Assembly (NCBI GenBank): GCA_002793195.1
Contig: PFPT01000008.1
Location: 17,780-81,779, forward strand
Origin: Gammaproteobacteria bacterium CG_4_10_14_0_2_um_filter_38_22
GTDB taxonomy: Bacteria; Pseudomonadota; Gammaproteobacteria; Coxiellales; Coxiellaceae
Reading direction: 5' to 3'
DNA length: 64,000 nucleotides
In this document: positions 1 through 64,000 of the stretch, piece after piece
Position numbering within the stretch: position 1 is the first letter of the stretch
How the letters are laid out: each line of letters starts with the position of its first letter
Made by a program: the position numbers and the translations under genes
Notes under the pieces: model-generated
Seen by the model: only the letters and a program-made list of their open reading frames with translations
Databases searched by the model: none
Told to the model about the DNA's origin: nothing

Positions 1-8645: not shown

Positions 8646-11189
8646 TTAGGCTTCAATAACCAGCGCCACATCAATTCCTTCCACGCTCACTACTTTTTCG
8701 TCTTCTTGAACGTTAATCAGTCGCACACCTTGTGTGTTTCGACCAATCACATTAATTTCAGCAACTGGAATACGCACCAGTGTGCCGCCATTGGTTACCA
8801 ATAAAATTTCAGAATCTTGCTGAACCGGAATGGACCCCACTACTTTTCCGTTACGATCAGTTGTTTGAATCGCAATCACGCCTTGTCCACCGCGACCGCA
8901 TTCACGATAATCATTAACTTCTGTACGTTGACCATATCCATTTTCAGTCACTGTTAAAATCGTACCGTCTTTTTTAGGAATAATTAAGGCAATCAATTTT
9001 TGATCGTTTTTCAAACGAATACCACGAATGCCGGTTGCTGTTCGTCCCATTGCTCGAACTTGATCTTCAGAAAAACGAATCGCTTTACCTGCATCACTGA
9101 GCAACATGATATCTTGTTTTCCATCCGTTAATGCAACACCGATTAAACGATCACCTTCATTTAAATTCAGCGCTATCTTTCCGTTTGATCTGGGGTTGGC
9201 AAACTCAGTCAATGTTACTTTTTTCACTGTACCTTTTTGTGTTGCCATAAAAATAAAATGATTTTCATCAAATTGCGCAACCGGTAAAATAGCGGTGATC
9301 AGCTCTTCTTTTTCCAAAGGCAATAAATTCACAATAGGCTGTCCACGTGCAACACGACCCCCTTGTGGCACTTGATATGTTTTGAGCCAATATACTTTTC
9401 CTGTGGTTGAGAAACACAAAATAGTATGATGGGAATTGGCCACCAATAAATTTTTCACATAATCTTCTTCTTTGACCGAGGTTGCGCGTTTTCCACGACC
9501 ACCACGATGCTGCGCATCATAACTATCAAGAGATTGTGCTTTGATATAACCCTCGTGTGACAAAGTCACCACCAAATCTTCCTCGGTAATTAAATCTTCA
9601 TTGCTTAAATCTTCATGATTTTCCATAATCACTGTACGACGTGCATCGCCAAACTGTGTTTTAATTGCGATTAACTCTTCGCGAATGACCGTATGCAAAC
9701 GATCCGGGTTTGATAAAATTTCCATTAATGCATTAATGTCTTCAATAAGTTGCTTATACTCGTCGTGAATTTTATCGGTTTCTAATCCAGTTAAGCGATG
9801 CAAACGCAAATCCAAAATGGCTTGTGCTTGATCAGACGATAAATAATATTTTCCATCACGCAATCCATATTGATCAGATAAATCATCCGGACGGGTTTGA
9901 TTAGCACCTGCCTTTGCAAGTAATTGCGCTACCAAACCAGGCTCCCATGCCGTTGCTAACAACAACACTTTGGCATCAGCAGGTGTTTTTGCAGATTTAA
10001 TCATTGCAACGATGCTATCAATGTTTGCTAACGCAACACCAAGCCCTTCTAAAATATGAGCGCGTTGTTTGGCTTTGGCCAATTCAAAAATTGTGCGACG
10101 CGTCACTACTTCACGGCGATGCTGTAAAAACGCATTCAAAATAAACTTGAGATTCATGACTTGTGGACGACCGTTATACAGCGCCACCATATTAATTCCA
10201 AACACAGATTGTAGTTGTGTTTGTGCAAATAAGTTGTTGAGCACTACTTCAGGTTGATCACCACGACGCACTTCAATAACCATGCGCATACCACTTTTAT
10301 CTGACTCATCGCGCAAACCAACAATGCCTTCAATGACTTTATCGCGAACCATCTCACCGATACGTTCCAATAATCGCGCCTTGTTCACTTGATACGGTAA
10401 TTCATGCACAATAATCGACACGCGATTGGTTTTTTCATTTGTTTCAATGTCTGTTTTTGCACGCACATAAATTTTACCGCGACCCGTGCGATAAGCTTTT
10501 ATAATACCGCCACGACCATTAATAATACCCGCCGTTGGAAAATCAGGGCCAGGTACATATTGCATTAATTCATCAATGGTCAATTCTGCATTGTCGATCA
10601 ACGCTAATGTAGCATCAATAATTTCAGATAAATTATGCGGGGGAATATTAGTAGCCATCCCAACAGCAATACCAGACGAGCCATTCACCAGCAAATTGGG
10701 AATACGCGTAGGTAAAACAGTTGGCATATATTCAGTTTCATCATAATTTGGCTGAAAATCGACTGTTTCTTTATCGATATCAGCAAGCAAATGATGCGCA
10801 AATTGTGACATTCTGATTTCGGTATAACGCATTGCAGCCGGTGAATCACCATCGACTGAACCAAAGTTACCTTGCCCATCAACCAGCATATAACGCAAAC
10901 TAAAAGGCTGCGCCATACGCACAATGGTATCGTAGACTGCTGTATCACCATGCGGATGGTATTTACCAATCACATCACCCACAATACGCGCTGATTTTTT
11001 ATAAGCTTTATTCCAATCGTTACTTAATTCATGCATCGCATACAAAACGCGGCGATGTACAGGTTTTAAACCATCGCGCACGTCGGGCAATGCGCGTCCG
11101 ACAATCACGCTCATCGCATAGTCTAAGTAAGATTGTTTTAGTTCGTGTTCAATCGTAATGGTGGTAATTTCTTTAGCCAAATTGGTCAT
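8646..11189 (-). CDS. gyrA: DNA gyrase subunit A
   Basis: '[28 protein letters not shown]', the 'AAMRYTE' active-site Tyr region, and C-terminal beta-pinwheel repeats. The probable start is MTNLAKE at 11189. Confidence 0.97.
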
Positions 11190-11295
11190 GGTAACTTGCC
11201 TTTGTGACATGATTTTGAGAGCGATAATCATATCATAATTTGACGCTTTTTGTTACGATTACAGCGGTTAAATTTTCATCTAAAAAGGACCCTTC

Positions 11296-12615
11296 ATGCA
11301 CACAATTGACACCCTCATTCACGCTCGCTGGATTGTTCCCGTCGTTCCCCGCAATCAAGTTTTAGAACACCACACAATTGCCATTCAAAATGGAAAGATA
11401 ATCGATTTATTACCTACAAAATCAGCAAAAGAAAAATACACTGCAAAAAATGATATCGATCGCAGTAACTGCGTTGTGATGCCTGGATTAATTAACACCC
11501 ATGCACACACACCCATGAATTTATTACGCGGATTAGCAGATGATTTGCAGTTAATGGATTGGCTACAAAATCACATTTGGCCAGCAGAGGCAAAACTACT
11601 GCATCCAGAAAGTGTTTATGATGGTTCCATGTTAGCGATCATCGAAATGTTACGTGGCGGCACAACTTGCTTCAACGACCATTACTTCTATCCAAATGAT
11701 ACAGCACGCGCAGCCGTTCATGCTGGCATGCGCGCAACCATTGGATTATGGGTCGGCAACGCACCAACTGGCTGGGCAAAAGATGCAAACGAATGCCTTA
11801 CAAAAGCAAAAACCGAATATGAAAATCGTCCAAATAGCCCTTTAATTACTTATGCACTTGCACCACACTCACCCTACATCACCGATGACGACAGCTTGTT
11901 AAAAACAAAACAATTTGCTGATGAAAAAAATCTACCCATCCATATTCACCTACATGAAACACAAGCAGAAATTCATATTGATTTAGAAAAATATGGCAAA
12001 CGACCTATGCAGCGTTTTCACGAGCTGGGTTTATTAAATGAACGCTTAATTGCTGTGCACATGGTGCATTTAACCGATGCGGAAATTGAATTATGCGCTG
12101 AAACAAAATTACACGTGTCTCACAACCCTGAATCTAATTTAAAACTGGCCAGTGGTTTTGCCCCTATTTCAAAATTACTCAAAGCAGGTGTGAATGTCTG
12201 CCTAGGAACCGACGGCGCAGCAAGCAATAATGATTTGGATTTATTTGCTGAGATGCAAACTGCAGCGCTCATTGCCAAAGGTGTTTCACAAGACCCTACT
12301 GTATTAGACGCCATGACCGCACTTGAAATGGCAACCATCAATGGCGCAAAAGCATTGGGGTTAGCAAACGAAATCGGCTCTATTGAAATTGGAAAATCAG
12401 CTGATGTGATTGCCATTGATTTTGATCATTTCTTCACGCAACCTGTCTTTCATCCCATTTCACATTTGGTCTATGCAATGAATCGCATACAAGTCAGTGA
12501 TGTTTTTATTGCTGGAAAGCAGATACTGAATCGTGGTGAATTTGTTACACTGGATGTCAATGAGATTGTTGCGAAAGCTAACAAATGGGCCATGAGCATA
12601 GCAGCAAATAAATAA
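11296..12615 (+). CDS. mtaD: TRZ/ATZ-family amidohydrolase, probably 5-methylthioadenosine/S-adenosylhomocysteine deaminase
   Basis: 439 aa with the metal-binding 'NTHAHTPM', 'IHLHET' and 'GTDGAASNNDLD' motifs of the MtaD/guanine-deaminase-like amidohydrolases. Confidence 0.7.
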   Translation: MHTIDTLIHARWIVPVVPRNQVLEHHTIAIQNGKIIDLLPTKSAKEKYTAKNDIDRSNCVVMPGLINTHAHTPMNLLRGLADDLQLMDWLQNHIWPAEAKLLHPESVYDGSMLAIIEMLRGGTTCFNDHYFYPNDTARAAVHAGMRATIGLWVGNAPTGWAKDANECLTKAKTEYENRPNSPLITYALAPHSPYITDDDSLLKTKQFADEKNLPIHIHLHETQAEIHIDLEKYGKRPMQRFHELGLLNERLIAVHMVHLTDAEIELCAETKLHVSHNPESNLKLASGFAPISKLLKAGVNVCLGTDGAASNNDLDLFAEMQTAALIAKGVSQDPTVLDAMTALEMATINGAKALGLANEIGSIEIGKSADVIAIDFDHFFTQPVFHPISHLVYAMNRIQVSDVFIAGKQILNRGEFVTLDVNEIVAKANKWAMSIAANK

Positions 12616-12641
12616 TCATTACCTACAAGCTACGCTTTATA

Positions 12642-12668
12642 AACACACGCAAAACAAGCGTGTGTTTT
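12642..12668 (+). terminator. Intrinsic terminator after the mtaD-like gene
   Basis: AACACACGC-AAAACAA-GCGTGTGTT hairpin running into TTTT, about 27 nt after the stop codon. Confidence 0.6.
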
Positions 12669-12698
12669 GCGAAGTAAAAAAACAAGGATGTATTTTGC

Positions 12699-13601
12699 AT
12701 GGCATTACCCAAGCAAGTCACTATCACCGAAGTCAGTCCGCGCGATGGTTTGCAAAATGAAAAAACCATCGTATCGACTGAAACTAAAATTCAGTTTATT
12801 GCATTATTAACTCAAGCTGGGTTTTCTAGTATCGAAACAACAGCTTTTGTGAATCCCAAAAAAATTCCAGCACTTGCTGATCACAGCGCAGTGATGCAAG
12901 CATGCCATTCTCATGCGCAAACTACTTACTCGGCGCTCATTCCAAATACACAAGGCTTACATAGCGCTATAAAATCAAATTGTCAGTCTATTGCCGTAAT
13001 CACCGCTATTTCAGAAACGTTCTCACAAAAAAATATGAATTGCTCAATTGATGAAAGCCTCAATCGCATCAGCGACATACTCAACATCACGCAAAAAAAT
13101 AAAATATCCGTACGGGCTTATATTTCATGCACACTCGGCTGTCCTTACGAAGGCTTTATCTCAGTGAAAAAAACAGCACAAATCGCAAAAAAATTAACTG
13201 AGATGGGCTGCGACACAATTGTATTGGCTGATACCATTGGTACAGGTACACCACAACTGGCACAAGCACTCATTAAAGCCACGCTTCACGATACGCCCTT
13301 AGCAAAATTAGCCATTCATTTTCATGATACATACGGACAAGCACTGGCCAACATTTATGCGTGCTTGGAACTCGGCATTCATAAAATTGATTCATCCGTT
13401 GGCGGATTGGGCGGCTGCCCTTATGCAAAAGGCGCCTCTGGCAATGTTGCAACAGAAGATGTGCTTTATTTATTAAATGGATTGCAGATTCATACTGGCA
13501 TTGATTTGCAAGCCGCAATCAAAGCCAGTGAATTTATCCACACCCAGTTATCACGGGAAACACAATCTAAAGTCGCAAAAGCACTAAAAGCAAAAACGTG
13601 A
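12699..13601 (+). CDS. Hydroxymethylglutaryl-CoA lyase
   Basis: 300 aa. 'VTITEVSPRDGLQNE', 'HFHDTYGQALAN' and 'GGLGGCPYAKGASGNVATED' are HMGL-family hallmarks. Confidence 0.85.
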   Translation: MALPKQVTITEVSPRDGLQNEKTIVSTETKIQFIALLTQAGFSSIETTAFVNPKKIPALADHSAVMQACHSHAQTTYSALIPNTQGLHSAIKSNCQSIAVITAISETFSQKNMNCSIDESLNRISDILNITQKNKISVRAYISCTLGCPYEGFISVKKTAQIAKKLTEMGCDTIVLADTIGTGTPQLAQALIKATLHDTPLAKLAIHFHDTYGQALANIYACLELGIHKIDSSVGGLGGCPYAKGASGNVATEDVLYLLNGLQIHTGIDLQAAIKASEFIHTQLSRETQSKVAKALKAKT

Positions 13602-14596
13602 AAAGTATTTTCAAAAAAAAATGGCGAATGATTACATTGCAATTCTTTTTTGCGATTGGTTTTTTATATCTCACGTGCCGAAGCGTTAATTTTAAATTGG
13701 TTGCAACCAGCATTGCTAACATCAACTATTGGGTACTCGCTTTTGCACTGGTGCCACAAGGCATTTCATTTTTGCTGCTGGCCGCAAGAGAAAAATATTT
13801 ACTCAGCGATCTTTATACTTTTTCTTTCATTGATCTCATGAAAGGGGTTTTCATTAGTTTTGTTGGTAATAATATCTTACCCCTGCGCGCAGGTGAATTT
13901 TTAAAAGCCTATTATTGGGCTAACCGCAGCGGCTGCGCTTACGTCAGCTTGATGTCAATTGCTTTACTCGAACGCGTATTAGATTTAATCGTGCTGGTGA
14001 TTCTTTTTTTTGTTGGGTCAAAAACGATCCTAGTGCATTTAGGGGTGCATTCAAGCTGGCTTATTTTCGCCTGCTTGATTATTGCTATCATGATTTTTCT
14101 CTTGTTTTTATGGGATAAAAAAACAAATCAGGAAATCATTTTACATCCACATCTGCAAACCATTTTAGGAAAAAAAATATCACAAATCTGTCAACATTTT
14201 TTAAGTAATGTGGTTAACGGATTACGTGTTTTAAAATCAACCCGCTATATTGTTTTTGCAATGCTTTTTACTATTTTATATTGGATAATGAATTTAGCTG
14301 GATTATATCTTATGTTGCAAGCGTTTCATTTAAGCTTCACGTTATCAGAATACATTGTTCTTTTATTGGCAACTTCTCTAGGCGCTGCTATTCCATCCGC
14401 CCCTGGTTATATTGGCACATATGATTATTTCACAAAAATGCCACTTGTTTTTTATGGCATCAATGCATCCATTGCCGTTTCTTTTGCGCTGATATCACAC
14501 GCACTGCAGATTATTCCTTTCACCATTATTGGATTATTTTTTGTATTAGGACCCATTCAATCTCTATTAAAATCAAAGCAATTTAATTCACAATAA
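13598..14596 (+). CDS. UPF0104 / lysylphosphatidylglycerol-synthase-TM-like (flippase-like) membrane protein
   Basis: 332 aa and polytopic. It has the 'LPLRAGEFLKAYY' motif typical of that family. A 4-nt overlap with the upstream gene suggests co-transcription. Confidence 0.55.
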   Translation: MKSIFKKKWRMITLQFFFAIGFLYLTCRSVNFKLVATSIANINYWVLAFALVPQGISFLLLAAREKYLLSDLYTFSFIDLMKGVFISFVGNNILPLRAGEFLKAYYWANRSGCAYVSLMSIALLERVLDLIVLVILFFVGSKTILVHLGVHSSWLIFACLIIAIMIFLLFLWDKKTNQEIILHPHLQTILGKKISQICQHFLSNVVNGLRVLKSTRYIVFAMLFTILYWIMNLAGLYLMLQAFHLSFTLSEYIVLLLATSLGAAIPSAPGYIGTYDYFTKMPLVFYGINASIAVSFALISHALQIIPFTIIGLFFVLGPIQSLLKSKQFNSQ

Positions 14597-14608
14597 AATT
14601 AAAAAAAG

Positions 14609-16090
14609 CTACACGTTTTCTCTGCTTTTTATTTTATTTTGATACATACGATAATCAGCTATTTTAAGTAATGCTGATATGTCGTCAGCATCCTCTGGAT
14701 AAACAGCTAAACCCACACTTAACTTCACGTTAATTTTTTGTTTTGCATAATAGATGGGCGATGCCTCTAATGATTTCACCCGGGATAATACGTGATTTAA
14801 TGAAGCTTGATCTGTTTTTTCAGTAATTAATATTACAAACTCATCACCTCCTAAACGGGCAACCAAGTCTTCTTTTCGAACCGAAGACAATAAATGCATT
14901 GCCACTGCTTTTAACAAAAAATCACCTGCATCATGCCCTATTGTGTCATTCACCCATTTAAAATGATCAAGATCAATATAAAAAAAAGCGAAACTGCGTT
15001 GATATCGTTTACATCGAGATAATTCTTCTGTGGCACGCAAATAAAATGCGCGTCGTGTCATTAAATTGGTCAGTGAATCATGCATGGCAATATGGTAGAG
15101 CTGATCATTCATTGTTTGCAATTCATGCTTGCTTTTTTGAACCAATTCTTCTAGCTCTTCATTACGTAACAACAAACGACCTGACAAGGGACGCAGCACA
15201 CTTGTCAAACCAACAGCAAATAAAAATAAAATAACGCCAATAACAGTCAACAATATTAAAATGATGCGCGTGATCGAATGATATAACACAGCCTTATTTG
15301 CATAAACAACCACACCCCACGGCATGTTTTTTTCTGACGCGTAAGTTAAAATAGCTTGTGTTTTCTGATTATTTTTAAATATAACACCTGATGATTTCTT
15401 TTTAATAGCTGAAGTAAGCGCATGCTTTAATGATTCACTTTCTAAAAATAAAAAAGTAGACTGATCTTCATCACGATCTAACAACCAATGCAAATGATTA
15501 TCTTTTATATAGTAAACAAAAGTTTCGCTTGATTTTGTTTTCATTTTTTCATGAATCATCTTCTCCAGTTTTTGCAATTGAAACGTAAAAATATCATAGC
15601 CAGTCTGATTTTTCTTTGAGATGTATGGCACTGATATTGACAACGAATGGCGGTTTTTTTCCAACAATTCAAACAAAAATGGTTTCTCTTTAACCCATTT
15701 TTTAATAGCCTGTGCTTTAAAAGTAGGCGCGCCAACAAAAAATATTTTCTTATCATTTTTGTCAACACGAGCAATAGCAATTAAACTGGCATGCGCAGAT
15801 AACTCATCTTGAGCTATTTTTTGTAACGCAATATCGGCCTGCTGTTGACCGGGTTGATTATCAATCCGTATCGAAATTTGTTTCGCTGTATCTTGCAATT
15901 GCTGAAAAAAAGCATCCACCATCATTACAGCAAGCTCGCGTGAATAAATTAAATGCTGTTTTTGCATATCAAATAATCGCGCTTGAAAAGGTATAATCGC
16001 AACCAAAGCAATGATCAATCCTGCCAACAACAACCCGGAAACAGCATACCAGCGAATGGCTTTTTCGACGCGTTTCGCGTTACCTGGCAT
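14609..16090 (-). CDS. Membrane-anchored diguanylate cyclase (periplasmic sensor + GGDEF)
   Basis: Two TM segments flank a ~250-aa extracytoplasmic domain. The C-terminal GGDEF domain has an intact 'RLGGDEF' site. Confidence 0.85.
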   Translation of the reverse strand: MPGNAKRVEKAIRWYAVSGLLLAGLIIALVAIIPFQARLFDMQKQHLIYSRELAVMMVDAFFQQLQDTAKQISIRIDNQPGQQQADIALQKIAQDELSAHASLIAIARVDKNDKKIFFVGAPTFKAQAIKKWVKEKPFLFELLEKNRHSLSISVPYISKKNQTGYDIFTFQLQKLEKMIHEKMKTKSSETFVYYIKDNHLHWLLDRDEDQSTFLFLESESLKHALTSAIKKKSSGVIFKNNQKTQAILTYASEKNMPWGVVVYANKAVLYHSITRIILILLTVIGVILFLFAVGLTSVLRPLSGRLLLRNEELEELVQKSKHELQTMNDQLYHIAMHDSLTNLMTRRAFYLRATEELSRCKRYQRSFAFFYIDLDHFKWVNDTIGHDAGDFLLKAVAMHLLSSVRKEDLVARLGGDEFVILITEKTDQASLNHVLSRVKSLEASPIYYAKQKINVKLSVGLAVYPEDADDISALLKIADYRMYQNKIKSRENV

Positions 16091-16101
16091 AAAAAATCTC
16101 T

Positions 16102-18114
16102 TTAACTCTCAAAATAGCTTTTCTTTAGCTGCATGATTCGATCACGAAGCTGTGCTGCTTTTTCAAATTCTAAGTTTCTAGCACAAGACAACATCTGCTC
16201 TTCTAATGCAGCTAATTTTTTTTCAAACTGCTGTGGCGATAATGCTAAAACAGAAATCGCGTTTTCAGCTATCATCTGTGCTTTTAACATACCCAGTCGC
16301 GGTGTTGTTTCATCATCCTGCGTTTCTATAATGGAATGCACCGCTTTTTGAATTCCAACTGGCGTAATATGATGCAATATATTATAAGCCGCTTGTTTTT
16401 CGCGTCTGCGGTTAGTTTCATCCATTGCGCGCTTCATCGATTTTGTTATTTTATCGGCATATAAAATAGCTTTACCATGTAAATTACGCGCTGCTCGACC
16501 AATCGTTTGCACCAATGATCTTTCTGAACGTAAAAATCCTTCCTTATCCGCATCTAAAATAGCCACGAGTGATACTTCAGGCAAATCCAATCCTTCTCGT
16601 AATAAATTAATGCCAATTAATACATCGAAAACACCCAATCGCAAATCACGTAAAATTTCCACACGTTCAACGGTATCAATGTCTGAATGCAAATAACGCA
16701 CTTTCACACCCTGCTCCGCAAGATATTCGGTGAGGTCTTCGCTCATACGCTTAGTTAACGTTGTCACTAAAACACGTTCATTTTTTTTTGCGCGTATGCT
16801 TACTTCAGATAACAAGTCATCTACTTGCGTTTTAACAGGCCTGATTTCAACCTCAGGATCTAACAAGCCAGTCGGACGCACAACCAATTCAACAATATCA
16901 GTTCCATGTTTTAACTCATAATCCGATGGCGTAGCTGATACAAAAATAGTTTGCGGTGCTATTTTTTCAAATTCATCAAATCGCAATGGACGATTATCTA
17001 ACGCTGAAGGCAAGCGAAACCCATAATTCACTAAGTTTTCTTTTCTTGCACGATCACCCATATACATGCCACCTAATTGTGGAATGGTCACATGTGACTC
17101 ATCAATCACCAATAGCGCATCATTGGGCAAGTAATCCATTAATGTGGGCGGCGGCTCACCTGGATTACGTCCTGATAAATAACGTGAATAATTTTCAATA
17201 CCTGAACAATACCCCAACTCAACCAGCATTTCTAAATCAAACAACGTGCGTTGCTCTATGCGTTGACGTTCAATTAATTTATTCTGCTCTTGAAATTCAG
17301 CTGTACGTGTTTTTAACTCCGCCTTCACTTGATCAATCATTTTTAATATTGTCGCACGCGGTGTCACATAATGTGTTTTAGGGAAAATAGTCACACGCTG
17401 TACTTTACGTTTCACTTTATTCGTCAATGGATCAAAAAATTGTATCCGCTCAATTTCATCATCAAACAGTTGAATGCGAATCGCATCACTCTCTGAATCT
17501 GCGGGAAAGACATCTATCACATCGCCTGAAACCCGATAATTAGCACGGTTTAATTCTAATTCATTCCGTGAATATTGCATGGCCGCCAATCGATGCAATA
17601 ACGCACGTTGATCAATACGCTCACCAACACTCACATGCAATACCATACTCAAATAGGCTTTGGGATCACCCAAACCATAAATTGCTGAAACCGTTGCAAC
17701 TATAATCACATCATTACGTTCTAATAATGCTTTTGTTGCTGATAAACGCATTTGCTCAATATGCGCATTAATTGAAGCATCTTTTTCAATAAAAGTATCT
17801 GTGGATGGAACATATGCCTCAGGTTGATAGTAATCATAATAGGATACAAAATATTCAACTGCATTTTTTGGAAAAAATTCTCGCAATTCAGCATATAATT
17901 GTGCTGCTAAAGTTTTATTAGGCGCCAATACCAAGGTGGGTTTTTGCACACGCGCAATGACATTAGCAATCGTAAATGTTTTACCCGAACCTGTTACACC
18001 CAATAATGTTTGATATGCCAACCCTGCTTTCAAGCCATCCACTAATTTTTCAATTGCTTGTGGCTGATCACCATTGGGCTGAAAAGGCGTTACTAATTGA
18101 AATAATTCAGACAT
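16102..18114 (-). CDS. uvrB: Excinuclease ABC subunit B
   Basis: 'GVTGSGKTF' Walker A, 'DESH' box, and a C-terminal UVR domain '[11 protein letters not shown]'. The probable start is MSELFQL at 18114. Confidence 0.97.
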
Positions 18115-18212
18115 CAAAATACACTCACACTCACTTTCATATTGGCATTCGCTATTGTAAACAACCACTAACTTATTTAAAGTATCGTCAATTTCAATAT
18201 AAGGATTTTCAC

Positions 18213-19394
18213 ATGCTATTCAGTTCAAATCGCGCCAAATCAGTCAAACCATCCGCAACCGTTTCTATCAATGGAAAAGCGACACAATTAAAAGCTCAAG
18301 GCGTTGACATCATCAATCTCAGCGTTGGCGAACCCGATTTTGACACACCCGACTCGATTAAAAAAGCAGCCATTCGCGCAATTGAAGCGGGAAAAACAAA
18401 ATATACTGCTGTGGATGGCATTCCTGAACTAAAAGATGCCATTATTCAAAAATTTAAAACTGAAAATAATTTATCTTATACGCGCGATCAAATTTTAGTG
18501 TCCTGCGGCGCAAAGCAAAGCATTTATAATCTTGCGCAAGCCGTTTTAAATGAGGGCGATGAAGTGATTATTCCAGCACCGTACTGGGTTTCTTACCCTG
18601 CTATCGCTGCATTAGCTGGCGCAAAACCCGTATTTGTAAGTGCGAGCATCGAAAATCGCTTTATTATCACAGCAGAACAATTAGAAAAAGCCATCACACC
18701 CAAAACACGCTTGCTGATTTTAAATAGCCCCAGCAATCCAACTGGCATGGCTTATCGTGAGAGTGATTTAAAAGCACTCTCAAGCGTATTATTAAAACAC
18801 CCAAATGTACTCATTATTACCGATGATATGTATGAACACATTGTTTGGGGAATTGATCCTTACGTTAACATTCTCAATGTTTGTCCAGAATTAGCAGAAC
18901 GCACGATTGTCTGTAATGGTGTTTCGAAAGCCTACGCCATGACAGGATGGCGCATTGGTTACGCAGCAGGACCTAGCGATATCATAAAGGCAATGACAAA
19001 AATTCAGTCACACAGCACATCTAATCCCACGTCCATTTCACAATATGCTGCTGTAGCGGCATTACAAGGCGAAAAAGAATTTATCGCTAATTTAAAAATC
19101 GTTTTTAAAGAACGTCATGATTTTATTCAAAAAAAATTATCAGCCATTCCAGGTGTTGTTTGTCCACCAGCTGATGGCGCATTTTACGTATTTCCTAACG
19201 TTGAAAAAGCCATTGCCCGCCAAGGTTTGAAAAATGACATTGCACTGGCTGAATTAATTTTAGAAAAAGCCCATGTTGCCGTTGTACCTGGCACAGAATT
19301 TGGCGCACCCGGCTTTATTCGTTTATCATATGCAACTAATTTGGAAACATTAAATACAGCCGTTGAACGTATGAGACCGTTTATTGAAGGATAA
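18213..19394 (+). CDS. Class-I pyridoxal-phosphate aminotransferase (aspartate/aromatic type)
   Basis: '[12 protein letters not shown]' and the '[13 protein letters not shown]' PLP-lysine motif. The probable start is MLFSSNRA at 18213; the upstream part of the long ORF overlaps uvrB. Confidence 0.88.
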
Positions 19395-19448
19395 ATAAAA
19401 CACCGAGAAATGATCTGTTAAAAAATCACTTAAAAATTTCTAATGCTA

Positions 19449-19477
19449 TTGACCGAGCTTCAATGCATCAGTAAGAT
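19449..19477 (+). promoter_or_regulatory. Candidate sigma70 promoter upstream of tRNA-Asn
   Basis: TTGACC, a 17-nt spacer, then TAAGAT. It lies ~140 nt upstream of the mature tRNA 5' end. Confidence 0.45.
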
Positions 19478-19617
19478 ACACCCTCAAAAATGAGTTTGTC
19501 ACAGAATGTCCAGCGGACATTCGCAGCGCGAGAAACGGCACACACGAAGTGTGACTGGGTGCAAATAATAAAAGAGCATTTGCAGGTGCAAGGATGTACC
19601 GGCAATAAAAACCGAAT

Positions 19618-19689
<72 letters not shown>

Positions 19690-19763
19690 CAATCTTTTCA
19701 AGCAGTTACACCCTTTTCTGATTTTCCAAAAATGCCCTTGTGGGCGTTTTGTGGGCCATCATT

Positions 19764-20867
19764 TTAAACAACCTTTTTCAATAGCATTAATGTCGGCGTA
19801 CTTGCTTGTTTATCACAAGCTTTGTTTGCAGCCTCCAATAATTTTGACATTTCTGCTGCCGAATAATGCGTCGTGATTCGACCTGATTTATGACCAAGTA
19901 AATCTTGCCTATCTTCGTAACTCACACCCGCCGCACGCAGTCGCCGACCATAAGTGTGCTTCAAATCATGAACTCGTAATGTTGGAAGATTTGAACACTG
20001 ACGTGCTGCCTTCCATCCCGAATTCAACATCCGATCAATAGGCTTACCTCGATAAGTGAACACAAATTCTGAATCTTGACCTCGAACGGTTTCAATTACT
20101 TTTTGTGCCGTCTTATTTAAGATAATTAATCTTTCTTGTCCGTTTTTAATCAAGCGAACTCGCTCACCATTTAGCATTGCAAAAGCAGGAATAATAAAAG
20201 CACTCGCATTCAATTGTGGTATGCGAACCTCCCACTCCCACCTCAGCCGACAAACTTCCCTATCTCGACTGCCTGTATACATGGAAAATAACGCCATGTT
20301 TCTCAGGTGCTCCGGCAATGCCGCTACTAACCGATCTTCTTGCTCCCAACTTAAAGGCTGCGGAGCTCGAGTATCGTATTCGGGCAACAATTTAATTTTT
20401 GGTGCAGTAAGTATCCATGTGAGTCCATTTTCATCAATCCATTCACTCGCTGCTAAATTTAAAATGTGACGAACAATTTTCAAACCATGATTAATGGTTC
20501 GTGTTTTTCGTCCTTCTTTTTTTCTCGCTTCAATGAAGGATTGCAATGTACCCATATGCATACGATGCAATGCGATATCTTTTATATAAGGCATAATCAT
20601 TCGCAAATGGCTGGCATCGCTATCGATACTACCTTTGTCCTGATTATCCCTTAAATATTTAATCGCAGCTTCTGCAAAAACCCTTTCAGGTCGCACACCA
20701 AATATTACTGCCTGTCTTAATTCTTCGATTCGACGAGCGAGGAGAGCTTGCGCTTCTTCAAACGACTTTGTTCCAGTAGTTCCTCGAATTCGCTGACCAA
20801 AGATTTTTTTATCAATGTGCCAGCACCCACCACGTTTGATGAGGCCTGACGTTCTTTTTTGACCCAT
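19764..20867 (-). CDS. int: Tyrosine-type site-specific integrase
   Basis: 367 aa. The C-terminal catalytic region has 'TGSRDREVCRLRW', 'HDLKHTYGRRLRAAG' and 'LLGH..GRITTHY' (R..H..R..H..Y). It is adjacent and convergent to the tRNA 3' end. Confidence 0.92.
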   Translation of the reverse strand: MGQKRTSGLIKRGGCWHIDKKIFGQRIRGTTGTKSFEEAQALLARRIEELRQAVIFGVRPERVFAEAAIKYLRDNQDKGSIDSDASHLRMIMPYIKDIALHRMHMGTLQSFIEARKKEGRKTRTINHGLKIVRHILNLAASEWIDENGLTWILTAPKIKLLPEYDTRAPQPLSWEQEDRLVAALPEHLRNMALFSMYTGSRDREVCRLRWEWEVRIPQLNASAFIIPAFAMLNGERVRLIKNGQERLIILNKTAQKVIETVRGQDSEFVFTYRGKPIDRMLNSGWKAARQCSNLPTLRVHDLKHTYGRRLRAAGVSYEDRQDLLGHKSGRITTHYSAAEMSKLLEAANKACDKQASTPTLMLLKKVV

Positions 20868-21091
20868 GATTTACCCTCTTGAGTAATCACAGGCCGTGAT
20901 ACACGTTCCTTATATACCTCAGCCCAATGATCCAAGTCAAATCTATCAAACGCAATCCCCTGAATTCCTATCGGGATGGAGGCAATATCCGGCCTCACCT
21001 CACGATTAAAGCGATTTCTATCCATGCCTAAATAATCTGGCGCATCACGCAGACGGATAAATCTTGGTAAAATATAATTGCTATTCAGCAT
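20717..21091 (-). CDS. Putative excisionase / AlpA-like HTH DNA-binding protein
   Basis: The N-terminal ~65 aa ('RFIRLRDAPDYLGMDRNRFNREVRP....IPIG.....FDRFDLDHWAE') look like Xis/AlpA-type winged HTH. The ORF tail overlaps the integrase start by ~150 nt in another frame, so the real C-terminus is uncertain. Confidence 0.45.
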   Translation of the reverse strand: MLNSNYILPRFIRLRDAPDYLGMDRNRFNREVRPDIASIPIGIQGIAFDRFDLDHWAEVYKERVSRPVITQEGKSWVKKERQASSNVVGAGTLIKKSLVSEFEELLEQSRLKKRKLSSLVESKN

Positions 21092-21124
21092 ATTGCCTCA
21101 AATTAATTTTTTTATTTTCAAAAC

Positions 21125-21166
21125 TGCAAATAAAAAAACCCTTTCAAAAAGACCTTTTTATTTGCA
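21125..21166. promoter_or_regulatory. 12-bp perfect inverted repeat upstream of the xis-int genes
   Basis: TGCAAATAAAAA (21125-21136) and TTTTTATTTGCA (21155-21166) are separated by 18 nt. They lie 35-75 nt upstream of the xis-like start codon. Confidence 0.35.
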
Positions 21167-21175
21167 AACACAAAT

Positions 21176-21205
21176 TAAAAAACCCGCGCAAAAATAGCGC
21201 GGGGT
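21176..21205 (-). terminator. Intrinsic terminator after ORF 21241-21600
   Basis: On the minus strand: ACCCCGCGC-TATTTTT-GCGCGGGT followed by TTTTTT. Confidence 0.6.
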
Positions 21206-21240
21206 CAGTTATAAAACGGGAGTTTATTTAAACAATTACT

Positions 21241-21600
21241 TTATTCGTCATCTTCATCAAATCCTCGACGACTTTGTGTTAACTCAAAAGCAATACGTTC
21301 TGCTGCATACCAAACCAGTAGATTTTTATACTGTTGATCACTTGCAACATCTTTTGCACCATTAAACGACGCAATAAGTTCTGCGCATGTTTTCATACCA
21401 AATGATTCACGATCTTCTTCCAGCATGTCCCAAATATCATCACGATACTGGTCATACAATGCGTTTGTCTCAAAGTAGTAAATCAACCCCGAAAAACCAC
21501 CTTGTGCACCATGCTCGCAAAGACTAACAAGCTCATCATGATCAAACTGATTTTTCATCCAGTCTTTAAAAGTTAACAATTCAAAATTAGACATCAACAT
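21241..21600 (-). CDS. Small, strongly acidic hypothetical protein (anti-restriction/DNA-mimic candidate)
   Basis: 119 aa with a GAAGGAG RBS. My hand count is ~25 Asp/Glu versus ~10 Lys/Arg. The tail is 'FDEDDE'. I recognise no family. Confidence 0.55.
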   Translation of the reverse strand: MLMSNFELLTFKDWMKNQFDHDELVSLCEHGAQGGFSGLIYYFETNALYDQYRDDIWDMLEEDRESFGMKTCAELIASFNGAKDVASDQQYKNLLVWYAAERIAFELTQSRRGFDEDDE

Positions 21601-21630
21601 CTCCTTCAGTCAAATTAAGCCAAAGGAGCA

Positions 21631-21662
21631 AACCCGCGGGGATTATTCTCCCCCAGCGGGTT
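21631..21662 (-). terminator. GC-rich hairpin (probable terminator) after ORF 21682-22083
   Basis: AACCCGC-GGGGA-loop-TCCCC-(A)-GCGGGTT, about 12 bp of stem. The U-tract on the minus strand is weak. Confidence 0.45.
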
Positions 21663-21681
21663 AGTTAAAAATTAATAACGT

Positions 21682-22083
21682 TTATACAAAAGAACAAATA
21701 TATCGAACGACAGCAAAAACCTCATAAGGCAATAGAAAATCACTATGATCAGAAAATCTGCAATAGTTATTCTCTTCTTCAATATCACAATACTCATCTT
21801 CACCCACACGCATGAAAGACCAATGAAGATTAAAGTCATTGCAGACTTCAGAAAAAACTTTCCAAGCTAAATCAATAGCGCCATACCATTTTATGGAATT
21901 TTCATAAATTACCATTAAATGATAAGCATCTTTTTGCTTCTCCTGGAACATATTAAGAAACTCTGTCGCAATATTCGTATAATCTTTGTAAAAATCAGAT
22001 TGCACAAAATCTTGTTTTACTTTTTCAAAAACTGATTTTTCTTTAGCAATAATTGCAATAGCAATTTGTGAACGCATACCCAT
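21682..22083 (-). CDS. Small acidic hypothetical protein
   Basis: 133 aa with an AGGAGA RBS, flanked by hairpins. I recognise no family. Confidence 0.5.
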   Translation of the reverse strand: MGMRSQIAIAIIAKEKSVFEKVKQDFVQSDFYKDYTNIATEFLNMFQEKQKDAYHLMVIYENSIKWYGAIDLAWKVFSEVCNDFNLHWSFMRVGEDEYCDIEEENNYCRFSDHSDFLLPYEVFAVVRYICSFV

Positions 22084-22119
22084 TAAAATTTCTCCTTAAG
22101 TTGATTAAAAAACAAAGGA

Positions 22120-22150
22120 GAAAACCGTCAAGGTTTTCACCTTTGACGGT
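22120..22150 (-). terminator. Intrinsic terminator after ORF 22182-22694
   Basis: On the minus strand: ACCGTCAAAGG-TGAAAA-CCTTGACGGT followed by TTTT. Confidence 0.55.
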
Positions 22151-22181
22151 AGATAAAAATTCAAAACAAGAAAACAAAAAA

Positions 22182-22694
22182 CTAAATAGCGTAATAGTTA
22201 CTTAAAATATTTTTTAGTTTGCCTAATAACTGAAGTTTTAATCGTGCAATAGAGCAATAATAACGATGAAAATCGTAATATTGATTATTTAAATCAATAT
22301 CATCACCATGCATTTCTGCCATATCACGATCATAATTCGCGTCATCTGAAGCCATCGTAACAACAATTTCTTCAGTGATGCCAAACTCAAGTGCCAACGC
22401 AAACCATTTAATATCTTCAATATCCATCACAGGCCAAACAACCGTATTCAAACCATCGGTACGTAATTGGCTTTTTAAACGAGTGTCATAAATCCAATCA
22501 CACATATAGCGAAGCTGATAATCACGAAAATTCAAAAACTGTAGATTTGGTTTTGTTTTATTTAATTGTTCAGTTAAAAAATACAACGCCATCTCTAAAC
22601 ATTTCACTTCATTTACATTCAGTGAAATCCAATCGATTACGCCAAAAACTGGATTACGTATTGATTTTGATGTTTGTACAGCAAAACTATTCAT
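22182..22694 (-). CDS. Hypothetical protein (acidic C-terminal half)
   Basis: The probable start is MNSFAVQ at 22694 (AAGGA RBS). The upstream in-frame extension runs into the neighbouring terminator hairpin. I recognise no family. Confidence 0.5.
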   Translation of the reverse strand: MNSFAVQTSKSIRNPVFGVIDWISLNVNEVKCLEMALYFLTEQLNKTKPNLQFLNFRDYQLRYMCDWIYDTRLKSQLRTDGLNTVVWPVMDIEDIKWFALALEFGITEEIVVTMASDDANYDRDMAEMHGDDIDLNNQYYDFHRYYCSIARLKLQLLGKLKNILSNYYAI

Positions 22695-22707
22695 AATAGA
22701 TATCCTT

Positions 22708-22741
22708 AAAAAAAACCCAATCATTAAAAAGGATTGGGGTT
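22708..22741 (-). terminator. Intrinsic terminator after ORF 22775-23164
   Basis: On the minus strand: AACCCCAATC-loop-GATTGGGTT followed by TTTTTTTT. Confidence 0.65.
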
Positions 22742-22774
22742 TAGTGAATAAGAGAAAATTGACTCAAAAAATGG

Positions 22775-23164
22775 TTACGATCTTTTGCCAGCAGTTTTCA
22801 CTTGATGTTCAAAAACAGGCTTTGGGGTTTCATTTTTTCCTGATTTTTTCAGCATCTCTATACGAGACGCTTTTACAGAAATATGAAGCGACTCTTTACC
22901 CTTAGCTAAATCAACGCGATTAAAATAAATACGCACATAATCACTTACGTCATATTTTTTTAATTCGTTAAAAGCTTCTTCAGTAAAATGGGCATTAACA
23001 GCTTGAGAAAAAACTTCTTTGCTACCATCACCATTTGCAGTTAAAAAAATCAGTACATTCATAAAGGATGTACCATCTTTCTTTTCTACAACGGTCATTT
23101 TCCCAATATTTCCGCGAAGACCTTTTTCAACGCTTAGTGAATAAAAACTAGTTACATTAGTCAT
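22775..23164 (-). CDS. ICE-associated small protein, possibly DUF3577/STY4534-like (putative ssDNA-binding/replication accessory)
   Basis: 129 aa with an AAGGAGAA RBS. The N-terminal beta-rich layout and the position next to the TIGR03761-like and relaxase-like genes resemble the STY4534 family. This is recognised only loosely. Confidence 0.35.
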   Translation of the reverse strand: MTNVTSFYSLSVEKGLRGNIGKMTVVEKKDGTSFMNVLIFLTANGDGSKEVFSQAVNAHFTEEAFNELKKYDVSDYVRIYFNRVDLAKGKESLHISVKASRIEMLKKSGKNETPKPVFEHQVKTAGKRS

Positions 23165-23216
23165 GATTTGTTCTCCTTAAAGTTTTAAAGTAAAAAAACC
23201 AAATGAAAACGAAGAC

Positions 23217-23251
23217 AACCCAAAGGGATGTTTATCATTCCCTTTTGGGTT
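23217..23251 (-). terminator. Hairpin (probable terminator) after ORF 23428-24063
   Basis: AACCCAAAGGGA-loop-TCCCTTTTGGGTT. On the minus strand it is followed by a T-rich stretch. Confidence 0.45.
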
Positions 23252-23427
23252 AGTAAAAATGCTATTAAAAAATCAATATCAGTTAGATACACAATTTTAA
23301 AAATCAAAATTATGTAGAGGGCGGCATATCATTATTTGCATAACAATAGTTGTCTTTCATACCACGACAACGCATCACAAAATTTAAGTCGCTTGTGATC
23401 ACGACGTACAACAACCTTTAATTATTT

Positions 23428-24063
23428 TTAGCTTCCCAACTCGATATTGATATAAGGAGAAAATGGCGCACGTACTGTCTTATCTAAAATATTAGCGGGG
23501 ACTTTTCCAAGCGTTTGCATAGCTGTCTTTGCTAGTTCGCTATCCGAACTAATATCAGCGCGAATAAGACCAAACGGTTTCCATTTCAAGGGTAATTTAA
23601 ACAATGAACCCACTTTATCAATCCACTCCACGCGAATCATATCTTGAGTTTTATCGAGCAAAACACCTACACGACCAGCGGTCAAAACAGTGCGCATCAA
23701 CTCATCAAAATCACCTATTACAGCGGCACCCAAATAACCGTACTGCGTGCGAAACCATAAGTTTTTTACAACCGGTTTTTCTGAAGAAAACGGCACCAAC
23801 ATCAAATTAGTTCTGCCATATATTTTTCTGATACTTTCCTGATAATCTTGAATCGTTTGCGCAAACTGATTACGCAATTGAATAATTGCATCGTACGTTT
23901 TTAATAAATGCCAATCTGCATAGGGATCATCTTTTTCCGCAGCATCCCAAATAGTTGTCATGAGGGCTGCAAACTGCAAAAGACCAACGGAATTTTTATC
24001 CGTATATCCTGAAAAAAGTAACTGTGCATCCATTGTATGAATTTCAAATGAGACATTTCCCAA
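23428..24063 (-). CDS. ICE protein, TIGR03761-like (PFL_4669 family) candidate
   Basis: 211 aa, immediately downstream of the relaxase-like gene as in PFGI-1-type ICEs. 'DDPYADWHLLK' resembles that family from memory. Needs HMM confirmation. Confidence 0.4.
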   Translation of the reverse strand: MGNVSFEIHTMDAQLLFSGYTDKNSVGLLQFAALMTTIWDAAEKDDPYADWHLLKTYDAIIQLRNQFAQTIQDYQESIRKIYGRTNLMLVPFSSEKPVVKNLWFRTQYGYLGAAVIGDFDELMRTVLTAGRVGVLLDKTQDMIRVEWIDKVGSLFKLPLKWKPFGLIRADISSDSELAKTAMQTLGKVPANILDKTVRAPFSPYINIELGS

Positions 24064-24216
24064 TAATCTGCCCGGATGACTATTTTCTTTGTATTTTTAT
24101 TTGCACTCGCATTCGTTTCAACAGGTGCGTTTATTATATTTATCGCTGATGTTTCACTATTTACTGTATTTAAATTGATATCGATCATAAAAGCCTCTCT
24201 CGAGTTGTTATAAATT

Positions 24217-25275
24217 TTAATTGGTAGATATTGGATCAATGGATAATTGCGGATTAACAGGAATTTCAACTAAGCTGTCATCAAAGAACGATTGCGGATT
24301 TATAATAATCCCAGAAATCACCCGCCTTTCCTCCCACTTATCAAAGCAATAAAAATGAATACGAGATCCTTTTGCATCTCTCACTAACAATCCATTCTTT
24401 TTAATTGCCTTTGTAAGTGCAATACGCTGCTTTAAATTGAATGTATTTTCATTTTTTTCAGACTTATTAAACTGATAATGTAAAAATTCATCGATAATAT
24501 TAGGCATCACTAATAAAACACCTGGCTCAACACGATGAATAACGCTATCTAGTTGATTGATAGCTATCGCTTTATCTTTAATTGTTTTCTCAAGCCAGTG
24601 CCAAAAACCATGTTCATTACATTCAAAATTTTCAACAATTTTCTTTTCAGTTTTTGGTTGGTTTTTTTTAATAGTATTGTCAGAAGGATTAACTTCACTC
24701 ACGTGTAAGGCAATTGAACTATCATCATTCCGTGATGATATAGAATGATTACTTACAATAATTTCTGAGAAAATATTGTTTTTACCGTTCAAGTAATCTT
24801 TCCATAATTCAAACAGCTTATTATTTCTGTTTAACCATGCAATTGCCTGTTTTGGTAAAATGAAATTTACAGCGTTTAATCGATCATTTTCACCAATATT
24901 TATAAGCAAGGCTGCTGAAAAAACAGAAAATGTCCACTCCTCTCTTTCGCGAAATGAGGTTTCACTATCAGCACCAACAGGCAATAAATAACCTCGTCGC
25001 TTTTTTAGCGCCAAAATAACCGTTGAAAAAACATCAATCAAAATCTTGCGTTTCTCAATTTGACTCTGCGAAACAAAGTAATTTTCAAAATTCGTTACAG
25101 TATCACCATACAGTGTTTGAAAATCATTTTTTGTTAATGCAGATAATTGCGCAAGTGAATGAATAAATCGCATCTTTATTAAATCAATGGAATCTAAAGT
25201 ATCAATGTGTTGAGTTTGATTATTTCCCTCCACCTGCATAGTTTTTGTTTTTAACCACTTGAACATATTGATCAC
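24217..25275 (-). CDS. TraI_2 (MobH-type) relaxase-like protein, short and apparently lacking the His/HD motifs
   Basis: 352 aa. The N-terminal half is collinear with the TraI_2 region around 'ALrlR.g.LLP.ga..E....W.yavf.AALLHDiGK', here 'ALKKRRGYLLPVGADSET....EEWTFSVFSAALLINIGE'. The C-terminal 'FWHWLEKTIKDK.I.IN.....IHRVEPGVLLV.P.I..EF' resembles TraI_2_C. The start is uncertain (GTG 25275 or ATG 25266) and it overlaps the dsbA-like gene. Confidence 0.5.
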   Translation of the reverse strand: MINMFKWLKTKTMQVEGNNQTQHIDTLDSIDLIKMRFIHSLAQLSALTKNDFQTLYGDTVTNFENYFVSQSQIEKRKILIDVFSTVILALKKRRGYLLPVGADSETSFREREEWTFSVFSAALLINIGENDRLNAVNFILPKQAIAWLNRNNKLFELWKDYLNGKNNIFSEIIVSNHSISSRNDDSSIALHVSEVNPSDNTIKKNQPKTEKKIVENFECNEHGFWHWLEKTIKDKAIAINQLDSVIHRVEPGVLLVMPNIIDEFLHYQFNKSEKNENTFNLKQRIALTKAIKKNGLLVRDAKGSRIHFYCFDKWEERRVISGIIINPQSFFDDSLVEIPVNPQLSIDPISTN

Positions 25276-25864
25276 TCAATTGTTGAATAATTGCTGACAA
25301 TAGCGTGCGCGGCTGCTCACCTATCAAAACAATAGACTGACTTTTTTCATTTAATTGAGACTGTCCAGAAAAAATAAAAATGGGTAAATAAATACCACCA
25401 TTTACCGCATATCTATTTACCCTTTTTATATTTTTATTTATTTGATTTTGCACTTTCTGACTTTTCATCATATTGCTCAAAGCAGAAGGCTTTGCACCCA
25501 ACTCAGATGCAATATGCCAAGCATCAAATACAGTCGGTGTATTATTAAATTGCATCAAATCATGATGAAATTGTATCCAAGCATTTCTACTCTGATATTT
25601 TTCACTCAATGCAATATTTGCGATGCTGCGTGATGCTAGTGTTAGCAAAGGTGTTACACGATACGTTACTTCTAAATTTGGATATTCCATTTTCAGCGCA
25701 TCAATAACAGAATTCATTCTCCGACAATGAGGACACTCATAATCGTAGTACTCCACCAGTTTTACAGTACCATCAGATTTTTTTGTCTCGGATAATGCAA
25801 AAGCTGAATTATTAATCATAATTAGGCAGCTTAAAGAAACAACCCCTAAGAAAATATTTTTCAT
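25220..25864 (-). CDS. DsbA-like periplasmic thiol:disulfide oxidoreductase
   Basis: Signal peptide plus a thioredoxin-fold 'YDYECPHCRR' CxxC motif. 214 aa. Confidence 0.75.
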   Translation of the reverse strand: MKNIFLGVVSLSCLIMINNSAFALSETKKSDGTVKLVEYYDYECPHCRRMNSVIDALKMEYPNLEVTYRVTPLLTLASRSIANIALSEKYQSRNAWIQFHHDLMQFNNTPTVFDAWHIASELGAKPSALSNMMKSQKVQNQINKNIKRVNRYAVNGGIYLPIFIFSGQSQLNEKSQSIVLIGEQPRTLLSAIIQQLSDQYVQVVKNKNYAGGGK

Positions 25865-27690
25865 GATAACGCTCTCTTTTTGCTATCCATTAATTTTGAT
25901 AACATCTCCTGCAACAATGCTGATTGAGATTGAATAAAAGCGGTAAAATTGCTTTTACCGATTGCTATTTTTTCAAGCTCCGCTTCCCATTGCGCAGTTA
26001 AGATGGGGTTTTTCATAACTTCCGGGACAATATCAATTAACACACGACCTTTTTGTGTTGAAAAAACCTGCTTATTTTTTCTCTCGATATAACCACGCTT
26101 AAAAAGCGTTTCTAAAATATTCGCACGAGTCGCTTCAGTACCAATTCCACTGCTCTCTTTTAAAATCTTTTTAAGATGATCCTCTTTAATTAATTTACCA
26201 ACCGTTTTCATGGCTTCAATTAATGTACCTTCGGTAAATCGAGCCGGTGGTTTTGTTTTCTTGCTATCGATTTTGGTTTCCTGATTTTCAAGCTTCATCT
26301 GTTCTGTTAAATTCGGCAGAACCTCACTAACGTCAGTCTCATCATCTTCGTCCTCAGGATGACGATCAAATGCCTGCTTCCATCCCAATTTAATTGGAGT
26401 AGTCCCTACTGCTGTAAACAATTCACTTTCGCAAATTACTTCAACTGATTTTTGTAAATATTCGTAATCACCAAGAAATTGAGCGATATACTGTCTTCGA
26501 ATAAGATCATAAATATTGAATTCATCATGTGACATTTTATAAATATCTATTTTGTCGTTAAAAGTTGGAATAATTGCGTGGTGAGCGGTAATTTTTTCAT
26601 TGTTCCAAACCGTCGATTTAAAATTTAAATCACATAAAGTCACTAATGATGAAATTTTAGAATCTATTTGAGATAGCGCTTTTAATACGCTTTTTACCTC
26701 TTCAAATTGTTCAATCGGTAAATAATTACAATCCGTTCTCGGATACGTGGTTGCTTTATGTGTTTCATATAGTGATTGTGCAATATCTAATATCTGCTTT
26801 GCTGAATATCCAAATAGACCAGAAGCTGTTTTTTGAAGGGCTGATAAAGAAAAGCATAATGGTGCTTTTTGCTTTTTTTGAATTTCTTTCACATTTTGTA
26901 TTAAACCAGGCTTTCCATTTACCTTATAAAAAATATTTTCAATAGATTTTTTATCAAGGCAATGACCGACTTCATCTAATAATGCATCCGATGTCTTCCA
27001 GGTTGTCCAAAAGCTTGATTGATTATCAGTTGAAAATAAAATTTTTAATAAAAAATAATCTTTGGGTTTAAAATTTTCAATTGTAAGATCGCGATCAACA
27101 ACCAGTTTTAAGGTGGGTGTTTGAACACGCCCAACCGACAATACATTTCCAGCACCATACAACACTGTAAGCGCCATTGTATTATTCATACCTAATAACC
27201 AATCAGCACTACTTCGTGAACGCGCAGATTCATATAAACCGGTTACTTCACTATTCGGTCTGATATTTTTCAACGCCTTCTGAATAGAGGTATCATCTAA
27301 TGCTGAAAGCCATAATCGCTCAATTTTCCCTTTAAAAAGGCATTTTTTTAAAACTTCTTCTCCAATCGCCTGCCCTTCTCTGTCTGGATCGGTAGCAATA
27401 ACGACATGATCCGTTTTTTTCAAAAGAGATTTGATCACATTAAATTGTTTTTTCGTTTTCTCACTTACCAAATATTCCCATTGCTCGGGAATAATCGGTA
27501 ATTTTTCTAAGCGCCACGGTTTTATATCAGATCGATAATATTCCGGCGGCGCTAATTCTAATAAATGACCAACACACCACGTTACTTGGCAATTATTACC
27601 TTCTAAATAACCATCATGTTTTTTGGATGCATTTAGATTTCGCGCAATGTCTCTGGCTTGAGCAGGTTTTTCACAAATAAATAATTTCAT
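25861..27690 (-). CDS. topB: DNA topoisomerase III
   Basis: TOPRIM 'LFICEKPAQARDIA', 'ATDPDREGQAIGEE' and the active-site 'TTYPRTDCNYLP'. The probable start is MKLFICE at 27690. Confidence 0.9.
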   Translation of the reverse strand: MKLFICEKPAQARDIARNLNASKKHDGYLEGNNCQVTWCVGHLLELAPPEYYRSDIKPWRLEKLPIIPEQWEYLVSEKTKKQFNVIKSLLKKTDHVVIATDPDREGQAIGEEVLKKCLFKGKIERLWLSALDDTSIQKALKNIRPNSEVTGLYESARSRSSADWLLGMNNTMALTVLYGAGNVLSVGRVQTPTLKLVVDRDLTIENFKPKDYFLLKILFSTDNQSSFWTTWKTSDALLDEVGHCLDKKSIENIFYKVNGKPGLIQNVKEIQKKQKAPLCFSLSALQKTASGLFGYSAKQILDIAQSLYETHKATTYPRTDCNYLPIEQFEEVKSVLKALSQIDSKISSLVTLCDLNFKSTVWNNEKITAHHAIIPTFNDKIDIYKMSHDEFNIYDLIRRQYIAQFLGDYEYLQKSVEVICESELFTAVGTTPIKLGWKQAFDRHPEDEDDETDVSEVLPNLTEQMKLENQETKIDSKKTKPPARFTEGTLIEAMKTVGKLIKEDHLKKILKESSGIGTEATRANILETLFKRGYIERKNKQVFSTQKGRVLIDIVPEVMKNPILTAQWEAELEKIAIGKSNFTAFIQSQSALLQEMLSKLMDSKKRALS

Positions 27691-27714
27691 ATAACGCACC
27701 ATTTTTAATTATTT

Positions 27715-28041
27715 TTACAAAAGATGACTGATTACATTAAATACAAAGAAAATTTCAAAAATGAGAAATAAGACAAACAACTTGATTCTTTGATTAGAAA
27801 AGTAATGAATTGTTTCCGCATTCCACTTCTGCTTTTTGCCAATACAGGCGACAAAATAAGGCCATAAAATCAGTATTAATGCATAAAGCCCATATCGCCA
27901 CAGCATAAAAAGGTAGCGATAATGAGATGCATTTTTTGATATCGAATCACCTGAAGTTAAAGAAATCATGCTATGTCCTATAAAAAATAGAACAGCACAC
28001 AGCGTTGCAACAAAAATAAATAAATGAAAAACCTTTTTCAT
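27715..28041 (-). CDS. Small polytopic membrane protein (ICE, unknown function)
   Basis: 108 aa with three hydrophobic helices. It lies between the TraG_N-like gene and topB. Confidence 0.5.
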   Translation of the reverse strand: MKKVFHLFIFVATLCAVLFFIGHSMISLTSGDSISKNASHYRYLFMLWRYGLYALILILWPYFVACIGKKQKWNAETIHYFSNQRIKLFVLFLIFEIFFVFNVISHLL

Positions 28042-28093
28042 GGCTTTATTACCGATATTTTTAGTGTATGAATTGAATTAATTAAATAGGGCT

Positions 28094-29647
28094 TTATTTT
28101 TTAAGAATCATCCCAACGCCCGGCTTAATCAGGTAATTTGCTAATGCACCTGCTTTGCTGCCTGCCGCATCTCCTGGTGATTTCATTTCTGAAATAGCAC
28201 CCATAATGCTATTACCCACCTTTAAGCCACCCCATGTCATCATCATTAAAAACAACATAGGCAGAACGATATAGAGCGTGCCAATAATATAATCGACAAA
28301 TACTTGATCATTGATACTGCCAGCTAATACTGCTTCTAATTTCAGTTTAAAATCAGGTCGCGTATACAATGCGGGAATAAGCGTATTGTCGAGATACAAA
28401 ACCAAATGCCACAAGTAACTCCAAAAAGTAATGGCAAAAATGGCAGCACTACCAGTAATAATAAAATGCAGACGATAACTCGAAAATGGAATAATCAATG
28501 CCAACAATGCATAAATCGTCATTAACAATAATGCTTGAATAACCGGCAATGCATTAACCAGCAAAGTTAACTTAGGAAAATAAGACAAACCTTCAGCAGA
28601 AACACCAATTTTACTGCCAATTTCGCTTGCCCAATTTCCTGTTGTCTCATGATCTAGTGATTCATATCCACGCGCAATTTCACCCAATGACATACCATGA
28701 TCAAATGAATGCTGAATAAGATCACGTATACCTGCATCAGCTAATTGCCCTTGACCATCACCCATATGCGTTATGGTTGTCAGAAATGTTGCTGGTAATG
28801 CTTTTTCAAGCTTGGCATGAAGACCATTTTCAGGATCAGACCACCATGCTTCACAGCTTGGTTCTCCCCACTTACTATGATCAGTCACCTGCCCTTCATA
28901 CTGATCTCGCGTTGGATCAAACAAAAACCCTTTAACCGGTTCTTGTGCTGACAGTGAATCGTAAAAACCAGGAGTATTTACAAAAGCACGAGATCCCATC
29001 CAACCCAAATCACTGTGACCATATTTTGTTTGATATTGTTTAATTTGCTGCTTTTCAGCGCGACTAGCATCACCCGACATAAATTTTGAATAAGCTGGCG
29101 CATAACAATCATTATAAAATTCAGCTGTTTCACTTTTTAACTTTGGATTGGTGATATGCGTCATATCCAAAGAACTTTGCAATTGACGATAATTAATTTT
29201 CTGGCATGAAATACCTTCCGTTGCTGCATGAGTAAATCCATTTGAAATACCCATCACCAAATACCAAAGCACAGGAACCCTAACACCTGTAATTGCTTTA
29301 TATTCGTTGTCATAAGTAGTTCCTGTATGACCAGGTGTAGCAACCTGCGCATTTGCCACACACGCAGGTTCATAATGCAACACAGATGGTTCGAGCGGCA
29401 CAGCAGGCACACAACAAAATTCAATTACCAATAATGCGCCGACAATTTGGATCATTAGGCGGCGCAAAGTGATAACGGATGCGCTTTTAGGTTCTTGAGA
29501 TTCAAATGGCTCAAGAAAACACTGCAAAACAATTCCAACAAATGGAATAAATACCAAACCTGTACCCACCATAATATTCCATAAATTTTGGTACTGTTGC
29601 CAGCCAATCAAAGTGGTATACAAGGCAAGATAACCTGTCACACTCAT
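28094..29647 (-). CDS. TraG_N-domain conjugal transfer membrane protein
   Basis: 517 aa: N-terminal TM helices, a large periplasmic loop, then a C-terminal TM cluster. Position and size are those of the TraG-N protein of GI-type T4SS. Confidence 0.65.
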   Translation of the reverse strand: MSVTGYLALYTTLIGWQQYQNLWNIMVGTGLVFIPFVGIVLQCFLEPFESQEPKSASVITLRRLMIQIVGALLVIEFCCVPAVPLEPSVLHYEPACVANAQVATPGHTGTTYDNEYKAITGVRVPVLWYLVMGISNGFTHAATEGISCQKINYRQLQSSLDMTHITNPKLKSETAEFYNDCYAPAYSKFMSGDASRAEKQQIKQYQTKYGHSDLGWMGSRAFVNTPGFYDSLSAQEPVKGFLFDPTRDQYEGQVTDHSKWGEPSCEAWWSDPENGLHAKLEKALPATFLTTITHMGDGQGQLADAGIRDLIQHSFDHGMSLGEIARGYESLDHETTGNWASEIGSKIGVSAEGLSYFPKLTLLVNALPVIQALLLMTIYALLALIIPFSSYRLHFIITGSAAIFAITFWSYLWHLVLYLDNTLIPALYTRPDFKLKLEAVLAGSINDQVFVDYIIGTLYIVLPMLFLMMMTWGGLKVGNSIMGAISEMKSPGDAAGSKAGALANYLIKPGVGMILKK

Positions 29648-29722
29648 AAGTGCCCCGCCTAAATAAAATTAAAAAAAGAAATAAAAGAAATAAAATTTTC
29701 AGCTTAAAAATTTTTAATTTTT

Positions 29723-31153
29723 TTAAACTGAATTTTTAACAGCGCCGTTTTGGATTATTGGCGCATTAGAAGATGGCATTGCGATTTCAGTATTTTTTTG
29801 TTCAGTCGCATCACCCGCTTGAATTACCGTTGACAGCATATTTGACATCAATGTTTGTTTTGCTTTGATAAACATCAAAATATTTTGCATATCTTGCTGC
29901 AGCTGCGTAATCGCTGTCTTAATATTTTTTTGCGCAGCTTTATTCGAATAAATAGCTGGAACGCGACTACCAGATTGCAATATTTGCATTGCTAATCTTG
30001 CTTTATTAAACACCATCGATGCCGCAATATTTTGAGCCAATTTATCGACAATAATTGCTTGAATAACCCTTGGTTGTCGTTGAATAGACTCTATTACCTG
30101 TGGTGAAATCGCAGTACCACTTGATCCCAATGCGCTCAGCGCTGATTTATCAGATACCGGTGTTTCATTCGTTACAAGCGCTTGCAGCTTTGGTAGTACC
30201 TGTTGTGTTTCATATTCAATATCAGAATATAAACCTGCACCTGGCTGCGAAGTTTTCTGGCCACCGTTATAAGTGGTAATGGTTTCATCGCCCACAACGT
30301 TAGTAATCCAATCAGCTGCTGCTGTTGAAGTTGGAAAAACCTTTTGAATTTCAGATTGTGTATCACCTAAAAAACCACTGCTTTTAAAACTCGATTGGGT
30401 ATCATTCACAATAACGTTGTAACCTGCCATCGCTGTATCATGAATGACATGAATAACAGGCTGTCCAACGCCGCCTGCATGAGGTGTTGGACCGGCACCC
30501 AACTCAAATGAACCGCCCGTATTTACCCATGGAACACCTGTTTTTCCAGCATCTTGTGAGACATCTTGTCGTGCTTCATTGATATCACCATTACCGGATA
30601 ATTCAGCTGTCCCAATATCTTGTTGCCAGCGATTACCCAATGATATTTGTCCCCAATTTGCATAAGGATTTTCACCGGCACCAATTTCTGATTGCATCAC
30701 TTCGCAACTTTTAGTAGAAATTGCCATATCTTCTTGCGCACCTGACATCGCATTTGTAATTAAGTTATAAAGATTAGGATCGGCACGAGAGAGTTCATAA
30801 AGTGGAAATTCAGTAACAGCGCCTGTTGCCGCACTTAAAACTTCCTGCTCAACATTCATCGCACTATTTTTAATTTCATTCAACGAATTAGTAATGGATG
30901 TAACGGGATTAAAAACACCACAATCAAATCCAAATCCAACACTACCGTTAGCACTTAAAGGAATATAAGAAACATTATAAAAAGCGGGTAGTGGCACATC
31001 ATCACCACCACCCATTTTATAATAAAAACCGCTTCCTACTGCAGGAATTAAACCTTCATCACCCGCATACACTACAGAGCTAATTGAACCACACATAAAA
31101 ACACTTATCGCCAACACGATAGAAATTAATTTTTCTGTCATGAAAAACCTCAA
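29723..31153 (-). CDS. ICE T4SS periplasmic protein (TIGR03755-like)
   Basis: 476 aa with a signal peptide. It occupies the conserved slot upstream of TraG_N in PFGI-1-type ICEs. The family call rests on gene order. Confidence 0.5.
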   Translation of the reverse strand: MRFFMTEKLISIVLAISVFMCGSISSVVYAGDEGLIPAVGSGFYYKMGGGDDVPLPAFYNVSYIPLSANGSVGFGFDCGVFNPVTSITNSLNEIKNSAMNVEQEVLSAATGAVTEFPLYELSRADPNLYNLITNAMSGAQEDMAISTKSCEVMQSEIGAGENPYANWGQISLGNRWQQDIGTAELSGNGDINEARQDVSQDAGKTGVPWVNTGGSFELGAGPTPHAGGVGQPVIHVIHDTAMAGYNVIVNDTQSSFKSSGFLGDTQSEIQKVFPTSTAAADWITNVVGDETITTYNGGQKTSQPGAGLYSDIEYETQQVLPKLQALVTNETPVSDKSALSALGSSGTAISPQVIESIQRQPRVIQAIIVDKLAQNIAASMVFNKARLAMQILQSGSRVPAIYSNKAAQKNIKTAITQLQQDMQNILMFIKAKQTLMSNMLSTVIQAGDATEQKNTEIAMPSSNAPIIQNGAVKNSV

Positions 31154-31213
31154 TGATAATTTTTATAAAGTTAAAAAAAAGGAAAGACATAAGAATAAAA
31201 AATATTTTAAATA

Positions 31214-32224
31214 TTAAAAATTTGCAGAACCTAAATATTTAGCACCACGATCTGGAACACATCCCTGATAATGACGCCATAAAATCCAAACATAACGATT
31301 ATGTCCTTTTGCTGACGCGTCAGCTTCCCACGGCGTAAGACTGCCAATATCACTACCACCAAAAATCACACATTGATTTTCTGCTTTTGGATAAATCATT
31401 TGAAATTGCGCATTTTTACTATTTTGTTTGACGGGATATGCTTTGCAATGATCACCACAATTATTTGATAACGGCATATATAAATGCGGCTGTCCTTCTG
31501 CCGTAATAATGCTAGATGCTCTAATGGCATCCACTGCACCTGCTTTCGCATCATCAGGCTGATTCACATATCCATTCCTAGGATAAAGCGGACCCCAATC
31601 ATGCAAAATCATGGTACCCACATCATCTAATCCAGGAATCAAACTGCCAGGATAAAAACGTTCAAGCGCAGGAAATCGCCATGCATAAGCATCCATTAAA
31701 GATGAATAATAAGGGACAAACGGTTTTGCAGTACTTGGCAGTAATAGCTTGCTGTAATCATTCAAAATAATTAGCGCAGGATTGCCAATAATATCAACCT
31801 CATGAAATTTATTATTGATATCCTTGGGTGAATTATCATTTTCATCACCACCAGAACCCAAATTAAAATGCGTCATATGACTCATTTCTATTTGCCCCGC
31901 TTTGTAAAAAACAGGATCTTCAATTTCACGCGCATAATCCCACGGATTATTATCATGCTGCGTGTAAACACTCACCACATTATCCGGCACATATTGATCT
32001 ACCTTGAGTGTTGTTTTTAAATAACATCCAACGACAGAGCATTTCATCCAAAAACACATGCCGGTAATATGGTAATGCATACAGTGTGAAATCCCTTTAA
32101 ACGTATCTTCAGCTACCGTTAGTGAATCCACTGAGTCATTCGCATACACACAATTTATTGATGCAACATAAAAAGTTGTTAGTACACATCCCAACAAAAA
32201 AAATTTTATTTTATTTTTATTCAT
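31214..32224 (-). CDS. ICE T4SS periplasmic protein (TIGR03756-like)
   Basis: 336 aa with a signal peptide, Cys-rich. It occupies the conserved slot downstream of the ATPase gene. The family call rests on gene order. Confidence 0.5.
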   Translation of the reverse strand: MNKNKIKFFLLGCVLTTFYVASINCVYANDSVDSLTVAEDTFKGISHCMHYHITGMCFWMKCSVVGCYLKTTLKVDQYVPDNVVSVYTQHDNNPWDYAREIEDPVFYKAGQIEMSHMTHFNLGSGGDENDNSPKDINNKFHEVDIIGNPALIILNDYSKLLLPSTAKPFVPYYSSLMDAYAWRFPALERFYPGSLIPGLDDVGTMILHDWGPLYPRNGYVNQPDDAKAGAVDAIRASSIITAEGQPHLYMPLSNNCGDHCKAYPVKQNSKNAQFQMIYPKAENQCVIFGGSDIGSLTPWEADASAKGHNRYVWILWRHYQGCVPDRGAKYLGSANF

Positions 32225-32239
32225 ACTAACTCACACGTA

Positions 32240-35047
32240 TTACTGCATTTTTACAGCAACCATCTTTGCAGCTTCAAGTTCAGAAATATGATATTGATTC
32301 ATGAGTTTTCTACGCTCTGCTTTTTCATGCTTCTCTGTCATTGCTAATGCTAAACTCAAACGTGGTGGCACATTGCGGAATAATGCTTTAATGCGATTAG
32401 ACAACAAAACACCCTCAACATATTTTCGTGACGATTTACGCACTGATCGAAACAATTCACGCTCTTCATCTGTTAATTTTCTAAATTCTTCTACAGATTT
32501 CATTTCAGCTTCACTCATGCCAAGACAAATCCAAAATTCCATCATGGAAAGAATTTTTCTTGCCTCGATTGGAAAATCAGAAACGTTTTGCGTTGCTAAC
32601 CACAACCATAAACCAAATTTACGTGACATTTTTGCGCATTTTGTTAAATACACGACGGTCAATAAATTTTTAGTAATCGTGTGAATTTCATCGCCAAAAA
32701 ACAGTGTAAAACGTTCTTCAAATTGACGTTCTTCTGCTTTAGCCATCGTGCGAGACATCAGCCCCATAAAAGCTAATGCATTGTGTGCTTCATAACCTTC
32801 ATCTTTAAAAAGACCCTGCTCGAAGAGTGTGATATCCGCTTGCGGCCATGCAGTACCGCGACGATTAAATACCAGATTAGCGATCGCATCTTTAGTGAAG
32901 AATGCCATGCTATCGGCCATTAAACGCAGTTTAATTTTTTTTTCAGGTTCTCTTTTAGCTTCATTTAATTCAGACGCCATTTCATAAAATGCTTTTATAA
33001 CATCCTCAGGAATCATTTGATTAAATCCAGCCGATTTTGCAGCACGCGCTGCACGAACTAGCGCTTCTAAAATTAACATACGATCCTGGCGCGTCATATT
33101 TTCCTGCTCTTTCTGCTCGCCACCTGTAATCATTAATTGTGCGCTCAATGCCATTTCGCCCATGTAATCACGTGTTATTTCAGTCTCGATATCTGAAATT
33201 TCAGATTGATTCATAGAGGTAATGTTATGATCATCCACATCGATAAAATCTTTTTCCAAACGAGTTTCTAATTTTATTAGTACTTGATCATTGAGTTGAT
33301 CTTGCATCATGGAATCGACTTGATTCAGCATTTTTTCGCTATCAACAAAGGGATTTAAAATTGGTGGATTTTCTAATGTTACCGCAACGTGATGAACGGA
33401 TAATCCATTTTCAGAAAAATAATCTTTTACTAAATGAAATGAATTTCCAGCATCAACCATAACCAAATAAGGTCGATACGTTCCCATAATTTTTATTAAA
33501 AGATCAGTGCTTGTTGCCGATTTACCAGAACCGGTAGAACCCAATAAAAGTAAATGACTATTTTGATCTTTGTCTTTTGGATTAAAAGGATCAATCGTAA
33601 AACTCTCGCCACCGCGATTTAAAAACTGAAGCAAAGGATGTCCTGTTCCACGCTCACGGCCATATAGTGGAATTAAATTTGCTAATTGTTTTGCAAAAAC
33701 ATATCCGCTTCGATACAAATTTTTCTTATCAAAACGATAGCTGTAGCAAAATGGTAAATTATTAAGATAGGTGTGTATCGGAACTAAATCATGATCACTT
33801 TTAAGAACATGAAACCCATTGTTAATTAATAATGAATCTAATTTATTTTCTTTTTCAGCTAAATCTTCCAGATTATTACCCGATAAATAAACGCCCATCG
33901 TTGTTGGAAATAAATAATTTCCTTTTTCAATAGCACGTTTTGCAATTTGACAATCTTCAAAAGTAACAGTAGCAGCAGTAGTATTACTTTTACGCGCGCC
34001 TTCTTCAATACGATCTAAATGATTTTTTACTATTTCCTGAGATTGAATAATTACAGTAATAACAAAACTGGCACCTTCTGGAAAATTATCAAATAATCCA
34101 TAACGAAAACTACCAAATGCACGATCACGTGTTAGATGTCCTATATCAGGCACTTTATTGAGATGCTGAACTGTCACATAACGATGCGGCAATCCATCAA
34201 AATACCAAACACCTTCTTTTTCATTAGACTCAGGAACGGAATAAAATAATTGCTCACTAAAATCATAGCCAAAAGGTCGTTCATCATCTGATTTAGGATC
34301 TGGAATTAAATTTAACAAACAATCGACATTATTGTTTGTGATTTTTGGCCGCGGATTAAACCATCGAATCATCCAATCTTGAAAATCTTTTCCATTTAAA
34401 CGTTTTGCTTCGATTCCAACCCCATTTAATTTAGAAACAAAGCTAGTAGCAACTTGATTCAAATCTTGCAGCGTAGTTCTGCCTCTATTCAAAGCCATTT
34501 TTGCTGAAAACTGACGATAAATAACAACGCGCACTTTGCGCTGTCCACCATGAAAATAACTATCTGTTACTTTATCATCATAAAAAACACCGCCTGCACG
34601 TGATAGCCATTCACAATATTCTTTCATCAAATTGAGATAATTATCTTTAAATGGACTATCTTGTGCGGGCGGTTGAATGTAGTTATGAATGGCTTGATAC
34701 AAATACCCCATACTCAATTCATCTTGAACATAAAACTGTAAAATCCAAGGCGATTCCTCATCTCGATATTGCGCAAATGTATCTTGAAAAATTCCCTGAA
34801 GACCATCACGCAATTGCACAAGATAGCTTTCCGGTTTTGCTTCACTTGCAACCAAAGCTAATTCAAAAACAGCGCCAACTGTCGTATCTTGCAATACAAC
34901 ACTTTGGCTCTTTTTATCAAATTCTACCCATGGCAAATGTTTTAATATGGAATTGGGTAATTGATAATTTTTTTTTGCCAAGATAACAGTTAATTTATTA
35001 TTATCATCTTTTTGCATTTCAGTATTTTTCTCATTCTTTATTGACAT
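32240..35047 (-). CDS. Conjugative transfer ATPase (VirB4/TraC-like, PFL_4706/TIGR03744 type)
   Basis: 935 aa with Walker A 'LLLGSTGSGKSATS' and a downstream acidic Walker B region. Size and position are typical of the GI-T4SS ATPase. Confidence 0.85.
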   Translation of the reverse strand: MSIKNEKNTEMQKDDNNKLTVILAKKNYQLPNSILKHLPWVEFDKKSQSVVLQDTTVGAVFELALVASEAKPESYLVQLRDGLQGIFQDTFAQYRDEESPWILQFYVQDELSMGYLYQAIHNYIQPPAQDSPFKDNYLNLMKEYCEWLSRAGGVFYDDKVTDSYFHGGQRKVRVVIYRQFSAKMALNRGRTTLQDLNQVATSFVSKLNGVGIEAKRLNGKDFQDWMIRWFNPRPKITNNNVDCLLNLIPDPKSDDERPFGYDFSEQLFYSVPESNEKEGVWYFDGLPHRYVTVQHLNKVPDIGHLTRDRAFGSFRYGLFDNFPEGASFVITVIIQSQEIVKNHLDRIEEGARKSNTTAATVTFEDCQIAKRAIEKGNYLFPTTMGVYLSGNNLEDLAEKENKLDSLLINNGFHVLKSDHDLVPIHTYLNNLPFCYSYRFDKKNLYRSGYVFAKQLANLIPLYGRERGTGHPLLQFLNRGGESFTIDPFNPKDKDQNSHLLLLGSTGSGKSATSTDLLIKIMGTYRPYLVMVDAGNSFHLVKDYFSENGLSVHHVAVTLENPPILNPFVDSEKMLNQVDSMMQDQLNDQVLIKLETRLEKDFIDVDDHNITSMNQSEISDIETEITRDYMGEMALSAQLMITGGEQKEQENMTRQDRMLILEALVRAARAAKSAGFNQMIPEDVIKAFYEMASELNEAKREPEKKIKLRLMADSMAFFTKDAIANLVFNRRGTAWPQADITLFEQGLFKDEGYEAHNALAFMGLMSRTMAKAEERQFEERFTLFFGDEIHTITKNLLTVVYLTKCAKMSRKFGLWLWLATQNVSDFPIEARKILSMMEFWICLGMSEAEMKSVEEFRKLTDEERELFRSVRKSSRKYVEGVLLSNRIKALFRNVPPRLSLALAMTEKHEKAERRKLMNQYHISELEAAKMVAVKMQ

Positions 35048-35064
35048 GTCTTAGCTCTCAAAAT

Positions 35065-36741
35065 TTAACTACTTCTAATAGTCATTTGTGTTTTTGCAAC
35101 ATCAATTATTTTATTGCATTGCTGTAATTCACGCGCATAATGACTTTTGGTAAAGGGATTCCAAGAATTTTTTTCAAAAGAGTGATTACTATCAATAGAC
35201 TTTTTAATAAATGATTTTATTTCACCTAATGTTCTGCAATTTAAAATTGCTATCGAAAGCTCATTAGCATTGATTAATTTTTTCTGCGTTTTATCTTTAT
35301 TTCTGTGATACCCTCTAAAAAAACGATGCTCAAAATTCATCTTATGTGCAACCTTAATAGTTTGCGATGTTCTTGAGTTCATGTAATTTACAATAATATC
35401 ACTAATTACTTTTTTGACATTGACAGCAGACTTCTCTATTTCTGATCTTGAAGAAGTTGCTTTTCCTGAAGATAGTTGTAAGTCTTGGTGATGTAAATCA
35501 CCAATCGCATGCGATTGCGCATCACCTAATGATCCTGCTTTTTTAATAGCACAATAAAGACTATATTTTTTTGAAATAAAGCGCTGCAGCGCTGTTTTGT
35601 TTTTTATAGGTAATTTTTTATAATCTTTTTCTAGCAATAGAATATTTTTCCTATTTAAAAGAAATGTGTTTGAAATAAAATATTCTACTGGCAGACGCTC
35701 TTGCTTAATAAAAAAAATTAATGCGTTAGCATGTACGATTGAGAACTCATCTCCAAACATTTTCAAGTGATCTGATCGCAAACCTAAAGCTGCTAATTCA
35801 CACAATGTCAATGCTTGCAATTTATTAATCCCAGCTACTTCTTGCATCGCTTGATTTTCTGACATGAGACTATTTTGCAATATTAATTTTAAAGCAATCG
35901 TGTAAGCAGGAAAATTAGTGTTTATGTCAATTAAATTTATTTTTCTAATACCGTATTCATAGCCATATCTTAATACATCTGCTTGTATTGCATTAAGACC
36001 ACTTACTTCTGCGATGGCAAGCGATAACGAAATCTTGAAATACACAATAAGAAAATACATTGCTTCTAATACTGCAACCTCATGAACACGTACACCGTGT
36101 TTTTTTAAATAACCCTGGGTAATTTCTAATTCATTAATGCTGCATGCATTATTAATTAATATTAAAATCTCTAATCTTCTGTCTTTTACAAAGTATTCTT
36201 TCTGAGATAGTGGTAAATCTATTTTTGATCGCCATTTTATTGAAAAAAGGCCATCTGTTTCTTTAACTCCCCATGCTATTTTTTGTCTTGTTAATTCTTC
36301 CTCAGAAACTAACATCTCTAGCGCTTGAATTCCCTTTAGAATTATTTTTTGCGTGACTTGGCGAAAAAAAATCGGTGATGATATATCATGCGCAGGACGT
36401 CCCAATGAGAAATAATGTTTAATAACGCTTCTTATTCCAAAATCACCATACAAAACATAATTGTTAAAGCAAACATCATTAATAAATTTTAATGAAACAA
36501 TAAACTCCATTTGCGTGGTTTCTTCAGCTTCGTTATTTTTTTGAAAGTAAAGCTTATCTAAAGATCTTAAAAAAGTATCACAATCTTCTGATAGAGCTTT
36601 TTTTAAAAAAATACATTTTGTGCCAATATCAACGTCTTGATAATCTAAAATAGTTTCAAAATAACTTCCTTCTTCTCCAAGAAATGAATTTAATAAATCA
36701 AACTCTATTGAAAGCAATTGCTGCACGCTGTTATCTCTCAT
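35065..36741 (-). CDS. Orphan 558-aa protein inserted in the T4SS operon (no family recognised; internal repeat motif)
   Basis: Long uninterrupted ORF tightly packed between the lipoprotein and ATPase genes. It has a repeated motif: 'AIAEVSGLNAIQADVLRYG' and 'AMQEVAGINKLQALTLCELAALG'. No TM segment or signal peptide is evident. Confidence 0.6.
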   Translation of the reverse strand: MRDNSVQQLLSIEFDLLNSFLGEEGSYFETILDYQDVDIGTKCIFLKKALSEDCDTFLRSLDKLYFQKNNEAEETTQMEFIVSLKFINDVCFNNYVLYGDFGIRSVIKHYFSLGRPAHDISSPIFFRQVTQKIILKGIQALEMLVSEEELTRQKIAWGVKETDGLFSIKWRSKIDLPLSQKEYFVKDRRLEILILINNACSINELEITQGYLKKHGVRVHEVAVLEAMYFLIVYFKISLSLAIAEVSGLNAIQADVLRYGYEYGIRKINLIDINTNFPAYTIALKLILQNSLMSENQAMQEVAGINKLQALTLCELAALGLRSDHLKMFGDEFSIVHANALIFFIKQERLPVEYFISNTFLLNRKNILLLEKDYKKLPIKNKTALQRFISKKYSLYCAIKKAGSLGDAQSHAIGDLHHQDLQLSSGKATSSRSEIEKSAVNVKKVISDIIVNYMNSRTSQTIKVAHKMNFEHRFFRGYHRNKDKTQKKLINANELSIAILNCRTLGEIKSFIKKSIDSNHSFEKNSWNPFTKSHYARELQQCNKIIDVAKTQMTIRSS

Positions 36742-36803
36742 ATGATCACCTTTTGAAAATAGAAATAAGTTGTATTGATTAATTTTTACATTGAAATGTG
36801 AAA

Positions 36804-37232
36804 TTATTGTGTATCGACTTCACCAGGCATTGCGTAATACACATGTTGATACAGCGGAAATACCGTTGAATACCCTGGAACAGGCGTTAAATTATTGCCC
36901 CTGCCCGCTTCATGGGGATATACATACATCACAACACTCGGATTAGGCAGCATTGGAAATTGACTGTCGATTTGATTTTGCTCTGTACTAGTATAACCCG
37001 TGTAATTAACCGGCTGCTGTTTAAGTGATGCCACTTTATTACGAACTTGTTTGATTGAACCGCTTCCAGATGAATCATTTGTACCATCAATAGCATCGTT
37101 ATAAGCACGCTGCATTGATACACTTCCTTTCGGCATTTTACTCGACATCATACTCGAGCAACTGCTTAAAAAAAGTGTACTCAACACCATGCTAATCAAG
37201 CCAGCTGTTATTAGTCTGCAACGCATTTTCAT
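36804..37232 (-). CDS. Conjugal transfer lipoprotein (TIGR03751-like)
   Basis: Lipobox 'LFLSSC' after a hydrophobic leader. About 140 aa, following the TIGR03752-like gene with overlap. Confidence 0.6.
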   Translation of the reverse strand: MKMRCRLITAGLISMVLSTLFLSSCSSMMSSKMPKGSVSMQRAYNDAIDGTNDSSGSGSIKQVRNKVASLKQQPVNYTGYTSTEQNQIDSQFPMLPNPSVVMYVYPHEAGRGNNLTPVPGYSTVFPLYQHVYYAMPGEVDTQ

Positions 37233-38547
37233 AACTGACTTTCCTCGCATTAGAATCATGATTAATAGAAATTTGTTTGGAGATATTCACAACCACTTTC
37301 ATGGGATGACCTGTTTTAGAATCAACATTTGATACATACACATAATCAAATGAATTTTGAACGCGTCGATTCCACCAAGTTTGTGCCGCCTGTGCTGCAG
37401 CTGAACCACCCTGACCAATAGCTGCTTTATTTGCACTGCCAATTAATGTGCGAATATTATTTCCATCAGAATTTGTCGATGTCATATATTGCGAATCAGT
37501 AATTGCATTTGCATAACCTTGCGCACCAGCAAAAGCCATTTGTGCACCTAAAAATATTGCAGCATCACTATGAAAGGTTCCTGCAATACAGGGGTTACCT
37601 GTTTGACTTGATATATATCCCAAGCTGTTATCATTACTTTTCGTTTGCGTAGTGCTAATGGTGCCGTCACTAAAAATAAAAGTAATACTATGAATATCCC
37701 CACGAGAACAACTACCTAACAAATCACCGCTTGCAACACCACTCATCACAGCCCCTTTTACACCGGGCATGGGATAACCATTCGCTGTTAAATTTTCCGA
37801 GGAAAGAACTAGCTTGAAATGATATGGAGACGGTAATTGTCCATCAATCGGTATGCGACCAACCAAAGGCGTCATCAAAACTGCGCCAGTCAATGTCGCA
37901 TTCACTGGAATTGTATAAGCAGGCTTAACTAAATCTTTTTTACTATTACTGTCTTGATCTAATAAATTTTTTTTACCATTATGCAGCAAAGAATTTTTAT
38001 TATTATTTTGATTACCCGTTACGAAATTTAAAAAACTATTATCCGAGAATTTGTTATTATTATTTTTAATACCTGCAGGCTGCGACAAATCAGATATCCA
38101 CACAAAAGAATCACGATCAACGTCATCATTTACACCATCAACAAAATATTTTTTATTTTGACCGGTATCTTTATTGATTAACATTTTCTGATTTCCTTCG
38201 CTTTTTTGGTTTGTCTGGTTTTGTGATTGAATTTTCGCTAACGCTTGTTTCATTTGAAGCGCAACCGCTTTTTTCAAATTCACAACAGACGTATTATTCT
38301 GAGACTGAAGCTGCTGCACATTTTTTTGAAGCTGTTTATTTTCATTTTCGACATTCACTAAATCTGCCGTCATAGTTTTTAATGCTTCAACTTTGTTATC
38401 AGCAGATGCGTTATCGTTAATGTAATGCGCTTGCTGCTGCTCTGATGTTCTATTTCCTGAAATAGAAATCATAATAATCATTACCAGCAATACACCCGCA
38501 ATTAATCCACTAAATAATTTGGTCGTCTTACTTAAATTTTTAAACAT
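37192..38547 (-). CDS. ICE T4SS protein (TIGR03752-like; VirB10/TraB-analogous)
   Basis: 451 aa: N-terminal TM, a coiled-coil with a Q/N-rich linker, and a conserved C-terminal beta domain. It is in the canonical position. Confidence 0.55.
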   Translation of the reverse strand: MFKNLSKTTKLFSGLIAGVLLVMIIMISISGNRTSEQQQAHYINDNASADNKVEALKTMTADLVNVENENKQLQKNVQQLQSQNNTSVVNLKKAVALQMKQALAKIQSQNQTNQKSEGNQKMLINKDTGQNKKYFVDGVNDDVDRDSFVWISDLSQPAGIKNNNNKFSDNSFLNFVTGNQNNNKNSLLHNGKKNLLDQDSNSKKDLVKPAYTIPVNATLTGAVLMTPLVGRIPIDGQLPSPYHFKLVLSSENLTANGYPMPGVKGAVMSGVASGDLLGSCSRGDIHSITFIFSDGTISTTQTKSNDNSLGYISSQTGNPCIAGTFHSDAAIFLGAQMAFAGAQGYANAITDSQYMTSTNSDGNNIRTLIGSANKAAIGQGGSAAAQAAQTWWNRRVQNSFDYVYVSNVDSKTGHPMKVVVNISKQISINHDSNARKVSYENALQTNNSWLD

Positions 38548-38563
38548 ATATAAATCTCCGCTC

Positions 38564-39415
38564 TCAATTCAAACAAGATTGAATCGCTTCAGAAAATGGT
38601 TTGTCTGACACAATAAATAACGTCGTTGCATCTTGATTAATCGGAGTACCATGCGAAGATAAAGTCGTTTGCGGATAAAAACTGGCTGTTTTCCAATCAC
38701 CGCAGATTAAACGAGGATCAAGTTTTAATGGCTGATTTAGTAGATTCTCAATAAATACAGCAGTCACAAAATAATCACCTCCCTGCCAACTTGCCAATGG
38801 CATTGCTGATACACTGTCATCATAAAAAATGGGTACAGTGTGTGCCGTTTCCATTGGAAAACGCGTAATACTGCTGGATTGTTTTAATAATCTTTCAGGT
38901 GAATATAATTGCTGAACAGCGTAACGAATCAAAGTGACGTAAGTAACACTAGATCGGCTGACAGACTGATCAGTAGTTGTTGTAATACTTTTTACTTTTT
39001 TTGGAAACACAATATCAACCGGATTATCATTTGCATTTTTTTTTGCATTGATATCCAGCAGAATAATTTCACCATCATTAAGCTTTACTTCTGTTCTTTG
39101 CGTTTTGAACGGTTTTTTCGCATCAAAATATAATGTTTGATTATCGTTTTCTACGCTTAATACCGAAGAAGGTAATAAATTTTTGTTGTAACCAAATTTT
39201 ACGCCACTTGGAAAAGTCACAAATCGTTCTTTACCAACTGGCAATGTCACTTCAATAGGTGCTCGCTTCCACACAACATGCACATCTGAATTACTATCGG
39301 TATTTAATGTGTTTGCTGCATAAGAGATGCTAGAGATACAGAACAACGCTGCCATTACTTCTGCTGCAAAAAAAGAAAATAAATATTTCGCAATGCGAGT
39401 CATTTTAAACTCCAT
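38564..39415 (-). CDS. ICE T4SS periplasmic protein (TIGR03749-like)
   Basis: 283 aa with a signal peptide, in the canonical position. Confidence 0.5.
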   Translation of the reverse strand: MEFKMTRIAKYLFSFFAAEVMAALFCISSISYAANTLNTDSNSDVHVVWKRAPIEVTLPVGKERFVTFPSGVKFGYNKNLLPSSVLSVENDNQTLYFDAKKPFKTQRTEVKLNDGEIILLDINAKKNANDNPVDIVFPKKVKSITTTTDQSVSRSSVTYVTLIRYAVQQLYSPERLLKQSSSITRFPMETAHTVPIFYDDSVSAMPLASWQGGDYFVTAVFIENLLNQPLKLDPRLICGDWKTASFYPQTTLSSHGTPINQDATTLFIVSDKPFSEAIQSCLN

Positions 39416-39457
39416 AATATTTTTTATTAGAAATAAAGAAATTAAAAGTGTGGTAAA

Positions 39458-40087
39458 TCAGACAATGGTTTTATCGCGCACAGGACTTTTTGCAAAACCC
39501 GCAATAGCTAATCCCCAATGATTACTATTAGGATCGATATCGTAACGAACAACTTTGAGTGCATAAGACACCTGAATATCTTTCACGATTTTTGCATTAC
39601 TATTCATCATTTCAGTTAATCGCATTTTCAAATAGACAATCCAAGTGCCATGGCCCACGTATTTCACATCTGTTGGTGAATATTCACTTCCCGTCAAACC
39701 TTGCATAACCCGAATACGATCTTGCAACTCACCTTGATTGAGCAAATTATTGTAATCTTCTATCAAACTATTTTTAAAAGAAGGTGTTAAATAAGCAGAA
39801 TAATCTGTAATTTGCTGTTTATAATCCTGCATTCCGTTATTTGACCAATGATTAAGACTTTGCCAAACATAAAATGCAAAACCATAAATAGTTGCAGACG
39901 GAACTACTTTTCCTGTTGTTTGCAATCCACTGCTCGGTATTTTTGGCGGTATATAAATTGTCATATTATCTTGCGCACGATGCCAAAAAAATTCTGTTGT
40001 AAGATTGGATAATGACAATAATGAAACGATCACCAGCAAATATTTTATGAGACGCTTTGATTCATCAAGCGCATTTAAAAATTTCAT
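39458..40087 (-). CDS. ICE T4SS protein (TIGR03746-like)
   Basis: The start at 40087 has a GGAGG RBS and an ATGA overlap with the upstream gene. It has an N-terminal TM anchor and is in the canonical position. Confidence 0.5.
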   Translation of the reverse strand: MKFLNALDESKRLIKYLLVIVSLLSLSNLTTEFFWHRAQDNMTIYIPPKIPSSGLQTTGKVVPSATIYGFAFYVWQSLNHWSNNGMQDYKQQITDYSAYLTPSFKNSLIEDYNNLLNQGELQDRIRVMQGLTGSEYSPTDVKYVGHGTWIVYLKMRLTEMMNSNAKIVKDIQVSYALKVVRYDIDPNSNHWGLAIAGFAKSPVRDKTIV

Positions 40088-40452
40088 GTAAAAAACCTCC
40101 GAACAGACCATTTACCTGAATAACGTATAAATGGTGATGATTGAATGCCTTGATCTTCTAACCACAATTGAAATTGCTGTTTAATGTATCCTTTTGGTTT
40201 ACCATCTTTGAGATTTTGCATAATGGTTGCAAAAACCCATCCGACAGGAATGGCAGCAGGAAAACTCAAACCTGCACCAACAAGAAACATACCTATTAGA
40301 CATTTGCTTATTGTTCCAAGCATCACCACGGTTAATGCAAGGCTAATTACTGCAATCACAATCATTTCTTTTCTGGTATTACCGCGAAATGCAATTACAT
40401 CAAAATTTAATCGTGATGCTAAAATATCGGGCATTTCTTCATACATACCCAC
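40084..40452 (-). CDS. Conjugal transfer membrane protein (TIGR03750-like)
   Basis: 122 aa with two TM helices, in the canonical position. Confidence 0.5.
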   Translation of the reverse strand: MGMYEEMPDILASRLNFDVIAFRGNTRKEMIVIAVISLALTVVMLGTISKCLIGMFLVGAGLSFPAAIPVGWVFATIMQNLKDGKPKGYIKQQFQLWLEDQGIQSSPFIRYSGKWSVRRFFT

Positions 40453-40467
40453 TCTCCTCGATGCATA

Positions 40468-40860
40468 TTAAGAACCTGCCTGATAACCCGCAGCACTCCA
40501 ACCAATTGCAATTAAGATAATGCCAACCGTAATCGCCAAACCTGAAATAATTAACGTTGTTAAAAAAGAACCTGTATCTCTGTTTGCAGAATCTTCACGC
40601 AGACGATGCATAATCACACCAATACCAACTAACAACATAATGACGCCACCGCCTACCATTGCGTATTTCATACTGGTTTCCATATGAGATCCGATTGTTG
40701 CAACCACATCGCCGTTACCAACATCGATACTTGGAAATGGATCAGCATCACTGCCAAATGCAGTGCTGTTTGTGATTAATAAAATTAAAACACCAATTTT
40801 TGAACGTTGTTTTTTAAAAAATGAAATTATTTTTGATTTCATCTTTCTAATTATTTTCAT
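40468..40860 (-). CDS. ICE membrane protein (TIGR03745-like; pilin-like candidate)
   Basis: 130 aa with a signal-like N-terminus and two C-terminal TM helices, in the canonical position. Confidence 0.5.
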   Translation of the reverse strand: MKIIRKMKSKIISFFKKQRSKIGVLILLITNSTAFGSDADPFPSIDVGNGDVVATIGSHMETSMKYAMVGGGVIMLLVGIGVIMHRLREDSANRDTGSFLTTLIISGLAITVGIILIAIGWSAAGYQAGS

Positions 40861-40969
40861 AATAAAAGCCTCTCATAGTGAGAAATAAAATCGCCGCATA
40901 AAATGCAGCAAGCGTTAAAAATGTTTTAGAAAACCAAATAAAAAACGAAAAATAAAATGAGAGACAAAA

Positions 40970-41206
40970 TCAGGCAGCTACAAAACTAAAGAAGATCATT
41001 AATACAATTGATAAGCTAAACAAATAGAGCATAAATCTCATATGATCCTGTATTTGCCCATTTTCAAGTAATTTAATTAATCCAATGATGATAAATAAAC
41101 TAACAACCGTAATGAGCAAACCTGCACTGAGACGCAATAAAAAATTCAAATGATTAGCATGAATACCGCTACCCATTAAAAAGGCCTCACGTTGTCCGGG
41201 CGTCAT
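40970..41206 (-). CDS. Small ICE membrane protein (TIGR03758-like)
   Basis: 78 aa with two TM helices. It has a 4-nt overlap with the RAQPRD-family gene. Confidence 0.45.
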   Translation of the reverse strand: MTPGQREAFLMGSGIHANHLNFLLRLSAGLLITVVSLFIIIGLIKLLENGQIQDHMRFMLYLFSLSIVLMIFFSFVAA

Positions 41207-41562
41207 GATCCGCTCTCCTCATTTTTATTTTTAATCATTGATTGCGGCTTAGGTAAATCAGGCAAATAGTCTCCTGACAATGACTGCACCATTCGTGGCT
41301 GAATGGATACATGATTGACTGCCTGCGCAATACCAGACTGAATATTTGCGATATCACTTCGTAATTGATCAAATTGAAATTGAACACGTGCATTCGGATT
41401 TTGTTGCGATTGCGCTAAATTAATCAGTGGATTAATTTGATTTAAAACAGCGCTAATTCTTGCAAGCGTTGCGTTCATTTGTGCGGTATCTGCAAATGCG
41501 CTATTACATAATAATAAAATTAAAAAGATACCGCCCAACTTCAACGGATTAATAGATTTCAT
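41203..41562 (-). CDS. RAQPRD-family ICE protein
   Basis: The start at 41562 has a GAGGAG RBS. Signal peptide. '...RVQFQFDQLRSDIANIQSGI......SIQPRMV' matches the layout of the RAQPRD family (here IQPRM). Confidence 0.55.
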   Translation of the reverse strand: MKSINPLKLGGIFLILLLCNSAFADTAQMNATLARISAVLNQINPLINLAQSQQNPNARVQFQFDQLRSDIANIQSGIAQAVNHVSIQPRMVQSLSGDYLPDLPKPQSMIKNKNEESGS

Positions 41563-41821
41563 ACTTCTTCTCCTCTCATGCTCATTATTTTTTACTAAAA
41601 CTAATGTGATTAAAAAATACACACAGGATTTCATCAACAGATTCTGTTAACAAGGCTGTGGAAAACTCATGATCAAACACAGTAGCTCTTGACTCAGCCA
41701 TGAATTTTATTAAATCGTTTAAAAATAACTCACTATTTTTCAATAAATTGACCTGTAAAAAAATGAAACAAATTCCATTTTTTGATAGAATCGACAAATA
41801 CAATATGTGATAGGTACTTCT

Positions 41822-42334
41822 ATGCTAAATAGCCAACAAACTTCACCCAGTGAAGCCAAAAAGTATATTGATGCTATCGATTTTTCGATGATTATCGATA
41901 AAACGGTAAAAACTACCGGCTGGAAGAAAAAAGATGTCCTGAGGATTTGTGAATATTATAAAAACTTTCTGTTTTTAAACAAAAAATATGCCCATGAACG
42001 TGGGCAGTTACCACCATCAGAAGAAATCGATGAGTTCTGGCACAATCACATTTTAGACACTAAAAAATATCACGAAGATTGCAATATCATTTTTGGTTAT
42101 TACTTGCATCACTATCCTTATTTTGGCATGGATGATCAATCCAATGAAAAAGATCTTTCTAATGCATTTGAACACATGCAGCAACTGTATAAAAAAGAGT
42201 TCGGGGATTATATTTATCGTGTTAGAAAATTAAGCCTTCTTGAAATTGCAGCCACATCTGTAGAAATCATAAAAGAATTTTTTAGAAAAAAACTATTTCT
42301 ATTAAAAGAAATTGCAAATGACAGAAAACTTTAA
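41822..42334 (+). CDS. GRDP-like (PF07173/DUF1399-type) His-rich protein
   Basis: 'EEIDEFWHNHILDTKKYHEDC....YLHHYPYFG' matches the GRDP-like core 'D.D..WH.H.L....Y..DC'. The alternative GTG start is at 41807. It overlaps the downstream transporter gene by 23 nt. Confidence 0.55.
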   Translation: MLNSQQTSPSEAKKYIDAIDFSMIIDKTVKTTGWKKKDVLRICEYYKNFLFLNKKYAHERGQLPPSEEIDEFWHNHILDTKKYHEDCNIIFGYYLHHYPYFGMDDQSNEKDLSNAFEHMQQLYKKEFGDYIYRVRKLSLLEIAATSVEIIKEFFRKKLFLLKEIANDRKL

Positions 42335-43751
42335 CCGTAAAAAAACATTACTAATTATTTGCACGACTGAGTTTTTCAGCTGCTTTTCATTTTTTGGCAC
42401 GCTAAGCTTATTGATTCTTTTCCTTATCAGGCATGCAGGAATTCCCGAGAAAATTTCTTACAGTATTTTTGGAAATTTTGCATCGTTATCTTGTGTTTCT
42501 GCCCTAATTGGTGGATTTATAGGTGGTCGTTACTTAACCTTTCGCTTTTCATCTATATTGGGATTAACTGCATATGCATTAGGTTATTTTATTTTAGCGA
42601 TAGATCAAAAAATTATTTTCATTGATGCTGGTTTAACATTAGTTGCATGTGGCGCGGGATTATTTGAACCAAACATCAGAACATTGCTTGGAATTCACTA
42701 TAATCAATGCGGATCAGAAGAAAGAAATTCTGGCTTTATTTTATTACATATTTTTAACATATGCGGACAAATCTTTGGTCCTATTACATTAACTTTTTTG
42801 AATCGTGTTTATCCATCCTTAATGTTTATAACATCAGGGATTGCCTGTGTATTAGGTGGCATCATATTTCTAAATAACTACCAAAATATCTTCAAATTAC
42901 TAGAGAACGAACATATAAAAAAACCAATTGATACTTGCAAAGGATTATCAATTGTAATCCTGCTACTTGCACTGATATTTTTTATTCTCTATCAAAGGGA
43001 TGTGAAATATATTCTTGAAGCTATTTTTACTGGGGTTTTTGTCATTCTTATTATAGCTCTACCACGAATGGAATATTTAACACGTGTTAAAATTATTACA
43101 ATCTGTTTAATTCTGACTGGGTTAGTAGCTGCAGAAATTTGTTTTCGGCAAGCTTTCGGTACAATCAATCTATTTACGTCAACTCATGTTAACAGAACTT
43201 TATTTCATGTCATGATTCCGACAGGTGTTTTTCAATCATTGGAGCCATCATTCGTTCTAATTTTATTTATATGGGTTTTAAAGCTTCGCAAAAAATTGGA
43301 AAAAAATGGGCACGGCTTGTCTTCTGGCGGTTCCATATCATTGGGTTTATTAAGCTTAAGTATCGCTTTTTGTTTTTTAATATACGGAATCTTTCTAACC
43401 ACCCAAAAAATGGCGCTTATTTGGTTAGTATTATTTTATGCTGTTATGGCTTTCGCTGAGTTATTTACCATACCTATCGCAACAGCAACCACAGCAGCTT
43501 TATCACCAAAAAATTTGCGTGGTCCAATGATGGGTATTTTCTTTTTATCTGCAGGATTGAGCTCATATTTAAGTGGTCATATTGGGGAATATATCAGTCC
43601 ACACGCTGGCAATCCCAGTCTAAGTGTTTACAAAAATTTGTTTTTAACGCTGGCTGCATTTTCTGCAATCAGCTGCGTCTGTTTGTATTTTGTTTGGAAA
43701 TACTGGAAGAAGAAAAATGATTTAATACTATCAGAAGAAACAAAAAATTGA
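42312..43751 (+). CDS. POT/PTR2-like MFS transporter with a degenerate ExxERFxYY motif
   Basis: 479 aa with ~12-14 TM helices. N-terminal 'TTEFFSCFSFFG' aligns with the POT signature 'E..ERF.YYG', but the second Glu and the Arg are replaced. Confidence 0.6.
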   Translation: MQMTENFNRKKTLLIICTTEFFSCFSFFGTLSLLILFLIRHAGIPEKISYSIFGNFASLSCVSALIGGFIGGRYLTFRFSSILGLTAYALGYFILAIDQKIIFIDAGLTLVACGAGLFEPNIRTLLGIHYNQCGSEERNSGFILLHIFNICGQIFGPITLTFLNRVYPSLMFITSGIACVLGGIIFLNNYQNIFKLLENEHIKKPIDTCKGLSIVILLLALIFFILYQRDVKYILEAIFTGVFVILIIALPRMEYLTRVKIITICLILTGLVAAEICFRQAFGTINLFTSTHVNRTLFHVMIPTGVFQSLEPSFVLILFIWVLKLRKKLEKNGHGLSSGGSISLGLLSLSIAFCFLIYGIFLTTQKMALIWLVLFYAVMAFAELFTIPIATATTAALSPKNLRGPMMGIFFLSAGLSSYLSGHIGEYISPHAGNPSLSVYKNLFLTLAAFSAISCVCLYFVWKYWKKKNDLILSEETKN

Positions 43752-43833
43752 CAAGAAACGATATGTAAAGAAAAAACCCGCAGAACACATAATCCTCATT
43801 CGAAGAAATGCAGAATACGGGATTTTGAGCATA

Positions 43834-43911
43834 TTAGTTTGTAAAAGGAACACATGCGGCTGCTTTAGCAGTCTTAAACCGATTTTTAATAGATTTGATC
43901 AAGGTCTTCAT
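43834..43911 (-). CDS. Mini-ORF P1, 25 aa (MKTLIKSIKNRFKTAKAAACVPFTN)
   Basis: AGGAGAG RBS 5 nt upstream of the ATG. It is a paralogue of mini-ORF P2, 190 nt upstream on the same strand. It is absent from the ORF track because it is short. Confidence 0.45.
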   Translation of the reverse strand: MKTLIKSIKNRFKTAKAAACVPFTN

Positions 43912-43950
43912 AAGTCTCTCCTAATTTGAATGATGACAGTATAATGAACG

Positions 43951-44029
43951 TTTGATGTTATAACATATGTCAATTCTACAATACAAATAATCTTATTATA
44001 TGATGTACATTATGTACTATAACATCAAA
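43951..44029. promoter_or_regulatory. 12-bp perfect inverted repeat between the two mini-ORFs
   Basis: TTTGATGTTATA (43951-43962) and TATAACATCAAA (44018-44029). The intervening sequence contains the palindrome ATGTACAT and a TTGACA on the minus strand. Confidence 0.35.
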
Positions 44030-44098
44030 ATTATTATGTGTTTTTTGTGATACTGGCGGAAGAAACACGCAAAAAAAATTATTAGAAAAATATAATAA

Positions 44099-44170
44099 TT
44101 AAACAGCCAAACAATGCGCAGCAGAAGCTTTTTTAAATTTATTTTTTAACATCAATTTTAATTTTTTCAT
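44099..44170 (-). CDS. Mini-ORF P2, 23 aa (MKKLKLMLKNKFKKASAAHCLAV)
   Basis: 11 of 23 aligned residues are identical to P1 (MK.L....KN.FK.A.AA.C). The shared Ala/Cys codons differ at synonymous positions. The RBS is weak (AGAGA). Confidence 0.4.
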   Translation of the reverse strand: MKKLKLMLKNKFKKASAAHCLAV

Positions 44171-44186
44171 GATATCTCTATCTTCT

Positions 44187-44200
44187 GTGAAAATTTTCAC
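44187..44200. promoter_or_regulatory. Perfect 14-bp palindrome GTGAAAATTTTCAC between the GNAT stop and mini-ORF P2
   Basis: Read directly from the sequence. It lies 6 nt after the GNAT stop codon and 17 nt before the P2 start. Confidence 0.3.
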
Positions 44201-44205
44201 TACTA

Positions 44206-44760
44206 TTAAGGCAGTAACCTTGCAATATAGTGCTCATCAAAATACTTTCCGTTGATGTACAACGCTTTTTTACGAATGCCTTCCACTTCATAGCCTAACG
44301 TTTTATATAAATGCAATGCCCTGTCATTTTCAATATGTACTTCTGATTCTATACGTTTGAAGTTAGCTGAAATCGCAAATTTTTCAAGCAGTTCAAGCAT
44401 TCGATGACCCAAACCATGACCCCAATTAATTTGTCGAATCATTAATCCAAATCTACCAATATGACGCAGCCATGGATGTCCTTCTCGTATTGCGTGAAAA
44501 ACTAAAAGCCCATGCATTTCTCCAGATTCTAAAAATGCTCCTAACTCAAGCATTCTTGGATTTGCTTCCGACAACACCAATCGTTTTTCTATTGAATCTG
44601 CAGTATCTATATTAAAACCACCTAATTTGGTAAAACTGGTTTCCGCTGCAATTGTTTTTTCAAAATCAGGAAAAACAGCGGCATCTTTTGGTGTGCAATG
44701 CCTTAAAAAAATAGCTTTACCATTCTTGGGTTTAAAGATTTCCATATCAATTTTTGCCAT
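44206..44760 (-). CDS. GNAT-family N-acetyltransferase (RimJ/RimL-like)
   Basis: 184 aa. The acetyl-CoA binding region is 'QINWGHGLGHRMLE' (Q/R-x-x-G-x-G/A) with the 'ENDRALHLYKTLGYEVEG' motif. Confidence 0.85.
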   Translation of the reverse strand: MAKIDMEIFKPKNGKAIFLRHCTPKDAAVFPDFEKTIAAETSFTKLGGFNIDTADSIEKRLVLSEANPRMLELGAFLESGEMHGLLVFHAIREGHPWLRHIGRFGLMIRQINWGHGLGHRMLELLEKFAISANFKRIESEVHIENDRALHLYKTLGYEVEGIRKKALYINGKYFDEHYIARLLP

Positions 44761-44814
44761 TATTACTCCTTAATAATTCATTCAAATTCCTTATGCTAGT
44801 TTATCACAACAACT

Positions 44815-45492
44815 CTAAAAATATTTTTTGAACGACTTTGCCGTTACCTGAATCGCAAGTGCAAACAATATGGCAGAGATCACCAGTATCCATTCATTCA
44901 CACGTAATGAAACTGGCAATACTAAATCAGCAAAAACACTGAAAATTAAGCTCAACATGATTAAAGGTTTCATATTATGGTAGATCAACGCACTTTCTCG
45001 ACCCGCTGAAAAACGGCGAATTTTTCGTAGCATTAATCCATCTATTAATCCTGCAAATCCAAGCAGCAAAAACAAGTAACACCAATGCGCAAATAAATAT
45101 AACCGCACTACCAATAATTTTGCTGCAAGCAATACAGCAGCAATCATTAAATTTACATGCGATAAAATCGTATATTCATATTGTGTCTTTGATAATAGTA
45201 ATAGAGGATTTTTCAATATGATTTTATTTGGAAAAACAGCCATCCAATGATTAACAATCAATAACGCATTAGGTGTTATTAGCGTCGACAGAGTTTGATA
45301 GCTTTCTTCTAATAATTTCTGAAATGTTACAAAACCTGATATTCCATGTAACGTCACAAGAATAACCGCTATCAGAACACATCCAAAACACCCTGCGACT
45401 ATCCAAATAAAAAAACGTATGAATAACCAAATCCATAAATCAAGCAATGTTGGTGATTTTTGCGTTTTATGTGCCTTTTCTGCTTTTTTCAT
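44815..45492 (-). CDS. ICE membrane protein (TIGR03747-like)
   Basis: 225 aa and polytopic, directly downstream of traD as in PFGI-1-type ICEs. Confidence 0.5.
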   Translation of the reverse strand: MKKAEKAHKTQKSPTLLDLWIWLFIRFFIWIVAGCFGCVLIAVILVTLHGISGFVTFQKLLEESYQTLSTLITPNALLIVNHWMAVFPNKIILKNPLLLLSKTQYEYTILSHVNLMIAAVLLAAKLLVVRLYLFAHWCYLFLLLGFAGLIDGLMLRKIRRFSAGRESALIYHNMKPLIMLSLIFSVFADLVLPVSLRVNEWILVISAILFALAIQVTAKSFKKYF

Positions 45493-45503
45493 ATTTGACC
45501 ACC

Positions 45504-47546
45504 CTACACAGTACGCAATTCCTCAACCATTTTTTCAACACTTTCAGACATCAAAGCCATATCATTTTTAGGTAATGGAAAACGCACCTTGTACAACTGA
45601 CCGCCATCAAGCAAACAAAATGCCTGCCCTTTTGGCAACTGCATCAAATCATCTGATGAAATTAGCGGCACTTCTGTTACGGTAATGCGATCTTCTGTAT
45701 GACTTGAAAAATGAGTAGATTCCGTTAGTGTCGCTGCATCATTTGCAGAGGATACTTGAATAACATCTCGCACCTGCACACGTTGCGGTAACTTATCAGT
45801 TAATAATCTTGCCGTACTTTCTTCCAGGACACGAAGACAAATTAAATTATTAAAATTACCAAAAACCTGATTAGCTTTTGCCTGACTTCCCAGTCGCGCT
45901 AACACATCTGAACCTGTTTGTGTTGCAACAGTAAGCTGAAGACCTGCGCCACCACCTTTATTTGCAAGCGGAATAAACTCATCACCGACCAATTCATTAA
46001 ATTCATCGCTATACAGATTAATTTTATTAAATGTTTTTTTACTTAACGAATCAGCAATACCATCCTGAATGCCAAATTTATAAATCTGACCCACTGTTGA
46101 GCACAAATCAGCAAACATACTATTACCAACGGCAGAACTGACTGTGCTATCTGATAAAGCATCCAATCCGACATAAACAATTTTTTTGCCGCGAATAACT
46201 TGCAGCCAATCAAAAATCAAACGTTCATCATCAAAATCAAAATAGTTCGGTGAAATAAGCTCCGCAATTCTCCCACTTGTTAGCTTTGAAAATAATGGCG
46301 ATAGTGAAGCAGTTATTTTTTGAAAATACGTTTGATCGTAATTAAAAATTGCTTTTAATCCATCATAAACTGGATTATTGATATTTAATTTATCCATATA
46401 ATTGACGAGCGCAATCATAAAAGGTTTTCGTGATTTCAAATGCATCGGCAAATTTTTAACATCAATCATTTTTGCATCGATTTCTACAATCTGCTGCCAT
46501 TCCGGATTGATATCTATTAAACATTTAGCACAGAATTCCAACATTAATGAATCAATATTTAAAATATATTTATCCATGTCCTTATAATTTGGTTTTTTAC
46601 CCAATGCCTCTAACGCATTAGCGATGATATTAACAAAACGCCATGCAAACTCTTTAAAAGCAGCCGATTCACCACTGCTTGGCAGTTGATTTGCCACCCG
46701 ATTGGCTACTTCAGTAATGCGTGAAAAATTACCGATGGGATTATAACGCGCGGAATGTGATGGATAGCCCAAATGAAAAACAATCACATCAGAAGCACGA
46801 TTAGATTTTTTTGCTTCAAAACAAACGCGTTTTAATAAATCCATATCTCCCTTGGGATCGAATACAATCACAGCAGAATCATTACGTCGTATATCACTAG
46901 CAATCATCAGTTCTAATAATCGTGTTTTACCTACCCTGGTCGTTCCTAAAATCATCGTGTGACCGACACGCTCTGAAAGCGACAAAAAGATATTTTTTTC
47001 ATTGAGTTCAATACCATGTATGGCTGGATTACCACCAACAGGAGGCAATGGACGAACAGAATTCCATCGGCTTTGGCTCGATAAAAAATTAATTAATGGT
47101 TTTAATTTAAATGAGTGCTCATATTTCAATTCAAATTGTCTTGCGCGCTGATACCATTTTCCTGGTTTCAAATAATTTTCATATGTACTTTGCTTTAAAT
47201 CCCGCAATCGTTGCGTATGTTTCGCTTCCCATTTAAATCCTTTTCCCAAAAAAAGTTTGTGCTGACTAATTGGCAGCTCATCAGAACTTGCCGCATAAAA
47301 TGACAATCGTTTCAAATTATTTTGATAACTAATAACTCGATATCCTTGAAAAAATCTCACCACTCCAAGAAAAAAAAGCCCTATTGCAATAAAAGCAGTT
47401 ATTTGTGTACTCAATAAAAAAATAGATGATTGCATATAAATAAATATCGATACAATTAAACAAATCAAACTTGACCACCATTCAACCGGCGGGCGCAGCA
47501 AACTTTCTAATGGATATTTTTTCATACAATTATTATTACTGCTCAA
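45504..47546 (-). CDS. traD: Conjugative coupling protein TraD (PFGI-1 class, VirD4-like)
   Basis: 680 aa: two N-terminal TM helices, Walker A 'LGTTRVGKTRL', and Walker B-like 'AVIVFDPKGD'. Confidence 0.85.
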   Translation of the reverse strand: MSSNNNCMKKYPLESLLRPPVEWWSSLICLIVSIFIYMQSSIFLLSTQITAFIAIGLFFLGVVRFFQGYRVISYQNNLKRLSFYAASSDELPISQHKLFLGKGFKWEAKHTQRLRDLKQSTYENYLKPGKWYQRARQFELKYEHSFKLKPLINFLSSQSRWNSVRPLPPVGGNPAIHGIELNEKNIFLSLSERVGHTMILGTTRVGKTRLLELMIASDIRRNDSAVIVFDPKGDMDLLKRVCFEAKKSNRASDVIVFHLGYPSHSARYNPIGNFSRITEVANRVANQLPSSGESAAFKEFAWRFVNIIANALEALGKKPNYKDMDKYILNIDSLMLEFCAKCLIDINPEWQQIVEIDAKMIDVKNLPMHLKSRKPFMIALVNYMDKLNINNPVYDGLKAIFNYDQTYFQKITASLSPLFSKLTSGRIAELISPNYFDFDDERLIFDWLQVIRGKKIVYVGLDALSDSTVSSAVGNSMFADLCSTVGQIYKFGIQDGIADSLSKKTFNKINLYSDEFNELVGDEFIPLANKGGGAGLQLTVATQTGSDVLARLGSQAKANQVFGNFNNLICLRVLEESTARLLTDKLPQRVQVRDVIQVSSANDAATLTESTHFSSHTEDRITVTEVPLISSDDLMQLPKGQAFCLLDGGQLYKVRFPLPKNDMALMSESVEKMVEELRTV

Positions 47547-48153
47547 TCAATTTATCGGATATCAAGACTGGGTAATGCGTTATATGCAAAGCAGTTGCAA
47601 TAGAATTTGCTGGCACTGCTAATAATGGCAAGTTTGGAAATGCATTTTTCAGTTCTGAAAAATCTTGCTGAGATGATATGTTAACAACAAATCCAGTAGC
47701 ATTTAATTTTTGCAGCCTTTTTGCATAACGATTCAACCACTGCATCGAGAGATCATCACAACCAACAATGAAAAATGGATGAGGCAGTACAATATTAATA
47801 TGATTTTCATATACTTTTCCTGGCGTTAACAAATTTGACTGTATTGGAAATACTGGAATTAAAATTGCTGTCTTAGGTTTAGCAAAATTAATTTCATCTT
47901 CTAATTGCGGTGTTAAATTTTCATTCATTGCATTCACTGTTTCATGCGAATCAGTTTTCATTTTCTGAAATGAAGCTACTTTTTCAGGATTACTTTGCAA
48001 ATAATCAATAATAAGGCGCGTTGCATGAGTTGAATGAACGACAAAGCTTAAGTTCTGTGCTTGAGCTTTTTCGGCTAAAAATATGAGAAAAATTGCCGAA
48101 ATCAAAGGTAAAAATTGTCGTTTTAGATGATAACTATATTTTGTGGAACTCAT
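47536..48153 (-). CDS. ICE periplasmic protein (TIGR03765/PFL_4695-like)
   Basis: 205 aa with a signal peptide. It overlaps the traD start and is in the canonical position. Confidence 0.45.
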   Translation of the reverse strand: MSSTKYSYHLKRQFLPLISAIFLIFLAEKAQAQNLSFVVHSTHATRLIIDYLQSNPEKVASFQKMKTDSHETVNAMNENLTPQLEDEINFAKPKTAILIPVFPIQSNLLTPGKVYENHINIVLPHPFFIVGCDDLSMQWLNRYAKRLQKLNATGFVVNISSQQDFSELKNAFPNLPLLAVPANSIATALHITHYPVLISDKLIEQ

Positions 48154-48177
48154 GCAACGCTAACTCGGTTTTAAATA

Positions 48178-48870
48178 TTAATGAATCATCAGTTGTTCAT
48201 AGGGTGATAAATCAAGCCACAGATTGTTTGGATAATAAGCAACCATCACCGTTCCGCCTTGAATTTTTGATATGATTTGAGGTGCTAGTTTTTGATTCAA
48301 TCCAAAACATCCATAAGTATTACCCACGCGATTATATTTTTTAGCAAAATGATGCGAGACATACCAAGCAGGATGCACAACAATATCGCGACGATAAGCA
48401 TTGCTATTAAATCCTGCGTCTAAGCCATGAACTCGCATCGATTGACCCGCAATGCCATAATATATTTGCCCAGTAAGATAAACACCGATGCTGCTTTCAT
48501 GACTATCAAACTGATTTGAAAAACGCTTTGCAGCGTTAAGGCCTGTATTTTTTCCTTGAGCCACGTAAGTAAAATATTTTGTATCTCCATTTTTGATATT
48601 AAAAACCCACAAACGTCGCTTATTGGAAGGTCTATTAAAGTCAACAATTGTAAGCAACCGACGATTATCTGCTCCCATAGAGCGCAAATGATCATAGGCA
48701 CGCAAACCCGCAAATAAAACTTCTGATCTTAGTTGCGGATTATGCTTTTCAATTTTTTGAATGACAGGCACGCGCATCATTAAATTTTTATTACTTTCTG
48801 ATGCAAATGCATTTTGATAAATAAAAATTACAGTGGTTAATATCACTGCTATCAATAAACGATTCTGCAT
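48178..48870 (-). CDS. YkuD_2-type L,D-transpeptidase catalytic-domain protein
   Basis: Signal peptide. 'LLTIVDFNRPSNKRRLWVFN', 'FSNQFDSHESSIGVY', 'VVHPAWYVS' and 'GNTYGCFGL' match the His/Cys catalytic layout of the murein L,D-transpeptidase family. Confidence 0.8.
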   Translation of the reverse strand: MQNRLLIAVILTTVIFIYQNAFASESNKNLMMRVPVIQKIEKHNPQLRSEVLFAGLRAYDHLRSMGADNRRLLTIVDFNRPSNKRRLWVFNIKNGDTKYFTYVAQGKNTGLNAAKRFSNQFDSHESSIGVYLTGQIYYGIAGQSMRVHGLDAGFNSNAYRRDIVVHPAWYVSHHFAKKYNRVGNTYGCFGLNQKLAPQIISKIQGGTVMVAYYPNNLWLDLSPYEQLMIH

Positions 48871-48913
48871 GACAAAACCTCTTACAATTTATCTCAATAT
48901 AATTTTTAAGGTG

Positions 48914-49702
48914 TTATAAAACAGATGACAAAGTTATCGGCTGGAAACGATTGTTATGCACAATTCCAACAAAAGGTAAATTCACTGGCTTTCCCTTTGT
49001 TAACGACGAAAATCGATCATTGCCAAAGTTTAACGTGATTTGCTTATTAACAAGCTGATGCGGAATAGACATATCTGCAGCCCATTGTTCAATATTTTTT
49101 TTAGTTACATTTTTACCAACAAAATAAATATCCAATACTGTGTTTGGAGTAGATTGAATATTTTTCAATAAATTTTTATATGCAAAACTTCCAAGCGGTG
49201 TATTCACACCTAAAAATAACCATACCCTATCACCTGCTTTTAAAATGTCACTTTGATTCGCTTGATTTAACGGCATAATCGGTTTTTCATCAGGATACAA
49301 ATTCCTATAAGCTTGAGAATATATTTTATTAAATAGTAATTCTTGCGTGACGCGCGAATGCATATTACGTGCTTGAACTTCAGCATATTGCATCATTTTT
49401 TCAGGATTAGTTGTATTGAGTGCCAACACCTCTGGCGGATCAAGATTTTTATACCAATTACCGCTAGGGCTGTTTTTCATCAACCAAAGATAATGTTGAA
49501 AATTATTTGTTGTTAATCCCCACATCTTGGCATTACTTTCTAGTGCATTACTTTGATCCGATGAAGATTTAATAATTGTGTTTTGAGTTAGTTTAGGATC
49601 AATCGACTGTAATTGATCCGCTAAAACTGATGTGCAAAATGCATTAAACGCTAAAAATGATATGTAAAATAATTTTTTTGAGCTGCTGTTTTTATTTTTC
49701 AT
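48914..49702 (-). CDS. ICE periplasmic protein (TIGR03759/PFL_4693-like)
   Basis: Signal peptide. 'WGLTTNNFQHYLWLM......W...LDPPEVLAL......YAEVQAR......EL.F...Y..AYRNLYP' resembles the family pattern as I recall it. Confidence 0.55.
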   Translation of the reverse strand: MKNKNSSSKKLFYISFLAFNAFCTSVLADQLQSIDPKLTQNTIIKSSSDQSNALESNAKMWGLTTNNFQHYLWLMKNSPSGNWYKNLDPPEVLALNTTNPEKMMQYAEVQARNMHSRVTQELLFNKIYSQAYRNLYPDEKPIMPLNQANQSDILKAGDRVWLFLGVNTPLGSFAYKNLLKNIQSTPNTVLDIYFVGKNVTKKNIEQWAADMSIPHQLVNKQITLNFGNDRFSSLTKGKPVNLPFVGIVHNNRFQPITLSSVL

Positions 49703-49949
49703 AATCGTTTACTCCGTGACAAACACGACCATTTGTCATCTGATAAGTTCTATCGTAGGAATCTGATTGCAAATTAGTGATCAGTACCGTGGATGCCATA
49801 CATGCTTGCACATCTGATTTTTGAACGGGCTCATAACCAAATTTGTGCATCATTCCGGCACACCCTGACAACAGACTGAATGAAGCAAATATGAAAGCAA
49901 TCAAAAGTGTTAACTTGACACACCGAACATTAAAATAAAAAAATCGCAT
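49692..49949 (-). CDS. Small lipoprotein (unknown function)
   Basis: 85 aa with lipobox 'LLSGC'. It overlaps the downstream gene by 11 nt. Confidence 0.5.
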   Translation of the reverse strand: MRFFYFNVRCVKLTLLIAFIFASFSLLSGCAGMMHKFGYEPVQKSDVQACMASTVLITNLQSDSYDRTYQMTNGRVCHGVNDYEK

Positions 49950-49960
49950 TGGAATCCCCG

Positions 49961-50731
49961 TTAATTACCCTGTAATTTCACATAAAAAACACGACTATCG
50001 GTTTGCTTACTAAATACAGCGCTTTGATTTGCAAAACTCATTTTTTGTAGAACCCATCCACGGCACGCAGGACAAATTTCATTAGTAGTTAATGTGGTTT
50101 GATTACCATCTATATCAATGATTGCTCTCATTCCATCACTAAATCCTTGCACTGCGACTAAGCGAAAATATTTTTGTACTGTAGTTGGATCAACCCATGT
50201 TTTCTCAGCTGTTTGCGCAATGACCTTTTGAACAGAATCCTGCAAATTATTCATTTTTCCAAGCAATGTGCTATTTGGTTCTGAAACGGTCTGCTGCAGT
50301 TTTTGCACATCGTTTTTAGAAGCAAGCAGCGAAATTCGAGACTGCATGATCTGCAGTTCAACTTGCAGTGCTTGCATCTTTTTACTTGAAGATTGCTTTA
50401 ATCGATCAAGTTGGTTTTGCAATATTTTTTCATCGCTTTTTTTATCATTTACAATATTCAAAGGTTGAATATTTGAAGATTGTTTTTGAATTTTGACTTC
50501 AGGTTTTTCAAACCTAACTGCATAATTATTTTGTAATTCGTGATGCTTATATGAATTATGGAAACCAAAAAACAAAATAAGAGTTAAAAAGGAAAATAAA
50601 AACGCAGACAATAGAGCAACAAAGTATCGTTTTTTAAAATTCGGCTTAATCCAACGATATAGAAATTTTATGTTTTTATATAAAAAATTCTTTATTTTTA
50701 ATAAAGCATCCTCGTTAATTAACTTCATCAT
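49961..50731 (-). CDS. Bitopic membrane protein with a coiled-coil and a PilP-like C-terminal beta domain
   Basis: 256 aa with one TM helix and a Q/L-rich coiled-coil. The C-terminus 'FRLVAVQGFSDGMRAIIDIDGNQTTLTTNEI....GWVLQKM....AVF' resembles PilP-type domains. Low certainty. Confidence 0.4.
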   Translation of the reverse strand: MMKLINEDALLKIKNFLYKNIKFLYRWIKPNFKKRYFVALLSAFLFSFLTLILFFGFHNSYKHHELQNNYAVRFEKPEVKIQKQSSNIQPLNIVNDKKSDEKILQNQLDRLKQSSSKKMQALQVELQIMQSRISLLASKNDVQKLQQTVSEPNSTLLGKMNNLQDSVQKVIAQTAEKTWVDPTTVQKYFRLVAVQGFSDGMRAIIDIDGNQTTLTTNEICPACRGWVLQKMSFANQSAVFSKQTDSRVFYVKLQGN

Positions 50732-50761
50732 ATAAATACCTTTTTAAAAAAATTAGTCATC

Positions 50762-51082
50762 TTAATGAAATACTGGAAATGTAACTTCATGTTTACGAAT
50801 TGGATAAAAAAATTGCGCATCTTCTAATTTAATTAAGAGTTGATCAATTGGAAGCGATGATAAAAATCCAGGCAACCTAGATTGCTTTTCAAATTTCTCA
50901 ATTTGATTCACCAAATACTGTTTGTTATAGCCATATTTTTTTGCCCTAAAAACCAAGTAATAAAGAAAACGTAATATGTATAGCATTACGTCGTATCCAA
51001 CATAGTTTTCTAACCTATTAAATCCAGGCGCTATTTTTGGCACTGACACTGCATAGTTAGTGTTTGCTATCATCGTTAACAT
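50762..51082 (-). CDS. Hypothetical protein
   Basis: 106-aa ORF packed between the PilL-like gene and the coiled-coil protein gene. I recognise no family. Confidence 0.4.
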   Translation of the reverse strand: MLTMIANTNYAVSVPKIAPGFNRLENYVGYDVMLYILRFLYYLVFRAKKYGYNKQYLVNQIEKFEKQSRLPGFLSSLPIDQLLIKLEDAQFFYPIRKHEVTFPVFH

Positions 51083-51085
51083 TTT

Positions 51086-51571
51086 TTAGTCCTCTTCTTG
51101 ATTCGTAAAGTTATTTGTTGTCACATTTTGGTATATTTTCGAATACGCTGGTTTCAACTTAAAACCAATTAAACGATTCACGGGGTCAACAAGCAGATAA
51201 AACATATTGCCGGATAAAGTTTGCAACCCTTGCTTTAGTGTCATTGGACCAAATTCTCTATCAACCTCAGGTAACAGCTGATTTAACATTTGCGTAGTGG
51301 CTTCATCGAGCTGATCGTTAGCACATAAGTGATAACCTCTGAATCGCAAGAGAAATTGAATAGCCTGCTTAATCGTTAAAATATTTTGTGGAAATTTAAT
51401 TTGTATTTGCTGATTTAAAAGATTTATCTGATCATTCTTAGGTTTTTCTGGTACCGATAAATAACGTCCCACGTTAATGTTATTGGCAACATTTACTGCT
51501 GCTTCACAAGATGCAGACAGTAATAATATTGCGCTCAAGGCATAGCACTTGAGCTGCATATGCTTTTTCAT
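51086..51571 (-). CDS. PilL-like lipoprotein (TIGR03748-type, first gene of the T4SS operon)
   Basis: The ATG at 51571 has a GAGGA RBS. Lipobox 'LLSASC'. 'VGRYLSV', 'TIKQAIQFLLRFRGYHL' and 'PMTLKQGLQTLSG' resemble PilL N-terminal domains of GI-type ICEs. Confidence 0.55.
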   Translation of the reverse strand: MKKHMQLKCYALSAILLLSASCEAAVNVANNINVGRYLSVPEKPKNDQINLLNQQIQIKFPQNILTIKQAIQFLLRFRGYHLCANDQLDEATTQMLNQLLPEVDREFGPMTLKQGLQTLSGNMFYLLVDPVNRLIGFKLKPAYSKIYQNVTTNNFTNQEED

Positions 51572-51632
51572 AAGCAATCCTCAATTTGTTTTTTTTAATA
51601 ATTAGAAAATAAAAGCGATAGGGATTTTTTGG

Positions 51633-51667
51633 CAAAAAAAAGCCCCAGGGATAAATCCGATGGGGCT
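51633..51667 (-). terminator. Intrinsic terminator inside the leader, ~60 nt upstream of the PilL-like start
   Basis: On the minus strand: AGCCCCA-13 nt-TGGGGCT immediately followed by TTTTTTTT. Confidence 0.55.
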
Positions 51668-51807
51668 TGCGTAAGGTTTTTTGAAATTACCAGAGCATCT
51701 TACAAAAAAATAAATAAAATATCAAGTATTTTTGTAAAAAAATATTTATTTATTATTTTTTGTTTTATATTTTTTTATCTGTTTTTAAGGTGTTTTAAGT
51801 AATTTTA

Positions 51808-51834
51808 ATTATACTGATCAAAATACTTTTTCAA
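51808..51834 (-). promoter_or_regulatory. Candidate promoter for the T4SS leader
   Basis: On the minus strand: TTGAAA (51834-51829), a 15-nt spacer, then consensus TATAAT (51813-51808). It is embedded in a ~240-nt extremely AT-rich spacer. The spacer length is suboptimal. Confidence 0.3.
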
Positions 51835-51905
51835 GTTTGCACTACTTTTTAAGCAGTTTTAAATTCTTTTATTTTATTTGATTTTTTTGTTTTAGAGTTA
51901 CAAGA

Positions 51906-51935
51906 AATAAAAAAGCACTTAATTTTAAAGCGCTT
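51906..51935 (-). terminator. Intrinsic terminator after the Q-like gene
   Basis: On the minus strand: AAGCGCTT-TAAAATT-AAGTGCTT (one G-U pair) followed by TTTTTAT. Confidence 0.45.
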
Positions 51936-51973
51936 TTGCGAAACATTTATTTTAAGTGGAAGGATCGATAGCG

Positions 51974-52363
51974 CTACAAAATTTCTGATAACCACGTTTG
52001 TGCGCATTTTAAATAATGGTAATAAGTCCGTTTTGGCAACGCTGTTAATTGAATACGTTCAATGATATCTTTTTCTTGCATTGTATAGTGCACACGAATA
52101 ATTTTAGCCCATTCGGGTTTTCCAGCACCTTCTGGCTTATCCATTGCAAGCTGCTCAACAAGATCATTCATCTCTTCTGCTTTTTCATTAGTCGGTATGA
52201 GTATTTTTGCTGTTCCTTGAATAATCATCCCACCTTCTTCTTGTAATTTTGCTAGCAATGTTCGGTTTGAATATCCAAGCCCCATAGTAGTGATTCGATA
52301 ACACCAATTACCCCACTCTGTAAGGCGTTTTTTGGTATTAAGCAGGTCAGTATCATAAACCAT
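51974..52363 (-). CDS. Phage antitermination protein Q-like regulator (QuuD/PF06530-like)
   Basis: 129 aa with a GAGGAA RBS. It has 'RLTEWGNWC' near the N-terminus, a central 'EKAEEMNDLVEQL', and a C-terminal 'LPKRTYYHYLKCAQTWLSEIL'. This is the same architecture as small lambdoid Q proteins such as QuuD, as I recall them. Confidence 0.5.
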   Translation of the reverse strand: MVYDTDLLNTKKRLTEWGNWCYRITTMGLGYSNRTLLAKLQEEGGMIIQGTAKILIPTNEKAEEMNDLVEQLAMDKPEGAGKPEWAKIIRVHYTMQEKDIIERIQLTALPKRTYYHYLKCAQTWLSEIL

Positions 52364-52399
52364 TACAATTTCCTCGTTGATATAAAATTAGATTGATTT

Positions 52400-52415
52400 T
52401 GACATAATTATGTCA
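52400..52415. promoter_or_regulatory. Perfect 16-bp palindromic operator in the divergent Q-like/XRE promoter region
   Basis: TGACATAATTATGTCA. It overlaps the TTGACA -35 (52399-52404) of the plus-strand XRE promoter (-10 TATTCT at 52421-52426) and an ATAATT -10 candidate of the minus-strand Q-like promoter. Confidence 0.5.
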
Positions 52416-52466
52416 TATCATATTCTTGTGATCAATATACGGATAGCAAAAGAACAAGGATTCATA

Positions 52467-52967
52467 ATGAAAAGAAATTATGCGCTTGGCGCTAGAATCA
52501 AAGCTTCAATGAAAGCCGCGGGCTTTGCAACCGCGAAAGAGTTTTGCGAAAAATTTAACGTTCCCTATTTAACATTTGCGCAACATACGCAAGGTCGCCG
52601 CCATCCTACTTCTGATTTTTTAAAGCTGTATAGCAAAGCTTTTGGTGTTACAAGTGCGTGGATTGAAACTGGCGAAGGCAGCCCTTTATCTAATAGAAAA
52701 CAAACAAAAAACAAACAAATTAAGACAGCACTTAAACATGAAATGAATAAAATTCAAACCGATGTCATGTTAAACCCAGAGCTATTAACGAAAATTTTAG
52801 AAGAAGTCATTAAGTTAAAAATTAAATACAAATTAGGCGAAAAAAAATGCGCCGATATTACTGTAAATTTATATACACAGATTATAAAAATTTCCAGTGA
52901 AAAAATGCTTCAAAAAAATATGGTTTCCACCTTCATCAAAACATATGAGGCTACATTAAAGGATTAA
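52467..52967 (+). CDS. XRE/cI-family HTH transcriptional regulator
   Basis: The start at 52467 has an AAGGA RBS. The N-terminal HTH is 'LGARIKASMKAAGFATAKEFCEKFNVPYLTFAQHTQGRRHP'. The C-terminal ~90 aa are of unknown function. Confidence 0.75.
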   Translation: MKRNYALGARIKASMKAAGFATAKEFCEKFNVPYLTFAQHTQGRRHPTSDFLKLYSKAFGVTSAWIETGEGSPLSNRKQTKNKQIKTALKHEMNKIQTDVMLNPELLTKILEEVIKLKIKYKLGEKKCADITVNLYTQIIKISSEKMLQKNMVSTFIKTYEATLKD

Positions 52968-53010
52968 TGCAGCCACTATCATTTACGCTTTACGACTTTT
53001 TGGTATCTAA

Positions 53011-53808
53011 CTATATTAAACCCATATAAGCACCACCATCCACTTGCATCATGAGTCCACTTACATAGCTCGCTGCGGGTGAAACTAAAAATACTACAAC
53101 ATTTGCAAATTCTTGTGGTGTTCCCATTCGCTTCAATGGGATATTTTTCACCACCTCTTTTTCACACACTTCATAAGTACTATTTAATTTTTCAGCACGA
53201 TTATTTAATAAATAAATCGTTCGATCCGTTGCTGTCCATCCAGGCAAAATAGAATTAACGCGTATTCCATACACACCCAGTTCTTGCGACAACGTTTTTG
53301 TTAAACCAATTACCGCTGGACGAATAACATTTGACATAAACAAATTTGGGATGGGTTCTTTTGCTGCAGTGCTCGTGATTGTCAAAATACTGGGAGCTTC
53401 GCTTTTTTTAAGATGAGGCAATGCTGCCTGTACAAGATACACAACACTCATCAGCGTTAATTGAAAACCTTTGTCATACATTTCTAATGCAATCGTTTCA
53501 AACGTTCCTGTTGGCGGACCACCTGCATTCGTAACCACAATGTCAATCTGTGAAAATTTTTCTACTGCAGCAGAAACAAACTGCGTTATTTGCGCATGAT
53601 TGGTCACATCACAGGAAAAAACAAGGAAATTTTTTTCATCTGCCAATTTTGATAACTCAACATGCACTGCTGCATTTCGTTTTTCGTCACGCCCACAAAT
53701 AGCAACCTTAGCACCTTCAGCCAGCAATTGTTTTGCAGTTGCCAATCCCAAACCATCAGTTGCGGCTGCCAAAACCGCGACTTTATTTTCTAAATTTAAA
53801 TTCATCAC
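53011..53808 (-). CDS. Short-chain dehydrogenase/reductase (SDR)
   Basis: 'AVLAAATDGLGLA' Rossmann motif, 'NAGG', and the catalytic region 'S...........NV.RPAV'. 265 aa. Confidence 0.85.
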   Translation of the reverse strand: MMNLNLENKVAVLAAATDGLGLATAKQLLAEGAKVAICGRDEKRNAAVHVELSKLADEKNFLVFSCDVTNHAQITQFVSAAVEKFSQIDIVVTNAGGPPTGTFETIALEMYDKGFQLTLMSVVYLVQAALPHLKKSEAPSILTITSTAAKEPIPNLFMSNVIRPAVIGLTKTLSQELGVYGIRVNSILPGWTATDRTIYLLNNRAEKLNSTYEVCEKEVVKNIPLKRMGTPQEFANVVVFLVSPAASYVSGLMMQVDGGAYMGLI

Positions 53809-53818
53809 ACTTCCTTTT

Positions 53819-54721
53819 TTAATTATTAACTAAAATATTATTTGATTTGACAACAACCGTGTTTTTTCGCATATAAATAACACCAAGCCCACCAATGACA
53901 ATACCAATCATCCCGACAATCATCGTTTTTGTAATCACTTCGGAAAATAAGGCATGCGCTAAAATCAATGAAAATACAATATTTGAATAATAAAGCGTAG
54001 AAACAATTTGCGGTGTCGTATATGTTGCAGCCAATGTTAAAAAATACTGCACAAAGAAAAATAATATACCAATTAATAAAATTGAAAGCACATGTAGATT
54101 AGATACTTCATGCCAAAATGGAATAGACACAAAGCCTGCTAAAATTGTCGATATTAAAAAATAATAATATAAACTTTTAACACTATCATCGATAGCAGAT
54201 ATTTTTCGCATCATCACAATAGACAGTCCTGCTGAAACAGCCGACCCCAATGCATAAAATGCCCCCGTTGAAAAAATATGCTTATCTAAATGTAATGTTA
54301 ACATCACACCTGCAAAGCCTATAAAAACAAATGGCCACAATGCATGATTAATTTTGGTACGCAATATAATGAGTGCGACAAACGGAATAAATAACGGAAA
54401 AGTATTATAAAGCAGTACAGAATCAAAGTAAGAGATTTTCTTTAGCGCTGTAAATAGGAAAAAGCTAATGCCCAAGCTAAATATTGTTCTTAAAAAATGC
54501 TGCATTTTTATGTTAGAAAATGTAATGGGATTAAAAGATTTTGCACCATGACGCAAACCAATAACCGGCACTACCATTAGCAAGCAAATAAAACTTTGAA
54601 TAAAAACCAATACGGGGACCGGTATATGTGCACCTGTCATTTTAATAACTGAAATTTGCAGCGCATAACATAAAGCACTCAAAATAGAAAAAATCGCACC
54701 AACATACACAAGATTTTTCAC
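53819..54721 (-). CDS. EamA/DMT-family transporter
   Basis: 300 aa with ~10 TM helices in two repeated halves, typical of EamA-domain exporters. Confidence 0.75.
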   Translation of the reverse strand: MKNLVYVGAIFSILSALCYALQISVIKMTGAHIPVPVLVFIQSFICLLMVVPVIGLRHGAKSFNPITFSNIKMQHFLRTIFSLGISFFLFTALKKISYFDSVLLYNTFPLFIPFVALIILRTKINHALWPFVFIGFAGVMLTLHLDKHIFSTGAFYALGSAVSAGLSIVMMRKISAIDDSVKSLYYYFLISTILAGFVSIPFWHEVSNLHVLSILLIGILFFFVQYFLTLAATYTTPQIVSTLYYSNIVFSLILAHALFSEVITKTMIVGMIGIVIGGLGVIYMRKNTVVVKSNNILVNN

Positions 54722-54746
54722 AATAAAACTCCTTTGTTTTTTCTAA

Positions 54747-55931
54747 TTATTTAATAATATTGGGTCTGCTAATAGAGAATTCATCAATTTTTATTTCTGT
54801 CTCACCATAAACCGCAAGCTCAGCACAAATTTTTCCAAATAATGGAACAAATTTAAACGCCCACCCTCCTGTACATATCACCACGTTTTTATGATAAGGA
54901 ACTAGATCCTTTGGCATAAAATCTAATAAACTATGATTATCAGGAAAATGTGTCATTAATGCGCTAGCCATATCAATAGGCGCTGAATCAACGCCGCGAA
55001 TATGCTGTTTCACATAATCTTGTGTCAATTGTATATCAATACGTCGTGGAGCAAACTCTCGCTCTGTGGGATCTGCAAAAACATGGGATGCCCAATCCAC
55101 TGCAAATCTCACAAAATTGTCTCTTCCAAATTTTACGTTAGGAAATCCATAAAATAAATTAGAATGGCCATTACGCGGCTCATCAAATTGAAACCACATA
55201 GGAAAATATAAGCTTGGATCAGTAACACGATAATAAGCGAAACACATCTCCCACAGCTTCACATTAAATTCAAATCCAAAACTGGGTTTAACAATCTCAT
55301 TAACATAAGCACCCGGGCACAAAATTAATTTTTTTGCGTGAAAAACACCCTCATTAGTAATTACTTCAACACCATTGGCATCCGTTTTTATTTCAGTCAC
55401 TAACTGCTGCGTTTTAATATTGACACCATACATTCGACATAATTTTAATAACGAATGCGTTGTTTCTTTTACATCAATTGTTGCACCATCCTCTTGAAAG
55501 ACACCTGAAAAATCCTTATGTAGATTTTTAAAAGGATATCTAGACTCAATTTGATTCTTTGTTAATCTTGTGTATTTCTTTCCAAGCATATCCATCACTT
55601 GAATCGCACTTTCTAATGTACCTTCTGGCGTATAATCCGTTTCTAATCCAAAATTCAACAATCCATTTTTATGCAATAGTTTGACATCGGCTTTTTGCTC
55701 AAGATCACGAAACAACTCTCCAGCAGTTACTGCTAATTTGGCATGATTTAATTCGGTATACATGATTCTCCACATACGAACATGCCCCGCCGAACTGCCA
55801 TGTTGATTGCCAATAGAAAATCGTTCTAACAACGTGACTGTCTTTCCTTCTTTTGCACAAAACAAAGCACTTGCCATTCCGATTGGCCCACCACCCACAA
55901 CAATAATATCGCTATCATAATGCGTAAACAT
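54747..55931 (-). CDS. FAD-dependent amine oxidase of the monomeric sarcosine / N-methyltryptophan / pipecolate oxidase family
   Basis: The N-terminal 'DIIVVGGGPIGMASA' dinucleotide fold, 'GSSAGHVRMWR' and C-terminal 'VICTGGWAFKFVP' parallel the MSOX/SolA layout. Confidence 0.8.
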   Translation of the reverse strand: MFTHYDSDIIVVGGGPIGMASALFCAKEGKTVTLLERFSIGNQHGSSAGHVRMWRIMYTELNHAKLAVTAGELFRDLEQKADVKLLHKNGLLNFGLETDYTPEGTLESAIQVMDMLGKKYTRLTKNQIESRYPFKNLHKDFSGVFQEDGATIDVKETTHSLLKLCRMYGVNIKTQQLVTEIKTDANGVEVITNEGVFHAKKLILCPGAYVNEIVKPSFGFEFNVKLWEMCFAYYRVTDPSLYFPMWFQFDEPRNGHSNLFYGFPNVKFGRDNFVRFAVDWASHVFADPTEREFAPRRIDIQLTQDYVKQHIRGVDSAPIDMASALMTHFPDNHSLLDFMPKDLVPYHKNVVICTGGWAFKFVPLFGKICAELAVYGETEIKIDEFSISRPNIIK

Positions 55932-55949
55932 AAAACTATTTCCTATTTA

Positions 55950-57002
55950 TCAAGCCAATTTTGCATCTAAAATATTTTCATTTTCCGAAAGCACAAAAAA
56001 CATATTTAGCGCTTCGGCAGTTGAAATATAATGCGCTTTTGCAAAAGATAATATTTTTTGGGTCTTATGCCGCTTTGCATCATAAACAAATTGATAGACC
56101 TTTTCTGGATTCGATTGTTGGTATTTTTTTGGATTAATAAATTCAAGAGAATCACAAATAACAGCACCAGCATTACTCACCACATCAGGTAGCCAGTTAA
56201 TATTTTTTAATTTAAGTTTTTCTATGACAGCATCATTTGAAAAAGGTGCATTTGCACTACTGATAATCCAACGCGTATTCAATGCATCCACATTATATTC
56301 ATCAATGACACCGCTTTTTGAACATAGCACCATATAATCACAAGGTGTTTGATGCCAATCTGACTGGTGAGAAATATTAACTGAACCCGCTATATTTGCT
56401 GCACCAATGTTGACATCATAAGTGTAAACGAGATGTCCTGCTTCAATAAGTTTTTCTGCAATAACAGTTCCAATTTTTCCAAGACCGTGAATTAAAAATC
56501 GTTTAGGATGCTCTAAATGATCCTCACTGCTCATTACTGCTATCAATGATCCATATACGCCATACGCTGTAGCAGTTGATGTATTAACAGAACTACCAAT
56601 ACCATTTAGCACATAAGGTGTGAGCGAAAATAAATAATCCATATCTTCATTATTTATATTCAAATCACAACCTGTATATATTTTTCCATTAAAATTATTT
56701 AAAATTTCAGCAGCAGCATTGAGCACTTTTAATTTGTTTTCTGCTGTTACATCACCCGAAGCCACCAACTTAACACCTGAAAAACCAGTATTATAGAGCG
56801 CATGCTTTTGTGTCATTTTTCTGGCGAGCGTTAATGCCTCATCTTGCACTTCAGACAAACTTTCGTATTTACAAAACCTCAGCCCACCATTTGCTGGCAA
56901 TGATTTTTTTGTATTATTATAAGCAACAGTGATACTCAACTTATCCTCAATAAAATAGGTTTCTACTTTATAATTATCGATACTAATAATCTGTGTTTTC
57001 AT
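55950..57002 (-). CDS. Glu/Leu/Phe/Val-type amino-acid dehydrogenase family protein
   Basis: 'ANGGLRF', 'TGFSGVKLV' (catalytic Lys region) and the NAD-binding 'IHGLGKIGTVIAEKL'. The probable start is MKTQII at 57002. Confidence 0.65.
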   Translation of the reverse strand: MKTQIISIDNYKVETYFIEDKLSITVAYNNTKKSLPANGGLRFCKYESLSEVQDEALTLARKMTQKHALYNTGFSGVKLVASGDVTAENKLKVLNAAAEILNNFNGKIYTGCDLNINNEDMDYLFSLTPYVLNGIGSSVNTSTATAYGVYGSLIAVMSSEDHLEHPKRFLIHGLGKIGTVIAEKLIEAGHLVYTYDVNIGAANIAGSVNISHQSDWHQTPCDYMVLCSKSGVIDEYNVDALNTRWIISSANAPFSNDAVIEKLKLKNINWLPDVVSNAGAVICDSLEFINPKKYQQSNPEKVYQFVYDAKRHKTQKILSFAKAHYISTAEALNMFFVLSENENILDAKLA

Positions 57003-57056
57003 TTTTCCATCCTTTAAATTTATTTTAATCATTACAATTGAATACAATTTTTATAC

Positions 57057-58622
57057 CTACATACTTGCAGAAACAGTTTGAATATTCAGATTCGAATCAG
57101 CGCCATTTAATAATGGCGTTGACACATTGTGAAATGCAAAACGATTAGCAGCATTAGAATGACGAACTGGAGTTGCCTGTTCTTGCACACTTTTTTTATC
57201 AAAAACTGAAAATCGATAAGCTGTAAAACATGAAGCCAAACCTATCAACCCGTTTCTTAACCATGCAAATCCTTCAATGGAATCTTTTTCAAACAGTAAG
57301 GCTGCACCAATACCAGCAAAAAGCACTGTCATCGTTAAAAAACTCACGACAGTCGCATAATTAACATCCTTAAATCCCTTCAAACTTCCGGCAGAAACGT
57401 TGCGCAACATATCAAACACTAATCCAAGCGCGCTATACTGAATAAGTTTTGTTGATTGATTAAAATCGGCATCACTCATGCCATCATATAAAAATATTTT
57501 GGCAAGATAACTCGGTGCAACAATGCAAATAATTGCAAGCGTTAGACTGAGAGCGCTACCCACTATTAATCCTTGTCGTGCAATTTTAGTAATATTATTT
57601 TTTGCATTTTCTGCACTTTCCTCATCGGCTCTATCAATTGCTGCTCTCATCGCACCTCTTTCGGCAGCAATTAAATTAGCTTGCGCCTGACCAAGACCAA
57701 TGCAAACTAATCCCCATGCTGATGCAATTTGAATTGAAGGAGACATTATTTGGAGCGCAGGAATATTTTTATGTTTTCCGTAAGCTGATAATAAAGATGC
57801 AGTAGCAGTTAGATTTGCAAATTCAGCACCTGCTTGAAGACTGGTTTTCCAACCAATAGACATTAATTCACAACAATATTTTTTAACATCCATCATGTCT
57901 AAAGAAAATAAATCATACGAATGATATTTTTTACTGGCATAAAAATAAATTCGCATTGCCAACAGACCAAGCCAAGCTGATAAGGCGGTGCTCATACCAA
58001 AGCCCTTAATGCCTGACAACCCATCACCTAATTTTCCAAGTGTTGCTGGAATACCGATACCAGAAGCAATTAAAGAATAAATTGCTGTAAATCCCAATGT
58101 CACATGAGGATCTTTTGTAGCTACCGCTAGTTGCTGATCTGCAACAGAAAGTAATACAGCAGGTACCGCTATCGCGTAGAAATCTAAATATTCTTGTGTG
58201 TATTTTGCAACATTACTGTCTAACATATTGGCTGCAGACATAATTCTGGGCGCACCTAACATCAACCCAATGGATGCAGCAGCTGCAAGCAGCGCAGCTA
58301 TCCAAGTGCTTCGACTAATTTTACCAATTTTTGCATATTGTTTTTCACCGTATTTTTCGCTGAATATCATCCCAGAACCAAATAGCAAACCTTGTGCTGC
58401 GCCTACAAATAAATATTGTAATGACGTAAATGAAGCAGCTGCCGCCACCTCATCTTTGCCAAGTTGGCTAGACGCATAACCCATTGCAATGGTATTTAAA
58501 GCAAATAACAAACGTGCTGTTGCAAATGGGACAGATTTGCTCAGCACCATCTTAAGCGCTTTAATTTCTGTTAATGCATCATGCATTTCTTCTATTTTTA
58601 TTCGTGTCATATTAATTCTCAC
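57057..58622 (-). CDS. MATE-like multidrug/metabolite efflux transporter
   Basis: 521 aa with ~12 TM helices. The N-terminal region 'SVPFATARLLFALNTIAMGYASSQLGKDEVAAAA' resembles MATE family openings. Moderate certainty. Confidence 0.55.
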   Translation of the reverse strand: MRINMTRIKIEEMHDALTEIKALKMVLSKSVPFATARLLFALNTIAMGYASSQLGKDEVAAAASFTSLQYLFVGAAQGLLFGSGMIFSEKYGEKQYAKIGKISRSTWIAALLAAAASIGLMLGAPRIMSAANMLDSNVAKYTQEYLDFYAIAVPAVLLSVADQQLAVATKDPHVTLGFTAIYSLIASGIGIPATLGKLGDGLSGIKGFGMSTALSAWLGLLAMRIYFYASKKYHSYDLFSLDMMDVKKYCCELMSIGWKTSLQAGAEFANLTATASLLSAYGKHKNIPALQIMSPSIQIASAWGLVCIGLGQAQANLIAAERGAMRAAIDRADEESAENAKNNITKIARQGLIVGSALSLTLAIICIVAPSYLAKIFLYDGMSDADFNQSTKLIQYSALGLVFDMLRNVSAGSLKGFKDVNYATVVSFLTMTVLFAGIGAALLFEKDSIEGFAWLRNGLIGLASCFTAYRFSVFDKKSVQEQATPVRHSNAANRFAFHNVSTPLLNGADSNLNIQTVSASM

Positions 58623-58633
58623 TATTTTATTTA

Positions 58634-64000: not shown

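Follow-up and report, generated by a model that had tools for sequence, protein, structure and literature searches.

Within the window, the 64,000-nt stretch of DNA that was analysed, a 3,252-bp block (41563-44814) lies between the TIGR03747 and RAQPRD conjugation genes (Table 1). The block contains a UCP032817-like/GRDP-like protein (UCP), an atypical POT transporter, the mini-ORFs P1 and P2, and a GNAT. An earlier note on this DNA had described a 3.2-kb block splitting a TIGR03747-like/RAQPRD pair, and the features that it listed were all found at the coordinates it gave. The pair is indeed adjacent in ICEHin1056, with a gap of 160 nt, and the block is therefore regarded as an insertion. The RAQPRD gene is annotated as 119 aa in L001, an identical contig. 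The RAQPRD and UCP genes probably both have their promoters in the region that separates them; a weak promoter-like match was located at 41763-41791 on the plus strand. A minus-strand ORF of 38-72 aa in the same region gave no match in the family search and is unsupported.

Table 1. Features of the inserted block and its flanks
Feature	Position	Strand	Basis
RAQPRD-family ICE gene, left flank, heads the displaced downstream T4SS genes	41203..41562	-	PF09686, TIGR01690 above cut-offs
Divergent intergenic region, RAQPRD/UCP gene	41563..41821		own reading of the sequence
UCP032817-like/GRDP-like protein, 170 aa from ATG, candidate peptide-modifying enzyme	41822..42334	+	PF27765
Atypical POT-family MFS transporter, 477 aa	42318..43751	+	PF00854 E = 3e-16, TIGR00924 127 bits
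Bidirectional terminator-like hairpin, stem 43777-43821, A-run and T-run either side	43771..43827		between convergent POT and P1 genes
Mini-ORF P1, 25 aa, MKTLIKSIKNRFKTAKAAACVPFTN, candidate precursor peptide	43834..43911	-	strong SD AGGAGAG upstream
Perfect 12-bp inverted repeat TTTGATGTTATA / TATAACATCAAA	43951-62/44018-29		repeat search of the P2-P1 spacer
Mini-ORF P2, 23 aa, MKKLKLMLKNKFKKASAAHCLAV, candidate precursor peptide	44099..44170	-	weak SD GAGA
14-bp palindrome GTGAAAATTTTCAC, 17 nt upstream of the P2 ATG	44187..44200		read off the sequence
GNAT acetyltransferase, 184 aa, oriented as the T4SS operon and P2/P1	44206..44760	-	Acetyltransf_3/4/1
TIGR03747/DUF4400 ICE membrane protein, bordering the insertion on the right	44815..45492	-	family matches; RAQPRD neighbour in ICEHin1056

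The UCP gene (GenBank COY58_00470, 'hypothetical protein'; alternative GTG start at 41807) encodes the His-rich motif noted previously (FWHNHILDTKKYHEDC...HHYPYFG). Its AF2 model is all-alpha with a pLDDT of 93, and PDB searches by fold and by sequence gave no match. Among 124 diverse members, D70, W73, H74, Y83 and H97 are invariant, and H76, T80, P99 and E126 are conserved in at least 90%. Plant GRDP1/2 (DUF1399, PF07173) have the core motif D-x-x-W-H-x-H-I-L-D-T-x-x-Y in common with UCP, with partial PF07173 matches, and the plant domain, like UCP, is joined to low-complexity Gly-rich sequence. Unlike the plant proteins, the window UCP falls below the PF07173 cut-off (18 bits against 22.7 in the local Pfam copy) and is assigned to PF27765, UCP032817-like, in the precomputed database annotation. 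For plant GRDPs the literature describes physiological phenotypes and no biochemistry.

The POT gene, which has an alternative start at 42312, overlaps the UCP gene by 17-23 nt, confirming the translational overlap claimed before. Its product has the MFS fold in common with the canonical POT/PTR2 symporters (DtpA-D, PepT), with full-length PF00854 and TIGR00924 matches. Canonical di-/tripeptide:H+ symporters carry ExxER and a TM4 Lys, whereas the window POT has E-F-F-S-C and Glu. In an alignment with E. coli DtpA, EFFSC falls on ELWER, so that the motif is degenerate as proposed, and FEPN in TM4 replaces FKAN; the TM10 Glu is kept. EFFSC and the TM4 Glu run throughout the POT subfamily. This subfamily is rare and strictly tied to UCP and peptide, the order UCP, POT, then convergent peptide being found at 8/8 loci, whereas UCP and peptide are both missing from 16/16 generic POT loci.

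Alignment of P1 with P2 reproduced the reported identity at 11/23 positions and the synonymous differences at the Ala codons (Ala17 and Ala18, GCA/GCT and GCC/GCG), and the AGGAGAG ribosome-binding site ahead of P1 is present. Against their orthologues, P1 gave pS 0.77 and pN 0.22 (locus L009) and P2 gave pS 0.84 and pN 0.17 (L013); P2-type peptides also occur in L098 and L099. P1 matched the peptide-family HMM with E = 5e-6. When the 3,082 stop-to-stop segments of the window were ranked with an HMM built solely from the peptides of other clades (leave-clade-out), P1 came first and P2 fourth. In the whole family, pooled pN/pS over 79 peptide pairs was 0.37, indicating purifying selection, and an SD-like motif at -4 to -20 precedes 55/56 non-redundant members, compared with 23% of random ATGs. 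Because of the Shine-Dalgarno sites and the purifying selection, translation of P1 and P2 is well supported, and by their conservation they are genuine, conserved coding genes. The terminator-like hairpin 3' of P1 was also counted toward its coding status; folded on the minus strand it reaches -18.1 kcal/mol (z = -2.4) and is followed by UUUUUUCUUU.

A rival explanation, that the mini-ORFs encode leader peptides with a cis-acting regulatory role or have arisen by chance within an AT-rich sRNA/terminator spacer, is very improbable and has largely been refuted already. Short ORFs are common in such an AT-rich region (33% GC), the spacer holds palindromes and a terminator, and the SD of P2 is weak. 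Nevertheless, the peptides are conserved despite saturated synonymous change, since loci with UCP only 58-76% identical still hold orthologues of both. The near-universal SD motif, the location of peptides on both sides and strands of UCP, the in-frame fusion of the A-x-C motif to UCP in other taxa and an Rfam search without a match all speak against it too. As for the spacer elements, the 12-bp inverted repeat was recovered as described, together with a 27-nt direct repeat (43951..44029), and the two may form a putative operator upstream of P1. The palindrome reported at 44187-44200 is likewise present. It forms only a weak hairpin as RNA, and its pattern (TGTGA-N6-TCAC) resembles a CRP/FNR-type site, for which it is a candidate.

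The search for the peptide family that the earlier note had called for showed it to be widespread: dozens of distant genomes have homologues of P1/P2 next to a UCP gene. About 70 HMM matches were obtained in 1.05 Mb, and nearly every one had a UCP gene no more than 2.5 kb away. Usually the peptide gene follows UCP in the same orientation at a distance of 50-600 nt; both flanks and both strands of UCP are represented, and tandem copies occur, often 2-5 per locus. UCP is accompanied by a Cys peptide or fused repeats at no fewer than 66 of 80 genome loci: MKK-type peptides at 34, ...GGGGHCQGGG.W peptides at 12, fusions of UCP to 6-16 tandem A-x-C repeats at 7, 2-Cys tails at 5 and other SD-preceded Cys peptides at about 9. 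At about 12 of the 80 no peptide was found, several of these being truncated contigs, which counts against reading the locus as a peptide module. Further UCP-repeat fusions were identified among 10,686 family clusters (P0220, P0252, P0266, P0237, P0238), and the type of peptide follows the UCP identity band. Family peptides have one Cys close to the C-terminus, within A-x-C, its invariance being partly due to the choice of seeds; their mean net charge is +5.6, with a hydrophobic stripe. The GRDP-like protein, which the earlier note thought might bind metal, is the sole universally conserved partner of the peptides rather than an accessory metal binder. Given this universal conservation and the natural A-x-C fusions, UCP is probably their maturation enzyme.

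Sister UCP clades have different Cys peptides (...GGGGHCQGGGGW) with a MATE-like transporter or a TonB receptor. A MATE-like 12-TM protein is encoded in 12/12 Pseudomonas-type loci, a TonB receptor and TonB in L093 and its relatives, and siderophore-like neighbours occur as well. The TonB receptor or MATE-like transporter in these clades suggests secretion of peptides that bind metal as a possible role. Judged from gene content, the core unit is UCP plus Cys-peptide, and the transporter type (POT, MATE-like, TonB receptor) varies by clade.

The GNAT is a generic GNAT; the RimJ/L-type label did not hold (RimL 25 against a cut-off of 184, RimJ 16 against 190). No orthologue was found in the other UCP/peptide loci, and the GNAT in L096 is unrelated (21% identity over 76 aa). 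It is not a conserved component; of its two possible roles, unrelated passenger gene is likelier than self-protection enzyme. Of the suggested four-component co-occurrence, peptide with GRDP-like protein stands throughout and peptide with POT in this clade, but not the GNAT. No functional annotation or literature was found for the peptides or UCP, in keeping with the suggestion of an undescribed system, and by homology P1 and P2 are members of a cysteine-peptide family that is widespread and undescribed. Other POT-type loci adjoin toxin-antitoxin, restriction-modification and ArdA genes. These mobile and defence neighbours, with the insertion between genes adjacent in ICEHin1056, make it somewhat likelier than an even chance that an MPF_G-type integrative conjugative element carries the block as cargo, the block being a mobile peptide module in three parts.

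We slightly favour a RiPP-like system of a new kind: ribosomal peptides would have their Cys modified by UCP, and a small product would be carried by the transporter. P1 and P2 would be translated, and the cytoplasmic all-alpha UCP, with its invariant Asp/His/Tyr, would take the cationic N-terminal part as leader and modify the Cys region, probably via a bound metal. The modification step is suggested by co-occurrence, co-diversification and the UCP fusions to tandem A-x-C repeats. More speculatively, peptidases not encoded here might free a small C-terminal product, and the POT-like transporter, having lost ExxER and Lys, might carry it over the inner membrane, most likely outward. POT proteins normally import, which counts against this direction. 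Like MccE and TfxH, the GNAT may confer self-protection by acetylating the peptide or its product, though the passenger role is likelier. Also against the RiPP reading, a single residue follows the Cys in 34/56 peptides, an extremely short putative core, and no leader peptidase, RRE or known RiPP enzyme was recognised at the locus. The earlier statement that known maturation enzymes are absent is thus confirmed, and known RiPP or microcin families are absent too. A further point against the RiPP reading is that AF2 modelling of a natural UCP-repeat fusion docked no repeat onto the domain and gave the tail as low-confidence beta strands (pLDDT 50-59); the weak SD of P2 and the partly seed-dependent Cys weigh against it as well. 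The peptide system first envisaged survives in its conserved peptides, POT link and novelty, but has to be revised in its roles for the GNAT and the GRDP-like protein and in its microcin C analogy.

An unlikely alternative is that the peptides act unmodified, as cationic effectors of a bacteriocin-, PSM- or toxin-like kind. UCP would then be an immunity protein, chaperone or antitoxin, and the transporter would export the peptides or serve as an immunity pump. The shortness, charge and hydrophobic stripe of the peptides, the multi-copy genes, the mobile and defence-island settings, and the GNAT and pump close by, as in microcin immunity, would fit. Amphipathicity is modest, however (z about 0.7 against shuffles), and neither the Gly-rich HCQGGGGW peptides nor the fused A-x-C repeats are cationic amphipaths, although both retain the Cys motif and the UCP link. 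Moreover, the invariant His/Asp/Tyr set is typical of catalysis, a PADLOC search gave no match, and MFS/MATE pumps seldom export 2-3 kDa peptides.

A little less probable still is metal handling without covalent modification, with UCP as a His-rich metal binder or sensor, Cys-bearing peptides or tails that serve as thiol ligands, buffers or metallochaperones, and a transporter that carries the metal-peptide complex. The His-rich motif, metallothionein-like Cys/Gly or Cys/Asp tails in P0133 and P0138, the His often just before Cys (AAHC, GHCQ) and the TonB and siderophore-like genes of sister loci agree with it. Most peptides, though, would chelate poorly, having only one Cys and no fixed residue at -1, the conserved A at -2 and -5 suits recognition over ligation, and some UCP homologues are fused to sulfotransferase or SAM-methyltransferase domains, suggesting tailoring chemistry.

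After the Lys-rich stretch, P2-type C-termini read C-a-a-X (CLAV, CSAF, CMAW, CTPL). P2-type peptides might accordingly be host-targeted, K-Ras4B-tail-like polybasic CaaX peptides, prenylated by eukaryotic host enzymes if delivered by a Legionellales-like bacterium. We consider this far-fetched, even though POT-clade C-termini match the pattern, many carriers are Legionellales or Coxiellaceae MAGs, and Legionella CaaX effectors are known to be prenylated. The single residue after Cys in most members and the five in P1 do not fit, free-living Pseudomonas, Halomonas and Trinickia keep the UCP-peptide link with non-CaaX motifs, and there is neither secretion signal nor effector context.

The favoured RiPP-like reading was compared with known systems. 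Methanobactin/bufferin-type (MNIO, DUF692) operons likewise pair a short gene-encoded precursor, with Cys of interest, with an adjoining gene for a single small non-ATP enzyme, and their MATE/MFS exporters and TonB-dependent receptors recur in sister UCP clades. They differ in that the family search found no DUF692/MbnB or MbnC-type partner anywhere in the window; UCP is all-alpha without a PDB match, whereas the DUF692 enzyme is a TIM barrel; UCP-linked precursors lack a signal peptide and sequence similarity to theirs; and in the window clade the transporter is POT-like and a TonB receptor is lacking. In trifolitoxin/tiarins and microcin C, a RimL-like GNAT (TfxH, MccE) detoxifies the processed warhead (10.64898/2025.12.02.691738). 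There too the modified C-terminal part contains or adjoins Cys (x-Q-G-C in tiarins, against A-x-C here) and a MATE or MFS exporter is used; peptide, pump and GNAT stand side by side in the window. However, the family search of the window found no TfxB/TfxC/YcaO and no MccB, the defining enzyme on which the microcin C analogy fails, and their GNAT is an immunity enzyme, whereas that of the window is not conserved with the module. The autocatalytic plant BURP-domain peptide cyclases and OphMA-type borosin enzymes have domains unrelated to UCP and make Tyr/Trp cross-links or N-methylations, whereas UCP repeats are Cys-centred. The likeness is that these enzymes occur both fused to tandem core repeats and in split versions with free peptides, as UCP does.

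The window comes from the chromosome of a low-GC gammaproteobacterial MAG and contains an ICE integrated beside tRNA-Asn, with a tyrosine recombinase directly downstream of the tRNA (19618-20867). Topoisomerase III, TraC (TIGR03744), TraD (TIGR03754), TIGR03747 and RAQPRD genes were identified; with TraD, TIGR03747, RAQPRD, TraC and an integrase at a tRNA all present, the element is an MPF_G ICE of the ICEHin1056/ICEclc type. The spacing between TIGR03747 and RAQPRD is 160 nt in ICEHin1056 compared with 3,252 bp here (41563-44814). The claim of the earlier note that this block lies inside the T4SS operon was therefore correct. The block proteins are 99-100% identical to GenBank COY58_00470/475/480. 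The three large genes are labeled hypothetical and carry consecutive locus tags, and the two Cys-containing mini-ORFs P1 and P2 are therefore unannotated. On the T4SS strand, TIGR03747 is followed downstream by GNAT, P2 and P1, a layout that may allow their co-transcription with the conjugation genes. A metagenome scan for a sister ICE without the insertion found none.

Features of the window and of the loci compared (L) or UCP-family proteins (P0)
Feature	Position or locus	Strand	Remark
gyrA	8646-11231		chromosomal side of ICE
uvrB	16102-18168		chromosomal side of ICE
tRNA-Asn	19618-19690		
UCP	41822-42334	+	170 aa, UCP032817-like/GRDP-like
POT-family MFS transporter	42318-43751	+	477 aa; 17-nt overlap with UCP
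Hairpin with U-run	43777-43821		able to terminate both convergent units
P1	43834-43911	-	T4SS-gene orientation
P2	44099-44170	-	T4SS-gene orientation
GNAT	44206-44760	-	T4SS-gene orientation
FAD amino-acid oxidase-like gene	54747-55931		second cargo-like stretch
MATE efflux protein	57057-58622		second cargo-like stretch
APC amino-acid permease	58634-60124		second cargo-like stretch
POT-clade peptide	L009		MKRLAQAIKNRFKAAKAAHCFCFKN
POT-clade peptide	L013		MKKLALVIKNRFKKASAAHCSAF
POT-clade peptide	L099		MKKLTQVIRNRFKKARAAHCMAW
POT-clade peptide	L098		MKKLLKLAKQRFKKACAAHCTPL
POT-clade peptide	L096		MKLISKFLKALKAAKPAACT
POT-clade peptides, two copies	L003		MKKLVKAIRNRFMQAAVATCD and MKRLVEAVRNRFMQAIVATCE (latter with GTG start)
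POT-clade peptide	L024		MLKKLGFFLKRRKTALPAACIPR
Neighbors of POT-type modules	L003 5120-5769; L013 2677-3433; L096 1-2736, 6870-7382; L099 2629-4751		mobile/defense-island contexts
Gly-rich clade	L039, L042, L043, L046-L050, L054, L055, L059, L061		about 5700-7700 in each
UCP-repeat fusions	L085 6001-6702; L089 ~5980-6891; L086, L088, L094, L095; P0220, P0252, P0266, P0237		
Convergent membrane proteins	L017, L021, L022, L029, L056, L063, L066, L068; L006, L016, L018, L020, L071		

Both palindromes reported for the mini-ORF region were confirmed. The first, TGTGAAAATTTTCAC (44186-44200), is a near-perfect TGTGA-N6-TCACA palindrome 17 nt upstream of the start of P2, which has a weak SD; by resemblance we take it to be a putative CRP/FNR-type site. 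The P2-P1 spacer (43940-44029) contains a perfect 12-bp inverted repeat (TTTGATGTTATA / TATAACATCAAA) together with a 27-nt direct repeat, and these repeats may be an operator for P1. An Rfam scan of the window matched the tRNA-Asn alone, with no RNA family in the mini-ORF spacer. The intergenic region between RAQPRD and UCP holds an ORF of 38-72 aa on the minus strand (41585-41803), which had no family match and is absent from the gene calls of an identical JGI contig. A second cargo-like stretch (53000-60200) lies inside or adjoining the ICE.

P1 and P2 share 11 of 23 residues and differ synonymously at their Ala codons, and P1 has an AGGAGAG ribosome-binding site, all as claimed from the sequence. 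When the contigs of UCP homologues were read, every POT-clade locus contained a kindred peptide gene just beyond POT and convergent with it. In L024 the POT gene is shifted to the other side of UCP, and the convergence of the peptide is kept. Identity to the window at these loci is 55-76% for UCP and 35-64% for POT. For P1 and its L009 orthologue, pS was 0.77 and pN 0.22, and for P2 and its L013 orthologue 0.84 and 0.17, respectively; the excess of pS over pN indicates that selection acts on the peptide. An HMM built with the POT clade left out placed P1 at rank 1 and P2 at rank 4 among 3,082 window segments, and 16 generic POT loci (about 100 kb) contained neither UCP nor a peptide. Both results argue against circularity. 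A metagenome scan for further loci of the POT subfamily yielded two, both already known. P1/P2-type peptides are coding genes under purifying selection that are genetically locked to UCP and, in the clade of the window, also to the atypical POT. At loci outside the window, POT-type modules adjoin HigB/HigA-like or RelE/HTH toxin-antitoxin pairs, type I restriction-modification genes, ArdA and an excisionase-like HTH gene.

To define the wider family, one genome per species was scanned for UCP, which gave 80 loci, and an HMM built from 54 peptides was searched in 1.05 Mb, where it detected about 70 members. Nearly all members of the MKK type are found no more than 2.5 kb from UCP, the usual position being 50-600 nt downstream on its strand, and tandem copies are frequent (five in L071, four each in L041 and L051, three each in L062 and L067). 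The peptides are 17-26 aa long with a net charge of +2 to +8 (mean +5.6) and the consensus M-K-K-[LIF]-[LIF]-x-x-[FL]-[FL]-x-K-K-x-A-[RK]-x-A-x-C-x(1-8). The N-terminal M-K-K-hydrophobic...KK.A part is conserved; the tail after the Cys varies in length and sequence, leaving a putative core of 2-8 residues. An SD-like motif, mostly AGGAG, precedes 55 of 56 non-redundant members compared with 23% of random ATGs at the same loci, and the pooled pN/pS of the family was 0.37. Ala occupies position -5 relative to the Cys in 40 of 56 members. Eight peptides representing all types had no match in Pfam or NCBIfam.

Other readings of the peptides were considered. A type I toxin would require a hydrophobic span, which these Lys-rich peptides lack. 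A lipoprotein signal, with its hydrophobic h-region and lipobox L-[AS]-[GA]-C, is partly matched by Ala at -2 in 47 of the 56 members; this reading was rejected since the residue at -1 varies (A, H, L, G, T, W), that at -3 is mostly A/S/P, the supposed h-region is filled with Lys and the mature part would comprise 1-8 residues. A CaaX motif was rejected on family-wide motif statistics. The claim of a strongly amphipathic helix was dropped because support was modest (z about 0.7).

A Cys peptide or tail was adjacent to or fused with UCP in at least 66 of the 80 loci, so that genes for putative precursors keep to one partner gene, that of the proposed enzyme, in different taxa, as is general for RiPPs. 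The family search and co-occurrence check proposed in the earlier note returned conserved, UCP-linked homologues. The peptide type follows the identity band of UCP. In the Gly-rich clade (Pseudomonas, Yersinia, a Klebsiella plasmid, Halomonas and Neisseria iguanae) all 12 loci have one layout: a peptide ORF upstream, then UCP and, overlapping it, the gene for a 12-TM transporter (about 435 aa) weakly similar to MatE. The peptide ORF encodes 41-52 aa with the conserved middle ...QKLSxEAKKFL... and the end ...GGGGHCQGGG[GSDN]W; the UCP-paired Pseudomonas peptide ends in ...GGGGHCQGGGGW. On the Halomonas plasmid NZ_CP130702 (L101) the cassette lies directly 3' of luxR-luxI, and its RefSeq labels are only "hypothetical" and "glycine-rich domain-containing protein-like". 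In another locus, L093, an operon (696-5397) encodes a TonB-dependent receptor, TonB, a 49-aa Cys-rich peptide with the core CxGxCxGxC, UCP, a DUF4015 TIM-barrel protein and a DUF308 protein. This layout resembles a cluster for metallophore uptake and production, and the TonB receptor is common to the related loci L079, L080 and L090.

In Trinickia, Telluria, Janthinobacterium and others, UCP continues in frame into 6-16 tandem repeats, which are 11-13 aa long. Every repeat of the genome-locus fusions contains A-A-Y-C or S-A-F-C (wider pattern A-[AS]-[YWF]-C). Fusions in the protein library carry A-W-C, A-Y-C, A-L-C or T-A-T-C repeats, some with an N-terminal signal peptide, and other library proteins are joined to Gly/Cys-rich tails. 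The A-x-C motif is shared by free multi-copy peptides, Gly-rich peptides and the UCP-fused tandem repeats. Fusions of UCP to a Sulfotransfer_2-like or SAM-dependent methyltransferase domain were also found (P0218, P0224, P0264, P0244). The natural repeat fusion P0252 was modelled with AF2 to look for docking of a repeat on the domain; its tail came out as a beta meander of low confidence (pLDDT 50-59).

The C-terminal helix of UCP resembles the peptide leader, for example ...FIAFFKKKLKAKPKRV in L018; the corresponding region of the window is 42230-42331. The median HMM score was 0.05 bits for UCP tails and -1.7 bits for the tails of other proteins (Mann-Whitney p = 5e-10), a likeness that hints at gene fission as its source or at a pseudo-substrate. 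At about 15 loci, the UCP-peptide unit is closely followed, in convergent orientation, by a single-pass membrane protein of 200-260 aa from one of two related families. These proteins have a coiled-coil N terminus and, outside the cytoplasm, a domain in which two Cys are conserved; no Pfam match was obtained.

UCP was assigned to PF27765 by the precomputed annotation of the database; its PF07173 score of 18 was below the threshold of 22.7. Its AF2 model consists of seven helices predicted with confidence (pLDDT 93). Neither Foldseek against the PDB nor a PDB profile search returned a significant match (best E = 1.2), leaving HD-domain, regulator and heme-oxygenase-like readings unsupported. 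Among 124 diverse members, D70, W73, H74, Y83 and H97 are invariant and H76, T80, P99 and E126 are conserved in at least 90%; the motif W-H-x-H-I-L-D-T...H-H-x-P-Y is invariant in both UCP alignments (A1, A2). This residue pattern, the fusions to tailoring enzymes and the signal-peptide-bearing, exported versions suggest that UCP may be a metal-dependent enzyme. The family comprises 10,686 clusters at 50% identity (E up to 1e-3), and a homologue search of E. coli genomes found none. Full-text literature searches returned no bacterial study of the family; besides papers on plant GRDP physiology, the hits were brief mentions in genome papers (fungal, Hydra and other) and reports on unrelated RiPP classes. 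PADLOC gave no match for UCP, POT, GNAT or their neighbors, and the block is therefore not a known defense system.

By profile, the transporter belongs to the POT/PTR2 family (PF00854 at 59.7 bits, gathering cut-off 27), but it lacks the defining proton-coupling residues. ExxER(K) in TM1 is replaced by EFFSC, the degeneration already noticed in the sequence, and the Lys partner in TM4 is replaced as well (FEPN). The same was seen in 7/7 aligned subfamily members. The GNAT did not prove to be RimL-like: it scored 25 bits with the RimL model against an equivalog cut-off of 184, and 16.4 against one of 190 for RimJ, and generic GNAT Pfam families alone passed. Nor could it be retained as a conserved partner. 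No orthologue was found in any other locus compared, and the single GNAT among the eight other POT-type loci (L096) lies on the other side of the module, is 21% identical over 76 aa and is unrelated. An immunity role of the MccE/TfxH type is possible but unsupported.

In the model that we propose, UCP would act on the A-x-C region of the peptides, with the cationic N-terminal segment as a putative leader. The UCP-repeat fusions would be enzyme-substrate fusions, by analogy with BURP or OphMA proteins. The associated transporters (POT, MATE-like, MFS) are of kinds that carry small molecules, so the product is presumably small. Proposals on the chemistry, the direction of transport and the role of the GNAT are speculative, as is a metallophore function, which is suggested by the TonB, MATE and siderophore-like neighbors of the sister clades. 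We tentatively raise, as a doubtful possibility, that the UCP032817/GRDP (DUF1399-related) domain could define a new metal-dependent peptide-modifying superfamily that converts the A-x-C Cys to a metal-binding or otherwise reactive group. The main weakness of the whole model is that its evidence is comparative throughout.

If the peptide reading is true, short ribosomal A-x-C peptides would provide a testable substrate for an orphan domain whose more than 10,000 clusters (50% identity) come from bacteria and, through GRDP/DUF1399, also from plants and fungi. RiPP biochemistry would be extended by an enzyme fold and a peptide class that are both new, gene callers would be overlooking a whole family of 17-25-aa genes, and a small-molecule or peptide trait would be moved by conjugative elements among Legionellales-like bacteria. 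If the superfamily reading also holds, the peptides would form a class of their own among ribosomal peptide natural products, perhaps one of secreted metallophores, spread by ICEs and plasmids, and the plant and fungal GRDP domain would have its first biochemical function. Cultivable carriers are available in Pseudomonas, Yersinia, Neisseria iguanae, Halomonas and Trinickia.

The block has the working layout of a RiPP cluster, with precursors, one enzyme and a transporter, and is closest in architecture to methanobactin or bufferin loci. However, the DUF692 (MbnB-like) enzyme and partner of methanobactin/MNIO RiPPs are absent from the block and the sister loci examined, and a Pfam/NCBIfam search of the block for known RiPP maturases (YcaO, Lan, rSAM, MNIO, ATP-grasp, P450, RRE) found none. 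The presence of a GNAT and a pump gives a likeness to microcin C and tiarin loci. Microcin C depends on the MccB (ThiF-like) adenylyltransferase, and its precursor ends in Asn; the block has no MccB-like gene, and a C-terminal Asn is present in P1 but not in P2 or most family members. Tiarins and trifolitoxin are defined by a nitroreductase-like TfxB/TfxC pair (plus YcaO) and an x-Q-G-C core (10.64898/2025.12.02.691738), whereas the block lacks these genes and has the cores A-A-A-C and A-A-H-C. With these enzymes absent and the peptide motifs different, the block is a member of none of these systems. The finding is no artifact and lies outside every described system. The earlier observation was borne out and its interpretation held in part: the real mini-ORFs and the undescribed system stood and were sharpened, and the RimL assignment and the GNAT partner fell away. 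Judged from sequence comparison, the module would represent a new class within RiPP-like systems.

Follow-up and report, generated by a model that had tools for sequence, protein, structure and literature searches.

This locus raises the question of how the conjugation operon of an ICE could be held silent and later released, when the apparent route into the operon passes through an intrinsic terminator located just ahead of its first gene. The window, i.e. the entire stretch of 64,000 nucleotides that was analyzed, derives from an uncultured MAG of a Coxiella/Legionella relative. It carries the markers of a PFGI-1/ICEclc-class ICE (GI-type T4SS), namely PilL2, TraD, TIGR037xx proteins, and a tyrosine recombinase by a tRNA; no att repeat of the tRNA-Asn end of at least 14 nt is present in the window. 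The first conjugation-operon gene, which had been called PilL-like from the sequence, is confirmed as pilL (PilL2 of PFGI-1-class ICEs; 51086..51571, minus strand) by TIGR03748 (E 5e-27), and its ATG at 51571 is preceded by GAGGA. Further ICE T4SS genes follow on the same strand (44815..51082), including TIGR03759, PFL_4695, the TraD coupling protein, and TIGR03747.

To our knowledge, the control of ICE transfer is understood in only a few families, and the regulators so far described for the PFGI-1/ICEclc/PAPI-1 class all act on initiation. An earlier note on this DNA had proposed that transfer is governed here by a Q-type antiterminator and had known of no such description for ICEs of this family; our literature search likewise found no description of Q-type control of any ICE. 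The sequence features listed in the note are all present, at or within a few bases of where it had placed them, although several have been reassigned below. In our preferred reading, to which we would give a probability of roughly 60%, the locus is a two-tier switch, built from phage parts, for the conjugation genes of this ICE.

The Q-like gene and its protein family

The 129-aa ORF that had been likened to small phage Q antiterminators was found at 51974..52363 on the minus strand, with a GAGGA ribosome-binding site. Its product begins with an N-terminal region bearing the motif RLxEWGxW, continues through a middle part that is conserved yet flexible, and has a sigma-region-4-like HTH at the C-terminus. 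Direct scans of this protein were negative for a Q identity: PF06530, the family suggested for such a scan in the earlier note, gave no match at E <= 1 in Pfam, NCBIfam returned nothing beyond PA0613_fam (E 3e-4), and PHROGs returned nothing beyond one family of unknown function. The link to PF06530 is visible only through the family profile. A profile of close homologues retrieved 209 representatives; PF06530 is matched by 12 of the 19 near relatives (A1-profile E <= 6e-19; best E 4.8e-8) and, over the full length, by 55 of 136 family members, with a sole relative reaching the gathering cut-off (26.4 vs 26 bits). In hhalign comparisons, the family profile A2 aligned with Q933W at 95.5% probability (E 1.5e-8) over 125 collinear columns, the LxxWGxW motif included, while lambda Q, which served as the control, reached 0.6%. 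The near-relative profile A3 gave 65% (E 6e-5), and Q933W was not reached by the shallow profile of close homologues. The A2 similarity extends beyond the HTH over the N-terminal two-thirds. Q933W is itself a member of PF06530 (E 1.4e-50) and a relative of Q21, for which the structure 6P18 has been solved. Hence, the Q-family similarity called for by the earlier note was found by profile methods, and profile comparison makes the 129-aa protein distantly homologous to the Q21/Q933W antiterminators.

Several further observations bear upon the fold and origin of the protein. The C-terminal half of the family matches ECF sigma region 4, with Sigma70_ECF/region 4 sequence matches in 19-37 members, and Q21 has a sigma-region-4 fold (bioRxiv 10.1101/651190). 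An AF2 model of the Q-like protein (pLDDT 84) contains six helices with low confidence at residues 29-59 only. Foldseek searches of the PDB with two AF2 models yielded no significant neighbor and did not retrieve Q21, the best of the non-significant ones being ECF sigma/anti-sigma complexes and SigA region 4; the structure neighbors in BFVD were small phage proteins, either unnamed or sigma-like. Sequence searches of the PDB with the single sequence and both profiles found no relevant solved structure. There was also no tblastn match of the 129-aa protein among phages and plasmids or of two of its divergent relatives among plasmids. Distant family members occur in prophage-like contigs after the replication genes, which is the Q position. 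Presumably, the Q21 family reaches well beyond its Pfam-recognized members, and, judging by its links with PA0613_fam of the pyocin cluster, numerous small island genes now labeled “hypothetical” could be antiterminators.

The divergent repressor and its presumed operator

The divergent partner of the Q-like gene encodes an XRE/cI-type HTH repressor of 166 aa (52467..52967, plus strand). As previously noted, a cI/XRE-type gene is indeed located here, whereas its likeliest start is the ATG at 52467 rather than 52410, since a length of 166 aa fits the 166-176-aa homologues. The protein matches the PHROG 4 “transcriptional repressor” family (E 3e-10) and falls slightly short of the threshold for Pfam Phage_CI_repr (E 5e-4). 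Its C-terminal ~90 aa have no domain match in Pfam or NCBIfam scans, and the Peptidase_S24 self-cleavage domain (LexA/cI-type, SOS induction) has no match in the protein. The same divergent arrangement is found in L001, L003, L004, L005, L008, L009, L010, L013, L015, and L020.

Between the two genes lies a perfect 16-bp palindrome, TGACATAATTATGTCA (52400..52415), which occurs once in the window and is the presumed XRE operator. Eleven related elements share GACATAATTATGTC without any change, and the 14-bp core of the palindrome is invariant and in a fixed place of the divergent intergenic region in 11/11 related loci examined, a degree of conservation that is far above chance. The palindrome overlaps both predicted promoters as had been claimed, although the hexamers differ from the TTGACA and ATAATT named previously. 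The presumed XRE promoter reads TTGATT-17-TATCAT (52393..52421, plus strand), with the palindrome filling its spacer and the same layout readable in relatives. The presumed promoter of the Q-like gene reads TTGATC-17-CATAAT (52407..52435, minus strand), with its -10 inside the palindrome, and is conserved in relatives as TTGAC[T/A]-17-CATAAT. The layout of a lambdoid switch is therefore present, i.e. a divergent HTH repressor gene and a palindromic operator overlapping both predicted promoters.

A predicted terminated leader and the repeat arrays upstream

On the minus strand, the Q-like transcript is closed by its own intrinsic terminator, T1 (51911..51937; -10.1 kcal/mol), also recognized in the earlier note, and most relatives have an equivalent hairpin and T-run behind the Q-like gene. 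An AT-rich spacer follows (24% GC). The TATAAT within it (51808-51813), previously taken as the leader promoter, is present and was rejected for that role: it has a 15-nt spacer to its best -35, is located in the core between two repeat arrays, and is absent from relatives. The leader promoter is instead predicted at 51697..51725 (TTGATA-17-TAAGAT, minus strand), where it is conserved in relatives, with a transcription start at G51690/51691. Immediately upstream of its -35 is a T-run/A-run block of conserved columns (51727..51751), which we take to resemble a full UP element consensus. An extended -10 was considered and discarded, as the TG abuts the hexamer instead of lying one base upstream.

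Directly past the predicted start is a conserved box, GTAATTTCAAAAAA (51677..51690, minus strand), which holds a second -10-like hexamer, TAATTT, at 51689-51684, 7 nt past the leader -10 and corresponding to +2..+7 of the non-template strand. This hexamer, which had been missed before, is a candidate sigma-dependent pause element. Few columns of the region are better conserved than its T-A-A-n-T-T-C, and TAnnTT is found 6-7 nt past the -10 in 12 of 13 loci with a varying spacer (background 0.012 per position). L008 has TACAAA as its second hexamer, which makes a poor -10.

The intrinsic terminator T2 (51634..51667, minus strand) begins at about +23 of the leader and consists of an AGCCCCA..TGGGGCT hairpin (51667-51641) followed by U8 (51641-51634), much as had been described; 62 nt separate its end from the pilL ATG at 51571. 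Because the leader promoter is 51725-51697, the predicted terminated RNA is ~56 nt, replacing the 150-170 nt proposed previously. For the leader, the computed folding energy is -17 kcal/mol (z -2.7). RNAalifold detected only a weak covariation signal for T2, because the loops align poorly, and the argument for T2 rests on the loci folding individually. A riboswitch or attenuator reading of the leader was rejected, as only ~22 nt precede the hairpin and there is no Rfam match. Among the relatives compared, there is no conserved promoter between T2 and pilL, and a candidate in this interval, TTGCCA-18-TATTTT (51635-51606), was dismissed as a conserved feature because only the closest relative has it. 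From these comparisons, the pilL/T4SS operon has a single conserved route of entry, which leads from the leader promoter through T2.

Altogether, 13 loci with 30-85% protein identity contain the module, and its order is maintained throughout: a -35, exactly 17 nt, a -10, a non-conserved spacer of 5-7 nt, TAnnTT (12/13), a GC hairpin, and a U-run. A model built from 12 loci, with L022 left out, recovers the L022 module at E 8e-5. Every lineage seen has inherited the Q-like gene together with the leader module, the module occurs once per element, and there is no second copy within the ICE. The leader module of L015 is intact although an insertion of 1.45 kb has moved it away from the Q-like gene, as would be expected if the Q-like protein acts in trans. 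The L021 cassette precedes a different gene, encoding an AlpA/Xis-like protein.

The repeats upstream of the leader were missed in the earlier note. Array A (51847..51896) comprises ~5 tandem 10-bp direct repeats of the unit nnnTT[A/C]AAAn and is crisp in L004, L009, and L020; array B (51762..51809) has ~5 tandem 10-bp direct repeats as well, and between them lies a conserved core (51810..51846), all on the minus strand, with the TATAAT of this core not being conserved. In L008, the repeat unit and the box past the start site change together, while the XRE operator remains unchanged. The XRE protein was rejected as the array binder, because operator and repeat unit vary independently. Both L021 and L022 have no arrays, yet they have kept the Q-like gene and the promoter/-10-like/terminator module. 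As Q-binding sites the arrays would be non-canonical, being 40-170 bp upstream of the leader -35, and no binding element could be pointed to where Q21 has its own, ahead of the pause element. Short repeats occur in the T-rich promoter spacer, but it has no clear 8-bp tandem sites; clear tandem repeats are confined to the arrays, with one unit-like copy directly past the hexamer.

Proposed mechanism, rival explanations, and known systems

Based upon these features, we infer a mechanism in two tiers. In the first, the XRE repressor would bind its single palindromic operator within the two overlapping divergent promoters, thereby repressing the Q-like gene and, probably, its own. In the second, the pilL/T4SS operon would be read from the strong, probably constitutive promoter at 51725-51697, with the UP-like A/T-rich block ahead of it, and the -10-like hexamer at +2..+7 would make sigma70-RNA polymerase pause close to the promoter. 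As long as the Q-like protein is absent, transcription should stop at the hairpin and U8 of T2, yielding the ~56-nt RNA and leaving the T4SS genes silent. Once repression is lifted, the Q21-family protein would load on the paused polymerase and render it terminator-resistant, so that transcription could continue into pilL and the T4SS genes. If true, conjugation would join the processes governed by this textbook mechanism of phages, and it would become clear how a transfer operon of 7-30 kb with internal terminators can switch from complete silence to full expression. The system would also be compact and testable, with a 129-aa protein, a ~130-bp site, and a 56-nt RNA as its parts. More speculatively, and in our estimation a good deal less probable than the switch itself, the Q21-type cassette could be a portable “late switch” adopted by non-phage mobile elements, for conjugation in the ICE and for an excisionase-like gene in the small island of L021, with the ICE lineage having gained two phased ~5 x 10-bp arrays bound cooperatively by the Q-like protein. 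In that case, the arrays might act as a loading platform, a threshold-setting sink, or a memory device, and their binding would represent a way for Q to engage DNA that has not been observed among phages.

The arrays also lend themselves to other explanations. The Q-like protein could be an ordinary sigma-region-4-type DNA-binding activator or repressor acting on the 10-bp arrays and changing how transcription begins, either from the leader promoter or from some unrecognized promoter, while the ~56-nt RNA would be a stand-alone sRNA or noise. We consider this unlikely, even though tandem direct-repeat arrays adjoin the Q-like gene, the L008 repeat unit and post-start box co-vary with a constant XRE operator, the C-terminal HTH resembles sigma region 4, and the structure searches do not single out Q21. 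The array-less L021 and L022 retain the Q-like gene and module all the same, the leader promoter already looks strong and so would need no activator, and the homology with Q933W includes the N-terminal two-thirds instead of the HTH alone. Such a regulator would also leave unexplained a terminator 23 nt past the start that has no conserved promoter behind it, and Rfam holds no known sRNA to match the RNA. The least probable of the explanations, in our view, is that the AT-rich arrays are chiefly a partition or transfer-origin accessory site, with the promoter and terminator being incidental. Two sets of ~5 direct repeats around a conserved core are what such a site would offer, and we take the arrays to resemble R1 parC and the R388 stbDRs in having two ~5-repeat sets with a ~10-11-bp period flanking a core. 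The likeness is confined to the arrays, however, as no ParR, StbA, or other partition gene is adjacent, and the conserved promoter/-10-like/terminator unit, which persists in array-less loci, would be unexplained. Such a site is also compatible with the antitermination switch and could coexist with it.

A different possibility, which we likewise regard as quite improbable, places T2 outside the control of the Q-like protein altogether: T2 would be an insulator or attenuator whose read-through depends either on some other ICE protein or on the host, through NusG/RfaH-type factors, Rho, or the growth state, and the Q-like protein would have a different target. Precedents are the other forms of antitermination in conjugative elements, conAn of pLS20 (PMC8191782) and that of Tn916 (PMC11658703), as well as the PAPI-1 pilL2 promoter, which is controlled by TprA/NdpA2/MvaT (PMC8565334). 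An independent T2 is difficult to reconcile with the co-inheritance of the Q-like gene and leader module in all lineages seen, including L021 with its different downstream gene, and with the occurrence of the module once per element. An unsystematic inspection also brought up no NusG paralogue or ops-like element.

The antitermination switch can be placed among known systems. ICEclc is regulated by MfsR/TciR/BisR/BisDC. In the Legionella LGI-T4SS, the regulators are lvrRABC (PMC3864950), of which LvrB has 116-130 aa. Together with PAPI-1, these elements belong to the same ICE/GI-T4SS class and share the same controlled point upstream of pilL/lgiA; however, their regulators are RHH, nucleoid-associated, LysR/FlhDC-like, or CsrA-type, act on initiation or translation, and none is described as a Q-type antiterminator. 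The pLS20 conAn1/conAn2 system and the Tn916 antiterminator RNA similarly achieve processive antitermination of a long conjugation operon, but they are Gram positive systems with unrelated parts (protein plus RNA, or RNA alone) encoded within the operon and have no Q-type loading at a promoter-proximal pause.

The closest parallel is the Q21/Q933W cassette of lambdoid phages (PF06530; structures 6P18, 6JNX), whose protein is of the same family at the profile level. The 933W pR' region is annotated with a compact promoter-qut-terminator layout whose geometry the ICE leader matches: the Q gene lies directly upstream of a strong promoter, a -10-like element occupies the earliest transcribed positions, and a terminator comes at ~+25. 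Q21 is a protein of sigma-region-4-like fold that binds tandem direct repeats. The ICE system differs in several respects. Its protein is below the Pfam threshold, its Q-like gene has its own terminator and an XRE-controlled promoter whereas phage Q ends the delayed-early operon, and its cassette feeds pilL/T4SS genes instead of lysis and morphogenesis genes. In addition, the ICE has large 2 x 5 repeat arrays upstream and no binding element at the canonical place. Lambda Q/PR'/6S RNA/tR' (PF03589) follows the logic proposed for the ICE, in that polymerase starts at a constitutive promoter, undergoes a sigma-dependent pause at a -10-like element right past the start, and makes a short terminated RNA unless processive antitermination sets in, but its protein family is unrelated (hhalign 0.6%), lambda Q binds an asymmetric site as a monomer (PMC9388147), and its leader is 194 nt as opposed to the ~56 nt predicted in the ICE. 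Like the proposed ICE switch, AlpR/AlpA of Pseudomonas aeruginosa couples a repressor to a small antiterminator, whose loading site is embedded in a promoter and which allows polymerase past a terminator before a non-phage operon; the authors of the AlpA work report that its sequence does not resemble Q proteins (PMC7969949, PMC9371919). AlpR is LexA-like and DNA-damage-responsive, unlike the XRE repressor of the ICE with its lack of an S24 domain, and the AlpA target is lysis genes instead of T4SS genes.

The 32-kb transcription direction described in the earlier note is broken by plus-strand genes at 41807-43751, and read-through as far as xis/int is speculative because these cargo genes interrupt the direction. 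The terminators reported at the distal end do exist as intergenic terminator-like hairpins on the minus strand, where one is strong (21203-21183) and three are weak (22138-22120, 23405-23388, and 40911-40891).

The leader unit and its genetic setting

The minus-strand genes 3' of the Q-like gene (51974-52363, minus strand, 129 aa) belong to a PFGI-1/ICEclc-class conjugation system, which includes PilL2 (TIGR03748, E 5e-27) downstream of the Q-like gene and T4SS-side genes matching TIGR03759, PFL_4695, TIGR03747, RAQPRD and the TraD coupling protein (E 6e-260). Alignment of the sequences preceding pilL in 12-13 loci revealed one conserved unit, consisting of a T-run/A-run block that we take to resemble a full UP element, a promoter (-35 TTGnnn, exactly 17 nt, -10 TAnnnT), a TAAnTT(C) box, a GC-rich hairpin and a U-run. 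The TAAnTT(C) columns are among the best conserved in the whole upstream region and are separated from the -10 by 7 nt in 11 of the 13 loci, the sequence of this spacer not being conserved; TAnnTT occurs at this offset in 12/13 loci, against a frequency of 0.012 per position in the intergenic DNA around it. On the minus strand of the window, the unit comprises -35 TTGATA (51725-51720), -10 TAAGAT (51702-51697), a predicted transcription start at G51690/51691, a second -10-like hexamer TAATTT (51689-51684), and the terminator T2 with its hairpin (51667-51641) and U8 (51641-51634), which together predict a terminated RNA of about 56 nt from the conserved promoter at 51725-51697. The earlier note had placed the leader promoter at TATAAT (51813-51808) and expected a leader RNA of about 150-170 nt; that hexamer sits in a different element and is absent from the relatives, and both proposals were abandoned. 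No conserved promoter was found between T2 and the pilL ATG among the aligned relatives.

The leader hairpins vary in sequence by lineage (GCCCCA.., GCCCTAGAG.., GGGCTCC.., CCTGC..), and every one of them folds well, with a T-run behind it. Trained on 12 loci, a covariance model recovered the module of L022, a locus outside the training set (E 8e-5), and found no second copy within the window. The order divergent XRE repressor gene, Q-like gene, 400-740-nt intergenic region, pilL and T4SS genes is present in L001, L003/L006, L004, L005, L008, L009, L013, L015 and L020, each with unrelated cargo on the XRE side, while in L022 a co-directional HTH_17 gene replaces the divergent XRE upstream of the Q-like gene. 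Two loci depart from this order on the leader side. In L015, an inserted opposite-strand 1.45-kb gene with a weak Trypsin_2 match (3488-4939) separates the Q-like gene from the arrays and leader unit, which are themselves intact. L021 (4001-4883) carries a divergent Q-like gene and the same promoter/-10-like/terminator module near a tRNA-like contig end, and here the leader unit precedes an 80-aa AlpA/Xis-like HTH gene rather than pilL, which suggests that the cassette is portable between element types. The L015 insertion and the L021 gene swap fit a trans-acting factor tied to the leader site.

Relationship of the Q-like protein to Q21

Noise aside, a Pfam scan of the 129-aa protein yielded no family at E <= 1; its other matches were a weak one to NF051483 'PA0613 family' (E 3e-4) and, as the sole PHROG-type match, a PHROG of unknown function. 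Its relatives derive from Coxiellaceae/Legionellales MAGs, and a protein search returned an identical hypothetical protein from the groundwater MAG 'Gammaproteobacteria bacterium CG_4_10_14_0_8_um_filter'. The 17 close homologues (48-85% identity) share invariant RLxxWGxWC, GLGY, PxNExAEE, R(I/V)HYT and TYY motifs, and their profile (A1) retrieved 209 proteins of 110-160 aa from 1.8 billion representatives. Among 136 aligned family members, PF06530 (Phage_antitermQ), the Q21 family (PMC9388147), is matched by 55 along its full length (positions 4-115 of 118), and ECF-sigma models by 19-37 via the C-terminal half. The Q21 link holds without the most distant members: PF06530 is also matched, with a best E of 4.8e-8, by 12 of the 19 relatives lying nearest beyond the ICE clade (A1-profile E <= 6e-19). 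Phage 933W Q, which scores 1.4e-50 on PF06530 and has matches to the Q21 chains of known structure (6P18/6JNX), was aligned by hhalign with the 136-member profile at 95.5% (E 1.5e-8, 125 collinear columns), pairing RLxEWGxW of the family with vLERWGAW of Q933W. The profile of the 19 near relatives reached 65% (E 6e-5) and that of the 17 close homologues 1.8%, while the control, the 136-member profile against lambda Q, gave 0.6%. Distant family members also occupy the lambdoid-prophage Q position, where Cro/YdaS and DnaA/IstB-like replication genes precede them and a long gap follows.

From these profile comparisons, we conclude that the 129-aa protein is a distant homologue of Q21-type antiterminators lying below the Pfam threshold, its clade being best seen as a sister clade to them. 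The Q-family membership proposed in the earlier note is thus upheld through relatives and family profiles and not through a direct Pfam match. Structural evidence is only compatible with this homology. Six helices make up the AF2 model computed from a deep alignment (pLDDT 84), and its sole low-confidence stretch, residues 29-59, is highly conserved; in Q21, the exit-channel torus is made from the H1-H3 linker region (bioRxiv 10.1101/651190). Q21 was not retrieved by Foldseek from the PDB, where all neighbours were non-significant and of the ECF-sigma/anti-sigma or sigma-region-4 kind; a viral structure library returned small unnamed or sigma-like phage proteins. As a side observation, NF051483 is matched by 86 of the 136 members; PA0613 itself, an uncharacterised gene that has ptrB on one side and the holin gene on the other within the pyocin cluster of P. 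aeruginosa, may be a Q21-type antiterminator relic.

The operator and the repeat arrays

The core GACATAATTATGTC of the presumed palindromic operator (52400-52415) is identical in 11 loci with Q-like proteins of only 48-85% identity. Toward the Q-like gene there is a conserved TTGA(C/T)(T/C/A), 17 nt and CATAAT lying within the palindrome; toward XRE, TTGAT(T/A), a 17-nt spacer occupied by the palindrome, and TAT(C/A)(A/C)T. Since the palindrome is placed in both predicted promoters, one bound dimer should shut both, and the divergent promoters should exclude each other, as their -10 hexamers are 3 bp apart. Domain scans found no S24 domain in the XRE repressor, making induction by RecA-stimulated self-cleavage unlikely. 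A hairpin at 52949-52974 spans the XRE stop codon, immediately past the 3' end of the convergent SDR gene (53011-53808), and could be a shared two-way terminator for both genes.

A conserved 37-bp core with an array of tandem 10-bp direct repeats on either side (51896-51847 and 51809-51762, about five copies each) lies between the terminator behind the Q-like gene (51911-51937) and the UP-like block. The copies follow the unit nnnTT(C/A)AAAn and share one orientation, and the spacing is exactly 10 bp across 5-6 units in L004, L009 and L020. L008 has GTACAAG as its unit, together with a parallel change to GTACAAAC in the box that follows the start site, and its XRE operator is unchanged; in L020 the operator differs and the repeat unit does not. 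Operator and unit thus vary independently, and XRE was ruled out as the array binder. Among very few lineages, these changes are paralleled in the Q-like protein's predicted recognition helix, which reads TYY(R/H)YL alongside TTCAAA or TAAnTTC, TYYRRL alongside TACAAG, and IYYKLL alongside TATATTG, where arrays are absent. As Q21 binds tandem direct repeats, the Q-like protein is by analogy the obvious candidate for the array binder.

Proposed control and extent of the operon

The best explanation, to which we assign a probability of roughly 0.6, is an XRE-repressed Q-like antiterminator that gates pilL and the T4SS genes via T2. By binding the shared operator, XRE would repress the Q-like gene, while the leader promoter would fire constitutively with transcription ending at +56. 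Once produced, the Q-like protein would load on polymerase held in a pause by the -10-like hexamer and carry it past T2 into pilL-traD. The arrays lie 40-170 bp upstream of the -35, which is not the canonical Q-binding-element position, and L021 and L022 are without them. An ordinary HTH activator acting via the arrays, accompanied by an independent small RNA, was ranked lower than Q-like antitermination, as were control of T2 by some other factor and a role of the arrays in partition or transfer.

A Q-dependent cassette has been defined as a Q gene, a promoter, a pause element resembling a -10 within the first transcribed bases, and a terminator (bioRxiv 10.1101/651190), a definition that the layout at this locus matches. 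The phage 933W record, an annotated Q21-family example, has the same compact geometry of -10, 'qut' and terminator (~+25 to +49). Among Gram-positive elements, conAn of pLS20 (PMC8191782) and Tn916 (PMC11658703) are known cases of conjugation operons under processive antitermination, and AlpR/AlpA form a repressor and antiterminator pair over a non-phage operon (PMC7969949, PMC9371919). The pilL2 promoter of PAPI-1, of the same ICE class, is controlled by TprA/NdpA2/MvaT (PMC8565334). In the Legionella LGI-T4SS, lvrR-lvrA-lvrB-lvrC precede lgiA/pilL, and LvrB, of unknown function and 116-130 aa, falls in the size class of the Q-like protein (PMC3864950). In keeping with the earlier note, a literature search of incomplete coverage found no Q-family protein controlling an ICE; what we rate as new is that a Q21-type cassette has apparently moved into an ICE, where it comes with a repressor tier of its own and with repeat arrays.

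All elements listed in the earlier note are present in the sequence, with three qualifications. The XRE gene lies beside the Q-like gene as described, its start being most likely 52467 (166 aa as in homologues, preceded by AAGGA). Of the further downstream terminators, only 21203-21183 is strong. Lastly, the supposed single 32-kb minus-strand transcription unit is broken by cargo genes, namely a 175-aa ORF and a POT-family peptide transporter on the plus strand (41807-43751) and a GNAT acetyltransferase gene on the minus strand (44206-44760). Q-loaded polymerase may also pass later terminators, such as 40911-40891 and 21203-21183, although read-through to int is doubtful because the plus-strand genes intervene. 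The tyrosine recombinase gene (19764-20867) abuts tRNA-Asn (19618-19690), and this junction is probably one end of the ICE; no repeat of at least 14 nt of this region was found elsewhere within the window, and the second end was not located. Near the cargo genes, the minus strand also carries two small paralogous lysine-rich ORFs, MKKLKLMLKNKFKKASAAHCLAV and MKTLIKSIKNRFKTAKAAACVPFTN (44170-44099 and 43911-43834), with a Shine-Dalgarno-like GGAGAG ahead of at least the second.
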